A stretch of DNA of 60,313 nt from a virus (lineage: Duplodnaviria > Caudoviricetes): the IMG/VR virus record IMGVR_UViG_3300047476_000372, positions 1 to 60,313 of that record; one strand, written 5' to 3'. A program made the translations under genes and the position numbers. Positions 1 to 60,313 of this stretch are shown one piece after another; within the stretch, counting starts at the first letter, position 1; every line of letters starts with the position of its first letter. The notes beneath the pieces are model-generated. The model ran no database searches. It saw nothing but the letters and a program-made list of their open reading frames with translations, and had not been told where the DNA came from.

Positions 1-224
1 GGTATTAATCTAAGAGTATCAAAAAATATTACAGGAGCAACTGCTTCTTTTAATGTTCTTGCTTCTGGTGCTGTTCAATCAGATGTAACTTCTGCCTATG
101 GATTTTATAATACATCATCAACAGCAGGAGCTTCTTTTACTTTAAATGCCTACTTTCATTTCTTTGCCGAACAAGGTACATTTGGTGTAGGTTCAACGGT
201 TTCAAGTCAATACGGATTTTATGT
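1..224 (+). repeat. Terminal overlap, copy 1 (matches 60090-60313)
   Basis: 224 bp with 5 mismatches (positions 102, 112, 126, 128, 213). Confidence 0.95.
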
Positions 225-3200
225 TGGTGCGTCATTAATAGGTGCAACTAATAATTACGGATTTTTTGGAAACATAGCAGCCGCTACGGGTCGCTGGAAT
301 CTCTATATGGCTGGAACGGCTGATAATTATTTGGCTGGTAGTCTTGGCATAGGGATTGCAACTCCTACAATAAAATTGCAAGTAGAAAACAATGAAAATG
401 CTAGTAATGGTGTTTGGACAAGAAATACAAATAGCGGTACTGCTGCTTCAAGTTATTTTACAACTGTATCAAATGCTGGACAAATAAATATAACAGCACA
501 TAGTACAACTCATTCTGTTTGGGCAAATACTGCTGTAATAAATACTACTTCAGGCTTTACTGGTGGATTAACAACTTTTGTTACTGCTGGTAACTATGAT
601 GTATGGACTGGTTCTTCTATAAGACAAAGAATAACAAGCGGCGGTAACCTCCTCATCGGCAGCACAACCGATTCTGGCGAGAAGCTACAAGTCACTGGAA
701 CTGCGAAGATTACTGGTACAACTACTTTTGGAACTATTGGAAGTGGTACTGGATTAACTTGGGATAATACTAATAATAGATTAAATATTGGTAATGCATT
801 ACCAACAAATATTGGAAATCAAAATATTGTTGCATCTACATCAATAGTAGGATTTTCTGCAAAAAATACTTCATCGGCATCTGGCTCAACTCAAGCTGGA
901 TTTTATGTAGAAAATAACAGTGGTTTTGGAGGTCAATTATATAAAACAGGAAGCGCATATACAACTTATAAAATTATATCTGCAAATGATTTAGGATTTT
1001 ATAATTCTGGTGGTGGAAATATTTCTATATTAAACGATTTAGTATCTGGTAGTATTAGATTCGCTGCTGGTGGCTCATCAACAGTTCAATGGACGATAGC
1101 AAGTGATGGTAATCTTGAAGCAGCTGATGGTAAGAATTTGATTTTTGCAACAACAAACGGTACAAAAATAGGTACTGCTACAAACCAAAAGATAGGTTTC
1201 TGGAATGCTACTCCTATTATTAGACCAACTGGAAATATATTAACAGCCCTATCTACAATGGGTCTTGTATCCTCTCCAACAATAGCTGTTGGTGATGTGA
1301 CTGGAGCTGTGTCTGCTCTAACAGGAGAAGTTTCTACAACAGGAACAGGCTCTCTTACTGTTACACTTGGAACAACAGCAGTAACAGGTAAACTATTAAC
1401 AGGTCTTTCTGTAACATCTGGAGCTATAACATCATCAGACAGTATACTTGGTGCTTTTGGTAAGATTCAAGGTCAGATTAATGCTTTATCAGGTGGTTCT
1501 ACTTATAAAGGTTCTTGGAATGCTAATACAAATTCTCCAACAATTACTAGTGGTACTGGTACAGCTGGTGATTACTATATCGTAAGCACAGCAGGAACGA
1601 CAACAATAGATGGTGTGTCTAGCTGGGATATTGGAGATTGGATTATATTTAATGGAACTGTATGGCAGAAGATTGATAATACAGATTCTGTTACTTCTGT
1701 AAATAGCCAAGTTGGAGCTGTTGTACTTACCACTTCAGATATTACTGAAGGAACTAATCTTTACTACACAGATACTAGAGCAAGGGCTGCGATAAGCTTG
1801 ACAACATCTGGTTCTAGCGGAGCTGCTACTTATAGTTCTGGAGTATTAAATATTCCTAACTATACCTTATCAGGTTTAGGAGGCGTGTCTTCTTCAACAA
1901 CTTTAACAATAAATGGTACTGCACTAGATTTAACAACTTCTAGGTCTTGGGACGTAGGTACAGTAACCAGCGTAAACGCATCTGTTCCGACAGGGTTTTC
2001 TGTAGGTTCTGCGGTAACAAGTAGTGGGAATATTGCAATAGGGTTTGCTGCTGGATATGCACTACCTACAATATTGTCTCAATCGAATTGGGATGTTGCA
2101 TATAATGATAAAATAAATAGTGCTTCGGTAACTGGTACGACTACTAAGACTTTAACATTGACCCAACAAGATGGCGGCACAGTTACTGCATCTTGGTCTG
2201 ATGATAATTCTGTAACAAGTGTTTTTGGTAGGACTGGAGCAGTAGTTGCTACTAGTGGTGATTATACTACGGCTCAGGTAACTGAGAGTGGTAATTTATA
2301 TTTCACTAATGCTCGTGCAATAGCTAGTACACTAACAGGATATACAAGTGGAGCTGGAACAATAACAGCAAGTGATACTATCTTATCGGCTATTCAGAAA
2401 TTGAATGGCAATATCGGTGCACTTGTTACTGGAGTATCAAGTGTTAACGGATTGTCTGGTGCTGTTACATTAAGTACTTCTAATGTATCTGAAGGTACTA
2501 ACTTATATTATACAGATACTAGGGCTAGGGCAGCTATAAGCTTAACAACTACAGGTTCAAGTGGTGCTGCTACATATTCTGGAGGAGTTTTAAATATTCC
2601 TACATACACATTGGCTGGTCTTGGTGGTGTTTCTACTTCTAGGACTTTAACAATAAACGGAACAGCTTTTGATTTAAGTGCCGATAGAGCTTGGTCTGTA
2701 GGTACAGTTACTAGTGTTAATGCTAGTGTTCCAACAGGATTTTCTGTAGGTTCTGCGGTAACTTCTAGTGGTGATATAGCGATAAGCTTTGCTGCAGGGT
2801 ACGCACTTCCAACAACAGCTTCTCAGGCTAATTGGGATGCTGCTTATAATGATAAGATTAACAGTGCATCTGTTACCGGAACAACAACAAAAACACTAAC
2901 CCTTACACAACAAGACGGAGGCACAGTTACTGCATCTTGGAGCGATATTGATACTGCTCCTGTTTCTAGTGTATTTGGTAGGACAGGTGCTGTAGTTGCT
3001 TCAAGTGGAGACTACACAACAGCTCAGGTTACTGAAAGCGGTAACTTATATTATACCGATGCGAGAGCAAGGGCCGCAATAAGTTTAACAACTACAGGAA
3101 CTTCTGGTGCTGCTACTTACAGTGGAGGTGTTTTAAATATACCTCAGTATCAATCGGTATTGACAAATCCAGTTACAGGTACTGGAGCAAGTGGAAGACT

Positions 3201-3888
3201 TTCTATATGGAATGGTTCAACTACCGTAACATCATCTTCTACCTTATACTATTCAGACCCTCACTTATACTTGGGTTATCTTGGAAGTGGAGCTGAGTAC
3301 AGTTTGACTATTGGTCAATCTAGAACAGGTAATGGATATGCTTACATAGACTTAGTTGGTGATTCTACTTACGCTGATTACGGATTAAGAATTATGCGTT
3401 CTAATACTGGAGCAAATACAAATTCAGTACTAGAGCATCAAGGAACTGGAGATTTTGTTTTCAAGACTGTTCATGCTGCAGCAATTAAATTCCAGACAGG
3501 AGCTACAGAAAGGGTTGCTATATCTAGTGACGGTCAAATGTGGGTAGGGTATTTAACTAGTCAAGGTTCTTATACACTTCAGGTTAATGGTTCTACTTTC
3601 TCTTCTAATGGATTTTTTGAAACTTCAGATATAAGAATCAAAGATATTATAAGACAACATGATGGGTTAGATTTTGGAGCTATAGAGTATAAATGGAAAG
3701 ATGGTAGAGATACTAAAACACATTGGGGTTATGCTGCGCAAGATGTACAGAAAGTTATACCTGATGCAGTATACTTAAATGATAATGGATTCTATTCATT
3801 AGATTATAATCAAGCTCACACTTATAAAATAGCTAAGTTAGAGGAAGAAATTAAAGAACTTAAAAAGAAATTAAATGCCTTGGAGTAG
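1..3888 (+). CDS. Tail fibre/spike, C-terminal part (continues from 57648 across the window ends); C-terminal intramolecular chaperone (peptidase S74-like) domain
   Basis: Frame open from base 1, so the ATG at 307 is internal. G/S/T-rich repeats (GNLLIG, VTSVFGRTGAV, EGTNLYYT). C-terminal TSDIRIKD...WGYAAQDV...P motif then a coiled coil. Confidence 0.9.
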   Translation, partial: GINLRVSKNITGATASFNVLASGAVQSDVTSAYGFYNTSSTAGASFTLNAYFHFFAEQGTFGVGSTVSSQYGFYVGASLIGATNNYGFFGNIAAATGRWNLYMAGTADNYLAGSLGIGIATPTIKLQVENNENASNGVWTRNTNSGTAASSYFTTVSNAGQINITAHSTTHSVWANTAVINTTSGFTGGLTTFVTAGNYDVWTGSSIRQRITSGGNLLIGSTTDSGEKLQVTGTAKITGTTTFGTIGSGTGLTWDNTNNRLNIGNALPTNIGNQNIVASTSIVGFSAKNTSSASGSTQAGFYVENNSGFGGQLYKTGSAYTTYKIISANDLGFYNSGGGNISILNDLVSGSIRFAAGGSSTVQWTIASDGNLEAADGKNLIFATTNGTKIGTATNQKIGFWNATPIIRPTGNILTALSTMGLVSSPTIAVGDVTGAVSALTGEVSTTGTGSLTVTLGTTAVTGKLLTGLSVTSGAITSSDSILGAFGKIQGQINALSGGSTYKGSWNANTNSPTITSGTGTAGDYYIVSTAGTTTIDGVSSWDIGDWIIFNGTVWQKIDNTDSVTSVNSQVGAVVLTTSDITEGTNLYYTDTRARAAISLTTSGSSGAATYSSGVLNIPNYTLSGLGGVSSSTTLTINGTALDLTTSRSWDVGTVTSVNASVPTGFSVGSAVTSSGNIAIGFAAGYALPTILSQSNWDVAYNDKINSASVTGTTTKTLTLTQQDGGTVTASWSDDNSVTSVFGRTGAVVATSGDYTTAQVTESGNLYFTNARAIASTLTGYTSGAGTITASDTILSAIQKLNGNIGALVTGVSSVNGLSGAVTLSTSNVSEGTNLYYTDTRARAAISLTTTGSSGAATYSGGVLNIPTYTLAGLGGVSTSRTLTINGTAFDLSADRAWSVGTVTSVNASVPTGFSVGSAVTSSGDIAISFAAGYALPTTASQANWDAAYNDKINSASVTGTTTKTLTLTQQDGGTVTASWSDIDTAPVSSVFGRTGAVVASSGDYTTAQVTESGNLYYTDARARAAISLTTTGTSGAATYSGGVLNIPQYQSVLTNPVTGTGASGRLSIWNGSTTVTSSSTLYYSDPHLYLGYLGSGAEYSLTIGQSRTGNGYAYIDLVGDSTYADYGLRIMRSNTGANTNSVLEHQGTGDFVFKTVHAAAIKFQTGATERVAISSDGQMWVGYLTSQGSYTLQVNGSTFSSNGFFETSDIRIKDIIRQHDGLDFGAIEYKWKDGRDTKTHWGYAAQDVQKVIPDAVYLNDNGFYSLDYNQAHTYKIAKLEEEIKELKKKLNALE
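1690..3144 (+). repeat. Internal duplication in tail fibre, ~744-nt period (two ~210-aa copies plus a partial third)
   Basis: EGTNLYYTDTRARAAISL...SVFGRTGAVVA.SGDYTTAQVTESGNLY starts at 1747 and again at 2491; differences are mostly synonymous. Confidence 0.9.
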
Positions 3889-5035
3889 TCTTGCAAACAA
3901 TCAGTCTGTTTCTGATACTAATCTAAAAGATGCTGTTGATACTGGAGTATTTTCAGCAGGAGGCACTGCATTTCCATCTCCTACTCAAAATAAGGAAGTA
4001 ACTAAATCTAGATGTGAGAGTTATATTAATATTCAAAATATAAAAAATCCTTCTTTTTTAGTTAAGTCTAGTAATCAAATTATTACTAAAGAGGATATTT
4101 ATAATGTAGGAGACTTTAGATTAGACCCTCAATACGGAAAGGTATTTACAAATATGACTGGAACTAATCTTCCTTCATTTACTTTTAACGTAACTTCTAA
4201 CACAATAAAGCAATATAATAATATAATTCCTGCACAAAATATATTTGTAGAACTTACAGGAAATGCTTTTGTAAGCCCTGTTAGAGTATCACTATATATT
4301 AATAGTGTATTAATACAGAGTGTAGCCATAGCTCAGAATGGTGCAACATCAGCTACATTAACTTTGCCAAATGATGTCTCTCCGACTAATGAAATAAAGA
4401 TATCTGTAGACTCTGGTTCTGTTCCTCCTTCAGGTTCTTTTACATTTGGAAGTACGCCCGTAAACTGTGTTGCTGTAAGTAAGAATACTGGTCAATATCA
4501 GATAGCTTCAATAGGTGTTTGGGATTATGATGTATCTGGATTTACAAGATGCGCTACTAAAGGGGGTTATATATGCTATTCTTCTGATTATGGTGCTACT
4601 TGGTATAAGTCTAATGTCACAGGAAACTTCTGTAAATTGGCTATATCTGATAATGGTCAATATGCTATTGCTGCTTCTCAAAGCGGTTACCTATATAGGT
4701 CAACTAATTTTGGGGCAACTTGGTCTGCAGTTACTTCTCTAGGCGAAAAAGTATGGAGTGGAGCTGATATTGGAGCTAATATGTATGTTTGTTCTAGAAA
4801 AACAAATGGCGCAACAGAGGGTAAGGTTTATAAGTCTACAGACAATGGAGCTAGTTGGACAGACGTCACTCCCGCTTCTTCTAAAGATTTTAGTGCAATA
4901 GGTGTATACGATACTAAGTCTGGTACAGAACAAATTATTGTTGGTTCTTATTATAGTGACCTAAGATTAGCTTATTATCTTTCTGTTAATAGTGGAACAA
5001 GTTGGTCACCTTATTCAATACCTGTTTCAGTTTAA
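3875..5035 (+). CDS. BNR/Asp-box beta-propeller tail-associated protein
   Basis: Repeated SxDxGxTW motifs (SSDYGATW, STNFGATW, STDNGASW, SVNSGTSW). Confidence 0.75.
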   Translation: MPWSSLANNQSVSDTNLKDAVDTGVFSAGGTAFPSPTQNKEVTKSRCESYINIQNIKNPSFLVKSSNQIITKEDIYNVGDFRLDPQYGKVFTNMTGTNLPSFTFNVTSNTIKQYNNIIPAQNIFVELTGNAFVSPVRVSLYINSVLIQSVAIAQNGATSATLTLPNDVSPTNEIKISVDSGSVPPSGSFTFGSTPVNCVAVSKNTGQYQIASIGVWDYDVSGFTRCATKGGYICYSSDYGATWYKSNVTGNFCKLAISDNGQYAIAASQSGYLYRSTNFGATWSAVTSLGEKVWSGADIGANMYVCSRKTNGATEGKVYKSTDNGASWTDVTPASSKDFSAIGVYDTKSGTEQIIVGSYYSDLRLAYYLSVNSGTSWSPYSIPVSV

Positions 5036-5045
5036 AATATATATA

Positions 5046-5462
5046 ATGGCATATTCACGTATAGAAAGCATTGTTGACATTAAGTTTAGGTTTGGTACTG
5101 CAGTAATATCATGTAATGAATATTATTACAATAATATTTCTAGAATTGTTAAATCAAGCAATGGGATATCTTGGCAAAATATTACAACAGATACTAATGG
5201 AAAATTCTTTGATGTTGCTTTAAATGATTTCCCAGATTGTTTTGTAACTTACCTACCATTAAGTGGTGGAGTATATGGTACAGACTACTTAAAAAAAATA
5301 ACAGGCTTATCTACAGTATCAAATGTTACTTCAAGCGGGTCTAGGTCTTGGCAATGTGTAGATATAGATAACTTTAGTGGCGCTAATAAGTACATACTAG
5401 TTGGAACCGATAATGGATTATATAGGTCTAATGACGGTGGGGCAACTTTTACTGCTTTATAG
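5046..5462 (+). CDS. Short BNR/Asp-box protein
   Basis: SSNGISW and SNDGGATF motifs; ATG 5046 preferred over GTG 4992. Confidence 0.65.
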   Translation: MAYSRIESIVDIKFRFGTAVISCNEYYYNNISRIVKSSNGISWQNITTDTNGKFFDVALNDFPDCFVTYLPLSGGVYGTDYLKKITGLSTVSNVTSSGSRSWQCVDIDNFSGANKYILVGTDNGLYRSNDGGATFTAL

Positions 5463-5472
5463 ATATATTAAT

Positions 5473-5480
5473 TAAATTTG
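5473..5480 (+). promoter_or_regulatory. Bacteroidota sigmaA -7 box (TAAATTTG)
   Basis: TAnnTTTG consensus. Equivalent + strand boxes at 5858, 6408, 8472, 9078, 21023, 29069, 29558, 30191, 31766, 35344, 37671, 40177, 41181, 46671, 48834 and 57093, each just upstream of a gene. Confidence 0.7.
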
Positions 5481-5501
5481 TAAAACTTAAAATAAAATAA
5501 A

Positions 5502-5771
5502 ATGGCAAAAGTTCAACCAGTAAATGTACCAAGCGTTGGCGTTGGTACTACATTAGAAGTAACAGTACTTCCTTTCAGCACAAGAGCAACAACTGTCCAG
5601 ACTTGGAACAAATTGGTTGACGACGAAGGAAAGGAAGTAATCCCTGCTTGGAATTACACTTTAACAGAAGAGGAGTATAACTCATGGGGTGTAGACAATT
5701 CAGTAGTGGATGATTATGTAGCTGCAGATAAGGGTCTTGTAATCATACCTGACGCTCCAGAAGCAGAATAA
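5502..5771 (+). CDS. Hypothetical tail-associated protein
   Basis: 89-aa ORF with A-rich leader, upstream promoter and downstream terminator. Confidence 0.75.
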   Translation: MAKVQPVNVPSVGVGTTLEVTVLPFSTRATTVQTWNKLVDDEGKEVIPAWNYTLTEEEYNSWGVDNSVVDDYVAADKGLVIIPDAPEAE

Positions 5772-5797
5772 GTAATTACCTTAGGATAACCCACATT

Positions 5798-5823
5798 ACC
5801 TAGCAGAAATGCTAGGTTTTTGT
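5798..5823 (+). terminator. Intrinsic terminator
   Basis: ACCTAGCA-GAAA-TGCTAGGT followed by a T tract. Confidence 0.85.
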
Positions 5824-5885
5824 GTTTATTTTATTTGTTAGATTGAAAGTTTGGCACTATTTTTGTTATACAAATACCAAAAACC

Positions 5886-6338
5886 ATGGCAAAAGTAACT
5901 AAAACGTATCAGGAGCTAATTCAGCTCGCAAATGCAATCAACATTTTATCTAACTCTAAGGAACATGTAGAGGCTAATACAAAAGGTGTAAAGAAGCTAC
6001 AGAAGATTGGGGGTAAGATTAAGTCAGAACTAGAGGCTTACAATGAGAAGCTAGAGGACTTGAGACTAGACAATGCGCATACAGATGAGTCTGGTGCGCT
6101 TATCCTTGACGAAAAAGGTGGATATAAGTTTAGCAAGGATGGGTTGAAAAAGCTTAATAAAGATATTAAAAAGCTGTTAGAGGACACTTTTGAGTTCTAC
6201 CAGTTTACATTCTCTCATGAAGGTCTTGAACTTTATGGATTCCTTGAGGGATGGGTAGAGGGTCTTAATTTCCCTAAAGAAGAAGTAGAAGCTGAAGAAG
6301 TAGAAGAAGCGCAAGTAATTTCTATGGAAGCTGAATAA
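5886..6338 (+). CDS. Hypothetical coiled-coil protein (possible tail assembly chaperone)
   Basis: 150-aa ORF with acidic tail; own TTTG-N20-TATTTTTG promoter. Confidence 0.75.
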   Translation: MAKVTKTYQELIQLANAINILSNSKEHVEANTKGVKKLQKIGGKIKSELEAYNEKLEDLRLDNAHTDESGALILDEKGGYKFSKDGLKKLNKDIKKLLEDTFEFYQFTFSHEGLELYGFLEGWVEGLNFPKEEVEAEEVEEAQVISMEAE

Positions 6339-6366
6339 AAGATAGTTTTTCATGTGTTTGTTGATT

Positions 6367-6396
6367 GGGGGTCTTTTCTAGGACCCCCTATTTTTT
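6367..6396 (+). terminator. Intrinsic terminator
   Basis: GGGGGTCTT-TTCT-AGGACCCCC followed by TATTTTTT. Confidence 0.85.
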
Positions 6397-6419
6397 GTAA
6401 AATAGCTTAAATTTGTACT

Positions 6420-6983
6420 ATGAGAGATATCATATTCATGCTCACGATACTATGCCTTTCTTTCTTTTTATATAGAGAATGTAACAAGGAGCCTATAGTT
6501 ATTGAAGGAGAGCCATACGATGTATTAAAGATTGTCAGAGATACAGAGTATATACCATTTAAGGTTGTACTACCACAGGACACTTTGATTAAGGATACTA
6601 CCATCTATGTAGATGTCCCATACCTAGATTCATCTATGATTGACTCTGTTCTTAGGGAATATTATTCGAAATCTGTATATGTCGATACGGTAGGTGTAGG
6701 TAAGTTTGGCTACCTGTATATTCAGGATACGGTAAGTCGTAACTCTATAGTCAATAGGATGCTTTCTGCTGACCTAACGTTCCCTTCGTATAGGGATACC
6801 ATATACCTAGGTCAACAGCTACGTAATGGGCTTTATTTGGGCTCTAGAATGGATTTAACAGAACGTGGTATATTCTTAGGGCCTTCTTTGATGTATCTTA
6901 AGAATAATAAGATATTTAGTGGTTCGTTTAGTTTAGGTGGAGGAAAGCCATTTTATAGTGTAGGAATGAATATAAAGCTATGA
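6420..6983 (+). CDS. Membrane-anchored lysis protein (spanin-like)
   Basis: N-terminal TM, DT-repeat stalk, C-terminal beta strands ending VGMNIKL; heads the lysis cassette. Confidence 0.55.
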   Translation: MRDIIFMLTILCLSFFLYRECNKEPIVIEGEPYDVLKIVRDTEYIPFKVVLPQDTLIKDTTIYVDVPYLDSSMIDSVLREYYSKSVYVDTVGVGKFGYLYIQDTVSRNSIVNRMLSADLTFPSYRDTIYLGQQLRNGLYLGSRMDLTERGIFLGPSLMYLKNNKIFSGSFSLGGGKPFYSVGMNIKL

Positions 6984-7258
6984 GGATACTAGAGATATTT
7001 AGGGATGAGAAAGGTAACTACTCCTCAAACAGATTTGTAGGCGTATTGTCAGGTTTATCCTTATGTGCATGTTTAATTATATCAGCAGCCTCACACAGGG
7101 AAATTACCCCACATGAAGGGCTTATAGATGCTGTTGTATTTATATGTACAGGAAGTCTAGGATTTGGCATGATTAATAAGGTAGCAGAAAAAATATACGG
7201 AAATGAGAAAGGACAAGGTAACACTACAGAGGATAGAGCTACTCCATCCGAAGGTTAG
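6980..7258 (+). CDS. Putative holin
   Basis: Two TM segments after an SSNRF motif; overlaps the endolysin start by 56 nt. Confidence 0.7.
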   Translation: MRILEIFRDEKGNYSSNRFVGVLSGLSLCACLIISAASHREITPHEGLIDAVVFICTGSLGFGMINKVAEKIYGNEKGQGNTTEDRATPSEG

Positions 7259-7715
7259 GGAAGAAGTTAGGGAGATTTATGATGAAATCTGTACTAGATT
7301 AACGGGTAATGCTGGATGCAGATTTACACATACCTTGAGGACGTTTAAGGAGCAGGATGATTTATATGCTCTTGGTAGAACTAAACCCGGAAAGATAGTC
7401 AGCCATGCTCGTGGTGGCCAGTCCTATCATAACTTCGGTTTGGCAATAGATTTTTGCTTAATTATAGACAAGAACAATGATTGGGTGTTTGAGGAGATTT
7501 CTTGGGACACTAAAAAAGACTACGACAAAGACGGCACATCTGAGTGGAGAGAAGTTGTAGAAGTGTTTAAAATGTATGGATGGGAATGGGCTGGTGAGTG
7601 GAAATCCTTCAAGGACTTCCCGCATTTTCAAAAAACTTTTGGTTATACCACTCCTCAATTAAAAAAGCTTTACGACTCAAAAAAGGTAGATAAAAATAAT
7701 TATGTTCTTATATGA
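7203..7715 (+). CDS. Endolysin, M15 family (L-Ala-D-Glu peptidase-like)
   Basis: RTFKEQDDLYA.GR, SYHNFGLAID, WAGEW..FKDFPHFQ. Confidence 0.92.
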   Translation: MRKDKVTLQRIELLHPKVREEVREIYDEICTRLTGNAGCRFTHTLRTFKEQDDLYALGRTKPGKIVSHARGGQSYHNFGLAIDFCLIIDKNNDWVFEEISWDTKKDYDKDGTSEWREVVEVFKMYGWEWAGEWKSFKDFPHFQKTFGYTTPQLKKLYDSKKVDKNNYVLI

Positions 7716-8287
7716 AGTTGAAGTCTGGTATATACTGCATTAAATGTTTAGAAAATGGTAAAATGTATATTGGAAAAAGCATTAATATCACAGATAGAAG
7801 GCAGAAGCATTTCAACTTACTAAAAAGAGGTATTCACGATAATAGAAAAGTCCAAAATTCATATAACAAATATGGTAAAAAGTCGTTTGTTTTTGGAGTA
7901 ATAGAGTTTTGTGAAGTTGATAAGTTATCTGAACTGGAGTCATTTTATATGAAAAAATACAATTCTTTTGATAAAAAGAATGGATTTAATATAAGTAGCG
8001 AAAATTGTGGTTTTACGGTACAGTCAGAGGAAACTAAACAGATTTTGAGAGATATAAGGTCTAATGTGTCTAAAACTGTATATGCCTTCACTAAAGAGGG
8101 AGATTTTGTTAAAAAATGGGATAGCATAAGCTCTTGTGCAAGCGAATTAAATGTAAATCCATGTGATGTAAGAAGGACAATTAGTCAAAAACAGAGATTT
8201 TGTAGGAATTTAGTGCTAAATGATACCAAAGAGTTTAGGCTAAGGGGGAATATGAGGGTATACAACAGGAAAAATATAAGAAAGTAG
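7712..8287 (+). mobile_element. Free-standing GIY-YIG homing endonuclease with C-terminal NUMOD1-like HTH
   Basis: SGIYCI...MYIGKS...R..H motif; VYAFTKEG.FVKKWDSISSCA at the C-terminus; flanked by the duplicated endolysin 3' end. Confidence 0.88.
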
Positions 8288-8313
8288 ATAAAAACAACTA
8301 TGTATTAATATGA
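8281..8313 (+). repeat. Displaced copy of the endolysin 3' end (KVDKNNYVLI*), recoded twin of 7683-7715
   Basis: 33 nt encoding the identical peptide with 6 synonymous nucleotide differences. Confidence 0.9.
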
Positions 8314-8468
8314 AATTCACCATCCTATTATCAATCGTAACCATCATTGGATTTGAAATTGGCGTAGACTTTTTATCCTTCGCTGTACCATTAACAGTTT
8401 TATTTTCTGTTGTCACTGCGGAGCATATGCAAGACAACAAATGGAAGTCTATATTTAAAGTAGACTGA
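8310..8468 (+). CDS. Small 2-TM membrane protein (52 aa, MKFTILLSIV...)
   Basis: Below the ORF-track cutoff; ATGA-coupled to the displaced endolysin stop. Confidence 0.65.
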   Translation: MKFTILLSIVTIIGFEIGVDFLSFAVPLTVLFSVVTAEHMQDNKWKSIFKVD

Positions 8469-8497
8469 CTTATATTTGCAATACATGATTTAAGAAA

Positions 8498-8689
8498 ATG
8501 GACAACCACGAATTAGACTTTTTGGGAATACCTTCAACGATACTCTCGTGGTTAGCGTTTTTTAACCTCGTATCTATAAGTCCAATACTGAATGGGCTTG
8601 TCAGCATTATGTCACTTGTATGGTTAAGCATGCAGATGTATGGCTGGGTAGAGAAAAGAATTAAAGCCTCTAAAAATGGCAAAAAATAA
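8498..8689 (+). CDS. Small membrane protein (holin/antiholin-like)
   Basis: Two hydrophobic segments and a basic tail; -7 box at 8472. Confidence 0.65.
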   Translation: MDNHELDFLGIPSTILSWLAFFNLVSISPILNGLVSIMSLVWLSMQMYGWVEKRIKASKNGKK

Positions 8690-8948
8690 TAATGCAGGAG
8701 AACATCCTAGCTACGAAGGATGGAGTAAGTCTTCAATAGAAAGAAAGAGAGCGTACGATAAGAAGTACCATCAAACTAAAGAACGTAAGAGGTATAGGGC
8801 ACAGCTTAATAAAGCCAACAGAGAAGCTGGTACGTATGGCAATGGTGATGGTATGGATATGAGTCATAAAAAATCAGGCAAGTTAAAGCTTGAGCTCGCA
8901 AGAATAAACCGTTCAAGAAACGGAAAGTCAGGCTCTTCTAAAGCTTGA
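8676..8948 (+). CDS. Small basic protein with degenerate HNH-like motif
   Basis: GDGMDMSH...NRSRN. Confidence 0.55.
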   Translation: MAKNNNAGEHPSYEGWSKSSIERKRAYDKKYHQTKERKRYRAQLNKANREAGTYGNGDGMDMSHKKSGKLKLELARINRSRNGKSGSSKA

Positions 8949-8954
8949 TGATAG

Positions 8955-9071
8955 TTATCTAGCATATATAAGTTTTCTAAGTTGCTTTGCAATTTCATCT
9001 TGAATCTTTTCTAGTTTTTTTTTCTTTTCCATCAACTCCTTAATGAGTTGGTCTTTTTTAGTCTCTTCCAT
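8955..9071 (-). CDS. Small coiled-coil protein (38 aa, MEETKKDQLIKEL...)
   Basis: Manual translation; fills the gap between genes. Confidence 0.5.
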   Translation of the reverse strand: MEETKKDQLIKELMEKKKKLEKIQDEIAKQLRKLIYAR

Positions 9072-9088
9072 AATGTATATATTTGGTC

Positions 9089-9274
9089 ATGATTTATCTA
9101 GTTCGTCCAATAGAAAATAAGTCAGATATGCTCCTCTATGTTTGTTCACTAAAGGAGACAGAGATAGTTCTGAATGAAATCCAGAACTTCAATATCGACT
9201 ATATTTCTTGTGATGACGGAATCATTGCGTATGAGAATGACCCATTCTTACTAATGCAAATTAACATTAACTAG
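9089..9274 (+). CDS. Hypothetical protein (probably leaderless)
   Basis: ATG 3 nt after TATATTTG. Confidence 0.55.
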   Translation: MIYLVRPIENKSDMLLYVCSLKETEIVLNEIQNFNIDYISCDDGIIAYENDPFLLMQININ

Positions 9275-9303
9275 ACAAGTTCTGCAAACTTTTTTGTTTA
9301 CAA

Positions 9304-10335
9304 TCAGAAGATATGTGATATCCTAGCTATCTGACCCTGTTCTGGGTGGTGTATAAAGGCGTCCACACCTTTTGGACTATGCTGGTAACCATTTCGTGAA
9401 TGCCACCCATCTGTTCCTGACGGACTTCTCATAGACTCAACAGTAACACCCATGTAATCCTTTGATTTCTTGTGGTGTATGTGGTGTGTATAAAAATATT
9501 TATGTTTACACTGAGACCAATCTGCACCAGTCTCGTGAGCCATTAGGAGGGCTAAATCTGTTTCCTTAGCACCGTCACCATGTGTAGTACCTATAAGGTT
9601 ATTATGGTATCTAAAATACTTCCTGTGGGCAATAGATACATTGAATGTAACTTGTTTGCTGTTCGAGAACCAAGAACTTATGGTATCTGCTAGGAAGAAA
9701 CCGGATGTGTAATCGTGGTTAGATGGGTCGTATTGTACATAAACATCGGCTACCTGCATAAGCATTTCAATAACAGATACATGTAACCACTTGGCAGTCA
9801 AGAAGTTCTCGTGCCACATACCTTCAGTATCCTGTGGGGTTCCGCTTGTAGTTGTACGTCTTGGCGTATCTGTATGTAATATATCGTTACCTATGATGTA
9901 CATAATCTTGTCTACATTAAAGCCCTGAGACTTTGTAAGTATATCTTTAACAGCTGTAGATACTCTTGTAACAGCTATGGCAGGATTATAATCTTCCCCA
10001 GTTTCTGACTTCACAGCAAGCTTACCTATGTGTATATCTGCTGGGTCTATAACCAGTAGGTGTGGTGACTTGTGTTTTTCTCTCTTTACGGCAGGATACT
10101 TAGGAGCATATGTCTTCATCTCCTCTACAATCATGTCTTTGACATCTGTGTAGGATACTATTGGATTCTTTACATTTATAGAGAAGTTCTCTCCTTTATA
10201 CCAGTAGTGCTTTACATCTTCAACAGGTATACCTTTTTCTTTACATTCTTGTTCTAGTGCTGTGTGTCTGTTTCTTATCTGAAGAAGCATGTTAAATTCA
10301 TCTTCAGTGATTCGAGGTCTAAACTGTTTAGGCAT
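9304..10335 (-). CDS. Calcineurin-like metallophosphoesterase / nuclease
   Basis: DIHIG, GND, SNHD, HGD and HHIH motifs. Confidence 0.85.
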   Translation of the reverse strand: MPKQFRPRITEDEFNMLLQIRNRHTALEQECKEKGIPVEDVKHYWYKGENFSINVKNPIVSYTDVKDMIVEEMKTYAPKYPAVKREKHKSPHLLVIDPADIHIGKLAVKSETGEDYNPAIAVTRVSTAVKDILTKSQGFNVDKIMYIIGNDILHTDTPRRTTTSGTPQDTEGMWHENFLTAKWLHVSVIEMLMQVADVYVQYDPSNHDYTSGFFLADTISSWFSNSKQVTFNVSIAHRKYFRYHNNLIGTTHGDGAKETDLALLMAHETGADWSQCKHKYFYTHHIHHKKSKDYMGVTVESMRSPSGTDGWHSRNGYQHSPKGVDAFIHHPEQGQIARISHIF

Positions 10336-10362
10336 ATTGGTTATGTTGGATTGTTTGCTAAA

Positions 10363-10728
10363 TTACAACTTTTTTATTATTTGCAAAACTTCTCCACATT
10401 CTTTCTGATTCTTAGGGAAGTGTATCTCAGGTGTCTTCCCAGACTGAAACAGAACGTATTTAATCAATTTCCACTTCAATTTATTATCTGCTCTCTGGAA
10501 TCCTTTTGTATCTACTATAATATTCTTACCATGCTTTGTAAAATCAAAGTCCACAGTCAGGGTCATTGCCCTAACCGTGGCTTTGTTGTACTTGAATGAT
10601 GGGTGCAAGGTATATGTCACTTGAAAGTCAAACTTTATTTTTTCCTTCTTAAGGAGTTCATAAAAGTATAACTCAAGCTTTGAGTCGAATTTCTCTCCGT
10701 ACTTATATTGTTTAGTTATTCTCTTCAA
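10363..10728 (-). CDS. DUF1064-like PD-(D/E)XK nuclease
   Basis: FDSKLE..FY..L, VDF...IVDTKG. Confidence 0.8.
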   Translation of the reverse strand: MKRITKQYKYGEKFDSKLELYFYELLKKEKIKFDFQVTYTLHPSFKYNKATVRAMTLTVDFDFTKHGKNIIVDTKGFQRADNKLKWKLIKYVLFQSGKTPEIHFPKNQKECGEVLQIIKKL

Positions 10729-10927
10729 AGTCGAAGCTTATTTTACCCGGTTCAGCAGGTGTGTTTTCGTCTGCGTATCTGTACATTGCATTTACTATAG
10801 ACATATTGTGAAATTCTAATGCTTTCATGATAGAACCAAAAGCCCTAACAGCCTCTTCTGCTGTGTGTTCGTTGTCTAACTCTATAGTAATAACTGTTCC
10901 GTAATTCTCTCCTTGATACTTTGCCAT
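10712..10927 (-). CDS. Hypothetical protein
   Basis: Packed in operon. Confidence 0.7.
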   Translation of the reverse strand: MAKYQGENYGTVITIELDNEHTAEEAVRAFGSIMKALEFHNMSIVNAMYRYADENTPAEPGKISFDFEENN

Positions 10928-10932
10928 ATTAT

Positions 10933-11175
10933 TTATTTTAATGTTGTCATATGAATTGGTGTAAACTCTCCTACATGAGTAGAAAGTATATTATACTCTG
11001 CGTAATCGATAGCTTCGTCTAGCGTCATGTCGCTATTAGCCATCAATAACTCATGAATCTTAGAGATATCGTATACTACGTGACCGTTTGTAGTCATTCC
11101 TATTATAGCTTCGTCTAGTCCATCCCACATGATGGCATCTGGATTATACATAGCTATGTCTTCTCTTGTAATCAT
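10933..11175 (-). CDS. Conserved phage hypothetical protein
   Basis: DGLDEAIIG...VYD...EAIDY.EYNI...GE.TP pattern common in aquatic phages. Confidence 0.75.
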   Translation of the reverse strand: MITREDIAMYNPDAIMWDGLDEAIIGMTTNGHVVYDISKIHELLMANSDMTLDEAIDYAEYNILSTHVGEFTPIHMTTLK

Positions 11176-11570
11176 ATCATATTGATTTCAGATTTACAAT
11201 AGGATAGTGCGCTTCTTAAAAGGTCATGCTTGTAGTGAGCTTCTTTAATAAGGTACTCACAAAGGTTATTGTAGAACGAGCAGTCACCAATCTCGTATGC
11301 TATGATAACCTTCTTCTCAGTAGCAGACATGTCATCATTGTTCAGGTTCATCATCTTCTGAAAAGATAGCTTCTCAGTAAGGAACTGAAACTGTGCTTTG
11401 CATGTTGCTCCGATAGCCATGACTCCTGTAAGTTCTGTCATGTGAGCAACAATCTCAGATGGATTAGCGCAGTCTACCTGCTTTGCAACAACAGACCTAA
11501 AACTTTCGTAGCTTGTTACGGCTCTTTCAAATGCAGACTGTAGTGCTGCGTCCTTAAATACTTCTTTCAT
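11172..11570 (-). CDS. Hypothetical helical protein
   Basis: Overlap-coupled ORF. Confidence 0.7.
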   Translation of the reverse strand: MKEVFKDAALQSAFERAVTSYESFRSVVAKQVDCANPSEIVAHMTELTGVMAIGATCKAQFQFLTEKLSFQKMMNLNNDDMSATEKKVIIAYEIGDCSFYNNLCEYLIKEAHYKHDLLRSALSYCKSEINMI

Positions 11571-11931
11571 ATAGTTGTTTTATGTTTACAAGAATCATCT
11601 CTGAATTATTACCGTCTCCACCGGATACAACACGTCCAAGACGATAGTTCTTTCTAGCTACCTCTTTTAGGTCATCAGTTTGTATCATGATTATAATCAT
11701 CCCGTTTAAAAGTACAAAAGCCCAGTAGTCAGCTTCAGTTGTAGATATACCACTCCTCCTACCATTACACCTAAACTCTACAGCTACATTACCTGTAACG
11801 TGAGCTAATCTATCAGTCTTAACTTCTACCTTCTTTGCACCATTGAGTATAGATAACAGCTTTGATTCACCTGCTTCCCCATACTCTAGGTCTAAGTCGA
11901 AATTCTTTTGGCTACTTCCTACTTGTTTCAT
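11554..11931 (-). CDS. Restriction-endonuclease-fold (PD-(D/E)XK) protein
   Basis: FDLDL.YG..GE, VEVKTD, TGNVAVE, SGI.TT.ADYW. Confidence 0.7.
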   Translation of the reverse strand: MKQVGSSQKNFDLDLEYGEAGESKLLSILNGAKKVEVKTDRLAHVTGNVAVEFRCNGRRSGISTTEADYWAFVLLNGMIIIMIQTDDLKEVARKNYRLGRVVSGGDGNNSEMILVNIKQLYERSI

Positions 11932-12151
11932 AGCGAACTGCTACTTCTTTTTTTAAGTTTGGTGAGAATATTCTCCTCCTGTTCCTTATGGCAATCCGTA
12001 TCGCATTTTGCCCAACGCCAAGAACCTGACACGCTTTCTTTATGGAGTCATAGTTTTTGGCTTTCTTCTTTCTTTCTTCTAAGCTTTCTATCGTTACGTC
12101 ATAAACAACAACTGGAACCCTGTCCTCTATAATGAAATCGTATCCCTTCAT
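11912..12151 (-). CDS. Small HTH (NUMOD1-like) protein
   Basis: YDSIKKACQVLGVGQNAIR. Confidence 0.55.
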   Translation of the reverse strand: MKGYDFIIEDRVPVVVYDVTIESLEERKKKAKNYDSIKKACQVLGVGQNAIRIAIRNRRRIFSPNLKKEVAVRYETSRK

Positions 12152-13959
12152 ACTTTATATCCGTGAATTAAAAGTTCTCTATCTCTATTAAATGGCTGTG
12201 TGCCGTCTTCATTTACAAATTCTACCTTGTCTACCATTCTAAGTATTACAGGCTCTGCTCTATGTGTAGGCCTACCACCAGTGTCATCATTCCTAACCTT
12301 ATCAACAGATATTTGAGTATACATAAACTCATTGTTATCTTTAATCTTCCTGTGTATGGTTATGAAGTTGTCACACCTGTTATACAGTGCACTACCACCT
12401 TCAGCATCTGTTGCATGTGGCATTACTTGGTTACCTTGACCATCCTTCTCTCTCTGTGCAGCTGTAGTAGTGTGAACAGAAAGGAATAGTGAAGTGTTAT
12501 ACTTCTTGGTAAATGTAAGCATGGCACTGTATGCTTCATAGTCGTAGGTATATTTACTAGCGTTACCAACTAACTCCATCTTAAGTGAATTATATGGGTC
12601 TATAAATATTCCTTTCAGCGACTTATACTCCATCAACTTTACGGCATGGTTTAGAATATCCTTGTAGCTGTACAGCTCATTGCTTGATAGCAGGAAGAAG
12701 TGGTCATCTACAAACTTGAGTGAGAGCTTCTGCTCGTACTCTGTAAACTTCTGTATCCTCTTGCCTACAAGGAACTGCATAAGCTTAATCTTGACAGATG
12801 CTGAACTGTTCTCTCCACAGTATACCATGAAGTTCCAGTTATACTTTAGTGCTGCCAAGAACAAGAACCACAATGTAAGTGTTGACTTACCAATATGAGA
12901 GTGACCAAGTATTGCATAGAACTCACCCTCTTTTAAGAGCACGTGTTCATCTAGTGCATAGTGACCGAATGGAAGACCTTGAGGTATCAATCCAAGTCTG
13001 AAGTTGTGTATATATTCTTCATCAGTCTTGTTGTTGGTAAGGAAGTTTAGTTCCTCCTCCATCAGGCCTAAGTCATCAATAGCAGCCTTATACTCTAACT
13101 CGATATTGGATATTGGCATAGTCATGCCATGCTTCAATCCATCTTTAATAGTAGAGTATGCTAGGTTGATGTTGTCTACGTTTCTCCTGCTAATCTCGTG
13201 TCTTAGAGAATACTCTGCTACATCGTACTCAACAGTTTCCGTAGCTACGAATCCACCTAGAAGGTTAGCTGCTCTTAGTAGAGTGTTATGCTTCTCTCCA
13301 TCAGGAGCGTTACGTATCATTCTACAAGCAATGTCTACCTTTCTATAGTCAGTATTGCCATCACCCTTGCCGTACACAACAGCTGCTTTCTGTTCTGTTT
13401 CTATGTCATAGAACGTATCGCACTTATGGTTTATATATATATCTGGGTCGTAAGATACGTATAGAACCCTTGAAGGGTTTTGTGCTGTCTTATCTAAATC
13501 AGGAATGTGATTAGATAGAGCTCGATAGTGCTGCGTGTGTTTGTTTGGGTCTGCAATCTTTACTAGTCCGTGTAGACCTTGACCGGAAGATGACTTCCAT
13601 AAAGCATAGATGAATGGGAGGCTTTTTAGTTCCTCCCTTCTTCCATCTATGTTATCCAGCTTATCTATGTCTATGGGTACGAAGCCACTGTGTTTCTTTA
13701 GAGACCTATCGTCTCTGAATGATATATACTTTATACCATCCTTCTCTTTCTCTACTCCATTCGTAAATTCTCCGCAGAATAATACGCATGGTAGCTTTGA
13801 TTTCAACTTTCTCCTTCTGTCGTCATCTATACCTGAACGTATCTCTTCTATCCTGTCCTTATACTTACCGGACTTGATAGCCTCTAATACAGTTTCTAGA
13901 TTTACGACGTAGGGGTTTGTGATGGACTGGATGTCCTGAAACATAGTAACCATAAGCAA
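12148..13959 (-). CDS. Primase-helicase: BT4734/VirE-N-like primase domain fused to a DnaB-like helicase
   Basis: K..LP, HSGF..IDID, S.SG.GLH, D.....SR..YVSYDP; Walker A GHSHIGKS, Walker B IFIDPYN. Confidence 0.85.
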   Translation of the reverse strand: MLMVTMFQDIQSITNPYVVNLETVLEAIKSGKYKDRIEEIRSGIDDDRRRKLKSKLPCVLFCGEFTNGVEKEKDGIKYISFRDDRSLKKHSGFVPIDIDKLDNIDGRREELKSLPFIYALWKSSSGQGLHGLVKIADPNKHTQHYRALSNHIPDLDKTAQNPSRVLYVSYDPDIYINHKCDTFYDIETEQKAAVVYGKGDGNTDYRKVDIACRMIRNAPDGEKHNTLLRAANLLGGFVATETVEYDVAEYSLRHEISRRNVDNINLAYSTIKDGLKHGMTMPISNIELEYKAAIDDLGLMEEELNFLTNNKTDEEYIHNFRLGLIPQGLPFGHYALDEHVLLKEGEFYAILGHSHIGKSTLTLWFLFLAALKYNWNFMVYCGENSSASVKIKLMQFLVGKRIQKFTEYEQKLSLKFVDDHFFLLSSNELYSYKDILNHAVKLMEYKSLKGIFIDPYNSLKMELVGNASKYTYDYEAYSAMLTFTKKYNTSLFLSVHTTTAAQREKDGQGNQVMPHATDAEGGSALYNRCDNFITIHRKIKDNNEFMYTQISVDKVRNDDTGGRPTHRAEPVILRMVDKVEFVNEDGTQPFNRDRELLIHGYKV

Positions 13960-13973
13960 TATAAGTTTTCAAT

Positions 13974-14234
13974 TTAGAATGGCAGACTGTCTGTGTCAAC
14001 CTTAGCTGTGGTGTTGTTAGTAACAGCTGGTTGTTCGTTAGACTCTGGCTTTACGTATGTATCAATGTACACGTTAAAGTCAGGAGACTTGCCACTACTC
14101 TTGTACTTGTTAGGCCATGCAGTGTAGCGTACTCCATTAACTGAAAAACTTAATACTTCAGATGAAGTACCATCTTTCATTCTGACATTTTTCTTCCAAA
14201 TGCCAAACTCTGATTTTCTTTTTGCTTCGCTCAT
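13974..14234 (-). CDS. Putative ssDNA-binding protein
   Basis: NKYK...KSPDF motif and acidic C-terminal DSLPF tail. Confidence 0.6.
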   Translation of the reverse strand: MSEAKRKSEFGIWKKNVRMKDGTSSEVLSFSVNGVRYTAWPNKYKSSGKSPDFNVYIDTYVKPESNEQPAVTNNTTAKVDTDSLPF

Positions 14235-14257
14235 ATTTATTGGTTTTAATTGATTAC

Positions 14258-14287
14258 AAAATAAAGCCCAGCCTAGACAAGCCGGGC
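14258..14287 (-). terminator. Terminator-like hairpin
   Basis: GCCCGGCTT-GTCT-AGGCTGGGC followed by TTTATTTT on the minus strand. Confidence 0.6.
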
Positions 14288-14303
14288 GTATTGCTTATGA
14301 AAC

Positions 14304-14573
14304 TTATGGTTTGACTAGTGGCTCCCAGAGCCTCTTCTTAGAAGGGTCAGGCACTACGTTAATTTCTACGTCCATGCCATATTCGTTTATTACATCTATG
14401 ATTGCACCTAGAGAAACTGTTCTAGGCCCACCTGTAGGTGTGGTATACTTACCATCGTAGTTGGCAAAGAACCAATAGTGCTTCTTCTTATTGGTTGCCT
14501 CTATCGAGTCCAAGACTTCTGCGAGTCTAGGGTGCTTCTGTTTTAGTTTTGATTTGGTTATTCCCCTGCTCAT
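14304..14573 (-). CDS. Hypothetical protein
   Basis: ORF in operon. Confidence 0.7.
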   Translation of the reverse strand: MSRGITKSKLKQKHPRLAEVLDSIEATNKKKHYWFFANYDGKYTTPTGGPRTVSLGAIIDVINEYGMDVEINVVPDPSKKRLWEPLVKP

Positions 14574-14574
14574 G

Positions 14575-14937
14575 TTATATTATTGATATCAGCTTGATGT
14601 ATTTCAGCTTACCGTTTACAATCTTACATTGAAATGTATACATACTCTCGTATGGTTTACCATAAAATATTACAATACCTGTAAATTTTGATGGCTTGCG
14701 TCCGTCTTCTACAACCTGTAGTATTTTGCTGAATAGTCCACCATCTGAGTCTACTAATTCGTAGTGGTAGTCATCAAAAAATAACTCTCCATCTTCGTCA
14801 ATGATAAATGTAAGATACTCCCTATCCATGTCCTTGGTCTGAAACTCAAGGCCTATAAGGTCTAGGATATCATCCTCAGTCATGCCACCTATATTAAAGT
14901 GTTTATGATGGATATATATATAATCGTATCTCGACAT
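14575..14937 (-). CDS. Conserved phage hypothetical protein
   Basis: M..YD...FQTKD...FTG...FY pattern. Confidence 0.7.
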   Translation of the reverse strand: MSRYDYIYIHHKHFNIGGMTEDDILDLIGLEFQTKDMDREYLTFIIDEDGELFFDDYHYELVDSDGGLFSKILQVVEDGRKPSKFTGIVIFYGKPYESMYTFQCKIVNGKLKYIKLISII

Positions 14938-14942
14938 CTATG

Positions 14943-14973
14943 CAAATCTACAAACTATTTGTATATCAGCAAA
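14943..14973 (-). promoter_or_regulatory. Bacteroidota promoter TTTG-N19-TAGATTTG
   Basis: Full -33/-7 consensus. Confidence 0.8.
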
Positions 14974-14974
14974 A

Positions 14975-15736
14975 TTACTTTTCCACAGACCAAGGTAGGT
15001 CTATTGTAATTACATTGTTGTAATCGTATCCTCCTGTGAAGTCACCGCTTTCTAGACACTTATGGAATCTGTTGTTTAGTTCTGATACATCCTTCTTTCC
15101 TAAGTCTACGTATCTTGTATCGGCATATGCTAGATAGGAAAGATATGGAGAAGATGTCTCTACAATTAGATATAGAACTTTCTTTCCTGATACTTGATTG
15201 TAGATGCCTGCCTGCATGTGATACTTACGTTTGATGAAGTCACTCATAACAGCTTTAGGATGTCCATCAGTTATTGTCTTGACTTCAAGTATGTAGTCAT
15301 CTGACTCACCATCAAAGAATCCTCTATATGGTAGGCCGTCCACTTCCATTCTCCACTCTCTCTCGAAACTTGTGCAGGACATAACTGTGTCGTATATCAA
15401 GTCGTTACATAGAACTCCATCTACCAGCTTTCTAGCATGTTCGTAGTCTTCGTTATTTACGATAGTCTTACCTGCATGTAGGTTAGCGAACTGAATCCAC
15501 TCTTCCTTGCCTGCATTAGTCCTCTTGTTAATATCAGGAGCAACAGCAAACTGTTCATTGAACAGATAGGGTGTTAAAATCATGCAGTGCACCATAGAGC
15601 CTAGCTTCATAGCATCAGTAGGTGGTGTCCTTTCCTTTGATATGTAGTCAAGGTAGTGTCTAGGAGACTTAGCAAATTCTTTGATAGAGCTAAAACTTAG
15701 AGGCCTTTCTTCTAGTGTCTGTCTAGTTATTATCAT
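14975..15736 (-). CDS. RecE/exonuclease VIII-like PD-(D/E)XK exonuclease (DUF3799-like)
   Basis: LSFSSIK...SP.HY, GSMVH, RTNAGKE, D...EVKT, Y..QA..Y. Confidence 0.85.
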   Translation of the reverse strand: MIITRQTLEERPLSFSSIKEFAKSPRHYLDYISKERTPPTDAMKLGSMVHCMILTPYLFNEQFAVAPDINKRTNAGKEEWIQFANLHAGKTIVNNEDYEHARKLVDGVLCNDLIYDTVMSCTSFEREWRMEVDGLPYRGFFDGESDDYILEVKTITDGHPKAVMSDFIKRKYHMQAGIYNQVSGKKVLYLIVETSSPYLSYLAYADTRYVDLGKKDVSELNNRFHKCLESGDFTGGYDYNNVITIDLPWSVEK

Positions 15737-15854
15737 GGTTATTGTTTTTCATATCTATTATGTTACCATCGTCATCCATGTATGGAGCGTTGTATAGTTC
15801 GTAACTAAGCCATCCTATAAATAGGAGGAGAACTGAGATTATTAGTATTGTCAT
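15723..15854 (-). CDS. Small membrane protein (43 aa)
   Basis: MTILIISVLLLFIGWLSYELYNAP...; coupled to both neighbours. Confidence 0.55.
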   Translation of the reverse strand: MTILIISVLLLFIGWLSYELYNAPYMDDDGNIIDMKNNNHDNN

Positions 15855-16192
15855 GGGTTATATTTTACTGCGTGACCTGATTGTACCATTATATTGTTAA
15901 CACTATCCTCTACACCATTTTTGAGTATAGTAACCAGAGGCCTACCATACTTATCTAGTTCGTGACTGATTATGTTATATCTCTCTCCAACAGTTACTAG
16001 TTCAGATAGGTGTGAAACAGCTTGCTTTGCCCTGTTTCTTTCGTCCTCATCTTTGCTGTTAAGTTCTGGAGTATTTATTCCGTACAGTCTACAATTAGCT
16101 TTTATCCATACCCTAAATCCTAAGTCTATATTCATGTTGATGGTGTCTCCATCTACTATCTTTTCTACGATAGCTCTATATGTCATCATCAT
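15851..16192 (-). CDS. Thermonuclease (SNase-like)
   Basis: VDGDT, RLYGINTPE, DKYGR, N..MV..GHA. Confidence 0.92.
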   Translation of the reverse strand: MMMTYRAIVEKIVDGDTINMNIDLGFRVWIKANCRLYGINTPELNSKDEDERNRAKQAVSHLSELVTVGERYNIISHELDKYGRPLVTILKNGVEDSVNNIMVQSGHAVKYNP

Positions 16193-16195
16193 ATG

Positions 16196-16279
16196 TTAAA
16201 ATTTACCTGTTCCTGATTTTTCCATTAATGTAATTCTATAATCTTCTAACCATCTTAAGAAGTCAATTATCTTTTTCAT
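16196..16279 (-). CDS. Very small hypothetical protein (27 aa)
   Basis: MKKIIDFLRWLEDYRI...; fills the gap. Confidence 0.4.
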   Translation of the reverse strand: MKKIIDFLRWLEDYRITLMEKSGTGKF

Positions 16280-16592
16280 TGTTATAAGTTTCGTTGTAGT
16301 AATATTCTGAATTGTCAGTTAACTCACATTCATAAACCCAATCATTACTTCCATTTGCACCACCAATAGCATAAGCTCTATCCCAAGCCTTCATTATCTG
16401 CTCCTTCTCCATTGCTTTGGCTTGTTCAATTAATTCAATAGATACATAAGTTTGACCAAAAGCTATTTGGTATGCATCATTATTGATTTGTTCAATCAAC
16501 CAATCTACTGCCGTTTGTTGCTTATACAACCCATCCTTAGAATCCTCGTTCATTATTTCCGTTATTAGTTTCTTTTGTTGTTTCTTATCCAT
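16263..16592 (-). CDS. Hypothetical protein (QTAVxWL...AKxMEKEQI...YYNETY family)
   Basis: Motif common in Bacteroidota phages; start placed at MDKK. Confidence 0.7.
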   Translation of the reverse strand: MDKKQQKKLITEIMNEDSKDGLYKQQTAVDWLIEQINNDAYQIAFGQTYVSIELIEQAKAMEKEQIMKAWDRAYAIGGANGSNDWVYECELTDNSEYYYNETYNNEKDN

Positions 16593-16598
16593 ATTGTT

Positions 16599-16759
16599 TA
16601 TTATTATGTACAAAATGATTAATAATGTTTGAAATAACGGACAAAATCCGAATTATATTACCTTTTATGACAACTTATGTAATATTTTAGTATATAATTC
16701 GGTGATAATCAGTATTATATGACTGATTTTTGCATGAATTTTCAATGAGATTTCATGCA
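16599..16759. repeat. Array of adjacent, mutually different imperfect palindromes
   Basis: TGCATGAA..TTCATGCA (16731-16759), AATCAGT..ACTGATT (16707-16728), TATTAC..GTAATA (16656-16684), CGGA..TCCG (16638-16650). Confidence 0.55.
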
Positions 16760-16956
16760 TTTTTGTTACCATTTACTATATCAGTAAGCTGTTGAAGTAT
16801 AGATTCTTGTGCTTCACCCCAATAGTGGTCACACTTACCATCTTTGTAAGGAGGATTCATAAAGTAGGATTGGTAATCACTAGCTTCAGTAGTATATCTG
16901 TAACAGTTATCTTTAGCAGGGCATCCAGTACCCCAACATTTCGTTATATCCGGCAT
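16753..16956 (-). CDS. Small Cys-rich protein
   Basis: DITKC.G.GCP.K..CYRY...QSYF...C..YW. Confidence 0.75.
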   Translation of the reverse strand: MPDITKCWGTGCPAKDNCYRYTTEASDYQSYFMNPPYKDGKCDHYWGEAQESILQQLTDIVNGNKNA

Positions 16957-16959
16957 AGT

Positions 16960-17163
16960 TTATAGTTTTTCTATTTCTTGCTTAACTTGTAGCAAATATC
17001 TGTTGAAAAAATCGTCATTATCATTTTCCATTGCTAAATCTACTGCTATTATCGCACATTTTTGTGCAGTTTCTACATCAGCTATGTACATGATTGAGTT
17101 TCTAGATGGTAAAACTTCTAGATACTTGTCTACTAATTGTTCTGCTTTTTCTTTTGGTGTCAT
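16960..17163 (-). CDS. Hypothetical protein (MTPKEKA..L..K...VKQEIEKL family)
   Basis: Recurrent Bacteroidota-phage motif. Confidence 0.75.
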   Translation of the reverse strand: MTPKEKAEQLVDKYLEVLPSRNSIMYIADVETAQKCAIIAVDLAMENDNDDFFNRYLLQVKQEIEKL

Positions 17164-17363
17164 TTGAATAATATTTTAATGTAATGTCTTATAGACCACC
17201 ATATAAGTAGCTTAAGTACATCTCTTTGCTCCTTGTATGATACGTTAAAGAACCTTGCATGTATTCTTACAACCTCTTTCCTTTCATTGTCATCAATAGA
17301 TGATTCAAGTCCGCAATAGTCTATGTCGTTTGAAACTCTAAATCCTTCCATGTATTTTGCCAT
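17160..17363 (-). CDS. Hypothetical protein
   Basis: Coupled ORF. Confidence 0.65.
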   Translation of the reverse strand: MAKYMEGFRVSNDIDYCGLESSIDDNERKEVVRIHARFFNVSYKEQRDVLKLLIWWSIRHYIKILFK

Positions 17364-17374
17364 ATTATTTATTT

Positions 17375-17704
17375 TTAATTACCAAAAATACCTTCCCAAT
17401 ATTCAGCTTCCTGCTTAGGATTATTCACATATTTATTGATGCTTTTAATAGCTTCTTCTACACTAGAAAATGCTATCTTCTTACATCCAACAGACACTAT
17501 GCATCCCACACTAATAAACTCTATACTAATGTTATACCTCATAAGTAGCTCCTGTTTTGTCGGTTCTCTGAACATAAGGCTTGGAACAACTTGAGTGCTG
17601 TAAGATGAACTTGTTATACCTGAGCCAGATAGATTAGAAGATGTGATTGGTTCTGTTGATGCTAAACCTACACTTGATGCTGAATTGATTTGTAGTTTTT
17701 CCAT
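17375..17704 (-). CDS. Hypothetical protein
   Basis: Start moved to MEKLQ because the track's longer N-terminus overlaps the tRNA. Confidence 0.7.
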   Translation of the reverse strand: MEKLQINSASSVGLASTEPITSSNLSGSGITSSSYSTQVVPSLMFREPTKQELLMRYNISIEFISVGCIVSVGCKKIAFSSVEEAIKSINKYVNNPKQEAEYWEGIFGN

Positions 17705-17728
17705 ACTATTTGTTTTTAAAAGTTTTAG

Positions 17729-17800
17729 CACCCGTCTGTGGACTCGAACCACCATCTTCGGTTTTGGACACCGACGTTCTACCAGTTTAACTATACGGGC
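17729..17800 (-). tRNA. tRNA-Trp(CCA), atypical
   Basis: Cloverleaf: D arm GTT..TGGTAGAAC, anticodon arm TCGGT-GTCCAAA-ACCGA, T loop TTCGAGT, discriminator G. Mismatches at 7:66 and 49:65; CCA end not encoded. Confidence 0.75.
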
Positions 17801-17943
17801 TGTACGCATACGTACATTTGTTAAGCAGGGTCTTTCCCTCTTGTCAACAGAGCTTGAAACTTACCTACGCACTGTGAGGTACTCTGTGTGGTTGTTCGCA
17901 TTGCCTAAGCAGTGACATGTATGCCTTCGGTTGCCGTGCGTAT
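17801..17943 (-). ncRNA. Candidate structured RNA (~140 nt, pseudoknot)
   Basis: GCAUAC/GUAUGC, ACAGAG/CUCUGU, UACCU/AGGUA and AGGG/CCCU helices; 5' UACGCAC is complementary to GUGCGUA. Confidence 0.5.
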
Positions 17944-17946
17944 CAG

Positions 17947-18061
17947 CGGTTGGGAAAGGATTCGAACCTTTATGGGTGAAAATTTATACGTCGTTTGACA
18001 CCCTTACTACGCTTAGCGTCTACCACGAGGATGGACACCACCCTCCTTCCGCCACCCAACC
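17947..18061 (-). ncRNA. tRNA-like RNA (Leu-type D arm) with D-loop insertion and no canonical anticodon arm
   Basis: Acceptor GGTTGGG/CCCAACC, T arm AAAGG-TTCGAAT-CCTTT, TGGCGGAA...TGGTAGACGC. Confidence 0.7.
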
Positions 18062-18065
18062 ATGT

Positions 18066-18206
18066 TTGCTACACTCTGGCAGTAGCCTCCCACTTGATAT
18101 CCTTACCTGCATTATTTGAAGGAGTGCTGTTATCGTGGAACAGATACGCAGGATACCTATGTCTAACCCAACCTTAGTGCCGAGGTTCAAGGGATTAATG
18201 ACCCCG
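18066..18206 (-). ncRNA. Candidate structured RNA (~140 nt)
   Basis: Helices GGGG/CCCU, AACCU/AGGUU, CCUGCGU/AUGCAGG, CUGUU/AACAG, GCUAC/GUAGC. Confidence 0.45.
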
Positions 18207-18215
18207 ATAACGCAA

Positions 18216-18767
18216 TTAGTTTATCAGTGACAATAGCTTAGTCTCTACAGGTTTAGATACCTTATACTTCTTCCTCACATCAGTCATAGTATAGCCACTC
18301 TTGAGTGACGCTACAACCTTATCCCATGCCTCTTTGTTTGACTCATTTAGCCATGGCTTGTCATCAGACGCATTTGTAGACGCTACAGCAGGCTTTATCT
18401 GTTCTCCTGCTGCATCCGTATCCTTATCGGTTACTATGCCTAGAATCGAAGATAATGCGTATCTACGTAGGTAAGTGATTGCGCTACCTAAGACTTGGAA
18501 TTCATTCATTCCTTTCAGGACTACACCTTCTTGAATTTGTATCTCAGAGCTAATACTCTCACCGGACTCTACATGGAATACTATGGTCTGTATAACAGAA
18601 CCAACGATGGGCTGTGTGAAGCCTAGACCATGTTTCTTGAGTAGAGGGTTGATGATAGTAAAGATAGTCGGTAGGTCAGCGTAGCTATACCCGTATCCTT
18701 GCGTATCCTTGTGGATGACAGGAACTTCTTGCTGAAAGTCTGATAATGCTTTGAATAGATGCTTCAT
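18216..18767 (-). CDS. erf: ERF-family ssDNA annealing protein
   Basis: YSYADL..I...I.P.L.K.GL, GSAITYLRRYALS..LGI..D.DTD. Confidence 0.92.
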   Translation of the reverse strand: MKHLFKALSDFQQEVPVIHKDTQGYGYSYADLPTIFTIINPLLKKHGLGFTQPIVGSVIQTIVFHVESGESISSEIQIQEGVVLKGMNEFQVLGSAITYLRRYALSSILGIVTDKDTDAAGEQIKPAVASTNASDDKPWLNESNKEAWDKVVASLKSGYTMTDVRKKYKVSKPVETKLLSLIN

Positions 18768-18799
18768 ATTATAGATGGTTTAGTTACTTAATTTATACA

Positions 18800-19135
18800 C
18801 CACCCCCTTTACTGCCGACCAACACTAAGTTGGGCAATTTTCAGTAGAACTATAGGGTATTCTTCTACTTCAGTGCTCTTTTGAGTATCCGCTTTACTGC
18901 AAGGGCAAGTATTGACTTGTGTTCGAAGGTCGGCACTATGTTGTCAGGGGGTCGGACAGCGCATAGATTTTTCGTCATACCTGTATCATTGAGTAGAAAA
19001 ACACTTCCAGAGGGCTGGCCCATAAAGGCCAAGCCCCCTAGTCCAAATCATACTCAACTTCTCAAAAGAACTCGTAATCTTTCATTAGCTGCATCTAGAT
19101 ACCAACAGCAGGGGTGAAACCGTTCTAAGACCCTA
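18800..19135 (-). ncRNA. Candidate ~330-nt pseudoknotted RNA
   Basis: 11-bp helix 19061-19071/18875-18885; crossing helices 18928-18935/18813-18820 and 18946-18952/18802-18808; GC-rich; no credible ORF. Confidence 0.6.
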
Positions 19136-19140
19136 GTCAA

Positions 19141-19240
19141 AACAAAAAACCCACACAGGTTGCGTCTGTATGGGTTCAATGAAAGAGGGTTCTCTTAAAT
19201 CAAACCCGAGTGAACAACGCAACTATCCAATCGGATTGAC
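19141..19240 (-). terminator. Promoter-proximal attenuator/terminator
   Basis: AACCCATACAG-ACGCAAC-CTGTGTGGGTT plus T tract; loop is complementary to upstream GTTGCGT (19217-19223). Confidence 0.7.
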
Positions 19241-19244
19241 AGGA

Positions 19245-19275
19245 CAAAATTATGAACATAGTTTGACACTACAAA
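19245..19275 (-). promoter_or_regulatory. Bacteroidota promoter TTTG-N19-TAATTTTG
   Basis: Full consensus. Confidence 0.8.
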
Positions 19276-19277
19276 AT

Positions 19278-19505
19278 TTATTTTATCCAATCTTCTGGAA
19301 TGTCTACATCCCAACCGCCACCATTCATAGGATTGTCATATACTCTTATGTCATCAGAGTAGTAGTGCAGTACCCTGCCACCTTTAACTCTTACAACCCA
19401 AACACTATTTGTATTTAATCCGTAGTCTATAATAATCAGAGCCTCTCCAACACCATGTGGTGTATGAACAGGAATAGTAGACTTTAGTTCGTGTATTGTA
19501 CTCAT
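19278..19505 (-). CDS. Conserved phage hypothetical protein
   Basis: IPV.TP.G.G.A..IIDYG......WVV pattern. Confidence 0.7.
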   Translation of the reverse strand: MSTIHELKSTIPVHTPHGVGEALIIIDYGLNTNSVWVVRVKGGRVLHYYSDDIRVYDNPMNGGGWDVDIPEDWIK

Positions 19506-20044
19506 CTTCTTTTTTCTTTTTCAAGAATGTCTGATACGATTCTCTTAACCTCTTCCTCTAGCTGTTCAAGAGTGCCAGAATTATCTATGATGTAGTCGAA
19601 GCAACCATTAGTGATGCCTGCTTCAGAAGAGTGATTGTTAACAGCTCCAACTCCTGCTCTATAGACTTGTATAGTGTAGCCACTATAGGAGCATATCGTA
19701 TCGTACTCATTCTGAAACCTCATGTCCGTTATCACCCAATCGTCACCTCTCATGTAGTCAGCCATCAGAGCATTTATCCAAGCATTAGGGTGGAGTCCGT
19801 CACGAATAGCTTCCGTACCTAGTCTCTGCAACAGCTCACGTACTGACATATCCCAACCATCAAGGTTACTCTCCTTAATCCTTTGATTTTCAAAGTGAAT
19901 TGTAGGTATGTTTGTTAGTATAGCAGCTATCTCCTTTAGCTTACCTGCGAACTTCTTAACTCTAAATGTTGGCGCATGCTTTACGATTAGCTTGCCTACC
20001 TCGTCCTTGCCTGCACCAGCATAACCATTGATTCCGATAATCAT
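19502..20044 (-). CDS. Deoxynucleoside monophosphate kinase
   Basis: IIGI.G.AGAGKD, FA..LK, RELLQ.LGTE..R, ITD.RF.NE, H.SE. Confidence 0.92.
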   Translation of the reverse strand: MIIGINGYAGAGKDEVGKLIVKHAPTFRVKKFAGKLKEIAAILTNIPTIHFENQRIKESNLDGWDMSVRELLQRLGTEAIRDGLHPNAWINALMADYMRGDDWVITDMRFQNEYDTICSYSGYTIQVYRAGVGAVNNHSSEAGITNGCFDYIIDNSGTLEQLEEEVKRIVSDILEKEKRR

Positions 20045-20337
20045 ATCTCTATAGTTTTATCTATGTGTATTAATCTTAGCTGTTCATCCCTGCTGCATAG
20101 CAGTGCTGATAACAGCTCTTCCTCCTGAGCATAGTCTAGGTAGATTGGTTTATTCTTTCCTAGCTTTATCTCTACACCATTACCATCATCAGTTATAGTG
20201 CAGAGGATACCTTTCTCATTCCATGTAGGGTCATCAGATGTTGACAATATGGTAGTGTTATTATTCTTAACAGCTGTGTATTGATGAACTAGACTCTCTC
20301 CTATCATTATTGGAGCTAGTATGTATATTGTCTTCAT
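20041..20337 (-). CDS. Hypothetical protein
   Basis: Start at MKTIY; DDGNG..I...LDY motif. Confidence 0.65.
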   Translation of the reverse strand: MKTIYILAPIMIGESLVHQYTAVKNNNTTILSTSDDPTWNEKGILCTITDDGNGVEIKLGKNKPIYLDYAQEEELLSALLCSRDEQLRLIHIDKTIEI

Positions 20338-20500
20338 GGTTAAAGTATTTAGCTTGTGGTAGTTTACTCTCAACTGATTTTACTATATCTTCTACACGCT
20401 TGTATGTATCTTCATCGTGCCATATAGCGTGGTGTAGTCTTGCTATGAACAGCATCCTGTCATAGTGATTTTGATTTGCGAATTGCGAATTGTTATTCAT
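20267..20500 (-). CDS. Hypothetical protein
   Basis: Start at MNNNSQ. Confidence 0.6.
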   Translation of the reverse strand: MNNNSQFANQNHYDRMLFIARLHHAIWHDEDTYKRVEDIVKSVESKLPQAKYFNHEDNIHTSSNNDRRESSSSIHSC

Positions 20501-20747
20501 CTTTAAATATTTTATGGTTATCCATATACTTCTCAAACTCATCTATGTTCATGTAGACCATCATGCCTGTTCCATCCTTGAAAGATATGTATGTACATCC
20601 TTCAGGCTCTTGTGATGGCCTATAGGATGATATATGGAATGGGTTTACCATCTCATATGTTTCTATCTCCTCTGATACGCCTGTCATGTCCATCATGTCT
20701 CTATTGTATACTCGTATTGGTAGTCTTATGAACTTGTTTGTAAACAT
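20493..20747 (-). CDS. Hypothetical protein
   Basis: Coupled ORF. Confidence 0.7.
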   Translation of the reverse strand: MFTNKFIRLPIRVYNRDMMDMTGVSEEIETYEMVNPFHISSYRPSQEPEGCTYISFKDGTGMMVYMNIDEFEKYMDNHKIFKDE

Positions 20748-20968
20748 TATTGATTGTAGTTTTTATTGTAGTATTCAAGATAGCTGTCATATACCTCATC
20801 AGTGGTGATAGAATCTCTGAGAGCTTTTATTCCATCAGCATACGCCTTCATGATTTGAATCTGGTCTTTTTCTATTAGCTCCTTAGTTCTCATCAACAGA
20901 TAGTTTCTCTCAGGAAACGGAATCATTTCCGATAGCTCATCGTGTAAGATTTGTGCAGATGTCTTCAT
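20747..20968 (-). CDS. Hypothetical protein, distant relative of 16263-16592
   Basis: QIMKAY.DG...YYN..Y; start at MKTS. Confidence 0.65.
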   Translation of the reverse strand: MKTSAQILHDELSEMIPFPERNYLLMRTKELIEKDQIQIMKAYADGIKALRDSITTDEVYDSYLEYYNKNYNQ

Positions 20969-21046
20969 GTGATTGATTTTTAATTGGTTATGAAATTGAG
21001 TATCCTGTAACAAAAAATGGTATAAATTTGGAACAAATGTTTTTTT

Positions 21047-21205
21047 ATGAAAGAAAAAGTATCAGGTCTTATTAGACACGCATTAACATTCGTCGGTGGC
21101 CTTGCAGTAGCAAAGGGTCTAGTAGATGAATCCATGATGGTAGAAGTTATCGGTGGAGTAATGACTCTAATCGGAGCTATCTGGTCTATCGCTGTAAAGA
21201 AGTAA
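21047..21205 (+). CDS. Small 2-TM holin-like protein (52 aa), antisense to the early arm
   Basis: MKEKVSGLIRHALTFVGG.AVAKG...IGG...IGAIWS..KK; own TAAATTTG box at 21023. Confidence 0.8.
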   Translation: MKEKVSGLIRHALTFVGGLAVAKGLVDESMMVEVIGGVMTLIGAIWSIAVKK

Positions 21206-21207
21206 AG

Positions 21208-21543
21208 TTAGGGGACGGGAACGTCCCCACTTTTTAATTCTTCGTCTAAGTCTTCAAGGAACTTGATTATATGGTTTTCCAATCTGTCTGCGTATTGTTC
21301 CGGCATGGAAGATAACAGCCTCACTAGTCCATCAAATCTCAGGATGTCTACATCCATAGAGTTATCAGTTCCTACCTTCATATCCATACTCTTCTTTATC
21401 CATCTAAGTCTATCACGATATACACGTATAGTATCCTTAACAGGTTTAGACACATCTTCGTTAAGCATTACCTCTGCATAGGTTAGTGCATTACATACGT
21501 TTACGTATATGATGTAGATTGATTCTCTTTGTCCTTCGGTCAT
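21208..21543 (-). CDS. Hypothetical protein
   Basis: Coupled ORF. Confidence 0.7.
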   Translation of the reverse strand: MTEGQRESIYIIYVNVCNALTYAEVMLNEDVSKPVKDTIRVYRDRLRWIKKSMDMKVGTDNSMDVDILRFDGLVRLLSSMPEQYADRLENHIIKFLEDLDEELKSGDVPVP

Positions 21544-21827
21544 AGTTCTCTGAGTTTTGCGTATACGATATCTAGTTTCTTTGTGAAAGGCTCGAATGTA
21601 TCGTAGAGATTTTGTCCACTTCTTACGTGGTATAGTACACAGGTATGATTCTTGAATCCCATATACTCTGCAATGTATTCATACGTTTGCTCTGTCTGAT
21701 TGTACAGGTACATGCATAGTGCCTTCTTAGGATAGGTGTACCTTCTCTTCCTTACACGCTTTGTCATAAAATCTTTCTCTACATCAAACACTTCTGCTAT
21801 TATTGACACTAAGTTGTCTTTGTCCAT
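21540..21827 (-). CDS. DnaA domain IV-like HTH protein 2
   Basis: R.R.Y..P....MY....T..Y..IA..MG.KNHTCVLY. Confidence 0.75.
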   Translation of the reverse strand: MDKDNLVSIIAEVFDVEKDFMTKRVRKRRYTYPKKALCMYLYNQTEQTYEYIAEYMGFKNHTCVLYHVRSGQNLYDTFEPFTKKLDIVYAKLREL

Positions 21828-22189
21828 GACATTAAGTTTTCTACTATTATATTTGAATTCTCTTTAAATAATTCTTCCGTCTCGTATAGGTTAGAAAACT
21901 TCTTGATGCTATTGATTACGGTAGTGTGGTCTCTACCTCCTAATACCTCAATACCAACAGCTTTCAGTGTCATACCCATATTCTTGACTAAGAACCAAGA
22001 TACGAAGTGCCTTACGTTGACAACCTCTTGAGCTCTAGTTCTCTTAGCTATATTTCTTGGGTCTGCATGAAAAACCTTGCAAGCTTCTTCTATTACTACC
22101 TGTATTGGGATACCTCTCTTTTGTACGAAGTATTGTTTTGTTACGTCTCTATGCTTAAGGCCGGGAATTACATATGCATTCATGCTCAC
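21809..22189 (-). CDS. DnaA domain IV-like HTH protein 1
   Basis: RTRAQEVV..R....W......MTLKAVG...GGRDHTTVINSIKK. Confidence 0.85.
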   Translation of the reverse strand: MSMNAYVIPGLKHRDVTKQYFVQKRGIPIQVVIEEACKVFHADPRNIAKRTRAQEVVNVRHFVSWFLVKNMGMTLKAVGIEVLGGRDHTTVINSIKKFSNLYETEELFKENSNIIVENLMSWTKTT

Positions 22190-22431
22190 ATTATTTGAAA
22201 TAATCCAACATCTCTTATGTCGATTACTATGGTTGAATTTAGTTTGTAGATATCAGTCCTAGTTGCTGATGCAATTACTGAACCTTGAAACTTGTACGCT
22301 TGTGGTATAGACTTCCAATTCAGTTCAGCAATTAGCTGTATGTTCTTGAACTCATCTGCCTTGTCGTAGTTAGCTTCCACTAGGGAAGATAGTATACCAA
22401 CAGCAAACTTTAGCTTCTCTATACTTGTCAT
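22186..22431 (-). CDS. Hypothetical protein
   Basis: Coupled ORF. Confidence 0.65.
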   Translation of the reverse strand: MTSIEKLKFAVGILSSLVEANYDKADEFKNIQLIAELNWKSIPQAYKFQGSVIASATRTDIYKLNSTIVIDIRDVGLFQIM

Positions 22432-22673
22432 AGTAATATGGTTGTAGATATTACGTGTCTCTTCATTACCTCAATAGTTCCATCCTCCTTGTCGCACACC
22501 AGCGTGCATACAAAGTCACCACCTAAGTCAGCTGTATCTTCAACTACCTGCGACAGCATAGATATGTAGTAGTCTACAGCATCGGTGTAGGATGTGAACT
22601 CCTTCTCATGGCTGTCTACTTTGTTGTCTGCATGAGCATTAAGTATACGCTCACCTCTTACTCTATAGTTCAT
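22428..22673 (-). CDS. Hypothetical protein
   Basis: Coupled ORF. Confidence 0.65.
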   Translation of the reverse strand: MNYRVRGERILNAHADNKVDSHEKEFTSYTDAVDYYISMLSQVVEDTADLGGDFVCTLVCDKEDGTIEVMKRHVISTTILL

Positions 22674-22890
22674 AGTTATGCGTTTTAAATATTAATAAAT
22701 CTTGTTGTTCAATTAGTTCATCCTGCTTCTCTTGAAGGTAGATGGCTACTGATTCTGGACTAGATGCTGTCTTGCCATTGAGACAATCAATAGCATACTT
22801 TACCATAGACTTGTACGCACCTAGCTGGCCACAAGCAACCATGAGCTTTGCGCTACGTTGCTCGTTAATTTCCATTAGTTTGTTAATCAT
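22663..22890 (-). CDS. Hypothetical protein (probably leaderless)
   Basis: ATG 4 nt after TAACTTTG. Confidence 0.65.
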   Translation of the reverse strand: MINKLMEINEQRSAKLMVACGQLGAYKSMVKYAIDCLNGKTASSPESVAIYLQEKQDELIEQQDLLIFKTHNYEL

Positions 22891-22894
22891 TGTT

Positions 22895-22926
22895 CAAAGT
22901 TAGTTAAATGTTTGTTATCAAACAAA
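22895..22926 (-). promoter_or_regulatory. Bacteroidota promoter TTTG-N20-TAACTTTG
   Basis: Consensus; the spacer contains ATAAC-N6-TTAAC. Confidence 0.75.
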
Positions 22927-23133
22927 TCAATCTTCAATGATTCTGATGTAGCAATTGACAGCATCGAAGTCATCGTTATTGATTAGATTCTCAAATGATG
23001 TAGGTGAATATACTTCTCCATACTTTGCCGATATGGTCATGAATTCATAGTTTGGCATGCTTCCAAAGTCTAGGCTAGCATCGTCTTCATCTAGTAGTCT
23101 AAGGTTGATAACGTAGAATTTTAAGTTGCTCAT
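22927..23133 (-). CDS. Hypothetical early protein
   Basis: Start at MSNLK; the track's extension crosses a hairpin. Confidence 0.65.
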   Translation of the reverse strand: MSNLKFYVINLRLLDEDDASLDFGSMPNYEFMTISAKYGEVYSPTSFENLINNDDFDAVNCYIRIIED

Positions 23134-23217
23134 TTTCTTTGTTTTATATGTAAGTATATGATGATTGTAAGAAGGGCTGCCCAATATATGGACAGCCACA
23201 TAGTTATCTTATGCATA

Positions 23218-23388
23218 CTATATGGTTTGTTCCTTATAGTATTCTGCAATATCTACAATCCGGTAGATTAGTTCCTCCTCTGATTCCTTTGCCAGCTTTA
23301 CCAAGTCCTGCTCAGTCTCGAACTCATCACCGGATAGTTCAAGTATTGCGTCAATAAGATGTTCTCTGATAGATTTTTTCTTTGCCAT
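23218..23388 (-). CDS. Hypothetical early protein (56 aa, MAKKKSIREHLID...)
   Basis: Manual translation. Confidence 0.65.
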   Translation of the reverse strand: MAKKKSIREHLIDAILELSGDEFETEQDLVKLAKESEEELIYRIVDIAEYYKEQTI

Positions 23389-23391
23389 AGT

Positions 23392-23637
23392 TTATTTGTT
23401 TATGTGTTTGATGCCAAGACTTTCTCTATGCCTTGTGAATTTTTTGATGATGTCTGCATGGTTGTCTTTGAAGAATGTCTCAATACATTCGTAAAGTCCT
23501 GTGTTTGGATTGTTATGAGAGCTATTATTAAACTTCTCATATAGCTCCTTAAGGTCTTCAAATAGCGCATCGTAGTAGTAGTCTATACCAACCATTGCGT
23601 CGTATAGTTTGCAGAATAGGAAGAAGTCGTAGTTCAT
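23392..23637 (-). CDS. Hypothetical early protein
   Basis: Packed ORF. Confidence 0.7.
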   Translation of the reverse strand: MNYDFFLFCKLYDAMVGIDYYYDALFEDLKELYEKFNNSSHNNPNTGLYECIETFFKDNHADIIKKFTRHRESLGIKHINK

Positions 23638-23867
23638 ATGTTTAGTTTTAGCTGTACTCTATTTGATTTTTTCTTGTATACCTGTATGACACTATAACCT
23701 TGCTCAACCTTAGCTTTAGTCAGCCATTTGGATTCTATAAGTTCATCTAGGGCTGTAGTAAGTTCATCTTGTGAGCATGGTATCAGCATAAGTAGTCCTT
23801 CTAATGAAGACTGCCTATGGTTTGTGAGTATACGCTTTATCTCGTTTGTTATTTGCTCTTTTTCCAT
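23634..23867 (-). CDS. Small winged-helix-like protein
   Basis: I.RIL.....SL..L.......EL..AL..L...W pattern. Confidence 0.55.
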   Translation of the reverse strand: MEKEQITNEIKRILTNHRQSSLEGLLMLIPCSQDELTTALDELIESKWLTKAKVEQGYSVIQVYKKKSNRVQLKLNI

Positions 23868-23871
23868 ATGA

Positions 23872-24078
23872 TTAAACTACTTTAGTTCCGTTAATTAAGT
23901 CCATGTAGTAGTCGTACAGCTCATCGAACATCTTCTGAGCTTCGTCGGTGTACGTAGACTCTTCATCATCTTCTACATAGATTTGCATGTATTCTCCGTA
24001 GTTATCATTTAGCTCTTCCTCTGCAAGGATACAAGCTAACTCTACTGCATTGATTGTTACTTCGTGTTGATTATTCAT
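23872..24078 (-). CDS. Small acidic early protein
   Basis: YTDEAQKMFDELYDYY. Confidence 0.7.
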   Translation of the reverse strand: MNNQHEVTINAVELACILAEEELNDNYGEYMQIYVEDDEESTYTDEAQKMFDELYDYYMDLINGTKVV

Positions 24079-24090
24079 GATATTTGTTTT

Positions 24091-24306
24091 TTATTGTTCA
24101 TAATCTGATGCGTCTGCCATAAGTACAATAGACTCTAATACGCTGTTTGTCTCTGCGTCGTATAGGTCATCTCCAACATAGGTGATTACCTCAATATCTG
24201 AGTCTGAGTCAGTTCTGTAGTTAATGGTTACCTTCTCTAGGTCGTAGCCATCAATCTTTAACTCGTTAAGTAATTCGAATAACTTTTGTGCTGTTAATGG
24301 TTTCAT
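24091..24306 (-). CDS. Small acidic early protein
   Basis: D/E-rich ORF. Confidence 0.7.
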   Translation of the reverse strand: MKPLTAQKLFELLNELKIDGYDLEKVTINYRTDSDSDIEVITYVGDDLYDAETNSVLESIVLMADASDYEQ

Positions 24307-24316
24307 GATTTATTGT

Positions 24317-24709
24317 TTATTGATATTTTAATTTAAGTACCCTATGCCCATAGAATCCGTATTCATTCTTGCCCCTTCTATATTTTATATAGTTTGATAC
24401 TATGTTATTTACATCAGCTACTTTTACTACGTCTCCTCTAACTAGGTCACAATCTTCAAGGTCTTCTATATCAAGAACTACAACATCATCACCAACATTA
24501 AGTATGTTCCCCTCAACATCATTGCAGTGCTTGTTAGATGTCTCGTCAGACATAACTTCTATATTATGTTTCATCTTCCACTCTCTGACAATATAGTCAG
24601 CTTCTTCCATACAATTCTGAAGGTCACCGATTTCTACATCGGGCTGTGATTTGAAATGTTCGTAGATAATTTTCTTCAGTGATTCTAGCTGTCCGTTGTA
24701 AAGCTTCAT
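24317..24709 (-). CDS. Hypothetical early protein (C-terminal SH3-like part)
   Basis: D.EGN.L.VGD.VVV. Confidence 0.65.
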   Translation of the reverse strand: MKLYNGQLESLKKIIYEHFKSQPDVEIGDLQNCMEEADYIVREWKMKHNIEVMSDETSNKHCNDVEGNILNVGDDVVVLDIEDLEDCDLVRGDVVKVADVNNIVSNYIKYRRGKNEYGFYGHRVLKLKYQ

Positions 24710-24721
24710 GGTATTTGTTTT

Positions 24722-25024
24722 TTATTTTAATGAATCTGCATACTGATTAAAAACTTCATCGCTCATAGAATGCACCTTCATACACTCCTCGTAGCTGCTG
24801 AAGTAGTAGGTATCATTGCCATGCTCAGTGGAATATCTATTTCTCATGAACACTATCCTATATTCTCCTTGATACATCATGTAGGACAGTTCTAGGCCAT
24901 CCATTACAATCCAAGATTGCATGTTTCCGAATCTTAATTCAGAAGCAGTATACTTTATTCTCTCGTGTGGGCATTGTTCGTAGTATACCTTGAACAACTC
25001 TTCCATTTGTGTTTCAGCGTACAT
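24722..25024 (-). CDS. Hypothetical early protein
   Basis: Start at MYAET with an A-rich leader. Confidence 0.65.
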   Translation of the reverse strand: MYAETQMEELFKVYYEQCPHERIKYTASELRFGNMQSWIVMDGLELSYMMYQGEYRIVFMRNRYSTEHGNDTYYFSSYEECMKVHSMSDEVFNQYADSLK

Positions 25025-25140
25025 GATATTTATTTTAGTGTTATTAAATGATACCCCATGCGTGCAGGTTGAATAATACAATGGCTGAATAGAATATTAT
25101 GACAATTAGTGCTCGTTTCATGATATTGGATTATAGGTAA

Positions 25141-25166
25141 AGAAAAGGGTGAGCGTTTGCCCACCC
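25141..25166 (-). terminator. Intrinsic terminator
   Basis: GGGTGGGC-AAAC-GCTCACCC followed by TTTTCT. Confidence 0.8.
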
Positions 25167-25177
25167 GATGATGATAG

Positions 25178-26125
25178 TTAACCGATTGATGCCATACTCA
25201 AGACACTAGCGAATGCATCGTTGTCTACATTCATTCCTGCACCAATATACTTAGACTCTATCCTGCCATTCTCACGTGTTGGTGCATGCATAACGTGTGA
25301 GGTATAGTGTGTTACGCCACTGAATAAACCCCACAATGTTTCCCCCTTCTGAGCCATCTCTCTAGAGATTGATGTAGTCAGCTCAGTAGCCTTCTCGATA
25401 GCTTGCCTGCTGTACGTATCCTCAGCCTTACTGCGTGGTGTGTTGATGTCAACACCCGTAACTTCTTTTACAATCCTAACAATGTTGCTAGAAGTAACAG
25501 CTACCTCAGATAGTCTGATGAACTGCTCGAAGATAGTTTGCTCCTGCTTTGTCACACCTTCAATCTCTCTGATGCTACGCTCTACCTTGTCATGGATAGA
25601 TGCTGTGTGTCTAGCTGTGTTTTGTAGCTTACCCTTAGCAGCGGCAAAGGTATTGGAACAGCAGATGGTAAAGTTAACAGCACCCCACTTGAGTGACGTA
25701 GTGCCATCGTGACCATTGATACCCGTCACGTAGCCTTTGACCTTTGTCTTGTTGAGTCCGATACCATTAATCTCGTTACCCGTAGATAGCTGTAAGTATA
25801 TCTTTCCACCACCATTGAACATGCCACCACTATGGATATCATATCCCGTCTTCTCAGAGATGCGTATCAACATCTCAGCGAGCTCAGAATTTTGGTATGG
25901 CGTATACCCATCCTTACATGTAGCGAACACCTGCTTGTTGTCATCTCTGACAATAGCCTTGAATGTAGTAGGAGTACCATCGGGCAGGTATAGTTCCTGC
26001 TTAGATACTGACCACCTTAAATCGAATCTATCTAGCAATGTAGCTACTGCTTCAGCGTTAGCGTTATCTGATAGCTGTAGTCCGTCGAATGCACCACCAA
26101 TGATGCTGTCTGCAAAGTTGTTCAT
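25178..26125 (-). CDS. DUF932 family protein
   Basis: L.W.V, VR.D, Y.P.QN.E, G...GG.K, N.HDG, CSNT, RHT, T.WG...GVT.Y. Confidence 0.88.
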   Translation of the reverse strand: MNNFADSIIGGAFDGLQLSDNANAEAVATLLDRFDLRWSVSKQELYLPDGTPTTFKAIVRDDNKQVFATCKDGYTPYQNSELAEMLIRISEKTGYDIHSGGMFNGGGKIYLQLSTGNEINGIGLNKTKVKGYVTGINGHDGTTSLKWGAVNFTICCSNTFAAAKGKLQNTARHTASIHDKVERSIREIEGVTKQEQTIFEQFIRLSEVAVTSSNIVRIVKEVTGVDINTPRSKAEDTYSRQAIEKATELTTSISREMAQKGETLWGLFSGVTHYTSHVMHAPTRENGRIESKYIGAGMNVDNDAFASVLSMASIG

Positions 26126-26129
26126 GATG

Positions 26130-26393
26130 TTATTGATTTATGTGTGAATAAAAGTTAACTGAATTCTGAAATGTACCTTTACCTTCCTTGAGCCAATCAC
26201 GTGAAGGTATGGTGTTACCATAATAGTCCTGATGTGGCCTCTTGGGTAGCATTATTGCACCAATCTCCAGCAGGTACATAGCTTCCCTGCCTACGCTACC
26301 TTCCATCATCCATGCTTGACCATTGTCTACTAGCTGTTGCATCGTGGAATATCCCATTTCACGTTGCATCTTTTTAATCTTGTTATAGTTCAT
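26130..26393 (-). CDS. Conserved phage hypothetical protein
   Basis: QQL...G.AW.MEGSVGR.A...LE.G...L.....DYYGN..PSR. Confidence 0.75.
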   Translation of the reverse strand: MNYNKIKKMQREMGYSTMQQLVDNGQAWMMEGSVGREAMYLLEIGAIMLPKRPHQDYYGNTIPSRDWLKEGKGTFQNSVNFYSHINQ

Positions 26394-26396
26394 GTG

Positions 26397-26630
26397 TTAC
26401 TTGTTTTTCTTGTCATCGAATAAATCCCATATGTCTCCATATCCGAACTTAGGTTCTTTCAATACCTCAGCAGCTAACCAATGGATATCCTCAAACTTAA
26501 GGTCTGTTATCCATCTATTACTTTTCAGCTGATTCATTACTCGTAGTGTGGTATTTGGGTAGTCCATTACCTCTCTGAATAGCGCATCCCATACTTGATT
26601 GTTAGCTTTTTCTAGTAGACTTTTGTACAT
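26397..26630 (-). CDS. Hypothetical early protein
   Basis: Packed ORF. Confidence 0.7.
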   Translation of the reverse strand: MYKSLLEKANNQVWDALFREVMDYPNTTLRVMNQLKSNRWITDLKFEDIHWLAAEVLKEPKFGYGDIWDLFDDKKNK

Positions 26631-26631
26631 G

Positions 26632-26838
26632 TTATTGAAAATTTATTGGTTTGATTAGTGTTCCTAGTTCAGCAGACATCTCTGCACGTCTGCACATCTC
26701 TGCCCATCCTCTCTTGATTTCAAGGTAGGTTAGACCTAGCTGTTGTTGTATCCTTACATATCTATCGTAGGTAGACTCTACCTTAGATTCAATAGGTCTG
26801 AACTTAGACCTCACTGGCATTTGTTTACGCTGTCTCAT
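26632..26838 (-). CDS. Hypothetical early protein
   Basis: Packed ORF. Confidence 0.65.
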   Translation of the reverse strand: MRQRKQMPVRSKFRPIESKVESTYDRYVRIQQQLGLTYLEIKRGWAEMCRRAEMSAELGTLIKPINFQ

Positions 26839-26844
26839 ATTGTG

Positions 26845-27072
26845 TTATATTTTTTCAATAAAAATGTATCCTATCCAACTATCGGTAAGGTTATCTAGCT
26901 CTTGGTCATTAACCATATCCATGAATTCTGACATGGGTATCAAGTATACCTTATCATGGAAATTAACTTTTTGAGTGAAATCTAGTAGTGATTCGTATAC
27001 GTTACCTTCAATATCTTCTAAGTCTTTTCTAGATATATGGTTTGTAGTAGCTGTTATTATAAATTGTTTCAT
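26845..27072 (-). CDS. Hypothetical early protein
   Basis: FMD.VNDQE......WIGY. Confidence 0.7.
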   Translation of the reverse strand: MKQFIITATTNHISRKDLEDIEGNVYESLLDFTQKVNFHDKVYLIPMSEFMDMVNDQELDNLTDSWIGYIFIEKI

Positions 27073-27078
27073 ATTGAT

Positions 27079-27300
27079 TTAGTTTTTCTCGTAGAAGTTA
27101 GAATCGAATGTATCATGGAATTGTATGCCTAGCATGATTACAATTGCCATACTACCAAAGGTTACGTATGCTAAGTTGTGACTGATAGTCTTGAACTCAC
27201 CACCATACAACCATACTATGGTAGGCAGTACAGCATAGGCAATAGCGAATAGGATGATGAACAGCAATGATAGGATGAATAGACGTAGTAACTTTTTCAT
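27079..27300 (-). CDS. Small 2-TM membrane protein
   Basis: Two hydrophobic helices. Confidence 0.7.
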   Translation of the reverse strand: MKKLLRLFILSLLFIILFAIAYAVLPTIVWLYGGEFKTISHNLAYVTFGSMAIVIMLGIQFHDTFDSNFYEKN

Positions 27301-27320
27301 GTGTTTAGTTTTTATGGTTA

Positions 27321-27566
27321 TTAGTTTACTTGTAGGTCAAATCTTTGGCAGGTCTCCATGAACTTGGCTTCCATGCCATTCTGAATGTAGACGTAGCCAA
27401 TAGCCTCAATCATCTTCTTTGAGGTAGTACGTGTGCTCAATCCCATAGCAGAGCAGAACATTCTCTTAGCTGTTATGTAGTTTCTAGTGGTGTGCATTCC
27501 GGTCTTGTAGTGCATAACTGAATCTAACAATAGCATGTGTAGTTGTAGTGCGTTAAAGTTTTGCAT
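27321..27566 (-). CDS. First gene of the early arm, hypothetical
   Basis: ORF after an (AC)n leader. Confidence 0.7.
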   Translation of the reverse strand: MQNFNALQLHMLLLDSVMHYKTGMHTTRNYITAKRMFCSAMGLSTRTTSKKMIEAIGYVYIQNGMEAKFMETCQRFDLQVN

Positions 27567-27585
27567 GTGTGTGTGTTTTAGTGTG

Positions 27586-28085
27586 CGACATGGGGAGGTG
27601 GTCGACCCTCAATCCTAGCGGGCTATATCCCATGCCGTAAAGAAGTTTGTTTCGCTTTTTAGCCTTCTTACCTATCGGAGGATGAACTTGTCGACTAGTT
27701 ACCTAGTCCGTCTCTACCCTCGTTCCGATTCCGGTGTGGCGCACGACCTCAAGCTATTTGCTATCGTCGGAAGAACTATGACTGCGAGGCTTCACCCTTG
27801 TCCGCAGAAATCTAACCCTCTCGGGCATCATTGCTGATGTTTTAACGTCATTGTAGGACGAATCCGTTTAGCGTGAGCTTAAGACTAGTGGATTACGCTT
27901 GAGGCACTGATTAGCATTGAAACCGGTCATTCGGTATGGTAACACCCAATTGCATCGGCTGTGCTGCTGTCCTCGTCTCGTGCATTTCTGAAGTTTGGTG
28001 GTCACCACGTGGTTGACATCTTGCGACGTGTACGTGGGATGCATTTCCCTGATTCAGTGTGAGACATCGTTTGAAAGAACTGCGT
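27586..28085 (-). ncRNA. Candidate large ornate structured RNA (~500 nt)
   Basis: ORF-free and GC-elevated; GNRA hairpins; long-range helices 28054-28059/27905-27910 and 27897-27904/27747-27754; 5' boxA-like GTTCTTTCAA; 3' tRNA-like minidomain. Confidence 0.7.
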
Positions 28086-28140
28086 CATTGGTTGTTCGCC
28101 GTTGACATTGTAAAATTGCAAAGAACATTTCACAGTAAGT

Positions 28141-28695
28141 GTTAAAGCTTAGTTAAACCCAAAAAGTTTTTTTTGCCACCCAGCGCAATATGGAACAGCG
28201 TGCGTGTATGCGTGTGTACATGTGCGTGTACATGCGTGCGTGCGTAAGCATACGAAGAAAAAAATAGAAAAATCACAATGAAATGTTAAATCGTATTTGA
28301 AAAGGCAAATTTCCTCAAGGTTGGCATATCTCGGAGTGGGTAAGGTGTTTGTATGTTTCAGAGGGAAATGGGCTAGAATCGCCTAAAAATGGCCTTAAAA
28401 TTGATTGATGAAAAATCGTAATGTGTTCTGTTAAAGTCTTGTTAATAAAGGGTTTACCATTTGGATATGTGCAATAATTGTATTACACGTGGGCAACTAG
28501 TATACCATGAAATATCCAGCGCAACAGGTAAGGTTAAAGAAATGTTAAAGGGTAAACTAGTGGGAAAGGGTATCCCTCACTTAACTACTTGACTACCAAT
28601 AAGTTACACTACTAATCTACTAATTCAATAGACTAGTTATCCACTTAGTGTTAACTTGTTAACTAGTTCACAATCAATCGTTAATGTTTTGTTAA
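28141..28695. promoter_or_regulatory. Four GTTAA-N6-GTTAA (11-bp period) direct-repeat boxes
   Basis: At 28141-28156, 28430-28445, 28533-28548 and 28680-28695. Confidence 0.65.
28198..28246. repeat. 49-bp perfect purine-pyrimidine alternation
   Basis: GCGTGCGTGTATGCGTGTGTACATGTGCGTGTACATGCGTGCGTGCGTA. Confidence 0.9.
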
Positions 28696-29011
28696 AGTTT
28701 TCCCAGTTAGTAGGGTACTCGGTATAGGAATCGGACTTACCCATGCCCCATGCTATGCTTGTTATATGGTATAGTCCCCAAGCCAACTAGATATCTCACT
28801 ATATTTACCCCTAGCCGGGGACAGGCGTACACAAATCTACTCCCTACATACAATAACAGTTAGAGTCAGATGGGAACTAGAGAAGTACCTCCCTTACGAT
28901 GCGCACTTTTCTTCAAACTCAATACAGTATTAGCTTTGATTATGGAGAGTATTAGATACTATATCATACTCCTTAATACGTATAAGAAGGAAACTCCATA
29001 ACTAATTGATA
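28582..29011. promoter_or_regulatory. IHF-consensus-like sites and one near-DnaA box (candidate origin/packaging region)
   Basis: TATCAATTAGTTA (minus, 28999-29011) matches WATCAANNNNTTR; palindromic near-matches at 28582-28606; TTATCCACT at 28637. Confidence 0.4.
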
Positions 29012-29080
29012 ATCAATACTAGAATTATTTATACAACGATAAATTTTCCAGCGTGGTAGAAAATAGGCTATATTTGGCAT

Positions 29081-29539
29081 ATGAAGAAATACGAAGAGTA
29101 CTTAAATAGCCCGTATAAGTTAACGGGTATAGAGGAGAGGTCTTTTATGACTAAGAGCGATGAAACGCTGATACTAGACCCTGAGACTGGTGAGTACTAC
29201 ACCATGAAAAAGGTAGCCAAAGATAAGACTGTTTTACATGATGAGCTAGTATACACTAAGCTGTTTCATGATAACTTTAGCCATTTGATGAGTCTATCTA
29301 ACCCAGCTCTTAGGATTATGCTATATGCTATGACTAATGTAAGACCTATACAACAAACAGTTATGTTAAATATACCAGACATTGCTATAGCATGTAATCT
29401 AGCTAATAGCACAGTCTATAACTGTATATATGAGCTACTAGACAGCAAAATGATATCTAAAAAGCTAGGCTCTAATATAGAATACTGGTTTGACCCTAAC
29501 GTATTCTTTAACGGTAATCGTTTGCGGATTTACAAATAG
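29081..29539 (+). CDS. RepL-like winged-helix replication/maintenance protein
   Basis: D...YTKLF, L..LS..A.R, TVY..I.EL, YWFDP.VFFNGNR. Confidence 0.75.
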   Translation: MKKYEEYLNSPYKLTGIEERSFMTKSDETLILDPETGEYYTMKKVAKDKTVLHDELVYTKLFHDNFSHLMSLSNPALRIMLYAMTNVRPIQQTVMLNIPDIAIACNLANSTVYNCIYELLDSKMISKKLGSNIEYWFDPNVFFNGNRLRIYK

Positions 29540-29569
29540 GCTAGTCGCAAATAGTGGTATTTTTGCCAC

Positions 29570-30184
29570 ATGAAGTACGATATACCGCAGGAGTTTAAGC
29601 CATTTGTAGCTTTCGTAAAGAGGATGTGTAAAGTGAATAAGGTGGAGCTTATGCTATCCCCATCTAGGACTGTTGTAATAACAGATTCATTCTCTACAGA
29701 TTGTTCAGGATACTTTGATGATGTAGACAAGGTACTTGCTGTTGCCTGTGGTAAACCATTTGAACAGTGGATTGAAATACTCATTCACGAGTACTCACAC
29801 ATGGAACAGTGGCTACACGATGAGAGGTGGTCTAGCTGGACAGACTCCTGTGGAGAACTATGGGCATGGCTAGACAAGGAGAAGATTATGAATAATAGTC
29901 AACTTAAAGGTGTACTTGATGGTATGATAGAACTAGAGAGAGACTGTGAGGTTAGAGCTTTGAATACAATAGCTAAATGGAATCTACCAGTCAACAAGGC
30001 TAGATACAAACGCAAAGCTAATCTCTATCTGTACAGCTATAGACTTATGCCTAAACTTAGAAAGTTCCCTACAGGTATATACGATAATGAACATATAGTG
30101 TCTATGTGCCCATCACGTATGCTAAAAAAATACGATAAGGTTCCTGAGAATATAGAGAAAGCCATCCTAGATAGATACTTGTAA
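29570..30184 (+). CDS. Zincin-like metallopeptidase-motif protein
   Basis: LIHEYSH..QW...ELERDCE.RA. Confidence 0.7.
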   Translation: MKYDIPQEFKPFVAFVKRMCKVNKVELMLSPSRTVVITDSFSTDCSGYFDDVDKVLAVACGKPFEQWIEILIHEYSHMEQWLHDERWSSWTDSCGELWAWLDKEKIMNNSQLKGVLDGMIELERDCEVRALNTIAKWNLPVNKARYKRKANLYLYSYRLMPKLRKFPTGIYDNEHIVSMCPSRMLKKYDKVPENIEKAILDRYL

Positions 30185-30212
30185 TTTTACTAAATTTGTA
30201 AAAAAAAGATAT

Positions 30213-30539
30213 ATGCTACAGCCTAAGCCAAAGAAGAAAACTATGCAGAAAGGTGCTCCTATGATGGATGTACCAAGAATGATTGATACAGAAAAGATGA
30301 GAAAAGAAGATGAGGCTGCACAAGGTGGCAAGACTCCACGTTCTGTTATGAATCAGATTGCAAAAGATAGAGCATACGATGTTAAGATGAAGTCTGGCAA
30401 CGGAGCTAGGATTGCAGCTATATTGAAGCAAGACCCTAAGATGGCAGCAAGAATTAATGTTAAACCATCTGGTGTTACCAAAGAATTGATGATGAAAAAT
30501 AAGGGTAAGGTAACTGCGTATAGCAATAAAAAGAAATAA
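30213..30539 (+). CDS. Small basic (K/M-rich) protein
   Basis: ORF after a -7 box at 30191. Confidence 0.7.
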   Translation: MLQPKPKKKTMQKGAPMMDVPRMIDTEKMRKEDEAAQGGKTPRSVMNQIAKDRAYDVKMKSGNGARIAAILKQDPKMAARINVKPSGVTKELMMKNKGKVTAYSNKKK

Positions 30540-30541
30540 TT

Positions 30542-30730
30542 ATGCCTAAGGGTTTGTACAAAATAAAATTCGCAAGCGATACAACTAAACCACGTTTGGA
30601 TACTCTTATGAAATTTAAGAGAGTTATTGGAGATACTTCTGAGCAAATGAACAAAGCAAAGGCTCTAGGATTATCTAACCAAAACGTAAAAAGTAAACTA
30701 GCTGAAAAAATAAAAGCTAAAAAAAACTAA
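30542..30730 (+). CDS. Small basic protein
   Basis: Packed ORF. Confidence 0.65.
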   Translation: MPKGLYKIKFASDTTKPRLDTLMKFKRVIGDTSEQMNKAKALGLSNQNVKSKLAEKIKAKKN

Positions 30731-30733
30731 ATA

Positions 30734-30856
30734 ATGGCAAAGACTAAGAGTAGTAGTGATAAAATAAAGGTAACATTTGGAAAGAGAAAGAAAGGTGCTG
30801 CTCAGAAGTCATTTAATAAGCACGATAAGAAAGATAGAAAATATCGTCAACGATGA
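30734..30856 (+). CDS. Small basic protein (40 aa, MAKTKSSSDKIKVTFGKRKKG...)
   Basis: Manual translation; ATGA-coupled to the next gene. Confidence 0.6.
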   Translation: MAKTKSSSDKIKVTFGKRKKGAAQKSFNKHDKKDRKYRQR

Positions 30857-31239
30857 AAACCGCTACAAAAACTAAACCAGAATTATGGAAACGAATAGTT
30901 GCTCGTGTAAAAGCAGGAACGAAAGGTGGAGATGCAGGGGAGTGGTCTGCCAGAAAGGCTCAATTGGCAGTGGCCTCATACAAAAAATCAGGAGGTGGTT
31001 ATTCGGGTGCAAAGAGTGCAAACAATGCACTTGCGAAATGGACGAGGCAGAAATGGATGACATCCTCTGGGAAGCCTTCGGAGGGGAAGCGTCGGTATTT
31101 ACCGGAGAGAGCGTGGAAAAGCCTAAGCGAAAGCGAAAAGCAGCAGACAAACCAAGCAAAAGCACAAGGAAACCAGCAGGGAAAACAGTTCGTGGCACAG
31201 CCAAAAAAAGTAGCACAAAAAGTAAAAAAGTTTAGGTGA
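30853..31239 (+). CDS. DUF5872-like basic protein
   Basis: P.LW..I...K....GG..GEWSARKAQL....YK..GGGY, WT.QKW.T, RYLP..AW..L. Confidence 0.8.
   Translation: MKTATKTKPELWKRIVARVKAGTKGGDAGEWSARKAQLAVASYKKSGGGYSGAKSANNALAKWTRQKWMTSSGKPSEGKRRYLPERAWKSLSESEKQQTNQAKAQGNQQGKQFVAQPKKVAQKVKKFR
30885..31235 (+). CDS. Candidate overprinted protein (116 aa; Cys-rich N-terminus, Lys-rich tail)
   Basis: Alternate frame open across nearly the whole host gene; host codons avoid T before AA/AG/GA. Confidence 0.55.
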   Translation: METNSCSCKSRNERWRCRGVVCQKGSIGSGLIQKIRRWLFGCKECKQCTCEMDEAEMDDILWEAFGGEASVFTGESVEKPKRKRKAADKPSKSTRKPAGKTVRGTAKKSSTKSKKV

Positions 31240-31466
31240 TGAAATTAAATATGAAAGAAATAGTTAAAATATTGGCTAAGAAAAAACTTCAGGAAATGAA
31301 GGAAGATGAGATGGAAAACGAGATGGAAGGTGAAGAGGAAGATGACGATAAAGAAGAGGAGAATGGTAAAGGTAAAATGCATGAAAAGATGCATGGTAAA
31401 ATGAAGGGAATGCATGGTAATAAAAAAGCTATGCTATTAATGATGCTTAAAAGCAAAATGAAATGA
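31236..31466 (+). CDS. Small K/M/E-rich protein
   Basis: Low-complexity ORF, coupled on both sides. Confidence 0.65.
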   Translation: MMKLNMKEIVKILAKKKLQEMKEDEMENEMEGEEEDDDKEEENGKGKMHEKMHGKMKGMHGNKKAMLLMMLKSKMK

Positions 31467-31768
31467 TAGAATATAGGGGTGAAAAATTCTCAGGGTACAA
31501 CAAGCCGAAAGATGCTAACGATGGCGTACATAAAAAAGTTGTACTTGCTAAAGAAGGCGACAAGGTTAAGCTTGTAAGATTTGGAGCAAAAGGATATTCA
31601 TCTAACTATTCAGACGAGGCTAGAGCACAGTATAGAAAAAGACACGCAAAGGAAGCTAACTCATCTAAACTGTCTGCTGGATGGTGGGCATACCACTATC
31701 TATGGAGCAGAGGCTCTCAAGTATACCGTTCAGGAAAAAGTTCAGGCAAAGGAGAAAGATTTAAGTAA
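31463..31768 (+). CDS. Conserved small basic phage protein
   Basis: GYNKPK, K..VLAK.GDK.KL.RFG..G, R..YR.RH, KLSAG.W....LW. Confidence 0.8.
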   Translation: MIEYRGEKFSGYNKPKDANDGVHKKVVLAKEGDKVKLVRFGAKGYSSNYSDEARAQYRKRHAKEANSSKLSAGWWAYHYLWSRGSQVYRSGKSSGKGERFK

Positions 31769-31815
31769 CTTTGTTATTACGGCGGTTATAACCGTCAAAA
31801 ACCAATCATATAAAC

Positions 31816-32412
31816 ATGGAGCACTTATACAATACAATAAGGCCTGTAGGTAAACGTGTAATCGTTTCAGTTAAGAAAGGTTCTAAAGATAGCCACATAG
31901 TTATAGGCCCAGATGGAAAAGAAATAGAACTGTTTGTAGACACATCATATTCTTGGGATGGTAAAGTATCTAATCCTACACAAGCTACACTATTAACAGA
32001 TTATAAAAATTTAAAAGCAGGAACAGATGTACTCGTACACCACAACGCAATCAACGCAGACAATCAACTGGACATCTATCCTGACACAACTACCAGACTA
32101 CACTCAATCGAAGAAGAATTTGTCTATTTTGGTTTCTGTGGTGAAGAAATAATATGTCTAGATGGATTCATGATTGTTGAGAGGATGTATGAAGAGGATA
32201 CACTAAGTCCGGGTGGCATAATATTAACAGAGAAGAAAAAGCTAGACACAATGATGAGAGTCATTAATAAGCCTGACTCTATAACAGACTTTGAAGTTGG
32301 TGACATAGCGGTAGTATATAAATATTCAGACTATGAGATTACCCATAATATAGGCGGTAAGAGAAGCAGTATAATTAGATTAAAGTACTCAGACTGTATA
32401 GGAAAAGGATGA
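31816..32412 (+). CDS. GroES-like co-chaperonin with two tandem GroES-like domains
   Basis: IRPVGKRVIV...LKAGTDV.VHHN, and second domain SPGGIIL...VGD....YKYSDYE. Confidence 0.7.
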   Translation: MEHLYNTIRPVGKRVIVSVKKGSKDSHIVIGPDGKEIELFVDTSYSWDGKVSNPTQATLLTDYKNLKAGTDVLVHHNAINADNQLDIYPDTTTRLHSIEEEFVYFGFCGEEIICLDGFMIVERMYEEDTLSPGGIILTEKKKLDTMMRVINKPDSITDFEVGDIAVVYKYSDYEITHNIGGKRSSIIRLKYSDCIGKG

Positions 32413-32702
32413 AATTAGAAGACAAAATAAAGATGTACGAATCGGATGGTATAGTAGGTTCATACTATGCCCTAAACCGTAAACTCAACGAGATTACAGG
32501 ACTATTAAACAATAGCGACCTAACAAAGCTAGACCTGTCAGACAGAAACGATGGTTCTTGGGAGAGGGTGCTAAAACTGTTTGGTAGTGTTGGAGAGATT
32601 AATGAGGTTATGAAAAAGCTTAGGATGGACAACCAGCTATCCGGAGACGAAGAGAAGGATAAGGCTAGAAGGAAGCCACTCATAGAAGAATTAGTACGAT
32701 GA
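32409..32702 (+). CDS. Hypothetical helical protein (small-terminase candidate by position)
   Basis: Upstream of TerL; positional inference only. Confidence 0.5.
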   Translation: MKLEDKIKMYESDGIVGSYYALNRKLNEITGLLNNSDLTKLDLSDRNDGSWERVLKLFGSVGEINEVMKKLRMDNQLSGDEEKDKARRKPLIEELVR

Positions 32703-33316
32703 AGTATTTTACTAAGAATAGTCCAACAGAAGACTTACTTAATGAGATTAAAAGACTGAGAAACCATGTAGCCCAACTAAAGCTAAGGCAAGAAAGGAGA
32801 CAGGGTAAAGTAAAGAAAGTAAGAAACGAGTGGAAGGAAAGATACGATAGACTAAGATGGGTATTATTCAGAAAAGACCAACTCATATTTGGCAAGGAAC
32901 AGCAGATAGAAAAGCTAAGATATAAGAACGCATATAAGGTAAAAAGGTTCAGAAGGGAAGGGTATAGAGATGCTATGAACAAGATAGCTGTTAACAACTA
33001 CAAAGTTAAACATCTAGCTAATTTTCTATTTCAGACTCAAACGGTTATGAATATTTATAACCTAGATGTTAAAGAATACTCGTTCTTGCTATGGTCTGGC
33101 AGATACGATTTTTTCGATAAGAAGGATTTTGAGACAACGCTAAAGAATGTTAATGTTGCATTCTACGCAACAGTGAATAAGCTGATTAAGAGAGGATTAG
33201 TAGTTATGATTGCAAAGAAACCCGGTGATGCAAGGAGGATATTCTCGCTTACTGGTACTGGAGTGGATATGTTTAATAAACTATCTAAGTTTACAAATAA
33301 ATTCTTAAGAGAGTGA
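32699..33316 (+). CDS. Coiled-coil plus C-terminal winged-helix (MarR-like) protein
   Basis: VNKLIKRGLV......DARR.F.LT..G. Confidence 0.65.
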   Translation: MKYFTKNSPTEDLLNEIKRLRNHVAQLKLRQERRQGKVKKVRNEWKERYDRLRWVLFRKDQLIFGKEQQIEKLRYKNAYKVKRFRREGYRDAMNKIAVNNYKVKHLANFLFQTQTVMNIYNLDVKEYSFLLWSGRYDFFDKKDFETTLKNVNVAFYATVNKLIKRGLVVMIAKKPGDARRIFSLTGTGVDMFNKLSKFTNKFLRE

Positions 33317-35328
33317 TACAAGAACATCATATATATGGAATAACTTATAAGACTCCTGAGGTTCCTGCAAAGTCTAGCATAGACTTATATAAATCTTCTA
33401 AACAGAGATTTACTAGGATTCAGATACCTGAATCTTTCCACGACCTAGAGTTTGATGAAGATGGTTCTGCTGTATATGCCGATGAACACGTAAATTTTAT
33501 CAAGAGAGAGTGGGCTAGAATAAATGATGGCTACTGGTTTTATAATGATGGTAACCCTACGTATATAAATGGGCTGCACTACTTCTACCTTAACTATTGG
33601 ACGCTTGAAGATGGAAACTTTCCTGACTACCGTGATGTAGATAGAAGATATTTTTATTTTCAAGAATACTGCGAAAAGATACCACAATGCTTTGGTGTGA
33701 TAAGGATTAAGAAGCGTCGTGAGGGTGCTACTTCACAGGCTACTTGTTATATCGTATGGAAGGCTATAACACAGAGAAAGTCATTCTGCGGTATCGTATC
33801 CAAGACTGGTAAGGACGCATCTGACGCATTCGTATACATGGTAATGAATGGATATAGGAATCTACCAGTGTTCTTTAAGCCTAGAGCAGAAGATGAAGAG
33901 ACAAAAACTGAGTTAGTATTTAGAAAGAAGAAAGATAAAAGGAAGACTAAGGGCAGAGAGAAGGGTCAGGTATTTGACGATGATATTGGTCTTGAGTCTA
34001 AGATTAGTTTTAAGAATACAGCACTTAACTCTTACGATTCCGGTAGGGTAACTGCTCTACTTATGGACGAGGCTGGTAAGTGGCCAAAGGAAGTACCCGT
34101 AAATCAGTACTGGCCTATCGTAAAGAAGACGATGATGAAGGGTGCAATTAAGGTAGGATTCTGTATCATACCATCTACAGCGAACGATGCCAAGAGTGGT
34201 GGTGAGCCTTATAAGATGCTATTTGAGGGAAGCTCTCAATTCGATGACCCATATACAGCTACTGGTCTGTATAGATATTTCTGTCCTGCATACGATGGAT
34301 ATGAGGGTTTTATAGATGAGTATGGAATGTCTATAATAGATGCGCCAACAGAAAAGCAAAAGGAGTATATTAAGGAACGCTATGGCATGAATATTACGAT
34401 GGGTGCTAAAGATTATCTTCTTTCTCAGAGGGCAATAATTAAAGATAAGAAGGCGCTTAGTGAAGAGATAAGGATGAACCCTTTTACTGAAGAGGAAGCA
34501 TTCATGATTGACCAAAAGAAGTGCTACTTCAACTCTGAGAAAATATACAACCAGATAGACTTTCTAAAAGAAGAAAGGGTAGCGCTTAGAAGGATTAGGT
34601 TATTCTGGAAAAATGAGAGGACTGTTGACTGGGCAGATGACCCTGAAGGTCCTTGGATAGCATATAAGATACCAGATAAATCTGAAGCCAATAAGTTTAT
34701 AGAGGTAGACGGTTCTAGGACTCCGGGCAACTCACACAAGTATGTATCTGGAATTGACCCATTTAAATCATCTGTAATATCTGGAAAGGGCTCTATGGGC
34801 GTATGTTACGTATTTGAGAGGCTAGACCCTTCTGACCCAAATAATACCTGTATGCCTATCGCTGAATACGTAGATAGGCCAAGGATGAAATCTATGTTCC
34901 ACGATGAGATGTTGAAGGGTGCTGTATTCTGGGGATATCGTGCATGTTACGAGAATGACGTTGGTGACGACTTCGTGGATTACTTTTCAAATAAAGGATT
35001 TAGGTCTTACCTTATGAGGACTCCAGAATCTGCTATAGATAGGAATAGGCGTAGGACTGTACACAAGTATGGGGTTACATCTGGAGATGCATTTGCTATG
35101 GCTAGGCAGCTAGATACGTGTATATCCTATATTGAGAATCATTGCGATAAGGTTGTATACATTGACCTGCTTGAAGAGTTATTGCAGTATGACCACGAAA
35201 ACAGAACTCCATACGATAGAAGTGTGGCTTTTATGATTAGCTTATTATCTGGGGTAGCTGTTGAGGTAGCCAAGAAGGAAAAGGAGTATTCGGTGATACC
35301 GATTAAGACTTTCAGCATCAGGCTGTAG
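33313..35328 (+). CDS. terL: Terminase large subunit (crAss-like)
   Basis: Y.YLNY, K.RR.GAT Walker A, DEAGKW Walker B, STAN, P.T.EEAF, GIDP nuclease motif, D...A. Confidence 0.92.
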   Translation: MIQEHHIYGITYKTPEVPAKSSIDLYKSSKQRFTRIQIPESFHDLEFDEDGSAVYADEHVNFIKREWARINDGYWFYNDGNPTYINGLHYFYLNYWTLEDGNFPDYRDVDRRYFYFQEYCEKIPQCFGVIRIKKRREGATSQATCYIVWKAITQRKSFCGIVSKTGKDASDAFVYMVMNGYRNLPVFFKPRAEDEETKTELVFRKKKDKRKTKGREKGQVFDDDIGLESKISFKNTALNSYDSGRVTALLMDEAGKWPKEVPVNQYWPIVKKTMMKGAIKVGFCIIPSTANDAKSGGEPYKMLFEGSSQFDDPYTATGLYRYFCPAYDGYEGFIDEYGMSIIDAPTEKQKEYIKERYGMNITMGAKDYLLSQRAIIKDKKALSEEIRMNPFTEEEAFMIDQKKCYFNSEKIYNQIDFLKEERVALRRIRLFWKNERTVDWADDPEGPWIAYKIPDKSEANKFIEVDGSRTPGNSHKYVSGIDPFKSSVISGKGSMGVCYVFERLDPSDPNNTCMPIAEYVDRPRMKSMFHDEMLKGAVFWGYRACYENDVGDDFVDYFSNKGFRSYLMRTPESAIDRNRRRTVHKYGVTSGDAFAMARQLDTCISYIENHCDKVVYIDLLEELLQYDHENRTPYDRSVAFMISLLSGVAVEVAKKEKEYSVIPIKTFSIRL

Positions 35329-35359
35329 CATATTAAGTTTTTGTACTTTTGCTATAATT

Positions 35360-37666
35360 ATGGAAAATAAAAATATACTAAACTTCCATCTCTCCAACTC
35401 GAAGTTGAAGAAGGAAGATAAGGAGGGACTAAAGATATCTAGATTTATTGAAAGAGCATTCAATAGCGGATACTTTAATAGAAGAAATAAGAAGTTCGAA
35501 AAGAACAGGATGTTTGCTAGAGGTAGACAGCCTATGTCTGAGTTCTTAGACCTATTAAATGTAGACGGAAAAGAGGCGTTTGTAAACCTAGATATGAAGG
35601 CTCCGGCTATCGCTCCTAAGTTTATGCAGGTAATTATAGGTGGATTTATGAAGAGAAATGAAGTTGCAAAAGCAACTGCTGTAGACCCTGTATCAACAAA
35701 GAGGAAGAAGTATGATAAAGATGAGGCTGAATTCAGAATGAACTTTGGTGACCAAGTTAGACAAATAGAAGAGCAGACTGGAGTTAAATTAATGGCAGAG
35801 GGAAAGTTTACTCCAGAAGATTATGAAGAGTTGGAACTATACTTTGGTATGGAATATCAATTGCCTGAGGAAATACTTTTCGAAAAAGGTATAGACTACG
35901 TTAGCCATATGAATGGTTGGGAGGTAATTAAAAGAAAGATTATAGAGGATTTGATTGAGACTGGTGTTGCAGCAACTAAGGTAAGTGTAGCACAGAATGG
36001 TAAGATAAATATCAGAAGAGTAGTACCAGAAAATCTTATTTATTCTTTCTCAGAATACGATGATTTTAGAGATGTGTCTTTTGTTGGTGAGGTTGTATCT
36101 ATGAAGATTATTGACATCAGAAATAACTACCCAAATCTTGACGAAGCTAAAATGTTCGAGATTGCCAAGAAGTCTAAACAGTTTAATCAGACTGTTAAGT
36201 GGGATGAAAGATATAGATTCTCTTTAGATAGGCCATATGATGATTGGACTGTTGATGTTATAGACTTTGAGATTAAGAGTATTGATACAATGATTTACCA
36301 AGCTAAGATTAATAAGTTTGGAAATCTAATAGTTGAAAGAAAAGAGAAAGAACCTCAAAGACTTGGTGACAATAAAGAAGTAATCAAGAAAGACATGTAC
36401 GTAATTTATAGAGGCGTATATGTTATGGGTACTGATTTAATGTTGGAGTGGGGAATTCTTAAGAACATGATTAAGCCTAATACGGCTAAGGAAATGTCTG
36501 AGGTACACTTCAGTTATTCTCTATATATGTATGAGAATCTTGACCTTATAAACATGGCTCTACCTGAAAGGATGGAGACTTCTATAAGGCAGATGACTTT
36601 GGCTCACCTTAAGATTCAACAGCTTATAGCTAAACTCAGACCTTCTGGTTTGATTATAGATATCGACTCATTGTCTGATATCAGTCTTGGTCAAGGTAGA
36701 AATATAAGCCCACTAGAAATTCAAAAGATATACGACCAAACTGGTAATATATATTATAGAAGGAGAACAGAGGATGGAGACCAGCAAAATGGACTACCAA
36801 TTTCTGAAGCTCCTAATAGTTCTAGTGTTGGACAAATTCAAGAGCTTATCTTGGTTTATAACCACTACCTAGACAGATTACGTGATGAGATTGGTGTAAA
36901 TGAATATAGAGAAGGTGCTTCTGTAAATCCAAAGCTTGGCCTTGGTGTTCAACAGCAGCAGATTGCAGCATCTAACAATGCTACTGATTTTATCTATGAT
37001 TCATTCTTGTCTATCTATCAGCAAACAGCTCTTAAGATTTCTATGTTGCTGTACGATTCAGTATTGTACGGAGGACAGCAGTACAGAGAGTATTTAAATC
37101 CAGAGGATGTAGACGGTAAGGTATTTGATGTTAAAATAAATATCCTTCCAGATGATAAAGAGAGGCAGTTCATTGAAGCTATGATTCAGACAGCACTTTC
37201 TGCTGGTGTTATAGATTTTGAGGATGCGTTTAGAGTTAGAAGCATAAAGAATACTAAGCTTGCTGAGATGTATCTATCTAAGGCTAAGAAGAGAAAGTCT
37301 AAAGAAGATATGGAGAAGGCTCAAGCTAATTCTCAGATGAATGCACAGGTACAACAACAATCTATTCAGGCAAAGGCACAATCAGATATGCAGCTTGAAC
37401 AAATGCAGGCTCAAGGTAAGTTAGCTGTTACTCAGACAGAGATGAAGATGAAGCAGGACTTATCTGAACAACAATTTGTACAAGACATCTTGATGAAGTC
37501 TTATGAGCTAGGTAAACCACTTAGTCCAGAACTACAAGCTGTTGTTGATGCCTATTTCCAAAAGAAGCAAGCTGAACAAATGCAGATGATGCAGCAACAG
37601 GCTATGCAACAGATGGAGCAGGAGCAGATGGCAGAAGAAGGCGATGTTGAAGAAATGCAACAATAA
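35360..37666 (+). CDS. Portal protein (crAss-like)
   Basis: 768 aa after TerL; R.FARG.Q, PKF, Y.QTG, GVN..R.G, SNNAT; Q-rich tail. Confidence 0.85.
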   Translation: MENKNILNFHLSNSKLKKEDKEGLKISRFIERAFNSGYFNRRNKKFEKNRMFARGRQPMSEFLDLLNVDGKEAFVNLDMKAPAIAPKFMQVIIGGFMKRNEVAKATAVDPVSTKRKKYDKDEAEFRMNFGDQVRQIEEQTGVKLMAEGKFTPEDYEELELYFGMEYQLPEEILFEKGIDYVSHMNGWEVIKRKIIEDLIETGVAATKVSVAQNGKINIRRVVPENLIYSFSEYDDFRDVSFVGEVVSMKIIDIRNNYPNLDEAKMFEIAKKSKQFNQTVKWDERYRFSLDRPYDDWTVDVIDFEIKSIDTMIYQAKINKFGNLIVERKEKEPQRLGDNKEVIKKDMYVIYRGVYVMGTDLMLEWGILKNMIKPNTAKEMSEVHFSYSLYMYENLDLINMALPERMETSIRQMTLAHLKIQQLIAKLRPSGLIIDIDSLSDISLGQGRNISPLEIQKIYDQTGNIYYRRRTEDGDQQNGLPISEAPNSSSVGQIQELILVYNHYLDRLRDEIGVNEYREGASVNPKLGLGVQQQQIAASNNATDFIYDSFLSIYQQTALKISMLLYDSVLYGGQQYREYLNPEDVDGKVFDVKINILPDDKERQFIEAMIQTALSAGVIDFEDAFRVRSIKNTKLAEMYLSKAKKRKSKEDMEKAQANSQMNAQVQQQSIQAKAQSDMQLEQMQAQGKLAVTQTEMKMKQDLSEQQFVQDILMKSYELGKPLSPELQAVVDAYFQKKQAEQMQMMQQQAMQQMEQEQMAEEGDVEEMQQ

Positions 37667-37693
37667 TTTATATCTTTGTAAAAATAATCAACC

Positions 37694-38767
37694 ATGTCAG
37701 AAACATTCAATCCATTTGATTCGAACTCCTATGTAAAAGAAAACTCAGAACCTATTCAGTCTGAGCCAGTACAAACAGAGGCAGTAGTAGAAGAAAGCAC
37801 AGTAGCACAGTCAGAGCCTACAAATGTAGAACCTACTGTAGAAGCTACACCAAAAACAGAAGAAGTAGTAGTTAATGAGCCAGTATCCTACGAATGGAAG
37901 GATGACTTCTCAAAAACTATCTATGATAAGCTTGTAAATAAAGATATATCGGATTTAGCTGATATGCTTTATGAGCAAAAAGTTCTTTCAAGTCTAGACG
38001 ATATGAGTGACGAGGATGTCATTAAGCTACAAATGGCTTATGAATATCCAGAGTTAACTCCTGAAGAGATTGAGGAAGAGTTTCAGTCAAAGTTTACTGT
38101 AGAGAAAGACTTTGATGAAGACCTCTTGACAGAAGAAGAAATCGTTAGCAAGAGGAAACAATTGGAGAAGCAGACTAAGGCTATTCAGAGAGAGATGAAG
38201 AAGATGGTTAGCCAAGCTAAAGAAAATCTCCAAGAACTAAGACAGGACATTGATTTTCCAGATATTCTTAGTCAGATTCAAAGTGCAGAGCCATCGCAAG
38301 ATGCTATAAACAAGTATCTGACAAGACAACAAGAAGAACAAAGGTTAGCCTATGAAGAGTCCAGAAAGGTGTTCGAATCGAGCATTGATGATGGACTTAG
38401 AAACTTTGATGGATTTGCAGTCAATTACAAGGACGAGGATGTCCAATTTGACGGTAAATATAACATCACACAAGAAGATAAGGCTGGCCTTCAAGGCGTG
38501 CTGAAAAGTTTCGACCTTGAGACGTTCTATGGTAATCGTTACTTCAAGGATGGAAGATACGATACTAAACAGTTGGCTGAGGACGTCTACTTTTTACAGA
38601 ATAGGGACAAGATTCTTTCGTCTATGGTGACACAGGCTGTGTCTAAAGCGAAGGCTGACATCCTTAAGAGTATGAAGAATATAGACTATAGTAATCAGCC
38701 AAGACCTTCAAGCGCTGCAAACACAAATGACTATGATGAAATGGTAAGTGCAATGTTTAGACTTTAA
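37694..38767 (+). CDS. Acidic scaffolding-like protein
   Basis: Between portal and capsid; E-rich N-terminus, YPEL..EEI motif, coiled coil. Confidence 0.6.
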   Translation: MSETFNPFDSNSYVKENSEPIQSEPVQTEAVVEESTVAQSEPTNVEPTVEATPKTEEVVVNEPVSYEWKDDFSKTIYDKLVNKDISDLADMLYEQKVLSSLDDMSDEDVIKLQMAYEYPELTPEEIEEEFQSKFTVEKDFDEDLLTEEEIVSKRKQLEKQTKAIQREMKKMVSQAKENLQELRQDIDFPDILSQIQSAEPSQDAINKYLTRQQEEQRLAYEESRKVFESSIDDGLRNFDGFAVNYKDEDVQFDGKYNITQEDKAGLQGVLKSFDLETFYGNRYFKDGRYDTKQLAEDVYFLQNRDKILSSMVTQAVSKAKADILKSMKNIDYSNQPRPSSAANTNDYDEMVSAMFRL

Positions 38768-38793
38768 ATTTTAACAAAATAAAATAATTTACT

Positions 38794-40113
38794 ATGCCAG
38801 TATTACAACCGGGCGGAGTTTCAACAAACAATGCGGGCGTACAACGCCAGTTTGTCTCTGACCTATCAATCTTAAAGCCTCAATACTACAATCAATTCGT
38901 TGATAAGTATGGTGCTCAAAACTATGCTCAATTGATTGAAGCATTGGGTATGAAGGCTACGGTTCCTTCAAGAAAATTCGGTCACTTCGAATCTCGTGGT
39001 AAGCTTCATGATAACGTGAAGGTTGCTTCTTTCACAGGTGGTGCTTCAGCTGGAGCTACTGCTACTGTAACAATTGATGCTTCTTCAATTGTAAGTTCAA
39101 AAAGTCCAATCCGTGTAGGTGAGGTTCTTGAGAATGCAAAGAATGGTAAGCAGTACAAGGTTACTAGCATATCTACTTATCCGAACATTTTTGTAATGTC
39201 TCCATTTGATAGCACAGAGCTTATCAATGCTACATTGCTTGCAAACGACTTCTTGGTATTTAGAGGTATTGCAGAAGCTGGTGAAGCATCTACTAAGTTT
39301 GACACTATCGCAGAACTTACCGAAGAGAAGTTGTTTTACACAACTGAGATTCGTGAAGATTTCACTATCAGTGATAGAGCTAAAATTGAAGAATTGTGGT
39401 TCGAAGTAAACGGTTCACCTTACTACACCTACAAAGGTTTGGATGAGTCTGTTCGTCGTTTCATGAACAACAAAGAATTCAAATTGATGTTCGGTAAGCC
39501 ACAAGGTGCTACAGGTTCTACAGGTCTTATTCCACAAGTTGAAGCTGGTGGTCAGGTGTATAGCGCATGGGACCAAGCGTCAAACTTTGGTATTACTCAC
39601 TTCCACGCTCTTGCTCGTCTTGCTGACTTCAATGGTGGTGCTCAAGAATACCATTTCTTGATGGATTCTTACATGCGTTCTTATGTTGATGATGGATTGT
39701 TTGCTACTTACACAGGTGGTGCTATTCAGTGGGCATCTGTTGGTGGCGCATCTGAAGTAGCTATTAAGTATGGTTTTGATTCTATCAAAATTGATGGTAT
39801 CACTTTCCACCTTAAGAAGTACCTTCCATTCAACGCAGAAGCTGTTTATGGAGTTGCTCCAGCATCTGAGTACTATAAGAATAGTGGTCTTTTGATTCCT
39901 ATGAAAGATGGTCGTGATGCACAGAGTGGTGACAAAATCCCTTCTCTACGTGTTGTTTACAACGAAGTTGAGCCGGGTAAAGAAATCAAGGTTTGGGAAA
40001 CTGGTGCTCTTGCTAAGGTTCCAACCAGCGATAAAATGGAATTGAATGTCCATCACATGTCTTACTGTGGTATCCAAGTATTTGGTGCAAACCAATACAT
40101 CACTGTAAGATAA
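38794..40113 (+). CDS. Major capsid protein
   Basis: 439 aa, strongly biased codons, position, following terminator; GF...K..G.TFH..K motif as in crAss-like capsids. Confidence 0.85.
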   Translation: MPVLQPGGVSTNNAGVQRQFVSDLSILKPQYYNQFVDKYGAQNYAQLIEALGMKATVPSRKFGHFESRGKLHDNVKVASFTGGASAGATATVTIDASSIVSSKSPIRVGEVLENAKNGKQYKVTSISTYPNIFVMSPFDSTELINATLLANDFLVFRGIAEAGEASTKFDTIAELTEEKLFYTTEIREDFTISDRAKIEELWFEVNGSPYYTYKGLDESVRRFMNNKEFKLMFGKPQGATGSTGLIPQVEAGGQVYSAWDQASNFGITHFHALARLADFNGGAQEYHFLMDSYMRSYVDDGLFATYTGGAIQWASVGGASEVAIKYGFDSIKIDGITFHLKKYLPFNAEAVYGVAPASEYYKNSGLLIPMKDGRDAQSGDKIPSLRVVYNEVEPGKEIKVWETGALAKVPTSDKMELNVHHMSYCGIQVFGANQYITVR

Positions 40114-40145
40114 TTATTGGATTACAATATCTAATAACAGTAATT

Positions 40146-40174
40146 AGCCCTGAACATTTTGTTCGGGGCTTTTT
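40146..40174 (+). terminator. Intrinsic terminator after major capsid gene
   Basis: AGCCCTGAAC-ATTTT-GTTCGGGGCT followed by TTTT. Confidence 0.88.
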
Positions 40175-40205
40175 ACTATCTTTGCGTTAACCAAAAAATA
40201 AAACC

Positions 40206-41111
40206 ATGGCAAAGCAAAACAAGAAGACTTTAGACGAAAATGGCAACATAGTAGATGTTGTATCTAATGTAGAAGTTTCAGAGTTTCCTAGTGTAGTAAT
40301 CGAAGCTCCAAAGAAGAGAGAGCCTACAGAGTACATATTCCAATTAGTAAATAAAGTATACTACGCAAGTCCCGGTAAAAATCCATATCCAGAAAACTAC
40401 TTTTTAAGAAATACGGATATCATCTTTGATGAAGAAACCAAGACAGAAAGAAATATAAGATACCTAGAGGGTGTAAATACTATTTTTGTTGATGAGCAAG
40501 AGCATCTTTCTGATGCTAAAAAGAACTCTATGCCTCAGATTAGATTTGTAAATGGTATCCTTAGGGTTCCTGCTAATAAGACATCCTTAGTTAAATTTCT
40601 TACATGCAGTAATATGTATAATAAGAAGAAGAACAGAATGGAGCATGTTTTGCCAGTATATACTATCGTAAATTTCGAGGAGCAGGAAGAGCAAGCAATC
40701 AACAAGGCAGAAGTTAGAATGTCTGCAATGAAATTGGCTATGGATGCTCCTGTTGAGATAATGTATCCACATGCTGAGTTTTTAGGAGTTAGGCAGAAAA
40801 ACCAGTTTGGTGAGAATAGAGGTGAAAAGGCAATTAGGGTAGATTATTTGAGTTATGCTGAGGGTTATCCTGATACTTTTATAAATACTTATAATAACCC
40901 ACTTGTTAAAGTTCAATATGTAATTAAGAAAGCAATTGCCTTAAATTTGATTGATTTAAGTACAAGTAAGGGACAGGCTATTTGGGGAGATACTAAGAAG
41001 TTTATTGCCCAAATACCAGACAATGAAGATGCGGTCAAACATTTGGCTGAGTTGTGTTTAACAGAGAAAGGTAAAGAATTTTATATGCAGCTAAAAAGTA
41101 TGGCTGACTAA
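40206..41111 (+). CDS. Conserved crAss-like virion-module protein
   Basis: R.IRY....TIFVDEQ, F.NG.L.V motif; follows the capsid gene. Confidence 0.7.
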   Translation: MAKQNKKTLDENGNIVDVVSNVEVSEFPSVVIEAPKKREPTEYIFQLVNKVYYASPGKNPYPENYFLRNTDIIFDEETKTERNIRYLEGVNTIFVDEQEHLSDAKKNSMPQIRFVNGILRVPANKTSLVKFLTCSNMYNKKKNRMEHVLPVYTIVNFEEQEEQAINKAEVRMSAMKLAMDAPVEIMYPHAEFLGVRQKNQFGENRGEKAIRVDYLSYAEGYPDTFINTYNNPLVKVQYVIKKAIALNLIDLSTSKGQAIWGDTKKFIAQIPDNEDAVKHLAELCLTEKGKEFYMQLKSMAD

Positions 41112-41146
41112 CATAGCTTCGTGTTTCATATGGTTTGATTGGTTAT

Positions 41147-41177
41147 TCCCTTTGCCATTCTTGGCAGAGGGATTTTT
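41147..41177 (+). terminator. Intrinsic terminator
   Basis: TCCCTTTGCCA-TTCT-TGGCAGAGGGA followed by TTTTT. Confidence 0.85.
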
Positions 41178-41192
41178 GTTTATATTTGCAAT

Positions 41193-41861
41193 ATGACTAT
41201 AGATAAGGTATATAAGATTGTCTCATACCTAGTAGACAAGTATCAGGGGACATACCTGTCTCCGGACGACTTCAACATGGTTATCAATATGGCTCAAAAC
41301 CAATATCTGTCTTTTTTAACAGATGATACAGGAGGACCTAATAGGAATCCAAAGAATCCAGTAGGAATGTCTACATCAGCCATTATAGCTGATACACTAT
41401 CTGGTTTTTTAATAGAATCTACTCTCACTATAACATCACAAACAGCTTCTAAGCCAGCTAATCTGTATAAAACGGTTGCTATAAGAACTGTTGATGATGA
41501 TTATGCTGTTAGATATGTTTCTGAAGATAAGGTGTCTTCTTTTGTTGGAAATGCTATTGATGCTCCATCAAGTACAGAGCCAATATACTATGAGATTGGT
41601 GCTAACTATAAGTTTTATCCAAGTACGCTAACTACAGCAAAATTAAGCTACATTAGAAACCCATCTGAGCTTAAGTGGGCTTATACTGGAGCATTAGTAT
41701 ATGATGCTGCAAATAGCCTTCCTGCTGCTAACGCAGATATTGAGTGGGCTGAATCAGACTTATATGAGATTATATATAGAGCTATTGGTATTATTGGAAT
41801 TAACTTGAAAGATGGTGACCTCGTAAGAGCTTCACAATTCATAAAAAATGAAGGATTATGA
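41193..41861 (+). CDS. Tail ring/adaptor protein 1
   Basis: K.Q..YL.P.DFN...N.AQ, YIR.P...W; start moved to the ATG after the -7 box. Confidence 0.7.
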   Translation: MTIDKVYKIVSYLVDKYQGTYLSPDDFNMVINMAQNQYLSFLTDDTGGPNRNPKNPVGMSTSAIIADTLSGFLIESTLTITSQTASKPANLYKTVAIRTVDDDYAVRYVSEDKVSSFVGNAIDAPSSTEPIYYEIGANYKFYPSTLTTAKLSYIRNPSELKWAYTGALVYDAANSLPAANADIEWAESDLYEIIYRAIGIIGINLKDGDLVRASQFIKNEGL

Positions 41862-42481
41862 CAAGGAAGGTACTTATAGAGCAGATAAGAAGAATGTACT
41901 ATGGAGGAATTCCTAGTGATGATGCTAACCTAACTGAAAACGAGGTTAATCAGTATATCAATCAGGCTATAGCCTACTTTGCTAAAGTAAACTATACAGA
42001 CTCTATAAAGATTGATGATATTGAAACTGTTGGTGATGCCTTCTATTCTACATTCAAAAACTTGGCTATTACCAAAGATAACGATACTGGATTTTATTCG
42101 ACAACGTTGCCGCACCCACCACTAGGTCTTTCGAGAGGATATGGTATAGCATCAGTTACGTTTCCCGTAAGTACGGGTCTTGCTAAGGCTCCTGTCCCTG
42201 TATCCCCTCGTGAGGTTGAATATTTGCAACATGTAAAACTCCCTCCAAGTAAGATATTTTATTGGGCTGAGGGGAATAAATTATGGTTTAAAAGCTATAT
42301 AAATCTTGTAGGTAAATTGGCTATAGTGAGAATGGTTACAGCAGAAAACACAGATAAATCAGCGGAATTAAATGTTCCACCGGAATATATTTCTGATATG
42401 ATTAACTGGATAATGAATCAATTAAGAATTAGAAAACAAATGCCTGAAGACACGACGTTGGATGGCTTAGATACTAAATAA
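41858..42481 (+). CDS. Tail ring protein 2
   Basis: Position and size; coupled. Confidence 0.6.
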   Translation: MTRKVLIEQIRRMYYGGIPSDDANLTENEVNQYINQAIAYFAKVNYTDSIKIDDIETVGDAFYSTFKNLAITKDNDTGFYSTTLPHPPLGLSRGYGIASVTFPVSTGLAKAPVPVSPREVEYLQHVKLPPSKIFYWAEGNKLWFKSYINLVGKLAIVRMVTAENTDKSAELNVPPEYISDMINWIMNQLRIRKQMPEDTTLDGLDTK

Positions 42482-42486
42482 ATAAC

Positions 42487-43257
42487 ATGGCAAAGGATAC
42501 AGCTCAATGGCAGTCTTTAGCGGAGGTTGTATATCAATATATAGACCAAGCCAAACTTACTACTGCAGAGTTTAGGAGATTGTGGACTATTGGAGTTAGG
42601 GGTGTAGAAGAGCTTGGTATGGATGTACATGCAACCCCTAAAACAGTAAAACTATTAGTTAACGCAAATAAAACAGCAAACTTACCATCTGACTATGTGG
42701 GTTTTTCAAAAGTTGGCGTACTTAATCCGGATGGTGAGGTATCTACTCTTAGACGTAACACTAATCTTACTGCATATAAGATTGACCAGAATGACAGGTT
42801 ATCTAATAACACTGACAATACGGAAACTAATTCTTATAGGTTACAAGATTTGGCGTTTGTTAATTACTTTGATGGTGCTAGATATGTGAACATATTTGGT
42901 GCTGGAGCATTACTTAACGCAGCAGGAGAATTTGATATATCTGAAGATGAAGGTATTCTTTATCTAGATAATAACTTTCCATATACATATGTAATCATGG
43001 AATACTTGTCATCTCCAGCAGATGATGTTGATTATAAGATACCAGTTCAAGTTAGAGATGCAGTTCTTGCGTACATAGCTTGGAAAGATATAGAAATGTT
43101 GCCTTCTGGACGTAGAGTGAATATGGGAGAGAAGCAATTAAGAAGAAAAGAATTTTACAACCAGAAAAGGTTGGCAAGACTTAGAGTAAACCCTGTAACT
43201 CCTTGGGATGCCAATGAAGTTATCAGGATGGGTCAAAAACTCGTAGCAAAAGCATAA
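42487..43257 (+). CDS. Tail ring protein 3
   Basis: LPSDYV...K, MEYLS, A..AYI.W, K.LA.LR. Confidence 0.65.
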   Translation: MAKDTAQWQSLAEVVYQYIDQAKLTTAEFRRLWTIGVRGVEELGMDVHATPKTVKLLVNANKTANLPSDYVGFSKVGVLNPDGEVSTLRRNTNLTAYKIDQNDRLSNNTDNTETNSYRLQDLAFVNYFDGARYVNIFGAGALLNAAGEFDISEDEGILYLDNNFPYTYVIMEYLSSPADDVDYKIPVQVRDAVLAYIAWKDIEMLPSGRRVNMGEKQLRRKEFYNQKRLARLRVNPVTPWDANEVIRMGQKLVAKA

Positions 43258-43258
43258 A

Positions 43259-46200
43259 ATGAAGATTGAAAGAAAACTGTTTTCAGGCGTTATGAATTTG
43301 GATGACCCGAATGAGGCCATGGCATCTACTCACCACAAAGAAGCCTTTAATATTCTATTTAAGGGTAATCCGGGAGAGATGAGAGCAGAGAGCATTCCGG
43401 GAAATCAAGCTATTACAAATGCCGGTCTTCAAGCTGGAACAAACGTATGTATTGGTTCTCATTATGACGAACTAAAGCAACGCTTATTCTACTTTGTATA
43501 TAATTCAAATGGTTATGATGCAATATTTGTTTACAGCACAATAACTAGAACTGTAAGCACCTTGTTGATGTCTAAGGTAGATTCTTTGTCTACAGAACCT
43601 TTATTTAATTTTAGCCCAGATAATCCTATAGCATCTGTTAACATACTATATAGGACAGAAGACGATGGTGACATCTTGCATTGGACAGATAGACTAAATC
43701 CTCCAATGAAATTAAATATCAAAGAGGCTTTAGCTGTAAATAAAACATATAATGGTAACTGGAAAAAGAAATATTTGACTGTTGCTAGGCCAATGCCATT
43801 AATATCTCCAGTATGTAAATATGAGGATGATGCTACAACTAATGTAAATAACTTAAAAAGTAAACTATATCAATTTAGGTATAGATGGGTATATAAAGAC
43901 TTTACTAAGTCTACATGGGGTCCTTGGAGCAGATTATTTGCTCCTGTAAATGTTGATACACTTGCAAATGAAATAGATAACCTAAAGAATAATAGAATAT
44001 CTATTACTTATAATAGCGGAGATTCTGATGTAGAGAAGATAGAGATTGCAGCAAGACAGAGTATAGATACTGTATTTTCTGACCCATTTCTTGTAAAAAC
44101 AATTGACAAGACAGGTCTTTCAGACAATTCTGATTATGAATATAAATTCTATAATACAGAAGCGTATCCTGCATTAAGTCTTACGGAATCTAATCAACTG
44201 TTTGACTATGTTCCGCTAAAAGCTAATGCACAAGAGTTGCTTAATGGTAATACCATAATATATGGCGGTATAACAGAAGGAAGGACTGCTAATATTACTC
44301 CATCTGTTACTAAGACTGTAAGTCTAGTACAAAATACAGATACTTCAGCAGACTTGACAATGTCATCTTTTAATAGATACACATTTACATATACACCTGT
44401 ATATAATGTCACTGGAGGAAATCACTACATAATATTTGATGGCGTACCAAATGTTGGAGATTCATACAACTTCTCACTATCTTTTAGAAGAGATATAGGA
44501 GCTGGAGTTCAATCTGTAACTGTTACGATAAGCATACCTACTCTTACTGCTGGTCAAAATACGCAGGCTGCATTAGAAACAATATTAGTGTCTCAGTTAT
44601 CCTCAAATGCCACTTTGCAAAACTATGGTTTAGCTGCAGGAGTTGCTGCTCTTCAGTTAATAGAACCGGGTGAATTCAATGGCAAGAGAGGTGTTAAGAT
44701 TCCGGGAAATAGTGTAAACAAATCATGGATATTAGACTCATATAATTTTGTATATAACTATGCAGGTGGCGGAGGACTACCTGTAGACCCAACAGGTGTT
44801 AATACAGCTTGTTATAAACATAAATCTAGATATTCTTTCGGTATCTGTTACTTTGACGAATATGGCGTAACAAATGGTGTAGTAACATCAGATAATATGA
44901 GTGTTATAACTCCAGAAATAGACTCTACCGCACTTGCTTCAACTGAGTTAAAGATACCACTAATACAATTTGACATTAGTCATCAAGCTCCATCTTGGGC
45001 AAGATATTTCTCATTTGTAAGGACTACGAATCTAACCGTATCTGATTTTAAGACTATAATAAGTACTGATACGTATAAAGACGCATCCAATACGTATGCA
45101 TATTTAGATATAACTGATTATCAACTTAATAAGTCTGGATATCCAGCTTACTCTTTTAGCAAGGGTGACAGAGTTAGGATAGTTGGACTAAAGAGTGGTG
45201 TAGATAATGTTTATGATTATCCTGTATTTGGTGTTGTTGCAAGTAGTGATATTACAACAGCTGCACCTCCTGTAAGGGATAGAATATGGTTAAAAGTTCC
45301 TTACGATTCAGGTGTAATGTTAAACTTTGGAACAGCTGGCTACAAGGAGTATTATTTAGAGGTATATACGCCTACAGTAAATACAAGCGATGATGTAAGG
45401 GTGTTTTATGAATTTGGAGAAACATATCCTGTCATCATAGATGGAGTTAACAGGTATCACACTGGCATGGCTGGAGAGAATAGTCAAACGAGTGTACAGC
45501 CAGCAACATTCAAGTTTGTTAGAGGTGATGTATACTCAAGACTTAGAAATGAATTATGGATTCTAGATAAATCAATGTCTGATAAGTACAATTCTAATTT
45601 TGATGGAAACGGAAGGGCATTCGTCGTGGATGAGTATGCAAAAGAAACTTACTTTCCAACACTAGTTAGATATTCACTTGATTATCAAGCAGGTACAAAC
45701 ATAAATTTAACTAACACATTCTATGCTTCTAACTTTGATGAGTATGATAGAGAAAAGGGTGATATACAAAGATTAAAGATTAGGGGTAGACAGCTTAGAG
45801 TATTTCAGAATAGAGCTTGTGGAGTAGTACCTGTATTACAGAACGTAGTTCAGACTGTAGATGGTAGCGGTGTTTTATCACAGAGTGCTGAGATTATTAA
45901 TAAGATTCAGTACTATTTAGGAGACTATGGAATAGGAACTCAATTCTGTTCTCTATCTTCATCTGCTCAGGCAGACTACTTTACAGACCCTGTAAGAGGT
46001 TGTCAAGTAAGATTAAGTGCTGACGGTCTTACTCCAATAACAGAGTTGTATAAGGCTCACTTCTACTTGACTCCTCTAATAGTTAAATACAATAAAGTAA
46101 GGAATAATATTACTGGTCAAGGTAAGGCTAAGATACTTGGTATATATGACCAATTTAATGAGGAGTTTGTTACCTGTATGCAGGAGAGTGCTGCTGGTGA

Positions 46201-46723
46201 CGACAAGAGCAATCCATATACATTTGGTTTTAATGAGTTTAGGAATGCATATACTTCATTCTATGACTATAGCCCAGAATGGATGACTACAGCGGAGAAC
46301 TTGGTCATATCATGGAAGAACGGTATTCTCTACACTCATGATAATACCACAAACTATTGCAACTTCTATGGAGTTCAATATAAGCCATCTTTGACACTGC
46401 TTTTGAACCAGTTTCCTCAGATTAAAAAGAGGTATAACACATTGACTTTGTTAGCTAATAAGGTATGGGCTCCTACAACAGCTGGAGACATTACTACTAA
46501 CCTGTCTCAGACTTCTAGCCTACAAGCATCTGACTTTATATTTAAGGATGACAAGATACATGTAGCCTTTAAGAGGGATGCTTCTAGCACAGGTGGTCTG
46601 TACAATGGTAACGTATTGAAGGGTAACTGGTTAAGAATTAAATTATCACCAGTTAATGGCAATGAATTCGTAAATTTGTATTATATAGAATCATCAATTT
46701 TAGAACCTTTTTATAATAGATAA
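43259..46723 (+). CDS. Tail stabilisation/muzzle protein (P22 gp10-like)
   Basis: F.G.MNLD, WTD..NPP.K.N, F.YR..Y.D, P.KA.AQE..GN..IYG...EG, G.IQ.L, YFTD..RG...RL..DG.TPI. Confidence 0.8.
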   Translation: MKIERKLFSGVMNLDDPNEAMASTHHKEAFNILFKGNPGEMRAESIPGNQAITNAGLQAGTNVCIGSHYDELKQRLFYFVYNSNGYDAIFVYSTITRTVSTLLMSKVDSLSTEPLFNFSPDNPIASVNILYRTEDDGDILHWTDRLNPPMKLNIKEALAVNKTYNGNWKKKYLTVARPMPLISPVCKYEDDATTNVNNLKSKLYQFRYRWVYKDFTKSTWGPWSRLFAPVNVDTLANEIDNLKNNRISITYNSGDSDVEKIEIAARQSIDTVFSDPFLVKTIDKTGLSDNSDYEYKFYNTEAYPALSLTESNQLFDYVPLKANAQELLNGNTIIYGGITEGRTANITPSVTKTVSLVQNTDTSADLTMSSFNRYTFTYTPVYNVTGGNHYIIFDGVPNVGDSYNFSLSFRRDIGAGVQSVTVTISIPTLTAGQNTQAALETILVSQLSSNATLQNYGLAAGVAALQLIEPGEFNGKRGVKIPGNSVNKSWILDSYNFVYNYAGGGGLPVDPTGVNTACYKHKSRYSFGICYFDEYGVTNGVVTSDNMSVITPEIDSTALASTELKIPLIQFDISHQAPSWARYFSFVRTTNLTVSDFKTIISTDTYKDASNTYAYLDITDYQLNKSGYPAYSFSKGDRVRIVGLKSGVDNVYDYPVFGVVASSDITTAAPPVRDRIWLKVPYDSGVMLNFGTAGYKEYYLEVYTPTVNTSDDVRVFYEFGETYPVIIDGVNRYHTGMAGENSQTSVQPATFKFVRGDVYSRLRNELWILDKSMSDKYNSNFDGNGRAFVVDEYAKETYFPTLVRYSLDYQAGTNINLTNTFYASNFDEYDREKGDIQRLKIRGRQLRVFQNRACGVVPVLQNVVQTVDGSGVLSQSAEIINKIQYYLGDYGIGTQFCSLSSSAQADYFTDPVRGCQVRLSADGLTPITELYKAHFYLTPLIVKYNKVRNNITGQGKAKILGIYDQFNEEFVTCMQESAAGDDKSNPYTFGFNEFRNAYTSFYDYSPEWMTTAENLVISWKNGILYTHDNTTNYCNFYGVQYKPSLTLLLNQFPQIKKRYNTLTLLANKVWAPTTAGDITTNLSQTSSLQASDFIFKDDKIHVAFKRDASSTGGLYNGNVLKGNWLRIKLSPVNGNEFVNLYYIESSILEPFYNR

Positions 46724-46725
46724 CT

Positions 46726-47391
46726 ATGGCACTACCAGCAATAATGGCCGGACTTAGTATGGCAGCATCAGCTGCTCCACTTTTTTTTGGCGAAAACAAT
46801 ATCTTCAGCGGTAAGGCTAGAAGAGCAAGTAAAGAATTAGAGAGAAACTTCCAGAGGTCTCAACAAATGGGATTACCTTCTGAGATTACTCAGTCTTTGC
46901 AAAACAGATTAGCTCAAGCTAATATGGGATTACCATCTGCGGCTGTAGGATTGTACCAACAGCAAGCAGCTAGAAATCAAGCATCACAGCTTGGAGCATT
47001 AAGAAGTAGAAGGTCTGCTCTTGCTGGTATTGGAGATGTTGCTCAAGCTGGACAAGATGCCGCTCTTAGACTTGCTGGTATGCAGGGACAAGCTATGCAA
47101 GCTAACCAAGAAAGAGCTAATCAGGCCCTTATGCAGGTTGGTGGAATGAAATATCAAGAGGAGCTAAGGAAGCAACAAGAAGCTGCTGACTATTGGGGAA
47201 CTAGAAGAGCAGAAGCAAATGCAGCTGTTAGTAGTGCGTTAACAGGTCTTGGAAGTTCAATGGGTTCTGCATTGATGTCTGGTGCTTTTGGAGGTAGTTT
47301 AGGTAAAAAAGGAAATACATTTACTCCTAAACAAATAAAAGCTGGAAGTCAAGTGGCATCTGGATTAATGCAATCACCGTTATTTTTTTAA
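46726..47391 (+). CDS. Putative ejected/cargo protein (A/Q/G-rich)
   Basis: Composition and position. Confidence 0.6.
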   Translation: MALPAIMAGLSMAASAAPLFFGENNIFSGKARRASKELERNFQRSQQMGLPSEITQSLQNRLAQANMGLPSAAVGLYQQQAARNQASQLGALRSRRSALAGIGDVAQAGQDAALRLAGMQGQAMQANQERANQALMQVGGMKYQEELRKQQEAADYWGTRRAEANAAVSSALTGLGSSMGSALMSGAFGGSLGKKGNTFTPKQIKAGSQVASGLMQSPLFF

Positions 47392-47401
47392 ATAAATATA
47401 A

Positions 47402-48817
47402 ATGGCAACTTATAGACCATCATTTGTAGATGTATCAGGGCTTTCAAGAGGTATCAGTCGTGGACTTGAGATAGCTGCTCAAAGAAAGCAGCAGCAAGAC
47501 CTTATTGCTGAACAGACGACTAATGACTTCTTGAAATCATATCAGCCGGGTAAATTAAGGCAGATGGATATTCCTGACTTTACAAAAGCATATAACCAAT
47601 ACAAGCAAACAGCTCTAATGTATTCACGAATGAATAGAGGTGGTGCTCCATCTGAACAACTAGCTGCTTCTAAGGCACAGCTAGATAATGCACTTAGTGG
47701 ATTAAACGATATATACTCTAGGTCAACACAAGCTGCTAGCTTACAGAAAGAATACGCAGACTATATAAAGACAGCTAGATTAAAAGGATATGATGTACCT
47801 ACTGAAATCAGTGAAATAGTTACATCATTAAATACTAGCCCAATAGCTGGTGTAGATACTTCTAAAATACCTTCAGCATACTCATTCCCTCTAGTTCCAG
47901 CTGAAATAGATTTTGATGGTATAAGCAAAACTCTTGACCTATCAGATGCTAGAGTTAAGGATATAGAGACAGTTAGAGAGAAAGTTCCTGTAAGAAGAGA
48001 TGTAAATGGTAATGTTTTATATGGTGAGCAAGTAACAAAGATGGTTGGTAGAGACCCTCAAACAACTGTTGATATGTTGTCTAGACTTGGAAGGTCTAAT
48101 GCAAGGCTTTCTAACTCTGCTAAAGAGGATTATAGCATACTTGCTGAAGGTATACAGAACAATGCTCCTGAGTCTATTAGAAGATTTAATGAAATTAGGC
48201 AGTACTTCCCTAATGTGACAAGCATGAAGGATGTTACTCCAGAGATGGTATTTGGGCTTACTTTTTACAGAAAGAAGCCACAAGCTACTACCATTGATAG
48301 AGGAGCGGCAGATGATGAATACCAAAGAAGAAAGGATATTATAAGCATTCAAAGACAGGGAGAGAAGGCCGCTGGAACAAAAGCTGGAGAGGTATCAGAA
48401 TCTCACCCATCTGTTATCATTAGGTCTGTTATGGAAGAGATTCCTGCTGTTACTGGAGAAAGAGGTAAGGAGCGTACATTCGCTGGTGTAGACGTTACTA
48501 GGCAATTTGCTGGATTTGACATGAAGGGTGGAGAAAATAAGATGTATCCTATAAAAAATGTAAAGTATATAGCAGGTGGAGAAGGAACTGATATACAACC
48601 ATATTTTGATGTTACCCTACAAGATGAGTCAAACTTCAAATTGCAGCCAAATGCATTTAATACTAGGATTGTAGCGGCTATGCCTGACATAACATTTAAG
48701 TCTGGTGCTGTATCAATACCAAAGGTTAGTAATGTAAAGCCAAAGGCAAAAACACCAGCTAAAACAACTACTCCTTCTAAAGGAAAAGGTGTTGGTTCTT
48801 TAGGATTAGAGTTCTGA
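47402..48817 (+). CDS. Putative ejected/cargo protein
   Basis: Helical 471-aa ORF before the giant protein. Confidence 0.6.
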   Translation: MATYRPSFVDVSGLSRGISRGLEIAAQRKQQQDLIAEQTTNDFLKSYQPGKLRQMDIPDFTKAYNQYKQTALMYSRMNRGGAPSEQLAASKAQLDNALSGLNDIYSRSTQAASLQKEYADYIKTARLKGYDVPTEISEIVTSLNTSPIAGVDTSKIPSAYSFPLVPAEIDFDGISKTLDLSDARVKDIETVREKVPVRRDVNGNVLYGEQVTKMVGRDPQTTVDMLSRLGRSNARLSNSAKEDYSILAEGIQNNAPESIRRFNEIRQYFPNVTSMKDVTPEMVFGLTFYRKKPQATTIDRGAADDEYQRRKDIISIQRQGEKAAGTKAGEVSESHPSVIIRSVMEEIPAVTGERGKERTFAGVDVTRQFAGFDMKGGENKMYPIKNVKYIAGGEGTDIQPYFDVTLQDESNFKLQPNAFNTRIVAAMPDITFKSGAVSIPKVSNVKPKAKTPAKTTTPSKGKGVGSLGLEF

Positions 48818-48860
48818 GTAGGCAAATAATCGTTAAATTTGCTTTACAAATAATCTAATA

Positions 48861-51800
48861 ATGCCAGATAAGGTATCACCATCGAAATTTGCTGCATCTG
48901 TAAAAGCGAAATATCCTGAATATCAGTCATACGATGATATCGAATTGACTAATGCAATAATCAAGAAATTCCCAGAATATAAAGAATACGTAGATTTTGG
49001 TGGTCCTGTGCCTGCTGCTAAACCTAGACCAACAGGAGGACTACCTAGTTTTCAACAACAGGTAGAGTACATGACTCCTCTTGTTTCAGAGGAACAGCCA
49101 AGGCCTTCTAAATATCAGGAGGCTGTTAATAAAGACAAGAGCGAGATTGGTAAGACAGCATCTACTTTTTACAATACCATACTAGGTTCATTTGAAACAT
49201 TAACAAAACTTGCTACAGAATTACCAGCTGCATTTCCTGTAACACCATACCAATTTTCTCCTGTAGATATTGGTGGTGCAGCAGAATCTGCTAGGAAATT
49301 TCAACAGCTACCATTAGAGGAAAGACTAAAGCCAGTAAAAGAATCAAGAAAAGGTATTGAACGTGCTTTTGATGTAGTACGTTCTGGGTATACTACTAGA
49401 GAAGAAGAAGCTGCACTAAAAGGACAATTTGATGTAACAGATGGTATAGGTTTTAAGGATTTTCAAGCATTATTAGCTATGTCAGGTGGTATAGCTACAG
49501 ACATGGCACTAGGTGCTGCTACTGGAGGAGCTACATTTGTTGGCCAAGGAATGCAGTATGCTTTTGAAGATTATGATAATGCAGTTCAAAAGTCTGGATA
49601 TGCTATGGACCCTAAAGCAAGAAACCTATATGGTATTGCTGGTGGTGTAATTAATGGTGTATTAGAAAAATTTGCGGTAGATAAGATAGTTGGAGATGTA
49701 CCTGTATTTAGAGATTTGCAGAGAAAAGTAATTGCAAATGTTTTAAAGAATACAGCTAATGTCACAGGCAAAAGAGCTATAGATGCTATAGAAGAAGCTG
49801 CTGTAGCAGAAGTTAGAAAACTATCTAGTAATCTTAAAAGAGCTGGATATAGAGCATTAGTGGAAGGTGGGACAGAAGCTGCTCAAGCTGCTCTAGAAGA
49901 TGGAATGAAGTTTGCATCAAATGCTGTACAAGGCAATGAGGTATTTAATGAAGAAGAAATTGCTAAAGGTTTTATATCTAATGTAGTAAACTCTGCAGTA
50001 GCTGGAGGTGTATTTGGCCCTATGCTAGGAGCAGGAGCAGATATAACTTTTGGCAAGAATGTAAACACTGAGATACTTACAGATATTGCTAACGCAAAAA
50101 CTACTGAAGATTTAGATGGTATAAGACAAGAGCTTACAAAGACATTTGATGAGAATAACTTCTCTCAAGAAGAGCGTGATATTATCATGAATAATGCCAA
50201 TAGGTATGCACAGATAAAGCAGACTATTCCAGAAGGAACTCCTGCATTATCACAATCTGTTGCAATACCTAAGATTGAGCAGAGAATGAAGCTTGATGAA
50301 GAGATTAATAAAAAGACAGAATATATAAATACTGTTGATGAAGCTGTTAGGGGTTCTGAAGAACAAGAGCTTTCTTTCCTTCAAGATAAGAGAGCATCTT
50401 TGAATGATGAAATTAGAGAAGTAATATCTAATGATGTATTTAATTATACAGAAGAAAATGGTAAGTATTACAAATCATTAGAAGGTGGAGCAAAAGAAGA
50501 AATATCAAAAAATAGATACGATTTAGAACAAATTAAAAGAGGAAACTATGCCACTACAGAAAGCAAAGAGCAAGTCCAAGAAGGACGTCCAGAAGGCGAT
50601 ATCAGCCAACGTCAGGGAGCTCAAGAAATCCAAGACCAAGAGGCCTTTAAATCAGATATTGGCTATCGCTATATCGTCGGCGAAGAAGGGGATGACATCC
50701 CGATAACAGCACTTCTAAACAAGAAGGTTAGAGTTAAGGGACAGCCTGCTATTCTATATCAACAAGGACAAACTATTGAAGCTAGGATTATAGGTACAAA
50801 TCGTATCATAGAAATAGGTAATGTAAATAAGTTAATGAATGAGTTACCTGATGCATACGATATTGAACTAGATGAGGTGCTTGTAACAGAGACTCCACAG
50901 GGATATAGAATTGAAGGTCAGCCACTAAAGAATACTAATGAGAATCCACTAGACGCAATTAGTCTAGACCAGAATGGTAATGTGATGAATGTTGTTCTTA
51001 CAACACCTGCTGGTAAGAGAAGGAAGTTTAGAGGCCAAGTAGCTCAGGACTTAGCATACCAAATACAACTAAAAGAAATACTAAAAGATGAAGAACAATT
51101 TGAAGAGTTCCTTACAAGGGAGCACCAAGCAGAACTCGATGCAGCAGCCAAAATCGCAGCCCAGCAAGAACCTGAGCAAGTTCAAGAGCCTGTCCAAGAA
51201 CAGGCAGTTGGAGTTGATGAAACAATTTCTCCAAGGCAAGTCGAACCAACCTATGGCAGGGTCACAGACAGAGATGCAACAACAAGCGTAAGGCTTCCTA
51301 ATCCAAATAGGATTCAAAGAAAGGTATTGAATGATGCTAGAAAAGTTGCAACTGCATTAGAGATATTTATACCTAGAACTACTGGACAAGCAGTACAGAT
51401 AAGTTTGCATGATGCTAACTCATTTGAGGAGGCTGTAGTTGCAGCAGGTGGAACACAACAAGACGCTACGTCCAGAGGGTTCTACATGGCAACAGATGGT
51501 AGCATACATCTTAACATGGATAACTTAGAAACAGATACTGTTCTTCACGAAGGATTTCATCCAGTACTTGACTTTGTAGAGGCTACAAACCCTGCAAAGA
51601 TTAATGAGTTCTATAATAAGTTAGCTTCAATACCGGGTGCTGAGCCAATTATAGCTAAGGCAAAAGAACTATATGGAGAAGGGGATGCACACAAGAAGGA
51701 AGCTATAACAGACTTTGTTGCTGCTGTAGCTGATGGTAGAGTAGTTGTAAATCCATCTAACTTCCAAAAGATTAAGGCATTTGTTTTAAATCTTGTTAAG

Positions 51801-54800
51801 AGTCTTGGAATAGGTAGTGGTCAGAAAATACTTACCGTAAAAGATGAGACTGGATTAGTAGAATTATCTAAATATATAACAGAACAGTTTACGTCTGAGT
51901 TTGGACTTATAACTACAGTAGATGTAGCTAATATTATTTCTGAAAAAGAAGCAAATAGAGAGATTGCTGAGGTAGAAAAAGATTTAATAGGTGAAAAGCA
52001 ATACGATTCTTCTGAAGGTCAAGACGTTGATAAAACCATTCCTGAAAAAGGTAGTGGTAGGGGTCCTCAGTTTAGCAGGTCTACACTAGAGAACGCTAAG
52101 AATAATTTAAAGAAGGTATCTGATTTAGCTGGTACTAAGATTGCTAGAGTTGTGTTTTATGACATGACTAGAGTTGGTAAGCTAGATATTAAAAATATAA
52201 AGACAGGTTATACTCCTAATATTGAAGGTAAGGGTGGGCCTTTATACTCATACATGGATAACTCTGTACAGAACAAATCTGTTTTAGCATTTGTGAGTAT
52301 AAACCAAGCTATACAGTCTTTACAGAGACAACAGATGTTCCCAGAAGCTGTACATGCTATTGCATCACAGAATCCAATGACTGCACACTTGGGTAATAAA
52401 TCTACACTTCAAGCTTTGTTTGGTGAAGGTATAGGTATATTCCAGAATGCAGCTAAGACTAAAGCACAAGAAAAAGAGATTGTAAACATATTAGTATCTG
52501 AGATAGATAGGATGTCTAAGATGCCTCCTAACATAGAGGCTAGCAAATCTGTAAATAAGATATTGCAGAAAGTAAATCTATCTTCTATTAAAACTATAAA
52601 TGACTTTAGAGACAATATACTTCTTGGAGAAGGTGACTCATTTGGTAAGAGAGGTTCTATCTTGACTGAATTGCTACAGAATAAACAATCAAAGGTAACA
52701 GCAGCTACAAGAAACTCACATAAGATACTTCACTATAAGTATGGTATACCAACAATAGAAGATATTGCAAAAGGAAACAATCAGAGTGAATTGTCAAATA
52801 TAGAGCTTGGTGATGTTGTAAAATTAGTAAGACCAAGTGTAGAGCCTGTGATATACACTACAGACCCTGCAATGTTTGAAAGATATAGCAATAACCCTAC
52901 TCCAGAGATGAAGAAGGGTGGCATTAGAATAGAATTGCTTCCTGAAGAATCAGCACATGAATCATATCCATTTGTTCTAGTTGGCGAAAACGTAGCATTA
53001 CTAGAAGAGTATATAGGTGCACAACAGCTATATCAAAACTTTAAGGATATAAAGAAGAGTGCTACATTCTTTAAGGTAGGTAGAATGAAGAAAGAGTCTG
53101 AAGCTGGTAGAGTTCCTGTATCTGTAATAACAGAGCAGAAAGGTCCACAGTTTCAGAGACAATATGCTGATGTAGTTAATGGATTCTATTCACCTATAGT
53201 TAAGAAGGTTAATGAATTCAAACAACCTAATGCATCTGCAACTAAGTGGAAAGAAATAGTTGGATTCAAGACAGATGAAGCTGTATACTCAGGGTTGGCA
53301 GACTGGTTAAATTCAAAGAAGCCTAACGAACAGGTTTCTAAACAAGATGTCTTGAAGTTTATGAAAGACAATAGACTTCAGATTATTGAGAAGACAAGAG
53401 GTGGAGACTATAAAGTCTTCGATATGAGAACAGATAGAGAAGTAGATTCATTTGAAACACTAGATGAGGCTCAAGATTTTGTAGCATCTGCTAGAGAGGA
53501 TGGAGATAGATATGGAATAGAAGAACCTATAGGTGGATTTATAAGTAGTATATATGAAGGCTATCAATTGCCGGGTGGTAAGGACTATAAAGAAAGACTC
53601 GTAATGCTTCCGGGTAAAGATATTTTTAAGGGAAATCATTTCAAAAATGATAGCAATATACTTGTACATCTTAGGATGAACACCCGCACCGATGCCGATG
53701 GCAAGAAAGTATTATTCTTAGAAGAGGTTCAGTCAGATTGGGGGCAACAGGGTAAGAGAGAAGAGTTTAAAGAAATTCCTAAAGCTCCATTTGTAACTGA
53801 TACTAATGCTTGGGTAAAGCTTGGAATGAAGATTGCACTTAAAGAAGCTGTTAAGGAAGGTGCAGATAGAATTGCTTGGACTACAGGACAACAGCAAAAT
53901 GAAAGATATGACCTTAGAAAACAGGTAGATGAGATACAGTACAATGACAATGGAGACGGAACTTACAGCTATTCAGCAGTTAAAAATAATTCTGAAATAG
54001 GTTCTAAACAAAATGTAAGTATAAAGGTTGTAGAAGAGGACCTTGGAAAAGATATCGCAGATAAGATACTTTCTTCAGAAGGAAGTAAAATACCTTTTTC
54101 TGATGCTGCTGGAGCAAAGTCTTTAAAAGGTGAAGATTTAAAGTTTGGCGGTAAAGGAATGAATGCATTCTATGGCGATGCACAGAATGTAGGTATTGTT
54201 GGTAAGGTAGCTAAAGCTGTTGTCAAAGAACTTACTGGTAAGGAAGGCGTCATTATAGAAAGTAAAATATCTTCTCCGGTTAATCAAGATGTTATAGATA
54301 GATATAATAGGGCTAGACAATACGGGAATGTTCCAGAGGCTTTAGCTAAAGAATATGAGCAAGCTACTGGTTTACAAGGAACACAGCCAGCTATAGAATT
54401 AACTCCTGAGCTCAAACAATCTGTTAAGGCAGGCATGCCACAGTTCCAGAAAGCTCCAACAAAAGCCATATCTAAGAAGCCTATAGTAGGAGTTGTACAG
54501 AAAACATTTATAGACCAATTTAGATATGGTGTATTAGGTAAGGAGGGAGTAAAACTAAAAGAGGCACAAGCAGGTGAACTGTCAGCAGAACTAGCTAAAG
54601 CTGAGAGGGTTACTAAAAATGCAATACAATTAATAGCTAAGTATAAGAACTCTGTATCTAAGACAGATGTAGAAGACTTCATGACAGGTAATGAAGTAGA
54701 AGGTAATCTACCTGCAGATTTAGCAGCTGCATTAACAGAGGCTAGAGAGCATGTAGATAACATGACTGAAAGATTAATACACTTAGGTGTTATTGATGAC

Positions 54801-57080
54801 CAAGAGACTATAGATTACTACAGAGAGAATAAGGGTAAGTACTTGGTACGTTCTTACGAATCTATAAACTATAAAGATACTAAGGTATCTAAGTTTCTCT
54901 ACGGAGAAGGCTTGGATGTAGATAATGTAACTAAGAAACTAAAGAATGTAGATAAATCTGTTGTAGATGCAGCACTTAAGTTCCTTGCTGATAGGGCTAT
55001 GGAACAGAACTCTTCTTTATCTGAAGAGGATGCTATGAGACAGGCTAGAATTGAGGCTAATGGACTTCTATCAAATGCTGAAGAGTATGTCATGCAGAAA
55101 GGCCTTACTGGCAGCACTAATATAGCTTCTTTAGGAAAGAGACTATCTGATAAAGAGTTTGCTCCAGAACTTAGGGCATTGATGGGTGAATACACCGACC
55201 CTATATATAACTACTATGCATCTATATTTAAGATAGCAAGTCTTACTTCTGCTAGACAATACCTAAACTCTATGAAGGAGTATGGTATGGGTAAATTTAT
55301 GTTCCCATACAAGACAGAAGAAGCTACAGTGCAGATAGCTGGAGAGGGTTCTAGGACCCTTGAGCCACTGAATGGTCTGTATACATTCCCAGAGATTTAT
55401 GAGGCACTAAAGAAGGCAGACAAGGATGTACAGCCAATAATTATCCAGACACTAGGTAGGATACGTAAGTTCAAGACTGTATATAACCCTGCTACACATA
55501 TTAAGAATATAGTAGGTAATACAGGATTTGCTATGTCTAACGGTCACTGGAACTACATGAAAGAGGCTTACAAGTACATGAGAGCTTCTGTCACAGGGGA
55601 GACCGATGAGGATATCAATAGAGTTATGGACACCCTAAACAGATATGGTGTTTTAAACAATACTATTGGTATAGGAGAACTAAAGCAATATTTTAACAGA
55701 CATGAGAATGTAGATGACTTCTTGACTGAGATATATCAAGCTGGTGGTAAGAATAAGGCTATGTTCGGAAAAGTAAAGAATGCTGTTGCTCAAGTACCTA
55801 AGTTCATGGAGAAGGCGTACCAGATAGAGGATGACCTATTCAAGATACTTGGATTTGTGAATGAATCTAACAGGTATGCTAAAGCAATGTATAATGCAGA
55901 GTATAATAAGCTTACTGATGCTCAAAGGTCAGAGGTAGATAAGGTAGTTGCTGAGATTGTAAAGGATACATATCCTACATTCACTCGTGTTCCTAAGATT
56001 GTAAAAACAATTAGTAAGGGATTGTTTATGGGTAACTTCTTGTCATTCCCTGTAGAGTCGGTAAGGACTCAATATAACTCTATGGCACTTGCTTTGAAAG
56101 AGATTAATAGCGGGAATCCAAGGCTTAAAAATGTCGGTCTAACTAGACTTGCAGGAGCTGCTGCATATAATGCTATATTCTCTGGAATGGTTTACTACTC
56201 TTACTCTTTAGCAGCTGCTGGACTTACTGGTATGTTAGGAGTTCTAAATGGAGACGATGAGGATGAAACAGAAAATGCAAAGGCTATATCAAGATACGTC
56301 CCTCAGTGGAATATGAAGACAGATAAATACATTGAAATGTTTTCCAATGGTAAACTTATATATTATGACATTGGTTCTCTAGATTCATATAGCTACCAGA
56401 AAAGAGTTTGGAATGCGTTTTGGTCTAACATAAATAATAAAGAAGGGTTTGATAAGGCTATATCTGAGTCTATTGCAGAAGCAGTTGACCCATGGCTACA
56501 GAGAGACTTTGCGATAGAAAACTTTAATAAGTTGTGGAATAATCCAAACAACTCTATATATAATCCAAAGGATAATGCATGGAGAAAGTTGCAGGATATG
56601 TCTATGTTTGTTGCAAAACAAATGGGTCCGGGTGCTCTTGGAGCATCTATAAAGATAGCTGATAGCTACACTAAGGGAGACTACGACAAAGCTATAAACG
56701 AAGGTTTTTCTCAAATTGTCAGGAGATATGATATAGACCTTGAGAAGCAATTTAAAACATTTATATATGTAGATAATACTAATAAGAATAGTGATATTGG
56801 ATTTAGGGATGCACTTAGGAATACAGAAGATATATATAAAAGAGCTAAAGATGCTGGAGCTAAGGGTATTGAACTAGATGATGCATATAGGGAAGCTGTA
56901 GATAAGTACAAAGAGCAAGTTAAGATTATTAGAGAGTACTACAATTCAGCTACTAGAGCGGGTGTACCAGCCAAGAAGCTTAATGAAATTATGGATAAAT
57001 CAGGGTTTAGTCCAGCTGTTAAGAAGGGTGTAACTGAAGGTAAGTTTAACTTCCCTGACAAGAGTTACATTAAGAAGTAG
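48861..57080 (+). CDS. Giant polyvalent virion/ejection protein (2739 aa) with zincin HEGFH and an EEVQSDW domain
   Basis: N-terminal FA..VK.KYPEY..D.EL motif, HEGFH at 51546, H.R...R...G.K.L.LEEVQSDW; no RNAP DxDGD motif seen. Confidence 0.75.
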   Translation: MPDKVSPSKFAASVKAKYPEYQSYDDIELTNAIIKKFPEYKEYVDFGGPVPAAKPRPTGGLPSFQQQVEYMTPLVSEEQPRPSKYQEAVNKDKSEIGKTASTFYNTILGSFETLTKLATELPAAFPVTPYQFSPVDIGGAAESARKFQQLPLEERLKPVKESRKGIERAFDVVRSGYTTREEEAALKGQFDVTDGIGFKDFQALLAMSGGIATDMALGAATGGATFVGQGMQYAFEDYDNAVQKSGYAMDPKARNLYGIAGGVINGVLEKFAVDKIVGDVPVFRDLQRKVIANVLKNTANVTGKRAIDAIEEAAVAEVRKLSSNLKRAGYRALVEGGTEAAQAALEDGMKFASNAVQGNEVFNEEEIAKGFISNVVNSAVAGGVFGPMLGAGADITFGKNVNTEILTDIANAKTTEDLDGIRQELTKTFDENNFSQEERDIIMNNANRYAQIKQTIPEGTPALSQSVAIPKIEQRMKLDEEINKKTEYINTVDEAVRGSEEQELSFLQDKRASLNDEIREVISNDVFNYTEENGKYYKSLEGGAKEEISKNRYDLEQIKRGNYATTESKEQVQEGRPEGDISQRQGAQEIQDQEAFKSDIGYRYIVGEEGDDIPITALLNKKVRVKGQPAILYQQGQTIEARIIGTNRIIEIGNVNKLMNELPDAYDIELDEVLVTETPQGYRIEGQPLKNTNENPLDAISLDQNGNVMNVVLTTPAGKRRKFRGQVAQDLAYQIQLKEILKDEEQFEEFLTREHQAELDAAAKIAAQQEPEQVQEPVQEQAVGVDETISPRQVEPTYGRVTDRDATTSVRLPNPNRIQRKVLNDARKVATALEIFIPRTTGQAVQISLHDANSFEEAVVAAGGTQQDATSRGFYMATDGSIHLNMDNLETDTVLHEGFHPVLDFVEATNPAKINEFYNKLASIPGAEPIIAKAKELYGEGDAHKKEAITDFVAAVADGRVVVNPSNFQKIKAFVLNLVKSLGIGSGQKILTVKDETGLVELSKYITEQFTSEFGLITTVDVANIISEKEANREIAEVEKDLIGEKQYDSSEGQDVDKTIPEKGSGRGPQFSRSTLENAKNNLKKVSDLAGTKIARVVFYDMTRVGKLDIKNIKTGYTPNIEGKGGPLYSYMDNSVQNKSVLAFVSINQAIQSLQRQQMFPEAVHAIASQNPMTAHLGNKSTLQALFGEGIGIFQNAAKTKAQEKEIVNILVSEIDRMSKMPPNIEASKSVNKILQKVNLSSIKTINDFRDNILLGEGDSFGKRGSILTELLQNKQSKVTAATRNSHKILHYKYGIPTIEDIAKGNNQSELSNIELGDVVKLVRPSVEPVIYTTDPAMFERYSNNPTPEMKKGGIRIELLPEESAHESYPFVLVGENVALLEEYIGAQQLYQNFKDIKKSATFFKVGRMKKESEAGRVPVSVITEQKGPQFQRQYADVVNGFYSPIVKKVNEFKQPNASATKWKEIVGFKTDEAVYSGLADWLNSKKPNEQVSKQDVLKFMKDNRLQIIEKTRGGDYKVFDMRTDREVDSFETLDEAQDFVASAREDGDRYGIEEPIGGFISSIYEGYQLPGGKDYKERLVMLPGKDIFKGNHFKNDSNILVHLRMNTRTDADGKKVLFLEEVQSDWGQQGKREEFKEIPKAPFVTDTNAWVKLGMKIALKEAVKEGADRIAWTTGQQQNERYDLRKQVDEIQYNDNGDGTYSYSAVKNNSEIGSKQNVSIKVVEEDLGKDIADKILSSEGSKIPFSDAAGAKSLKGEDLKFGGKGMNAFYGDAQNVGIVGKVAKAVVKELTGKEGVIIESKISSPVNQDVIDRYNRARQYGNVPEALAKEYEQATGLQGTQPAIELTPELKQSVKAGMPQFQKAPTKAISKKPIVGVVQKTFIDQFRYGVLGKEGVKLKEAQAGELSAELAKAERVTKNAIQLIAKYKNSVSKTDVEDFMTGNEVEGNLPADLAAALTEAREHVDNMTERLIHLGVIDDQETIDYYRENKGKYLVRSYESINYKDTKVSKFLYGEGLDVDNVTKKLKNVDKSVVDAALKFLADRAMEQNSSLSEEDAMRQARIEANGLLSNAEEYVMQKGLTGSTNIASLGKRLSDKEFAPELRALMGEYTDPIYNYYASIFKIASLTSARQYLNSMKEYGMGKFMFPYKTEEATVQIAGEGSRTLEPLNGLYTFPEIYEALKKADKDVQPIIIQTLGRIRKFKTVYNPATHIKNIVGNTGFAMSNGHWNYMKEAYKYMRASVTGETDEDINRVMDTLNRYGVLNNTIGIGELKQYFNRHENVDDFLTEIYQAGGKNKAMFGKVKNAVAQVPKFMEKAYQIEDDLFKILGFVNESNRYAKAMYNAEYNKLTDAQRSEVDKVVAEIVKDTYPTFTRVPKIVKTISKGLFMGNFLSFPVESVRTQYNSMALALKEINSGNPRLKNVGLTRLAGAAAYNAIFSGMVYYSYSLAAAGLTGMLGVLNGDDEDETENAKAISRYVPQWNMKTDKYIEMFSNGKLIYYDIGSLDSYSYQKRVWNAFWSNINNKEGFDKAISESIAEAVDPWLQRDFAIENFNKLWNNPNNSIYNPKDNAWRKLQDMSMFVAKQMGPGALGASIKIADSYTKGDYDKAINEGFSQIVRRYDIDLEKQFKTFIYVDNTNKNSDIGFRDALRNTEDIYKRAKDAGAKGIELDDAYREAVDKYKEQVKIIREYYNSATRAGVPAKKLNEIMDKSGFSPAVKKGVTEGKFNFPDKSYIKK
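50548..50706 (+). CDS. Nested +1-frame small basic protein (52 aa, MPLQKAKSKSKKDVQKAISANVRELKK...ILAIAISSA)
   Basis: Resembles the widespread MPLKKG.S...IS.NI.E......P..QA.AIA.S.A phage protein pattern; A-rich/GAGGA leader; host-frame codons atypical here. Confidence 0.75.
   Translation: MPLQKAKSKSKKDVQKAISANVRELKKSKTKRPLNQILAIAISSAKKGMTSR
51088..51291 (+). CDS. Candidate nested +1-frame protein (67 aa)
   Basis: A-rich leader, amphipathic core, host frame low-complexity with C-ending codons. Confidence 0.5.
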   Translation: MKNNLKSSLQGSTKQNSMQQPKSQPSKNLSKFKSLSKNRQLELMKQFLQGKSNQPMAGSQTEMQQQA

Positions 57081-57115
57081 GGCTATATTTCTTATATTTG
57101 CATAAATAATATAAT

Positions 57116-57646
57116 ATGCCATTCATAACAGCCTTTACGGTTACACAGACTGGTGACTGTACTAAGTTTACAGTAAATGACACCTCTAACTACGCTACAG
57201 AAGGTACTGGCACTTTTACTGCTAGAAAATTAACTATACAGAAATCTGACGGTACATATCTTACTGTAGGCGCAACAGTTTATAATGAATACGTGTGGCC
57301 ATTTGCCAGTGGTAACTCTATAGAGTTTACTGCTATTGACAAAGACTATTCATACGAAGTCACTCTTGCTCATACGTCAAGCGCACCTCAACCGGGTTCT
57401 ACCTATACAAAAACTAATGCTGCTGTTCTAGTTTGTTATACCATGAGTGGTTTCTACACTTTTGCGTATAACATGGTAATTAACCCTTCTTTAGAAAAGA
57501 ATTACAAATATGTAAAAGATGTCATGAGGTTGTGGATAGAGAAAGAATCTGCGCAGAAAGCTGCAATAGATAATGATTTTCAGGCATCACAGGCATCACT
57601 TGATAGAGCTAAGAATATTGTAGATAACATTACATCAGGTTACTAA
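57116..57646 (+). CDS. Tail hub / fibre-attachment protein (putative)
   Basis: Beta-rich N-terminus plus helical C-terminus; precedes the tail fibre; own -7 box. Confidence 0.6.
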   Translation: MPFITAFTVTQTGDCTKFTVNDTSNYATEGTGTFTARKLTIQKSDGTYLTVGATVYNEYVWPFASGNSIEFTAIDKDYSYEVTLAHTSSAPQPGSTYTKTNAAVLVCYTMSGFYTFAYNMVINPSLEKNYKYVKDVMRLWIEKESAQKAAIDNDFQASQASLDRAKNIVDNITSGY

Positions 57647-57647
57647 T

Positions 57648-60313
57648 ATGGCATACTCACCATTACAGATATCGTCTGCCTTACTTAAGTCAGAAAAGAC
57701 TATTTATAAAATAGGTCAGATAGCATATGATAATATGTTTTCAGAGGACGATGAGACATTGGACTATGAAAGAGACATTATATTCATATATAAAGAGTCT
57801 GTTAACTATGCAAAAAACGTATATATAGGGGAACAGAAGCTTGATAAGCTAGTAGAGAAATTATCTGCTAAGATATATGCCTATGACTATGGAGAGTTAA
57901 ATCCAGTATATTCAGATGCTGTAATAACAGCTTCTGCAATAGTAGGAACAGCATATTTAAATGATTTGAGTGATGTAACTATATCAAATCTACTTGACAA
58001 TCAAATACTTAGATATAATGCAGCTACTGGACAATGGATTAACGTAGGTCCGGGAAATACTGTTAGAAATAGCCAATCTTTTGTAGCTACTGCAGGACAA
58101 ACTTCTTTTACTACTGCCTATCCATTTGATATACAGTTATTAGATGTATATATCAATGGTGTGAAAATTAACTCTAGCTCTTATTCAACAGTTGGAGAAT
58201 ATACCATAAATCTAGTTGATGGGTGCATAGCTGGTGACATAGTTGATGTGGTAATATTTGACCCTGAGACATCAATACTACCTCCTGTAAATAACCTAAA
58301 TGATTTAAACGATGTAAATATTGGGCCTTTAGTCAATAAGCAGGGTCTTTATTATAATTCTGTTAGTGGTTTATGGGAGAATGGATTAGTTTTTGTGCCT
58401 TATACAGGAGCTCTTGGAAATGTAGATTTAGGAGAGTATGAAATACGTGCTGGTCAGTTTACTCTTGATACATCTCCAACAGGTGTAGCTACCGTTGGTA
58501 CTACTAGGTGGAATGATACAATAGGTAGTAGCGAGACAACCCTAAAAGGTGGTAGTGTTATTCTAAAGAATGGTGTGGACTTGGTGGCGAGAATAGTAAA
58601 TAAAGTTTCTCCTAACCAAACATTAACTAAAGCTGCTTATCAAGCGGTTAGAGTTAGTGGCGCACAAGGTCAGAGATTAGCGGTAGCTTTAGCACAAGCA
58701 AATAACGACAATAATAGTGCAGATACGATTGGACTTGTTACCGAGACGATAGCAACCAACCAAGAAGGGTTTATAATGACCGTTGGTTCGCTTGAAGGTA
58801 TAAATACAACTGGTTCTCTACAAGGCGAGACTTGGGTGGATGGTGATGTAATATATTTAAGTCCTACTACGGCTGGTGCTTTGACTAACGTCAAACCTAT
58901 TGCTCCTCAACATATTATTGTAATTGGTTATGTTGAGTACGCTCACGCAAACAATGGTAAGTTGTATGTTAAGGTGATGAACGGATGGGAGTTAGGGGAA
59001 TTGCATGACGTAGATACTACTGGTGCAACTGCTGGTCAGGTGCTTAAATACAACGGCACTATCTGGACACCGAGTGGGGATGCTGGGATAACGGGAACGG
59101 GTACAAGTGGTCAAGTTGCCTATTTCACTGGCTCGACTACACAAGCTGGTAGTAATAATTTGTTTTGGGATAATGCGAATGTTAGATTAGGTATAGGAAG
59201 AAATAATCCGCAAAATTCTCTTCATATTAGCAGTACTGGTGGTGGTGCAATATATTTAGAAGATAGTGATGCTACTTCTACTTTTAATACAACTGAAATT
59301 TCTAATAACGCTGGAAACTTTAATCTAACAACAAGAAGTTCTGCTGGTGCATTTGTTTCATCTGACTATCAAATAGTAAAAGATACAATTAGTTCTCAAT
59401 ATCACAGGTGGTTTACTGGTGGAACTGAAAGAGTTAGATTATTTAACACTGGCAACTTCGGTATCGGCACTGGTGCGACTGATTCGGGGCAGAGGTTACA
59501 AGTTATTGGTACTTCATCAATTAGCGGACAAGCTGATTTTGGAAATGCTATTTTAGTAGCTGGGCCTATTGGAGCACACCAAACAAGCAAAGGTGTTATT
59601 GAATACAACGCTAATAAAGTTGCTATACGTGCTTATGGTGCAACTGCTGGAACTGGTATTATAGCATTTAACACTGGTGGAGGTGGAGGTAGTGCAGATA
59701 CGGAGAGAGTAAGGATAATGGAGAATGGTAGTGTTTTAGTTGGTATTGCTGGTATTACGAATGTGGACTTGATGTTAAGGAGAAATTTAACAGCTACTAG
59801 TGGTACTGCATATTCAGTATATGTTAACTCAACAATACAATCAGATGTAACCTCAAATGCTTCTCTTTTTGCAACAAATGTTTCAACACAAGCTGCTGCA
59901 TTTACCCTAACTAATCTATTTCATTACAATGCTAGCCCAACTACAATAGGTGCTGGTAGTGCAATAACAAACGAATATGGTTTCTACGGAAACTTATCAG
60001 CCGCTACTGGTCGTTGGAATCTCTATATGAACGGCACTGCCAACAACTATATGGCGGGGTCGTTGGGGATTGGGAGTACGAGTTTAACGGGTATTAATCT
60101 AAGAGTATCAAAAAATATTACAGGAGCAACTGCTTCTTTTAATGTTCTTGCTTCTGGTGCTGTTCAATCAGATGTAACTTCTGCCTATGGGTTTTATAAT
60201 GCATCATCAACAGCGGCAGCTTCTTTTACTTTAAATGCCTACTTTCATTTCTTTGCCGAACAAGGTACATTTGGTGTAGGTTCAACGGTTTCAAGTCAAT
60301 ATGGATTTTATGT
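57648..60313 (+). CDS. Tail fibre/spike, N-terminal part (MAYSPLQ...), runs off the window end
   Basis: ATG at 57648, open to the end (absent from the ORF track because it has no stop). In frame with base 1 via the terminal overlap; ~2109 aa if joined. LNDLSDV and ELHDV fibre motifs. Confidence 0.88.
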   Translation, partial: MAYSPLQISSALLKSEKTIYKIGQIAYDNMFSEDDETLDYERDIIFIYKESVNYAKNVYIGEQKLDKLVEKLSAKIYAYDYGELNPVYSDAVITASAIVGTAYLNDLSDVTISNLLDNQILRYNAATGQWINVGPGNTVRNSQSFVATAGQTSFTTAYPFDIQLLDVYINGVKINSSSYSTVGEYTINLVDGCIAGDIVDVVIFDPETSILPPVNNLNDLNDVNIGPLVNKQGLYYNSVSGLWENGLVFVPYTGALGNVDLGEYEIRAGQFTLDTSPTGVATVGTTRWNDTIGSSETTLKGGSVILKNGVDLVARIVNKVSPNQTLTKAAYQAVRVSGAQGQRLAVALAQANNDNNSADTIGLVTETIATNQEGFIMTVGSLEGINTTGSLQGETWVDGDVIYLSPTTAGALTNVKPIAPQHIIVIGYVEYAHANNGKLYVKVMNGWELGELHDVDTTGATAGQVLKYNGTIWTPSGDAGITGTGTSGQVAYFTGSTTQAGSNNLFWDNANVRLGIGRNNPQNSLHISSTGGGAIYLEDSDATSTFNTTEISNNAGNFNLTTRSSAGAFVSSDYQIVKDTISSQYHRWFTGGTERVRLFNTGNFGIGTGATDSGQRLQVIGTSSISGQADFGNAILVAGPIGAHQTSKGVIEYNANKVAIRAYGATAGTGIIAFNTGGGGGSADTERVRIMENGSVLVGIAGITNVDLMLRRNLTATSGTAYSVYVNSTIQSDVTSNASLFATNVSTQAAAFTLTNLFHYNASPTTIGAGSAITNEYGFYGNLSAATGRWNLYMNGTANNYMAGSLGIGSTSLTGINLRVSKNITGATASFNVLASGAVQSDVTSAYGFYNASSTAAASFTLNAYFHFFAEQGTFGVGSTVSSQYGFY
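60090..60313 (+). repeat. Terminal overlap, copy 2 (matches 1-224)
   Basis: Direct comparison of the two ends. Confidence 0.95.

What the first reader, a model, noticed from the sequence alone, without database searches (positions are those of the whole stretch)
18800..19135. ~330-nt doubly pseudoknotted RNA in the leader of the recombination/replication operon
Seen on the minus strand: an 11-bp closing helix GUUCUUUUGAG/CUCAAAAGAGC (its G-U pair favours this strand); inner helices UUGAGUA/UACUCAA and a GC-rich hairpin; two internal segments (UGCCGACC, ACCCCCU) that pair perfectly with the 3' tail outside the closing helix; GCAGUAAAG occurs twice. It lies between an attenuator and erf. Inference: an unassigned ncRNA, ribozyme-like fold or regulatory leader.
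Basis: partly seen in the sequence, partly recalled or inferred. Interest (0 to 1): 0.7.

Follow-up and report, generated by a model that had tools for sequence, protein, structure and literature searches.

The report
Knotted leader RNA before phage erf
An uncultured freshwater phage carries a roughly 340-base folded, doubly knotted non-coding RNA between a promoter-proximal stop signal and its recombination genes; the RNA matches no catalogued family, and related phages carry two other unrelated folded RNAs at the same spot, so its job is still unknown.

Summary
Three homologous IMG/VR contigs keep them through compensatory changes. Of 67 modelled pairs, 96.6% of cells are paired and 11 pairs changed on both sides, against 0-2 in slid controls and 0 of 500 shuffles. 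Six of those 11 lie in the two pseudoknot helices. G-U pairs fix the strand as that of the genes. No ORF is conserved. Rfam gives nothing credible, ARAGORN finds no tmRNA, and the record holds no reverse transcriptase.

The RNA is rare: four IMG/VR contigs, the window included. It is one of three sequence-unrelated structured RNAs that follow the same conserved promoter and pseudoknotted attenuator in related phages. ERF loci without that leader have short gaps instead. A metatranscriptome contig lies wholly inside it.

Best reading (about 0.4): a stable, knotted untranslated module of the erf operon transcript that acts in cis. Main rival (about 0.33): a trans-acting RNA cargo, for example anti-defence.

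Earlier scan notes describe the attenuator class on other DNA, but not this large RNA.

The parts
19245..19275 (-). Promoter, Bacteroidota type: TTTG, 19 nt, TAATTTTG
   Evidence: the motif TTTG-N17-21-TAnnTTTG occurs 6 times in the window against 1.9 expected, and 0 of 100 shuffles reach 6. It is conserved in all 10 leader-bearing sequences. The consensus itself is recalled, not from a call.
19141..19244 (-). Conserved leader ('attenuator'): 5' strand of helix P0 (19236-19244), 7-nt box GUUGCGU (19217-19223), invariant hairpin (19187-19207), and terminator hairpin plus U tract (19139-19174) whose loop ACGCAAC (19159-19165) pairs with the box
   Evidence: in 9 distinct sequences, 7 of 7 box-loop pairs covary and 100% of cells are paired; terminator-like site. 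This is the subject of another first-reader note (e1-6305257).
19131..19140 (-). 3' strand of P0 (UUGAC(U)AGGG), which pairs with the transcript's 5' end UCCUGUCAA and marks the start of the large RNA
   Evidence: an 8-12 bp duplex between the transcript start and the bases after the U tract in 10 of 10 sequences. At most 9 of 200 shuffles do as well in each, and 0-1 of 200 in seven of the ten. The register differs between RNA types.
19072..19130 (-). 5' domain of the large RNA, invariant in all 4 homologues; its structure is not resolved
   Evidence: no substitutions here; 100% identity to L003 over 19073-19272, while flanking genes are 92-97%; a diverged relative of 19058-19248 on another contig (run X8, record 13) continues with unlike sequence.
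19061..19071 (-). Closing helix A, 5' strand GUUCUUUUGAG
   Evidence: helix 1: 11 pairs, 1 compensatory (U-A to A-U), 1 broken in 3 of 4 sequences.
18988..19058 (-). Arm B-C: helix B (GUUGAGUA/UACUCAAU) enclosing conserved internal loops and the GC-rich hairpin C (19007-19041)
   Evidence: helix 2: 3 compensatory and 1 one-sided change in 8 pairs. Helix 3: 14 pairs that never vary. One G-C pair is present in 2 sequences, deleted on both sides in L083 and on one side in L003.
18936..18966 (-). Hairpin R (CUAUG..CAUAG and UGUC..GACA); its loop carries ACCCCCU (18946-18952), the 5' strand of pseudoknot P
   Evidence: helices 4-6: 1 compensatory change in R, and 2 compensatory plus 1 one-sided change in P.
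18928..18935 (-). UGCCGACC, 5' strand of pseudoknot helix Q
   Evidence: helix 7: 8 pairs, 4 compensatory, 100% paired.
18889..18927 (-). Variable stretch with a small hairpin (CAAGU/ACUUG, 18906-18919) and hairpin S presenting the first GCAGUAAAG
   Evidence: the other allele has a different hairpin with a GCAA loop and 9 extra nt; run X10 has 107 other letters in place of 18892-18992. GCAGUAAA is kept in both alleles.
18875..18885 (-). Closing helix A, 3' strand CUCAAAAGAGC
   Evidence: helix 1.
18843..18869 (-). Hairpin D (AGUAGAA/UUCUACU), invariant together with its flanks
   Evidence: helix 8: 7 pairs that never vary, so no evidence for or against; its 5' strand and loop (columns 393-404) can alternatively pair with 12 invariant bases running from the internal loop into helix B's 3' strand (columns 248-259, window about 18993-19004).
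18820..18832 (-). Hairpin E (CAAC..GUUG, 3-5 bp)
   Evidence: C-G and A-U become G-U in the other allele. The 5-bp version has 2 compensatory pairs but overlaps Q by 2 nt.
18802..18820 (-). 3' tail: GGUCGGCA (Q 3' strand), linker GUAAAG (part of the second GCAGUAAAG) and AGGGGGU (P 3' strand)
   Evidence: helices 6 and 7.
18768..18801 (-). A/U-rich, apparently unstructured 34 nt up to the erf start codon (ATG at 18765-18767)
   Evidence: nearly invariant, with no predicted conserved helix.
18216..18767 (-). erf (ERF-family single-strand annealing protein), first gene after the RNA
   Evidence: PF04404, E 1.7e-26.

Best explanation
SHOWN. 19140-18802 (minus strand) is a real, non-coding, compactly folded RNA module of about 340 nt from an undescribed family. 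It is the middle part of a roughly 480-nt untranslated leader. The order is: Bacteroidota-type promoter (19245-19275), a conserved pseudoknotted leader ending in an intrinsic terminator (19139-19174), this RNA, 34 A/U-rich nt, then erf, followed by a PDDEXK nuclease and a primase-helicase-like gene. An 11-bp helix A closes a junction bearing arm B-C, hairpin R and two small hairpins. A 3' part (hairpins D and E) is tied back across helix A by two pseudoknot helices, Q (8 bp) and P (5-7 bp). A further helix, P0, joins the first bases of the transcript to the first bases of this RNA. I hold the reality of the fold at about 0.9.

INFERRED (about 0.4). Polymerases that read through the terminator make this RNA as part of the operon transcript. 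Its knotted fold then acts in cis as a nuclease- and Rho-resistant untranslated block. That block would protect and insulate the 5' end of the recombination-operon mRNA and set the context of the unstructured start region of erf. The same stability would let it accumulate above the mRNA. The helices serve as scaffold and can change sequence. The invariant 5' domain, junctions and hairpin D would carry whatever specific contacts exist.
For: Fold:
- 96.6% of 266 cells are paired, and 11 of 67 pairs changed on both sides, against 0-2 when partners are slid and 0 of 500 shuffles.
- The same helices top an unbiased scan.
- 9 pairs hold G-U in at least one sequence, 26 cells in all. These would be A-C on the other strand.

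Non-coding:
- The window's 78-, 55- and 41-codon ORFs are broken or changed in the homologues by 1-nt indels.

Leader position:
- Promoter motif.
- The only terminator-like site on this strand between 17500 and 19600 is 19147-19177; none lies between the RNA and erf.
- P0 pairing occurs in 10 of 10 sequences.
- The distance from P to the ATG is the same in all 4 sequences.

Generic rather than ligand-specific role:
- The same promoter and leader are followed by two other structured RNAs with no shared 8-mer, each with compensatory changes: 10 of 72 and 17 of 94 predicted pairs.

Stability:
- In an RNA library (run X13), the one contig laid on 18700-19300 is 270 nt, 100% identical, spans 18834-19103 and reaches neither erf nor the attenuator.
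Against: - No experiment or read-end data exist. Contigs cannot show ends, strand or level, and an RNA library can hold DNA.
- 72 of the 74 ERF-homologue loci that could be measured have gaps of 207 nt or less before erf and no such RNA, so erf expression does not need it.
- In type-3 phages the RNA is followed by small ORFs or an HNH gene, not directly by erf.
- Per earlier unchecked scan notes, the conserved leader elsewhere heads protein genes directly. That makes the large RNA look like cargo rather than part of the control element.
- Complete invariance of the 59-nt 5' domain, while flanking genes differ by 3-8%, points to a sequence-specific partner. A mere protective block would not need one.
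- Only four sequences in two alleles are known.
Confidence: 0.4

Rival explanations
1. The RNA is cargo: a stable trans-acting non-coding RNA cut out of the leader, one of several interchangeable RNA 'genes' placed behind a common gated promoter. It would act on a host or phage partner, for example as a decoy or inhibitor of a host defence or as a host-takeover factor.
For: - Three sequence-unrelated structured RNAs occupy the same slot.
- The slot is empty in 72 of 74 measurable ERF loci.
- The central part is hypervariable, 60% identity over 18883-18973 against 93-99% in erf, yet stays paired.
- The 5' domain is invariant.
- An RNA-library contig is confined to the RNA.
- The stretch after erf, 17750-17998, which includes part of the tRNA-Trp gene (17728-17800) and other gene-free sequence, is also replaced between relatives at 30-37% identity.
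- Earlier notes report the leader class directly in front of protein genes, and a knotted 400-nt RNA next to tRNAs in lake phages (unchecked).
Against: - It has no promoter or terminator of its own, so a 3' end would need processing, which is not shown.
- No partner is identified.
- No repeat or mimicry of a known defence RNA was seen; the only Rfam gathering hit in the window is the tRNA.
- No significant complementarity to other parts of the window.
Confidence: 0.33
2. A ribozyme: a self-cleaving or self-processing RNA that separates the leader from the operon mRNA, or a degenerate group I-like core.
For: The helix order is: closing helix, arm, hairpin, long-range strand, closing-helix return, hairpin, long-range return. 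This resembles the P3-[P4-P6]-P7-P3'-P8-P7' order of group I introns (recalled). It is a double pseudoknot in a phage.
Against: - No Rfam ribozyme or intron match at E up to 10.
- No exon context: erf aligns from residue 1 in 80 loci, and the upstream gene differs in L002.
- The P7-like helix Q is a perfect 8-bp helix with 4 of 8 pairs exchanged between alleles, unlike a conserved guanosine-binding P7.
- An extra hairpin sits where J8/7 should be.
Confidence: 0.07
3. A primer or origin RNA: a structured transcript that forms a persistent hybrid and primes replication next to the replication and recombination genes, as ColE1 RNA II or the T4 origin transcripts do.
For: It lies at the head of the recombination-replication module: ERF, PDDEXK nuclease, SNase and a BT4734-like primase-helicase N domain. 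It is followed by an A/T-rich stretch. It varies between relatives, as origins often do.
Against: No iterons or repeats were seen here. Three unrelated folds give no common DNA feature. Nothing ties the fold to DNA hybrid formation.
Confidence: 0.06
4. A riboswitch or protein-binding operator that tunes erf translation, for example autoregulation by ERF as T4 gp32 does at its leader pseudoknot.
For: A pseudoknot lies directly 5' of an unstructured A/U-rich start region of a gene for a single-strand DNA binding and annealing protein. Invariant bases can form alternative pairings of 12, 10 and 9 bp, which could mark a switch.
Against: - There is no expression platform: no terminator or start-codon-sequestering helix after the fold.
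- No riboswitch family matches.
- Unrelated folds fill the same slot, and in some phages they are not next to erf.
- The alternative pairings have no covariation and are near chance expectation for a 370-nt RNA (my estimate).
Confidence: 0.08
5. Not functional: remnant of a decayed gene or chance complementarity.
For: It is rare, with four IMG/VR contigs and one metagenome record that is the same contig as L003. Single-sequence folding is only z -2.0, and similar on the other strand.
Against: 11 compensatory pairs with clean controls. The 5' domain is more conserved than the neighbouring genes. The sequence was found in runs of 17 studies of fresh water and related habitats, of which only 4 runs were laid.
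Confidence: 0.03

Closest known systems
GOLLD and ROOL RNAs (large ornate RNAs of phages and prophages, often beside tRNA genes; function unknown). Recalled; for PMC12286853 I saw only the search listing and the start of the abstract.
   Same: Large, phage-borne, multi-helix RNA with long-range pairings. It lies in an RNA-rich region with a tRNA gene about 1 kb away. It comes from lake water and has no known function.
   Different: No match to either Rfam family. It is about 340 nt rather than about 580-800 nt. It is embedded in an operon leader without its own promoter or terminator. No evidence of multimer formation.
Group I intron core (P3-P8 / P7 pseudoknot), as in T4 td, nrdB and sunY (recalled)
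   Same: The order of helices and the crossing of two long-range helices; the phage setting.
   Different: No exons, no Rfam hit, no bulged and conserved P7, and an extra hairpin in place of J8/7. It works like a knotted scaffold at most and is not a member.
Pseudoknotted promoter-proximal leader RNAs of Bacteroidota phages noted earlier in this scan (e1-3282400, e1-3279607, e1-2463950); those notes named P4 CI / P1 c4 and HK022 put as closest systems
   Same: The module just upstream (19141-19244) has the defining trait: a 5' box that always matches the loop of the terminator-like hairpin. I tested this here: 7 of 7 pairs covary.
   Different: Those notes describe leaders of 100-180 nt directly before protein genes. 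The large RNA studied here is an extra module behind such a leader and shares no sequence with it.
Translational operator of T4 gene 32 mRNA (a 5' pseudoknot followed by an unstructured A/U-rich leader, bound by the single-strand DNA binding protein it encodes; recalled)
   Same: Pseudoknot strands end 34 nt before the start codon of a single-strand DNA annealing protein gene, followed by an A/U-rich unstructured stretch.
   Different: Ten times larger. Binding by ERF is untested. Related phages place unrelated RNAs, or other genes, in between.
putL/putR of phage HK022 (cis-acting RNA that makes RNA polymerase terminator-resistant; recalled)
   Same: A structured RNA in a phage early leader, close to a terminator and acting on its own transcript.
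   Different: put is about 70 nt, has two hairpins and lies upstream of the terminators it suppresses. This RNA lies downstream of the leader terminator and is knotted.

Membership tests
Any Rfam 15 family (4227 models, including riboswitches, ribozymes, RNase P, tmRNA, 6S, GOLLD, ROOL, HEARO, OLE, raiA) | Covariance-model score at or above the family's gathering score | tested here: not met
   the only gathering hit in the window is the tRNA at 17729-17800. (18600-19400, E up to 10): five sub-threshold matches. Two are snoRNA models (bits 19-20 against gathering 45-64). Three lie in the attenuator: trpB 24.2 against 59, rdlD 14.7 against 50, and TMV_UPD-PK3 11.3 against 34.
Group I intron | Interrupts a gene, with flanking exons that join into an intact product | tested here: not met
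   erf aligns from residue 1 to relatives in 80 loci. The upstream ORF ends in a stop codon and is a different gene in L002.
Group I intron | Conserved P7 with a guanosine-binding pair and a bulged base, and a short single-stranded J8/7 | tested here: not met
   The P7-like helix Q is a perfect 8-bp helix with 4 of 8 pairs exchanged between alleles. Hairpin E lies between the P8-like hairpin and Q's 3' strand. The feature list is recalled.
Group I intron | P3-P8/P7 pseudoknot topology | tested here: met
   Helix A crosses helices Q and P. This is a resemblance only.
tmRNA | tRNA-like domain plus a tag reading frame | tested here: not met
   ARAGORN finds one tRNA-Trp and no tmRNA in the window.
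Riboswitch (any class) | An aptamer followed by an expression platform (terminator or start-site-sequestering helix) | tested here: not met
   No terminator-like site on this strand between 18768 and 19139. The last 34 nt before the ATG are unpaired in the constrained folds of both alleles, apart from weak non-conserved pairs.
Riboswitch (any class) | Specific ligand binding | not testable with these tools
   Needs in-line probing or ITC.
Retron / DRT-type template RNA | An adjacent reverse transcriptase gene | tested here: not met
   PF00078 finds nothing in the 60313-base record, while the control genomes ring. The record is 84% complete by CheckV.
Bacteroidota-phage pseudoknotted leader class (scan notes; applies to the neighbouring 19141-19244 module, not to the large RNA) | A 5' box complementary to the loop of a promoter-proximal terminator hairpin, covarying between copies | tested here: met
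   7 of 7 pairs changed on both sides, 100% of 189 cells paired, 9 distinct sequences.
Protein-coding gene or pseudogene | An open frame kept in the homologues | tested here: not met
   no ORF of 30 or more codons is shared in place and frame by all four sequences. 1-nt indels at six or more columns.

The most novel reading that the evidence does not exclude
Freshwater Bacteroidota-type phages keep an RNA cargo slot behind a common gated promoter, at the head of the recombination operon. The slot is filled in different lineages by at least three unrelated, elaborately folded RNAs of 260-470 nt, of which this doubly knotted RNA is one. On this reading the RNAs are stable trans-acting products, diversifying under an arms race and acting as decoys or inhibitors of host defence or host RNA machinery. 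That would make them an RNA counterpart of protein anti-defence islands.
Probability: 0.25. Interest if true: 0.85.

Novelty: new member of a known kind. Interest (0 to 1): 0.62.

Why it matters
Large structured RNAs with no assigned function are rare. Past examples (GOLLD, ROOL, OLE, HEARO) each opened new biology once understood.

This case gives a compact, experimentally tractable fold of about 340 nt. Its helices, two pseudoknots included, are already mapped by natural compensatory changes. It also has a defined transcriptional context.

The finding that three unrelated folded RNAs occupy the same slot behind one conserved leader turns a single curiosity into a testable system. One can swap the modules, delete them and look for partners. 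If the RNAs act in trans, this would be a new way for phages to carry accessory functions as RNA. If they act in cis, it would show how SD-independent Bacteroidota phages build long protected leaders. Either way the family is missing from Rfam and could be added.

Tried and rejected
Homologue searches:
- blastn of the 510-nt gap against 50,697 phage records: no match.
- Eight IMG/VR scans. Five RNA-derived patterns found the RNA only on the three contigs behind L002/L082, L003/L084/L222 and L083. All other hits were chance by blastn. These comprise the 110 stretches of the GCAGTAAA...GCAGTAAAGG pattern other than the known contigs, 5 extra hits of a 17-mer, and 20 extra hits of another 17-mer.
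- The one metagenome scan returned only L197, the same contig as L003.
- The one genome-contig scan, with the attenuator hairpin, gave one chance hit in a Gammaproteobacteria MAG with no surrounding likeness.

Other negative or dropped leads:
- I built no covariance model. A model of four near-identical sequences would be dominated by sequence, and only loci already held could be searched.
- There is no shared 8-mer between the three RNA types.
- There is no second copy of the leader and no significant self-similarity or antisense target in the window.
- T-box-like reading of GGGUGGU in the tail: rejected, because it is absent from the other allele.
- K-turn reading of the hairpin D flanks: it does not fit the consensus by eye (recalled consensus).
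- The palindrome AUCUAGAU in the 5' domain as a dimerisation site: a diverged relative appears to change it, so I dropped it.
- The alternative pairings of invariant segments have no covariation, so I kept them only as a remark.
- Literature: two full-text searches listed nothing on such an RNA. I read only listings and abstract starts, and supplements were closed. Catalogues of candidate RNAs in supplements (for example PMC8040213, PMC2864571) could hold it unseen.
- Parts of 18700-19300 without cover in X13, X10 or X17 prove nothing.
Full report
**Setting.**
The window is an IMG/VR virus record of 60313 bases, 84% complete by CheckV. Genes around the finding run on the minus strand. In order they are: a deoxynucleotide monophosphate kinase (19502-20044), a 75-codon ORF (19278-19505), a 510-nt gene-free gap (18768-19277), and erf (18216-18767; PF04404, E 1.7e-26). 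Further downstream lie tRNA-Trp (17728-17800), an SNase-like nuclease, a PDDEXK-like nuclease, a BT4734-like primase-helicase N domain and DUF1064. No reverse transcriptase is present. The gap opens with TTTG-N19-TAATTTTG (19245-19275). That motif class occurs 6 times in the window against 1.9 expected, and 0 of 100 shuffles reach 6. That it is the Bacteroidota promoter consensus is recalled. The promoter is followed after about 100 nt by the only terminator-like site on this strand in 17500-19600.

**Check of the observation.**
- From one sequence alone the evidence is thin. The MFE is -106.7 kcal/mol with z = -2.0, the opposite strand gives z = -1.9, and 4 of 100 shuffles fold as well on each.
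- GCAGUAAAG occurring twice is matched by 17 of 100 shuffles of the whole window.
- Rfam gives no gathering hit other than the tRNA, and only sub-threshold chance matches at E up to 10.

**Homologues.**
- ERF relatives were fetched from IMG/VR: 80 loci kept out of 585 confirmed.
- Only L002 and L003 (ERF 98% identical) contain the 510-nt gap, at 85-88% nucleotide identity.
- Of the 74 loci where the upstream ORF could be measured, 72 have gaps of -4 to 207 nt. Six loci start too close to measure.
- Pattern scans added one more contig, L083. All other pattern hits were chance.
- The metagenome scan returned the L003 contig again.
- The RNA is therefore known from four IMG/VR contigs, the window included.
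- Its sampled words occur in runs of 17 studies, mostly fresh water. Only four runs were laid.

**Covariation.**
In the 4-sequence alignments the window differs from the other three mainly between 19058 and 18802, and the differences are paired:

| Helix | Window | Other allele |
|---|---|---|
| B | GUUGAGUA/UACUCAAU | GCUAUGUA/UACGUAGC |
| Q | UGCCGACC/GGUCGGCA | UGCUGGAA/UUCCAGCA |
| P | ACCCCCU/AGGGGGU | GACCU/AGGUC |
| R | CUAUG/CAUAG | CCAUG/CAUGG |
| A | U-A | A-U (one pair) |
| E | CAAC/GUUG | GGAC/GUUU or GGAU/GUUU |

Counts on the structure I wrote:
- 67 pairs, with 96.6% of 266 cells paired.
- 11 pairs changed on both sides.
- 0 of 500 shuffles reach any of the five measures.
- Sliding the 3' partners by 1-3 columns gives 35-51% paired and 0-2 double changes.
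- An unbiased scan over all column pairs ranks Q, the attenuator box-loop helix, B, E, P, A and R first.

Against:
- One pair of helix A is C-U in 3 of 4 sequences.
- One pair of R is lost in L002.
- The two outer pairs of P are lost in 3 and 2 sequences.
- Hairpins C and D never vary, so they are neither supported nor contradicted.
- The four sequences are essentially two alleles, so the events are not independent.

Nine pairs hold G-U in some sequence (26 cells). This fits only the minus strand as RNA. One G-C pair of hairpin C is deleted on both sides in L083. No ORF survives in all homologues.

**Architecture.**
Reading 5' to 3' on the minus strand:
- P0 3' strand (19131-19140)
- invariant 5' domain (19072-19130), structure unresolved
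- helix A 5' strand
- arm B-C
- a conserved single-stranded stretch
- hairpin R, whose loop is the 5' strand of P
- Q 5' strand
- a variable stretch with one small hairpin, and hairpin S presenting GCAGUAAA
- helix A 3' strand
- invariant hairpin D
- hairpin E
- Q 3' strand
- linker GUAAAG
- P 3' strand (ends at 18802)
- 34 A/U-rich nt
- the ATG of erf

Helix A crosses both Q and P, so 'doubly pseudoknotted' is right.

Invariant segments can form three alternative pairings, in A3 alignment columns:
- 12 bp between columns 248-259 (window about 18993-19004) and the 5' strand and loop of D
- 10 bp between the attenuator linker and the 5' domain
- 9 bp between the 5' domain and the Q 3' region

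They have no covariation and are close to what a 370-nt sequence gives by chance (my estimate).

**Link to the attenuator.**
A scan with the invariant hairpin of the upstream module found six further IMG/VR contigs. All carry the same promoter and the same 104-nt leader.
- In 9 distinct sequences, the 7-nt box 5' of the hairpins and the 7-nt loop of the terminator covary at 7 of 7 positions with 100% pairing.
- In 10 of 10 sequences, the first bases of the predicted transcript pair with the bases right after the U tract, in a register that depends on what follows.
- Read-through transcripts can therefore close the leader into one domain, and the large RNA starts at that closing helix.

**Three RNAs for one slot.**
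Behind that leader come three sequence-unrelated stretches, with no shared 8-mer:
- Type 1: this RNA, then erf.
- Type 2: L218 and L220, 435-470 nt, then erf.
- Type 3: L219, L221, L223 and L224, about 260-290 nt, then small ORFs. In L223 an HNH endonuclease gene comes before erf.

Types 2 and 3 also show compensatory changes, in 17 of 94 and 10 of 72 predicted pairs, and match no Rfam family at E up to 1.

Against L003:
- the leader and 5' domain are 100% identical (19073-19272)
- the centre of the RNA drops to 60% (18883-18973)
- erf is 93-99%
- the stretch after erf that includes part of the tRNA gene is 30-37% (17750-17998)

**Expression hint.**
Four runs were laid.
- The RNA library X13 gave one contig of 270 nt, 100% identical, spanning 18834-19103 and nothing else of 18700-19300. 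Contigs cannot show ends or strand, and DNA can be present in RNA libraries, so this is only a hint that the RNA is present above its flanks.
- DNA runs X8 and X10 show the leader (19138-19260) on several other contigs that continue with unlike sequence.
- X8 also holds one diverged relative of 19058-19248.
- X10 holds the second allele, with 107 other letters in place of 18892-18992.

**Interpretation.**
Shown:
- a real folded RNA of an undescribed family
- co-oriented with the erf operon, downstream of a gated promoter and joined to the leader by P0
- dispensable for erf in most relatives
- replaceable by unrelated folds

Inferred, about 0.4: it is made by read-through and acts in cis as a stable knotted block that protects and insulates the untranslated 5' part of the operon mRNA. 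Unrelated folds can serve such a generic role, and the fold has no expression platform.

The main rival, about 0.33, is that it is cargo: a processed trans-acting RNA, possibly anti-defence. This is favoured by:
- the slot-like variability
- the invariant 5' domain
- the RNA-only contig
- earlier unchecked scan notes that the leader class elsewhere heads protein genes directly

I hold the ribozyme, riboswitch/operator and primer readings at 0.06-0.08 each, and 'not functional' at 0.03.

**Comparison with known systems.**
- It is not a member of any Rfam family.
- It shares only helix order with the group I core. It fails the exon and P7 criteria.
- It resembles GOLLD and ROOL in kind, as a large phage RNA of unknown function, but not in sequence, size or setting.
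- The neighbouring leader does meet the defining trait of the leader class noted earlier in this scan. I reuse that context, but the large RNA itself was not reported there.

**Verdict.**
Observation confirmed and first reading supported. This is a new structured RNA of a known general kind: orphan structured phage RNAs and long leaders. Interest is 0.62. The fold is solid and the three-way slot is unusual, but the family is tiny and its function is open.

Noticed in passing
window 19131-19244 (-); L218-L224, L002, L003, L083: The upstream 'attenuator' is a conserved 104-nt leader. A 7-nt box and the terminator loop covary at 7 of 7 positions, with Watson-Crick pairs only, in 9 distinct sequences. 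A helix (P0) joins the transcript's 5' end to the bases after the U tract in 10 of 10 sequences. Together with two hairpins this gives a four-arm, cloverleaf-like layout. The loop UGAUUUAAGAG of the middle hairpin is invariant.
   Followed up: yes
L218:919-1353 (-), L220:545-1015 (-): Type-2 RNA: a 435-470-nt GC-richer structured stretch with several GAAA-type loops, lying between the same leader and an erf gene. 17 of 94 predicted pairs are compensatory between the two copies. No Rfam match.
   Followed up: partly
L219:1021-1283 (-), L223:3390-3650 (+), L224:332-617 (-), L221:1-111 (-): Type-3 RNA: a 260-290-nt structured stretch behind the same leader. 10 of 72 predicted pairs are compensatory. 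UCUAAGUUC-like words occur near both ends. In L223 an HNH endonuclease gene sits between it and erf.
   Followed up: partly
window 17750-18083 (-): The gene-free stretch after erf, which includes part of tRNA-Trp, is only 30-37% identical to L003 over 17750-17998 and is absent from L002, while the flanking genes are over 90% identical. This is a second variable RNA-rich island. Other first-reader notes (e1-6305258, e1-6305259) flag a tRNA-like element and structured RNAs here.
   Followed up: no
window 5834-5865 (+), 14943-14973 (-), 19882-19914 (+), 22895-22926 (-), 56687-56715 (-): Five further matches to TTTG-N17-21-TAnnTTTG. The total of 6 compares with 1.9 expected, which fits a host of the phylum Bacteroidota (consensus recalled).
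   Followed up: partly
window 27567-29080 and 57647-60313: Two long stretches without any ORF of 75 codons or more, 1514 and 2667 nt (crude ORF map). Another first-reader note mentions a 'large RNA' near 28100.
   Followed up: no
window 19278-19505 (-) against L002:1898-2485: The gene upstream of the promoter differs between close relatives: a 75-codon ORF here, in L003 and in L083, and a longer unrelated ORF in L002. The non-coding unit stays the same from the stop codon on, so the promoter-leader-RNA-erf block moves as a unit.
   Followed up: partly
L225:5587-5605: The 19-nt attenuator hairpin word occurs once in a Gammaproteobacteria MAG, inside an unrelated palindromic intergenic element. 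This is a chance hit, not a homologue.
   Followed up: yes

What the first reader, a model, noticed from the sequence alone, without database searches (positions are those of the whole stretch)
27586..28085. ~500-nt ornate structured RNA at the head of the early transcript
Seen: an ORF-free, GC-elevated stretch in an otherwise densely coding AT-rich genome. On the minus strand it starts with boxA-like GUUCUUUCAA. Two domains are closed by back-to-back long-range helices (CACUGA 28059-54 with UCAGUG 27910-05; CCUCAAGC 27904-897 with GCUUGAGG 27754-47). GNRA-capped hairpins include ACGUC-GCAA-GAUGU, CAUCA-GCAA-UGAUG, CCC-GAGA-GGG and GACUAG-GUAA-CUAGUC. It ends in a tRNA-like mini-domain (CGGCAUGGG/CCCAUGUCG enclosing a GAGG-GUCGACCA-CCUC T-arm mimic). 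Inference: size and ornateness recall ROOL/GOLLD-type phage RNAs, but I recognise no conserved core of those, tmRNA, RNase P or group I/II introns. It may be an undescribed class from Bacteroidota phages, made first in infection.
Basis: partly seen in the sequence, partly recalled or inferred. Interest (0 to 1): 0.85.

Follow-up and report, generated by a model that had tools for sequence, protein, structure and literature searches.

The report
New large structured phage leader RNA
The gene-free stretch at the head of this freshwater phage's first leftward operon encodes a roughly 500-base folded RNA that matches no catalogued RNA family, and evolution has preserved its fold, but what it does is still unknown.

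Summary
Window 28081-27586 (minus sense) has no conserved ORF, is GC-elevated, and matches no Rfam 15 family.

**Evidence for a structured RNA**
- A homologue lies in two metagenome contigs (L006 and L007, identical here) in the same position, upstream of the same 81-aa gene.
- It is 84% identical over 407 ungapped columns, and 117 of 119 in a 3' core. Third codon positions of the adjacent gene are 48% identical and the upstream DNA 53%.
- Of 116 RNAalifold pairs, 21 changed on both sides and none broke. Column shuffles gave 5.2±2.3, maximum 11.
- A third lineage (run X15) carries a further C-G to U-A swap in one helix.
- In four public runs, contigs inside the RNA differ at 6 of 1,045 bases. 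Flanking contigs differ at 69 of 1,313.

**What fails**
- The boxA match is at chance level.
- The single-sequence folding energy is ordinary (z = -0.11).

I estimate about 0.85 that this is a real, new structured RNA. Function is inferred only: a stable trans-acting early RNA (~0.4) or a cis-acting leader (~0.3). Only two divergent lineages are known. No wider family was found.

The parts
28070..28081 (-). Conserved 5' boundary motif AGUUCUUUCAAA. Homology with L007 begins exactly here. An X4 contig also keeps AGUUCUU with unrelated sequence upstream.
   Evidence: (loose end at 28072)
27975..28065 (-). 5' rod domain (helices H2-H8), capped by ACGUC-GCAA-GAUGU. It has 8 compensatory pairs against L007 in the curated alignment.
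27901..27974 (-). Second rod domain (H9-H11). It has 6 compensatory pairs against L007. The X15 variants at 27958, 27959 and 27923 fall here and keep pairing (C-G to U-A; G.U to A-U).
27782..27894 (-). Cluster of hairpins H12-H17, including CAUCA-GCAA-UGAUG and CCC-GAGA-GGG. It has 5 compensatory pairs. L007 has an 8-nt and a 4-nt deletion, both in loops.
27662..27780 (-). Near-invariant 119-nt core, 117 of 119 identical to L007. Predicted helices H18-H23 include GACUAG-GUAA-CUAGUC. With no variation, the fold here is untested.
27638..27661 (-). Variable A-rich linker, 24 nt here. In L007 it is 56 nt and carries an extra 8-bp hairpin.
27586..27637 (-). Three-way mini-domain: a 9-bp closing stem, a small CCCG-loop hairpin, and a 4-bp hairpin with an 8-nt loop. 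All three stems are kept with different letters in L007. It is 99% identical in IMG/VR relative G001, whose sequence further upstream is unrelated.
27567..27585 (-). A/C-rich unpaired spacer running up to the start codon.
27321..27566 (-). First gene of the leftward operon (81 aa, no Pfam or PHROG family). It has 19 homologues, and the RNA is linked to it in both lineages.

Best explanation
The minus strand of window 28081-27586 encodes a previously uncatalogued, roughly 500-nt multi-helix RNA.

**Layout**
- A ~420-nt body: two long rods, a cluster of hairpins, and a near-invariant 119-nt core.
- A variable linker.
- A three-way-junction module 19 nt before the first start codon of the leftward small-gene operon.

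**Shown**
- Conservation is far above neutral.
- Compensatory base-pair changes occur in 13 of 23 predicted helices.
- The 5' boundary is sharp.
- There is no coding potential.
- No known RNA family matches.

**Inferred (about 0.4 given that the RNA is real)**
- The body is made as the first product of this transcription unit and persists as a stable particle. It may be cut from the mRNA in the linker or at the 3' module.
- It acts in trans. Its invariant core would bind a conserved host or phage component during takeover. The 3' module would mark its boundary and keep the translation start region of the first gene unpaired.

I put the probability that it is a genuine structured RNA at about 0.85.
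For: **Homologue and conservation**
- The homologue in L006/L007 starts exactly at AGTTCTTTCAAA and runs to the same 81-aa gene.
- Identity is 342 of 407 over the body and 117 of 119 in the core. The gene's third codon positions score 39 of 82, and the upstream 400 nt score 195 of 369.

**Covariation**
- Of 116 RNAalifold pairs, 21 changed on both sides, 5 on one side, and 0 broke.
- 100 column shuffles gave 5.2±2.3 such pairs (maximum 11). Consensus energy was -113 against -70.9±7.2 kcal/mol.
- Sliding the 3' partners gave 0-1 such pairs.
- The curated alignment gives 128 pairs, 31 of them compensatory and 0 broken.
- X15 variants add a C-G to U-A swap.

**Polymorphism**
- Contigs inside the RNA differ at 6 of 1,045 nt. 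Flanking contigs differ at 69 of 1,313 nt.
- One X5 contig (27408-27737) has 10 of its 11 differences listed, all within the gene. The 11th is not shown.

**Sense strand**
- GNRA loops stay GNRA in 3 of 4 hairpins.
- The minus strand folds slightly better: -113 against -107 kcal/mol, with 21 against 17 compensatory pairs.
- It runs in the same direction as the operon.

**Not coding**
- The alignment holds indels of 1, 1, 1, 1, 8, 1 and 4 nt. Stops occur in every frame.
- L007's 119-aa antisense ORF is not kept in the window.

**For a separable module acting in trans**
- Relative G001 keeps the 3' module and the gene, but its 153 nt upstream are unrelated. Models R1 and R2 find nothing in its 57.9-kb contig.
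- In crAss-like Cellulophaga phage phi14:2, two long early intergenic RNAs are abundant and persist through infection (bioRxiv 10.1101/2020.03.07.982082, passages seen).
- Contigs of RNA runs X15 and X16 cover 27823-28090 and 27681-27857.
Against: - Only two divergent sequences exist (L006 equals L007 here), plus near-identical population variants. No R-scape-type statistics are possible.
- The structure was predicted on the same two sequences that were then counted.
- The single-sequence MFE is unremarkable (z = -0.11).
- The reverse strand gives nearly as good a consensus fold.
- The core is invariant, so its fold is untested. Its identity could reflect a recent exchange between phages.
- No terminator or known processing site separates the RNA from the mRNA, so a purely cis role fits equally well.
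- No promoter was identified in the window. L007 has aTTG-N19-TAACTTTG ending 24 nt upstream.
- RNA-library contigs are shallow (depth 3-6) and could be DNA carry-over. One X15 contig also covers the gene region.
- The G001 contig ends 153 nt upstream of the module, so absence of the body there is not proven.
Confidence: 0.4

Rival explanations
1. It is the same structured RNA, but it works only in cis as a giant 5' leader of the early operon. It could make RNA polymerase resistant to termination (nut/put-like, nucleated by the boxA-like 5' end). Alternatively it could control the stability or translation of the downstream small genes.
For: - The RNA abuts the first ORF with no terminator-like site in 26500-29500.
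- It is linked to the same gene in both lineages.
- The conserved 5' AGUUCUUUCAAA is one mismatch from the gammaproteobacterial boxA consensus GYTCTTTAANA (PMC5725501, passage seen).
- A terminator-like hairpin closes the unit at 25166-25147, and others lie further along the leftward cluster.
- The 3' module sits 19 nt from the AUG.
Against: - boxA-like matches occur at chance frequency, 17 against 16.6 expected.
- No Bacteroidota boxA sequence could be checked.
- From recall, known antitermination RNAs are about 70-120 nt, not about 420 nt.
- The later leftward units have their own Bacteroidota-type promoters at 22895, 19245 and 14943.
- G001 appears to express the same gene behind the 3' module without the body.
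Confidence: 0.3
2. The conservation acts at the DNA level. The stretch would be part of a replication origin, a packaging site or a protein-binding control region, or would fold as single-stranded DNA. No functional RNA is involved.
For: - It lies in the divergent control region where cumulative GC skew turns.
- It sits next to GTTAA-type repeat boxes and an alternating purine-pyrimidine tract.
- The reverse-complement consensus fold is nearly as good.
Against: - Twenty-one compensatory pairs across 13 helices are not expected for duplex DNA sites.
- GNRA loops are kept on one strand only.
- Repeats and iteron-like boxes lie outside the stretch, upstream of 28140.
- Homology with L007 starts abruptly at 28081, while the repeat-bearing region has diverged to 53% identity.
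- Contigs from RNA libraries cover it.
Confidence: 0.07
3. It is a neutral or selfish patch. Its low diversity would come from recent horizontal exchange or a sweep among co-infecting phages, so the predicted fold would be incidental.
For: - A 119-nt block is 117 of 119 identical between otherwise diverged phages.
- The body is apparently absent from the close relative G001.
- Even the linker is invariant within the window's own population.
Against: - Outside the core, the two lineages differ at 63 of the 65 differing columns in the body. Forty-one of those 65 fall in predicted pairs, and none breaks a pair.
- Exchange does not produce compensatory substitutions.
Confidence: 0.05
4. It is a decayed or recoded protein-coding gene.
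For: Short ORFs of up to 58 aa overlap it. L007 has a 119-aa antisense ORF.
Against: - All three stop codons occur in all six frames of the window.
- The indels are not multiples of three.
- No ORF is shared between the window and L007.
- The stretch is more conserved than the neighbouring real gene.
Confidence: 0.02

Closest known systems
Long early non-coding RNAs of crAss-like Cellulophaga phage phi14:2 (g004-g006 intergenic regions)
   Same: - Both are long ORF-free stretches in the early region of a phage related to those of Flavobacteriia.
- In phi14:2 the RNAs are transcribed from the earliest time point, are more abundant than most genes, and persist. Their function is unknown (passage in bioRxiv 10.1101/2020.03.07.982082).
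- The window phage also has a crAss muzzle C-terminal domain protein.
   Different: - There is no sequence or model similarity.
- The phi14:2 region is as AT-rich as its genome, GC 0.29 against 0.28. This RNA is GC-elevated.
- No conserved fold has been reported for phi14:2 in the passages I saw.
- Expression of the present RNA has not been measured.
ROOL and GOLLD (giant ornate RNAs often found in prophages)
   Same: They are large, multi-helix, phage-associated RNAs of unknown function. From the abstract listing only, they form RNA-only multimers.
   Different: - The ROOL model RF03087 finds nothing at E<=10.
- No Rfam family matches the stretch. I could not confirm GOLLD's accession, so GOLLD is covered only by the all-family scans.
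- This RNA sits as the leader of an operon.
- It is known from only two lineages of one phage group.
Processive antitermination leaders (lambda nut boxA/boxB, rrn boxA, HK022 put)
   Same: They sit at the head of an early operon. This RNA's conserved 5' motif is one mismatch from GYTCTTTAANA.
   Different: - The motif match is at chance level.
- The element is several times larger.
- No N-like or Q-like partner has been identified.
- The sizes of nut and put RNAs are recalled, not checked here.
tRNA-like modules cleaved by RNase P (comparison for the 3' module only; recalled examples: phage P1 C4 RNA, mascRNA)
   Same: A 9-bp stem continues directly into a 4-bp hairpin with an 8-9-nt loop. This shape resembles an acceptor/T-arm stack, and the module lies at the boundary between the RNA body and the mRNA.
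   Different: - ARAGORN and the Rfam tRNA model do not detect it.
- It has no CCA tail and no canonical T-loop.
- Cleavage is untested.

Membership tests
Any Rfam 15 family (4227 models) | Covariance-model match at the family's gathering score, or any match at E<=10 | tested here: not met
   - the only gathering-level match in the window is tRNA at 17729-17800.
- over 27300-28500 at E<=10 there are 8 weak matches. Seven lie on the purine-pyrimidine tract (28198-28280) and one at 28373-28475. None falls in 27586-28085.
ROOL (RF03087) | Match to the 574-position ROOL model | tested here: not met
   0 matches at E<=10 in the whole record. The tool's own control genomes also gave nothing, so this search is not validated beyond.
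tRNA / tmRNA (for the 3' mini-domain) | Cloverleaf recognised by ARAGORN or the Rfam tRNA model | tested here: not met
   the only tRNA is tRNA-Trp at 17728-17800; no tRNA-clan match at E<=10.
Bacterial RNase P RNA (RF00010) | Model match | tested here: not met
   0 matches in the record. The control rang in 11 of 14 genomes.
Group II intron domains (RF01998, group-II-D1D4-1) | Model match | tested here: not met
   0 matches at E<=10. I called this accession by mistake while looking for GOLLD.
boxA / Nus-factor antitermination site | Single-stranded GYTCTTTAANA-type motif near the 5' end of the transcript | tested here: inconclusive
   - GTTCTTTCAAA at 28080-28070 has 1 mismatch and is conserved in L007.
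- Matches with at most 1 mismatch number 17, against 16.6±4.4 expected.
- No consensus for Bacteroidota was available.
boxA / Nus-factor antitermination site | Binding of NusB-S10 and read-through of terminators | not testable with these tools
   Needs biochemistry.
Conserved structured RNA (generic) | Base pairs kept through compensatory changes more often than chance | tested here: met
   Of 116 pairs, 21 changed on both sides and 0 broke. Shuffles gave 5.2±2.3 and slid controls 0-1. Only 2 distinct sequences were available.
Protein-coding gene | Conserved open frame | tested here: not met

The most novel reading that the evidence does not exclude
It is the founding member of a new class of large phage RNAs. 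It folds into a compact particle, possibly self-associating through its repeated GAAAUGCA segments, one of which holds the palindrome AUGCAU. As the first product of infection it would capture or chemically act on a conserved host machine. That would make it an RNA-only takeover or anti-defence factor, or a new ribozyme. Its tRNA-shaped 3' module would serve as the host-enzyme cut site that releases it.
Probability: 0.15. Interest if true: 0.9.

Novelty: new variant of a known kind. Interest (0 to 1): 0.68.

Why it matters
Large bacterial and phage RNAs above about 400 nt with conserved folds are few. From recall, each such class has eventually pointed to new biochemistry or remains a prominent open problem, as ROOL, GOLLD and OLE do.

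This one sits at the very start of an early operon of an uncultured freshwater phage related to those of Flavobacteriia. In that host group, the only transcriptome passage I found already reported abundant, persistent early non-coding RNAs of unknown function (phi14:2).

A conserved fold with defined boundaries gives a concrete object for probing, structure work and partner pull-downs. It could show what such early phage RNAs do.

Tried and rejected
**Searches for more homologues (all empty unless noted)**
- blastn 'distant' of the window RNA and of the L007 RNA against 50,697 GenBank phage records: no match.
- tblastn of the 81-aa protein against the same records: no match.
- Five exact or gapped patterns from the RNA body scanned in IMG/VR: 0 hits each.
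- A sixth pattern, from the 3' module, found only relative G001.
- Two patterns scanned in GTDB genome contigs: 0 hits.
- The scan's own index by sequence and by relatives: nothing relevant.
- Model R1 (5' domain) and model R2 (core) found only their own sources in the window plus five loci.
- R1 and R2 found nothing in G001, phi14:2 or Flavobacterium phage elemoE.
- One R1 hit in MW202828.1 at 43374-43479 (E = 0.1, 16 bits) is antisense in a 184-nt gap. I reject it as chance.
- blastn of the RNA against the rest of the window: no paralogue.
- The window and its near kin may be masked in the collections, as the tools state.

**Sequencing runs**
- Of the 20 runs that hold part of the stretch, only 4 were laid (X15, X16, X4, X5).
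- Parts of the RNA without RNA-contig cover are no evidence either.

**Other ideas tested**
- The idea that the giant 2739-aa protein is a virion RNA polymerase found no support. It has no Pfam family, no PDB sequence match and no D-x-D-x-D motif. I make no claim about which polymerase makes the RNA.
- A promoter reading of the 3' module (TTTA-N20-TAGGATTG) is rejected. The -7-like box is not kept in L007, while the stems covary.
- The 5'-3' closing helix CUUUC/GAAGG (H1) is invariant in both sequences. In an X4 contig the 5' strand loses 2 nt, so H1 is unsupported.

**Literature**
- Searches turned up no description of this RNA.
- Fremin et al. 2023 (PMC10690425, passages only) list phage motifs of 29-151 nt that needed at least 3 IMG/VR regions.
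- Their supplementary tables, which I could not open, might hold a fragment of this RNA.

Full report
**Setting.** The window is a 60,313-nt virus record.
- Leftward genes run from 27566 down to about 9300. Rightward genes start at 29081. A 1.5-kb gap without long ORFs lies between them.
- The terminase matches 93 phage records at under 60% identity. These are mostly Flavobacterium (68) and Cellulophaga (15) phages, and the listed top hits are 28-30% identical.
- A 1154-aa protein carries a crAss muzzle C-terminal domain.
- The recalled Bacteroidota promoter motif TTTG-N17-23-TAnnTTTG occurs 8 times against 2.5 expected.
- Twenty public runs, labelled freshwater, lake-water or plain metagenome, hold part of the stretch.

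**Observation.** The finding's stretch is GC-elevated: 0.46-0.49 against 0.31-0.41 in the flanks.
- Its ORFs are 58 aa at most. Every frame carries all three stop codons.
- The quoted hairpins and the 3' mini-domain are present.
- The single sequence folds no better than shuffles (-135.7 kcal/mol, z = -0.11).
- No Rfam 15 family matches at gathering score or at E<=10. ROOL and RNase P models also find nothing. ARAGORN sees no tRNA or tmRNA here.

**Homologues.** IMG/VR holds one relative, G001.
- Its DUF932 protein is 94% identical and its first-gene product 81% identical.
- It shares only 27567-27648, at 99%. The 153 nt upstream, up to its contig end, are unrelated.
- The 81-aa first-gene product has 19 homologues at 64-93% identity.
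- A scan of JGI metagenome contigs with the protein alignment gave four loci.
- L006 and L007 are identical to each other here. They carry a homologue of the whole stretch in the same place, between a diverged control region and the gene, whose product is 67% identical.
- Homology begins abruptly at AGTTCTTTCAAA (28081). Upstream DNA is 53% identical after alignment.
- The RNA body is 84% identical (342 of 407) and its 3' core 117 of 119. The gene is 67% identical in nucleotides, and 48% at third codon positions.

**Conserved structure.**
- RNAalifold on the two sequences gives 116 pairs in 23 helices. Of these, 21 pairs changed on both sides, 5 on one side and none broke. Thirteen helices carry at least one double change.
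- One hundred column shuffles that keep the conservation pattern gave 5.2±2.3 double changes (maximum 11). Consensus energy was -70.9±7.2 against -113.3 kcal/mol observed.
- Sliding the 3' partners by 1-3 columns gave 0-1 double changes.
- I corrected one gap placement and re-registered the 3' module. That gives 128 pairs, 31 compensatory and none broken. Eight of the 31 lie in the closing stem of the 3' module, whose register is ambiguous because both versions contain GCAUG.
- **Caveats.** There are only two distinct sequences. The fold was derived from them. The reverse strand scores nearly as well (-107 kcal/mol, 17 double changes).

**Independent support from populations.** I laid contigs from two RNA and two DNA runs.
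- Pieces wholly inside the RNA differ from the window at 6 of 1,045 bases. Flanking pieces of at least 100 nt differ at 69 of 1,313. I left out pieces of 48 nt or less on the simple repeat, and two 37-nt partial pieces.
- One X5 contig spans the gene and the RNA. Ten of its 11 differences are listed, and all ten lie in the gene.
- The three listed X15 differences (27958, 27959, 27923) fall in helix H11. They turn C-G into U-A and G.U into A-U. X15's other two differences were not displayed.
- An X4 contig keeps AGUUCUU, loses two bases after it, and has unrelated sequence upstream. Three lineages therefore share the same 5' boundary.

- CACUGA/UCAGUG keeps 1 of 6 pairs in L007. The real partner of that segment is the local UUCAG, with 3 compensatory changes.
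- CCUCAAGC/GCUUGAGG keeps 6 of 8 pairs. Its two disruptive changes are compensated in the rival helix GAGG/CCUC.
- The GCAA-capped hairpin at 28029-28016 covaries, with its loop changing GCAA to GAAA.
- CAUCA-GCAA-UGAUG has an invariant stem, with the loop changing to GAAA.
- CCC-GAGA-GGG becomes CCG-UAAU-UGG.
- The GUAA hairpin is invariant.
- The 3' mini-domain keeps all three stems with different letters.
- The boxA likeness is one mismatch from GYTCTTTAANA (PMC5725501, passage). That is at chance frequency in this window.

**Anatomy.**

| Part | Window coordinates |
|---|---|
| Boundary motif | 28081-28070 |
| 5' rod | 28065-27975 |
| Second rod | 27974-27901 |
| Hairpin cluster | 27894-27782 |
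| Near-invariant core | 27780-27662 |
| Variable linker (24 nt here, 56 nt in L007) | 27661-27638 |
| Three-way module | 27637-27586 |
| A/C-rich spacer | 27585-27567 |
| Start codon | 27566 |

- No terminator-like site lies between the RNA and the genes.
- The first one on this strand is at 25166-25147, after the DUF932 gene.

**Mechanism.**
- **Shown:** a conserved, non-coding, folded element with sharp boundaries, co-oriented with and abutting the operon.
- **Inferred:** it is transcribed as the head of that unit.

I favour a stable RNA that acts in trans (about 0.4), for four reasons:
- The body looks separable. G001 keeps the module and the gene, but R1 and R2 find no body in its 57.9-kb contig.
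- The 119-nt core is conserved far beyond what base pairing needs.
- At about 420 nt, its size is typical of stand-alone RNAs.
- phi14:2 makes abundant, persistent early non-coding RNAs.

A cis-acting leader (about 0.3) fits the lack of a terminator and the fixed linkage to the first gene. DNA-level, hitch-hiking and decayed-gene readings are unlikely, as set out under the rival explanations.

**Known relatives and novelty.**
- The closest known cases are the phi14:2 early RNAs, which share no sequence or model similarity, ROOL/GOLLD, and nut/put leaders.
- It is a member of none of these by any test I could run.
- I found no description in five literature searches. I could not see supplementary tables.
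- I rate it a new family within the known kind of large phage-borne structured RNAs.
- Its known range is narrow, one group of uncultured freshwater phages, and its function is open.

Noticed in passing
window 28198-28255; L007 2757-2795: An alternating purine-pyrimidine (CG/CA) tract of about 50 bp lies upstream of the RNA in both lineages, with different sequence but the same character. It draws spurious miRNA-model matches and many unrelated contigs (depth 41 in X4).
   Followed up: partly
window 28141-28702; L007 about 2430-2620: Repeated GTTAAAG/GTTAA boxes fill the divergent control region (families D1, D4 and D5). Similar boxes occur in L007 although the region is only 53% identical. 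They are likely binding sites for a regulator or replication protein.
   Followed up: partly
L003 (G001) 1-235: The IMG/VR relative keeps the three-way module at 99% identity over 82 nt, but its 153 nt upstream are unrelated to the window. A possible divergent ORF start reads off the contig end.
   Followed up: partly
window 43259-46723 and 48861-57080: The 1154-aa protein has a crAss muzzle C-terminal domain (E = 5e-6). The next large protein, 2739 aa, has no Pfam family, no PDB sequence match and no DxDxD motif.
   Followed up: partly
L007 2935-3294 (minus strand): A 119-aa ORF lies antisense to the RNA homologue. It is not kept in the window, where the same strand holds ORFs of 51 aa at most.
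   Followed up: yes
window 28049-28042 and 27988-27981: The invariant 8-mer GAAAUGCA occurs twice in the 5' rod. The first copy extends to the palindrome AUGCAU. AUGCA recurs at 27955-27951. This could allow loop-loop or self-association, but that is untested.
   Followed up: no
window 5834, 14943, 19245, 22895 and others: Bacteroidota-type promoter motifs (TTTG-N17-23-TAnnTTTG) occur 8 times against 2.5 expected. Several lie ahead of leftward gene blocks, which suggests separate transcription units downstream of the RNA's unit.
   Followed up: no
window 25178-26125: The last gene of the RNA's transcription unit encodes a DUF932 protein (Pfam E = 2e-25). A terminator-like hairpin follows at 25166-25147.
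   Followed up: no

What the first reader, a model, noticed from the sequence alone, without database searches (positions are those of the whole stretch)
50548..50706. A recognisable small basic phage protein hidden in the +1 frame of the giant virion gene
Seen: the +1 frame reads MPLQKAKSKSKKDVQKAISANVRELKKSKTKRPLNQILAIAISSAKKGMTSR*, preceded by AATTAAAAGAGGAAACT. The host frame here is a Q/E/G linker with unusual codons (gtc, ggc, atc, cgc). From recalled knowledge, the peptide resembles a family normally found as a stand-alone phage gene (MPLKKG.S...IS.NI.EL...P..QA.AIA). Inference: an ancestral gene was engulfed, with the giant protein reading through it as a linker. Standard gene callers miss it.
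Basis: partly seen in the sequence, partly recalled or inferred. Interest (0 to 1): 0.8.

Follow-up and report, generated by a model that had tools for sequence, protein, structure and literature searches.

The report
Small phage gene nested in giant gene
A complete 52-codon gene for a widespread small basic phage protein lies one base out of frame inside this phage's 2739-codon virion gene, so the same DNA appears to encode both that protein and a floppy linker of the giant protein.

Summary
ORF 50548-50706 (52 aa) lies in the +1 frame of the 2739-aa gene 48861-57080.

The peptide belongs to the free-standing small-protein family phrog_2423 / Pfam DUF6496.

In a scan of viral contigs, 56 of 80 related loci carry the same intact ORF nested in a giant ORF, always in the same relative frame; 24 of 80 carry it free-standing.

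Both frames look selected:
- Across 52 distinct nested copies, changes pile up at the peptide's third codon positions. Peptide-frame pN/pS is 0.43 against 1.63 for the host frame.
- The host frame stays open although synonymous resampling gives P <= 0.01.

Other support:
- An A-rich, G-poor, unstructured leader precedes the ATG.
- A homologous protein lacks exactly this segment.
- AlphaFold models the host reading as the only disordered stretch.

Expression and function are untested. Gene neighbourhoods point to head morphogenesis or the capsid interior. The route (insertion or fusion) is unresolved.

Earlier notes of this scan report the same layout on other genomes. I rate it a new variant of a known kind.

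The parts
50548..50706 (+). Nested gene: 52-aa basic protein (15 K+R, 2 D+E) of the phrog_2423 / DUF6496-like family, ATG to TAA, in the +1 frame of the giant gene
   Evidence: ORF and translation; family; intact and under purifying selection in relatives; AF2 pLDDT 87.6, helices 11-27 and 34-46
50523..50547 (+). A-rich leader inside the giant ORF, the inferred translation initiation region of the nested gene
   Evidence: window leader has A 0.56, G 0.16, and a 50-nt fold of -0.8 kcal/mol. Across 52 copies the mean is -0.84 against -6.39 for 2080 control ATGs. A at -3 in 43/52, -2 in 44/52, -13 in 47/52; conservation spans about -20 to -1
50547..50708 (+). Host-frame reading of the same DNA: giant-protein residues 563-616, an acidic/polar disordered linker
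   Evidence: composition; model residues 123-172 = giant residues 562-611 are the only segment with pLDDT <50; replaced by 14 residues in the colinear L105 protein; frame kept open, P=0.0001
48861..57080 (+). Host gene: 2739-aa modular giant protein in the structural module
   Evidence: phrog_22602 'virion structural protein', E=7.7e-23, residues 1981-2423; terminase 33313-35328, portal 35360-37666 and structural genes upstream
48834..48841 (+). TAAATTTG, a TAnnTTTG-type element 20 nt before the giant gene's start. It is a candidate promoter for the mRNA that would carry both frames. The motif's meaning is recalled, not tested
   Evidence: on the + strand, the only matches between this site and the nested gene's stop are this one and one at 49532, about 1 kb upstream of the nested ATG; only 2 of 44 starts have an SD-like motif

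Best explanation
Bases 50548-50706 are a dual-coding cassette.

In one frame they are a real gene for a 52-aa, very basic, two-helix protein of the phrog_2423 / DUF6496-like family. In the frame one base upstream they are a disordered acidic linker (residues 563-616) between two folded modules of the 2739-aa virion-module protein.

Shown by comparison: both frames are kept by selection. The peptide frame is selected for its amino-acid sequence. The host frame is selected for staying open, by avoiding T at the peptide's third codon positions, and for a non-basic composition (G/C at those positions).

Inferred: the small protein is made by independent internal initiation at AUG 50548 on the giant gene's late mRNA. 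An A-rich, G-poor, unstructured leader of the kind used by hosts that ignore Shine-Dalgarno sequences would support this.

The small gene is the older partner, and the giant gene's reading of it is the newer frame. The cassette (about 20 nt of leader plus the ORF, ending exactly at its stop codon) sits in linkers of giant proteins whose flanking modules differ.

Function is inferred only, at about 35-40%: a small nucleic-acid-binding protein of head morphogenesis or the capsid interior, co-expressed with the giant protein.
For: Nested arrangement:
- It is present in 7 of the first 8 related loci. In the wider scan it is present in 56 of the 80 loci kept out of 115 relatives. The host frame is always the peptide frame minus 1.

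Peptide-frame selection (52 distinct nested DNA sequences, 1326 pairs; L116 was left out of this alignment although it has the ATG):
- Differences at peptide codon positions 1/2/3 are 23070/15732/33632.
- Peptide-frame pN/pS is 0.43; host-frame pN/pS is 1.63.
- Mean amino-acid identity is 0.62 (peptide) against 0.38 (host). The peptide frame is the better conserved in 1325 of 1326 pairs.
- Control within the gene (window plus L001-L004): in the overlap, host positions 1/2/3 carry 49/26/25% of the changes. In the rest of the gene they carry 30/23/47%.

Host-frame selection:
- P(frame open) by synonymous resampling is 0.0000-0.0103 in 8 of 8 copies tested.
- T at the peptide's third positions is 0-4 per nested copy, against 10-19 in most free-standing copies of about 50-60 codons (58-60 in L137 and L139-L141, whose reading frames run on well past the printed 70 residues).
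- Peptide-frame GC3 is 0.45-0.88 in nested copies, against 0.18-0.53 in free-standing copies.

Homology to free-standing genes:
- phrog_2423 is matched by 11 of 11 peptides.
- hhalign of nested against free-standing copies gives 99.6%, E=9.8e-24.
- 219 cluster representatives have E<=1e-3, and 172 phage records match.

Initiation region:
- (figures under parts).
- ATG in 52 of 52 copies.
- Conservation falls to about 0 bits immediately after the stop codon.
- Baez et al. 2019 (PMC6847099, abstract read) report that Bacteroidetes lack SD sequences, and that low mRNA structure and A at -3 tune initiation.

Linker:
-. In one search the overlapped block is the only block alignable among giant proteins with different flanks.

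Negative control:
- A second +1 ORF at 51088-51291 is broken by stops in L002, L004, L005 and L007.

Function lead:
- Free-standing copies follow head-morphogenesis genes in PB1 and phiEap-2.
- The domain is the in-frame N-terminus of the 'head maturation protease' of Acinetobacter phage AB1.
- Near relatives L104, L105 and L114 carry it free-standing between two >1200-aa proteins in the same genomic slot as the giant gene.
Against: - There is no direct evidence that the small protein is made. All nested copies are on uncultured metagenomic contigs, and the phage collection holds no match to this DNA or peptide.
- The copies are related, so pairwise counts are not independent events.
- The window peptide itself gets no Pfam DUF6496 hit. 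Only two nested homologues pass the gathering score, at 25.0 and 25.5 against 24 bits.
- Its own PHROG E-value is modest (4.6e-4).
- The SD-like AGAGGA before the window's ATG is not conserved in relatives. Only 2 of 44 starts in the window have such a motif.
- The host is unknown: genome contigs gave only distant hits in MAGs (metagenome-assembled genomes) of other phyla. The 'Bacteroidota-type initiation' reading therefore rests on sequence features alone.
- Fold searches gave no informative match, so the function rests on gene neighbourhood only.
- 23 of 56 host ORFs match neither the N-module nor the C-domain profile of the window's giant protein.
Confidence: 0.8

Rival explanations
1. The small frame is translated only as the tail of the giant protein's N-terminal part, through a programmed +1 frameshift. 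The product would be an N-module with a C-terminal DUF6496 domain rather than a free 52-aa protein.
For: In-frame fusions of this domain to other proteins exist. It sits at the C-end of the 135-205-aa proteins P0020, P0022, P0023, P0024 and P0027. It sits at the N-end of the AB1 head maturation protease. The leader is A-rich, and A-rich sequence can be slippery.
Against: ATG-CCA (Met-Pro) is invariant in 52 of 52 copies, and every copy reads Met-Pro-Leu, as do the free-standing genes. The nested frame is closed by a stop only one codon before the ATG in L095, L128, L133, L134, L150 and L152. The open run is 1-25 codons in all copies. No conserved shift site is seen. The leader has the features of an initiation region.
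Confidence: 0.07
2. The giant ORF is not read through in vivo. It is really two genes with a small gene between them, and the open host frame across the small gene has no function.
For: Split arrangements exist in relatives. L104, L105 and L114 have two large genes with the small gene free-standing between them, and L102 has several genes. In L128 the host ORF ends 197 nt after the nested stop.
Against: The host frame is open across the cassette in 56 of 56 nested loci, although resampling gives P<=0.01 per copy. T is almost absent from the peptide's third positions. No start context or promoter-like element follows the cassette in the window. Folded modules flank the cassette on both sides and are colinear with a single L105 protein.
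Confidence: 0.05
3. The small ORF is a decaying relic or a chance open frame, no longer expressed. Its conservation reflects constraints on the host protein or on the nucleic acid (an RNA structure or a recombination site).
For: No expression data exist. Low-complexity linkers can carry open alternative frames: the 67-aa ORF at 51088-51291 is one.
Against: Changes concentrate at the peptide's third positions, which are the host's first positions. That is the opposite of what host-protein constraint predicts. Length changes are in-frame for the peptide. Start and stop are kept in all copies, and conservation ends at the stop codon. The region around the start is the least structured in +/-300 nt, so a conserved RNA fold there is unlikely. 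The peptide folds confidently.
Confidence: 0.04

Closest known systems
Free-standing phrog_2423 / Pfam PF20106 (DUF6496)-like small proteins: Pseudomonas phage PB1 gp20, TC6_020, Enterobacter phage phiEap-2 ABY59_0200024, Ralstonia phage RSB1 ORF47
   Same: Same family: it begins MPL, has the conserved N..EL and Q..AIA motifs, is 44-68 aa, is basic, and lies in late or structural regions.
   Different: Those genes stand alone between other genes, with ordinary codon usage. The window's copy lies wholly inside another gene's reading frame, with GC3 0.69 against 0.25 for the host gene. No member has a tested function (PHROG: 'unknown function'; 'DUF6496' occurs in 0 papers).
Lambda Rz/Rz1 and T7 18.5/18.7 spanin genes (recalled, not read here)
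   Same: A complete small gene nested in the +1 frame of a larger same-strand gene. The family is known in both embedded and separated layouts.
   Different: No lipobox or signal sequence is present, and it is not in a lysis cassette. The enclosing gene is a 2739-aa virion-module protein that uses the shared DNA only as a linker. Any functional tie between the two products is unknown.
phiX174 internal overlaps (E within D, B within A), and overprinting as reviewed in PMC8227390 (passages read)
   Same: An internal same-strand overlap with asymmetric constraint on the two frames.
   Different: In the reviewed cases the nested or restricted frame is taken as the de novo one. Here the review's phylogenetic criterion makes the nested gene the ancestral frame and the enclosing gene's linker the new one. 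The new frame is shifted two bases 3' (+2) relative to the ancestral frame. The review links that class to higher disorder.
In-frame fusions of the same domain: Acinetobacter phage AB1 'head maturation protease' N-terminus; a NUDIX-domain protein of Cronobacter phage A24
   Same: The same small domain is physically joined to a larger phage protein.
   Different: Those are ordinary in-frame fusions giving one polypeptide. Here the two readings are out of frame and give two different products.

Membership tests
phrog_2423 (small phage proteins of unknown function) | Significant match to the family profile over most of its length | tested here: met
   E=4.6e-4, 21.2 bits, residues 1-50 on profile positions 1-42 of 52; 11 of 11 aligned peptides match at E<=0.01, best 4.8e-6; nested against free-standing profile comparison gives 99.6%, E=9.8e-24.
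Pfam PF20106 (DUF6496) | Score at or above the gathering threshold (24 bits) | tested here: inconclusive
   The window peptide has no DUF6496 hit even at E<=10. The nested homologues L005 (25.0 bits) and L006 (25.5 bits) pass; L007 (19.0) and free-standing L008 (13.3) do not. Membership of the window copy is therefore transitive.
phrog_2423 / DUF6496-like | Small size, N-terminal MPL, conserved N..EL and Q..AIA motifs (the 'AIA motif' as a Pfam descriptor is recalled) | tested here: met
   M1 P2 L3 N21 E24 L25 Q36 A39 I40 A41 are invariant in 11 sequences. L3, N21, L25, R32, Q36, A39, I40 and A41 are at least 90% conserved in 73 sequences.
Same-strand nested (internal) overlapping gene pairs | One complete ORF inside a longer ORF on the same strand in another frame | tested here: met
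   The layout recurs in 56 of 80 loci.
Same-strand nested (internal) overlapping gene pairs | Both frames maintained by selection | tested here: met
   Peptide frame: (pN/pS 0.43; third-position excess). Host frame: P(open)<=0.01 in 8 of 8; T at third positions 0-4. The evidence is comparative only.
Same-strand nested (internal) overlapping gene pairs | The nested frame arose de novo by overprinting of the enclosing gene | tested here: not met
   The nested family is widespread and mostly free-standing. The host-frame segment is absent from colinear homologues. The outgroup copies are free-standing (weakly resolved).
Same-strand nested (internal) overlapping gene pairs | Both products detected experimentally | not testable with these tools
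   There is no cultured relative. One RNA run holds only patchy contigs.
Programmed frameshift products | Second frame entered from the first at a conserved shift site, with no start of its own | tested here: not met
   ATG in 52 of 52 copies. A stop lies one codon upstream of the ATG in 6 loci. No conserved shift motif is seen.
Giant virion-module proteins (phrog_22602 'virion structural protein') | Profile match and position in the structural gene block | tested here: met
   E=7.7e-23 on residues 1981-2423; terminase, portal and structural genes lie upstream. Presence in virions was not tested.

The most novel reading that the evidence does not exclude
The leader-plus-gene cassette is a portable dual-coding module. 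It has moved, or been shuffled by recombination, among linkers of mosaic giant virion proteins, because its alternative frame reads as a harmless flexible linker. The small protein would be functionally tied to the giant protein, for example as a co-packaged DNA-binding partner or a capsid-interior assembly factor whose dose is set by internal initiation on the same late mRNA. If so, linkers of giant phage proteins serve as safe harbours for older small genes, which reverses the usual direction of overprinting.
Probability: 0.3. Interest if true: 0.85.

Novelty: new variant of a known kind. Interest (0 to 1): 0.7.

Why it matters
Annotation. Gene callers are not designed to report a gene that lies wholly inside another, so this protein family is probably under-counted in the phages that carry it nested (56 of 80 loci).

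Evolution of overlapping genes. Here the nested gene is the old, widespread one, and the enclosing gene supplies the new frame as a disordered linker. There are about 50 diverged natural copies, with free-standing copies as controls. This gives a natural data set for how two readings share one sequence: T avoided and G/C enriched at the shared position.

Function of the family. The links with giant virion-module proteins, head-morphogenesis genes and a prohead protease give a first testable lead for a family that has none.

Tried and rejected
Searches that found nothing useful:
- blastn of 49800-51500 against cultured phages: no match.
- tblastn of the window peptide, and of P0007, against phages: no match. 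P0033 matched 1 record.
- NCBIfam: no family for 6 members.
- PDB sequence search with the 73-row profile: only designed helical repeat proteins.
- Foldseek against the PDB: nothing at E<=0.001.
- Foldseek against BFVD: only unnamed family members, with E>0.5.
- ESM Atlas: viral 'hypothetical protein' clusters, one with DUF6496 on 16% of members.

Comparisons that gave no similarity:
- Neighbours of the free-standing copy in L008 against the giant protein: nothing convincing, best E=0.12.
- TC6_017 against the giant protein: nothing.

Host assignment:
- Genome contigs with A2 gave none.
- Genome contigs with A5 gave 5 distant (23-32%) hits in MAGs of Gammaproteobacteria, SAR86, Oceanospirillales and Verrucomicrobiales. 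These do not name this phage's host.

Counting gains and losses:
- The C-domain tree (quick method, careful search unfinished; L073 left out; L005 and L006 on very long branches, probably misaligned) needs at least 3 changes.
- The peptide tree (62 columns) needs 7 changes, but its well-supported branches force only 1.
- Neither tree resolves the history.

Other negative or uninformative results:
- A remnant of the small gene in relatives lacking it (L021, L022, L027, L029, L031, L039, L040, L043, L050): none seen in the +1 frame.
- The inverted repeat 50515/50798 flanking the cassette is not kept in L002-L004.
- The sigma-70 and terminator scan was not above shuffles.
- Homodimer prediction of the peptide gave no verdict (score 0.10, mark 0.42). 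It is evidence neither way.
- One freshwater metatranscriptome run (X1) holds patchy contigs. Fourteen of the 15 laid are >=99% identical over 47000-58000. Because they are contigs in an RNA library they show neither transcription of the small gene nor its ends.

Literature:
- 'DUF6496' occurs in 0 papers.
- Two searches on nested or overlapping phage genes and one on PB1 virion proteomics gave no report of this arrangement and no virion evidence for the family.
- Supplementary files were not consulted.
Full report
**1. The observation**

The window holds an ATG at 50548 and a TAA at 50704-50706. The ORF lies inside the 2739-codon ORF 48861-57080. The offset is 1687 = 3x562+1, so it is the +1 frame.

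Over the same bases the host frame reads a 54-residue stretch with 13 D+E, 7 Q, 6 G and 5 K+R. GC rises to 0.46-0.50 over the ORF, against 0.26 just upstream and 0.28 just downstream. The giant protein matches phrog_22602 'virion structural protein' (E=7.7e-23). It follows terminase, portal and structural genes.

**2. The peptide belongs to a real, mostly free-standing family**

- The window peptide matches phrog_2423 (E=4.6e-4). All 11 peptides of alignment A2 match it, best 4.8e-6.
- Pfam gives no DUF6496 hit for the window peptide. Two nested homologues pass the gathering score, at 25.0 and 25.5 against 24 bits.
- A profile search of 1.84 billion representatives found 219 proteins at E<=1e-3. 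Of the 150 listed, 123 are <=100 aa by my count, and most match from residue 1.
- tblastn with family members found 23 and 172 cultured-phage records.
- Free-standing copies include PB1 gp20, TC6_020, a phiEap-2 protein and RSB1 ORF47.
- A profile of 22 nested copies against a profile of 12 free-standing copies gives 99.6% probability, E=9.8e-24.
- AlphaFold2 with 73 sequences models a helical hairpin: pLDDT 87.6, helices 11-27 and 34-46.

**3. The nested layout recurs**

A first scan of viral contigs gave 8 loci. In 7 the homologous ORF is intact and nested in the +1 frame of a 2271-3030-aa ORF. In 1 (L008) it stands alone.

A broader scan found 115 relatives, of which the best 80 were kept. 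Of these, 56 are nested and 24 are free-standing. The nested copies are always in the same relative frame, inside ORFs of 760-3364 aa as far as the 6-kb flanks reach. Eight of these 80 loci lie on the contigs of L001-L007 and L018.

The giant proteins of L001-L007 are 72, 51, 40, 46, 20, 21 and 26% identical to the window's. The nested peptides are 90-54% identical.

**4. Both frames are under selection**

Peptide frame (52 distinct nested DNA sequences, 1326 pairs; L116 left out although it has the ATG):
- Differences fall 23070/15732/33632 on peptide codon positions 1/2/3.
- Peptide-frame pN/pS is 0.43, against 1.63 for the host frame.
- Amino-acid identity is 0.62 against 0.38. The peptide frame is the better conserved in 1325 of 1326 pairs.
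- Within the window's clade, the host gene shows the usual third-position excess everywhere except the overlap. Positions 1/2/3 carry 30/23/47% of changes in the rest of the gene and 49/26/25% in the overlap.

Host frame:
- It is open in all nested copies. Resampling synonymous codons of each peptide with the phage's own usage leaves it open in only 0.0000-0.0103 of 20,000 trials, in 8 of 8 copies tested.
- The means is visible. T at the peptide's third positions is 0-4 per nested copy, against 10-19 in most free-standing copies of about 50-60 codons (58-60 in L137 and L139-L141, whose reading frames run on well past the printed 70 residues).
- Peptide-frame GC3 is 0.45-0.88 in nested copies, against 0.18-0.53 in free-standing copies. 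G or C at that position makes the host read E, Q or G rather than K or a stop. This explains the GC island.

As a negative control, the second +1 ORF noted on this window (51088-51291) carries stops in L002, L004, L005 and L007.

**5. How the small gene is probably expressed (inferred)**

- The 25 nt before the nested ATG are A-rich (0.57) and G-poor (0.10) across the 52 copies.
- A 50-nt window centred at -10 folds at -0.84 kcal/mol on average. The figure is -6.39 for 2080 other ATGs in the same neighbourhoods and -4.30 for 23 gene starts of the window.
- A stands at -3 in 43 of 52 copies and at -2 in 44 of 52.
- Conservation spans about -20 to -1 and drops to about 0 bits right after the stop codon.
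- Only 2 of 44 starts in the window have an SD-like motif.
- A TAnnTTTG element lies 20 nt before the giant gene's start. There is none between 49540 and 51399.
- Baez et al. 2019 (PMC6847099, abstract read) report that Bacteroidetes lack SD sequences, and that low structure and A at -3 tune initiation.

I therefore infer internal initiation on the giant gene's mRNA. The host phylum is not established. A frameshift route is unlikely because a stop lies one codon before the ATG in six loci.

**6. The host reads the cassette as a dispensable linker**

- An AlphaFold2 model of giant residues 440-760 (7 sequences, mean pLDDT 72.8) has one segment below pLDDT 50. It is model residues 123-172, which are giant residues 562-611. 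Folded parts flank it on both sides.
- In L104, L105 and L114 the small gene is free-standing. It sits between a 1383-1447-aa protein and a 1206-1267-aa protein, in the same slot as the giant gene. The following 179-aa and 364-aa proteins match the window's 176-aa and 888-aa proteins.
- The L105 1383-aa protein is colinear with giant residues 48-778 (38% identity) on both sides of the cassette. It has 14 residues where the window has the overlapped segment.
- Among more distant nested loci, the flanking host modules differ. The overlapped block is the only alignable part.
- In L128 the host ORF is only 756 aa and ends 197 nt after the nested stop.
- Of 61 loci with a 5'-complete relative of the giant protein's C-domain, 55 lack the small gene within the fetched DNA.

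**7. History**

By the phylogenetic criterion described in PMC8227390 (passages read), the widespread small gene is the ancestral frame and the linker reading is the new one. The route is not resolved. It could be insertion into a linker, fusion of flanking genes, or spread by module recombination, and it could have happened once or several times.

**8. Function (weakest part)**

No library names a function.
- Free-standing copies follow 'head morphogenesis' genes in PB1 and phiEap-2.
- In TC6 the copy follows the endolysin, at the end of the late block.
- In Acinetobacter phage AB1 the domain forms the in-frame N-terminus of the 'head maturation protease'.
- Other fusions exist.

Taken with the link to giant virion-module proteins and the peptide's charge (15 K+R, 2 D+E), I favour a nucleic-acid-binding protein of the head interior or of head assembly, at about 35-40%.

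**9. Standing**

Overlapping genes in phages are a known kind. Three things are unusual here: the nested partner is the old, widely distributed gene; the enclosing giant gene overprints it as a linker; and the layout is stable across about 50 diverged genomes. No paper reporting it was found. Earlier notes of this scan describe the same layout on at least eight other genomes. They are AI notes, not independent evidence.

Noticed in passing
window 51088-51291: A second +1-frame ORF (67 aa) lies in another GC-rich, low-complexity linker of the giant gene. It is open only in the window and its closest relative L001. L003 has a stop late in the aligned stretch, and L002, L004, L005 and L007 have several. 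It therefore shows no sign of conservation.
   Followed up: yes
P0020, P0022, P0023, P0024, P0027; L179:3501-3614 (Acinetobacter phage AB1); Cronobacter phage A24: The same small domain also occurs fused in frame. It forms the C-end of 135-205-aa proteins with unrelated N-parts and a conserved junction. It forms the first 38 residues of a 457-aa 'head maturation protease'. It also lies under a NUDIX-domain protein.
   Followed up: partly
L128:4116-6386: Here the enclosing ORF is only 756 aa. The small gene is nested 632 codons in, and the host ORF stops 197 nt after the nested stop, followed by separate 165-aa and 948-aa genes. This is a possible intermediate between split and giant layouts.
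   Followed up: partly
window, gene starts throughout (e.g. 48834, 57093, 37671, 35344, 29069, 29558, 30191, 6408): TAnnTTTG elements lie 12-30 nt before many gene starts, and only 2 of 44 starts have an SD-like motif. This is a Bacteroidota-like expression style (the motif's meaning is recalled). The motif count over the whole window is only mildly above shuffles (80 against 64 +/- 8).
   Followed up: partly
window about 51546 (giant residues about 896-900); also L110, L112, L113 just downstream of their cassettes: The giant protein carries an HExxH-type motif (HEGFH). In some relatives a similar HEG(A/F)HP motif follows the nested cassette closely.
   Followed up: no
window 50515-50524 / 50798-50807: A perfect 10-nt inverted repeat brackets the cassette. 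It is not kept in L002-L004, so it is probably chance.
   Followed up: yes
window 47000-58000: One freshwater metatranscriptome run holds patchy contigs. Fourteen of the 15 laid are >=99% identical, spread across the late genes, so the phage or a near-identical one was present in that sample. This says nothing about the small gene.
   Followed up: partly
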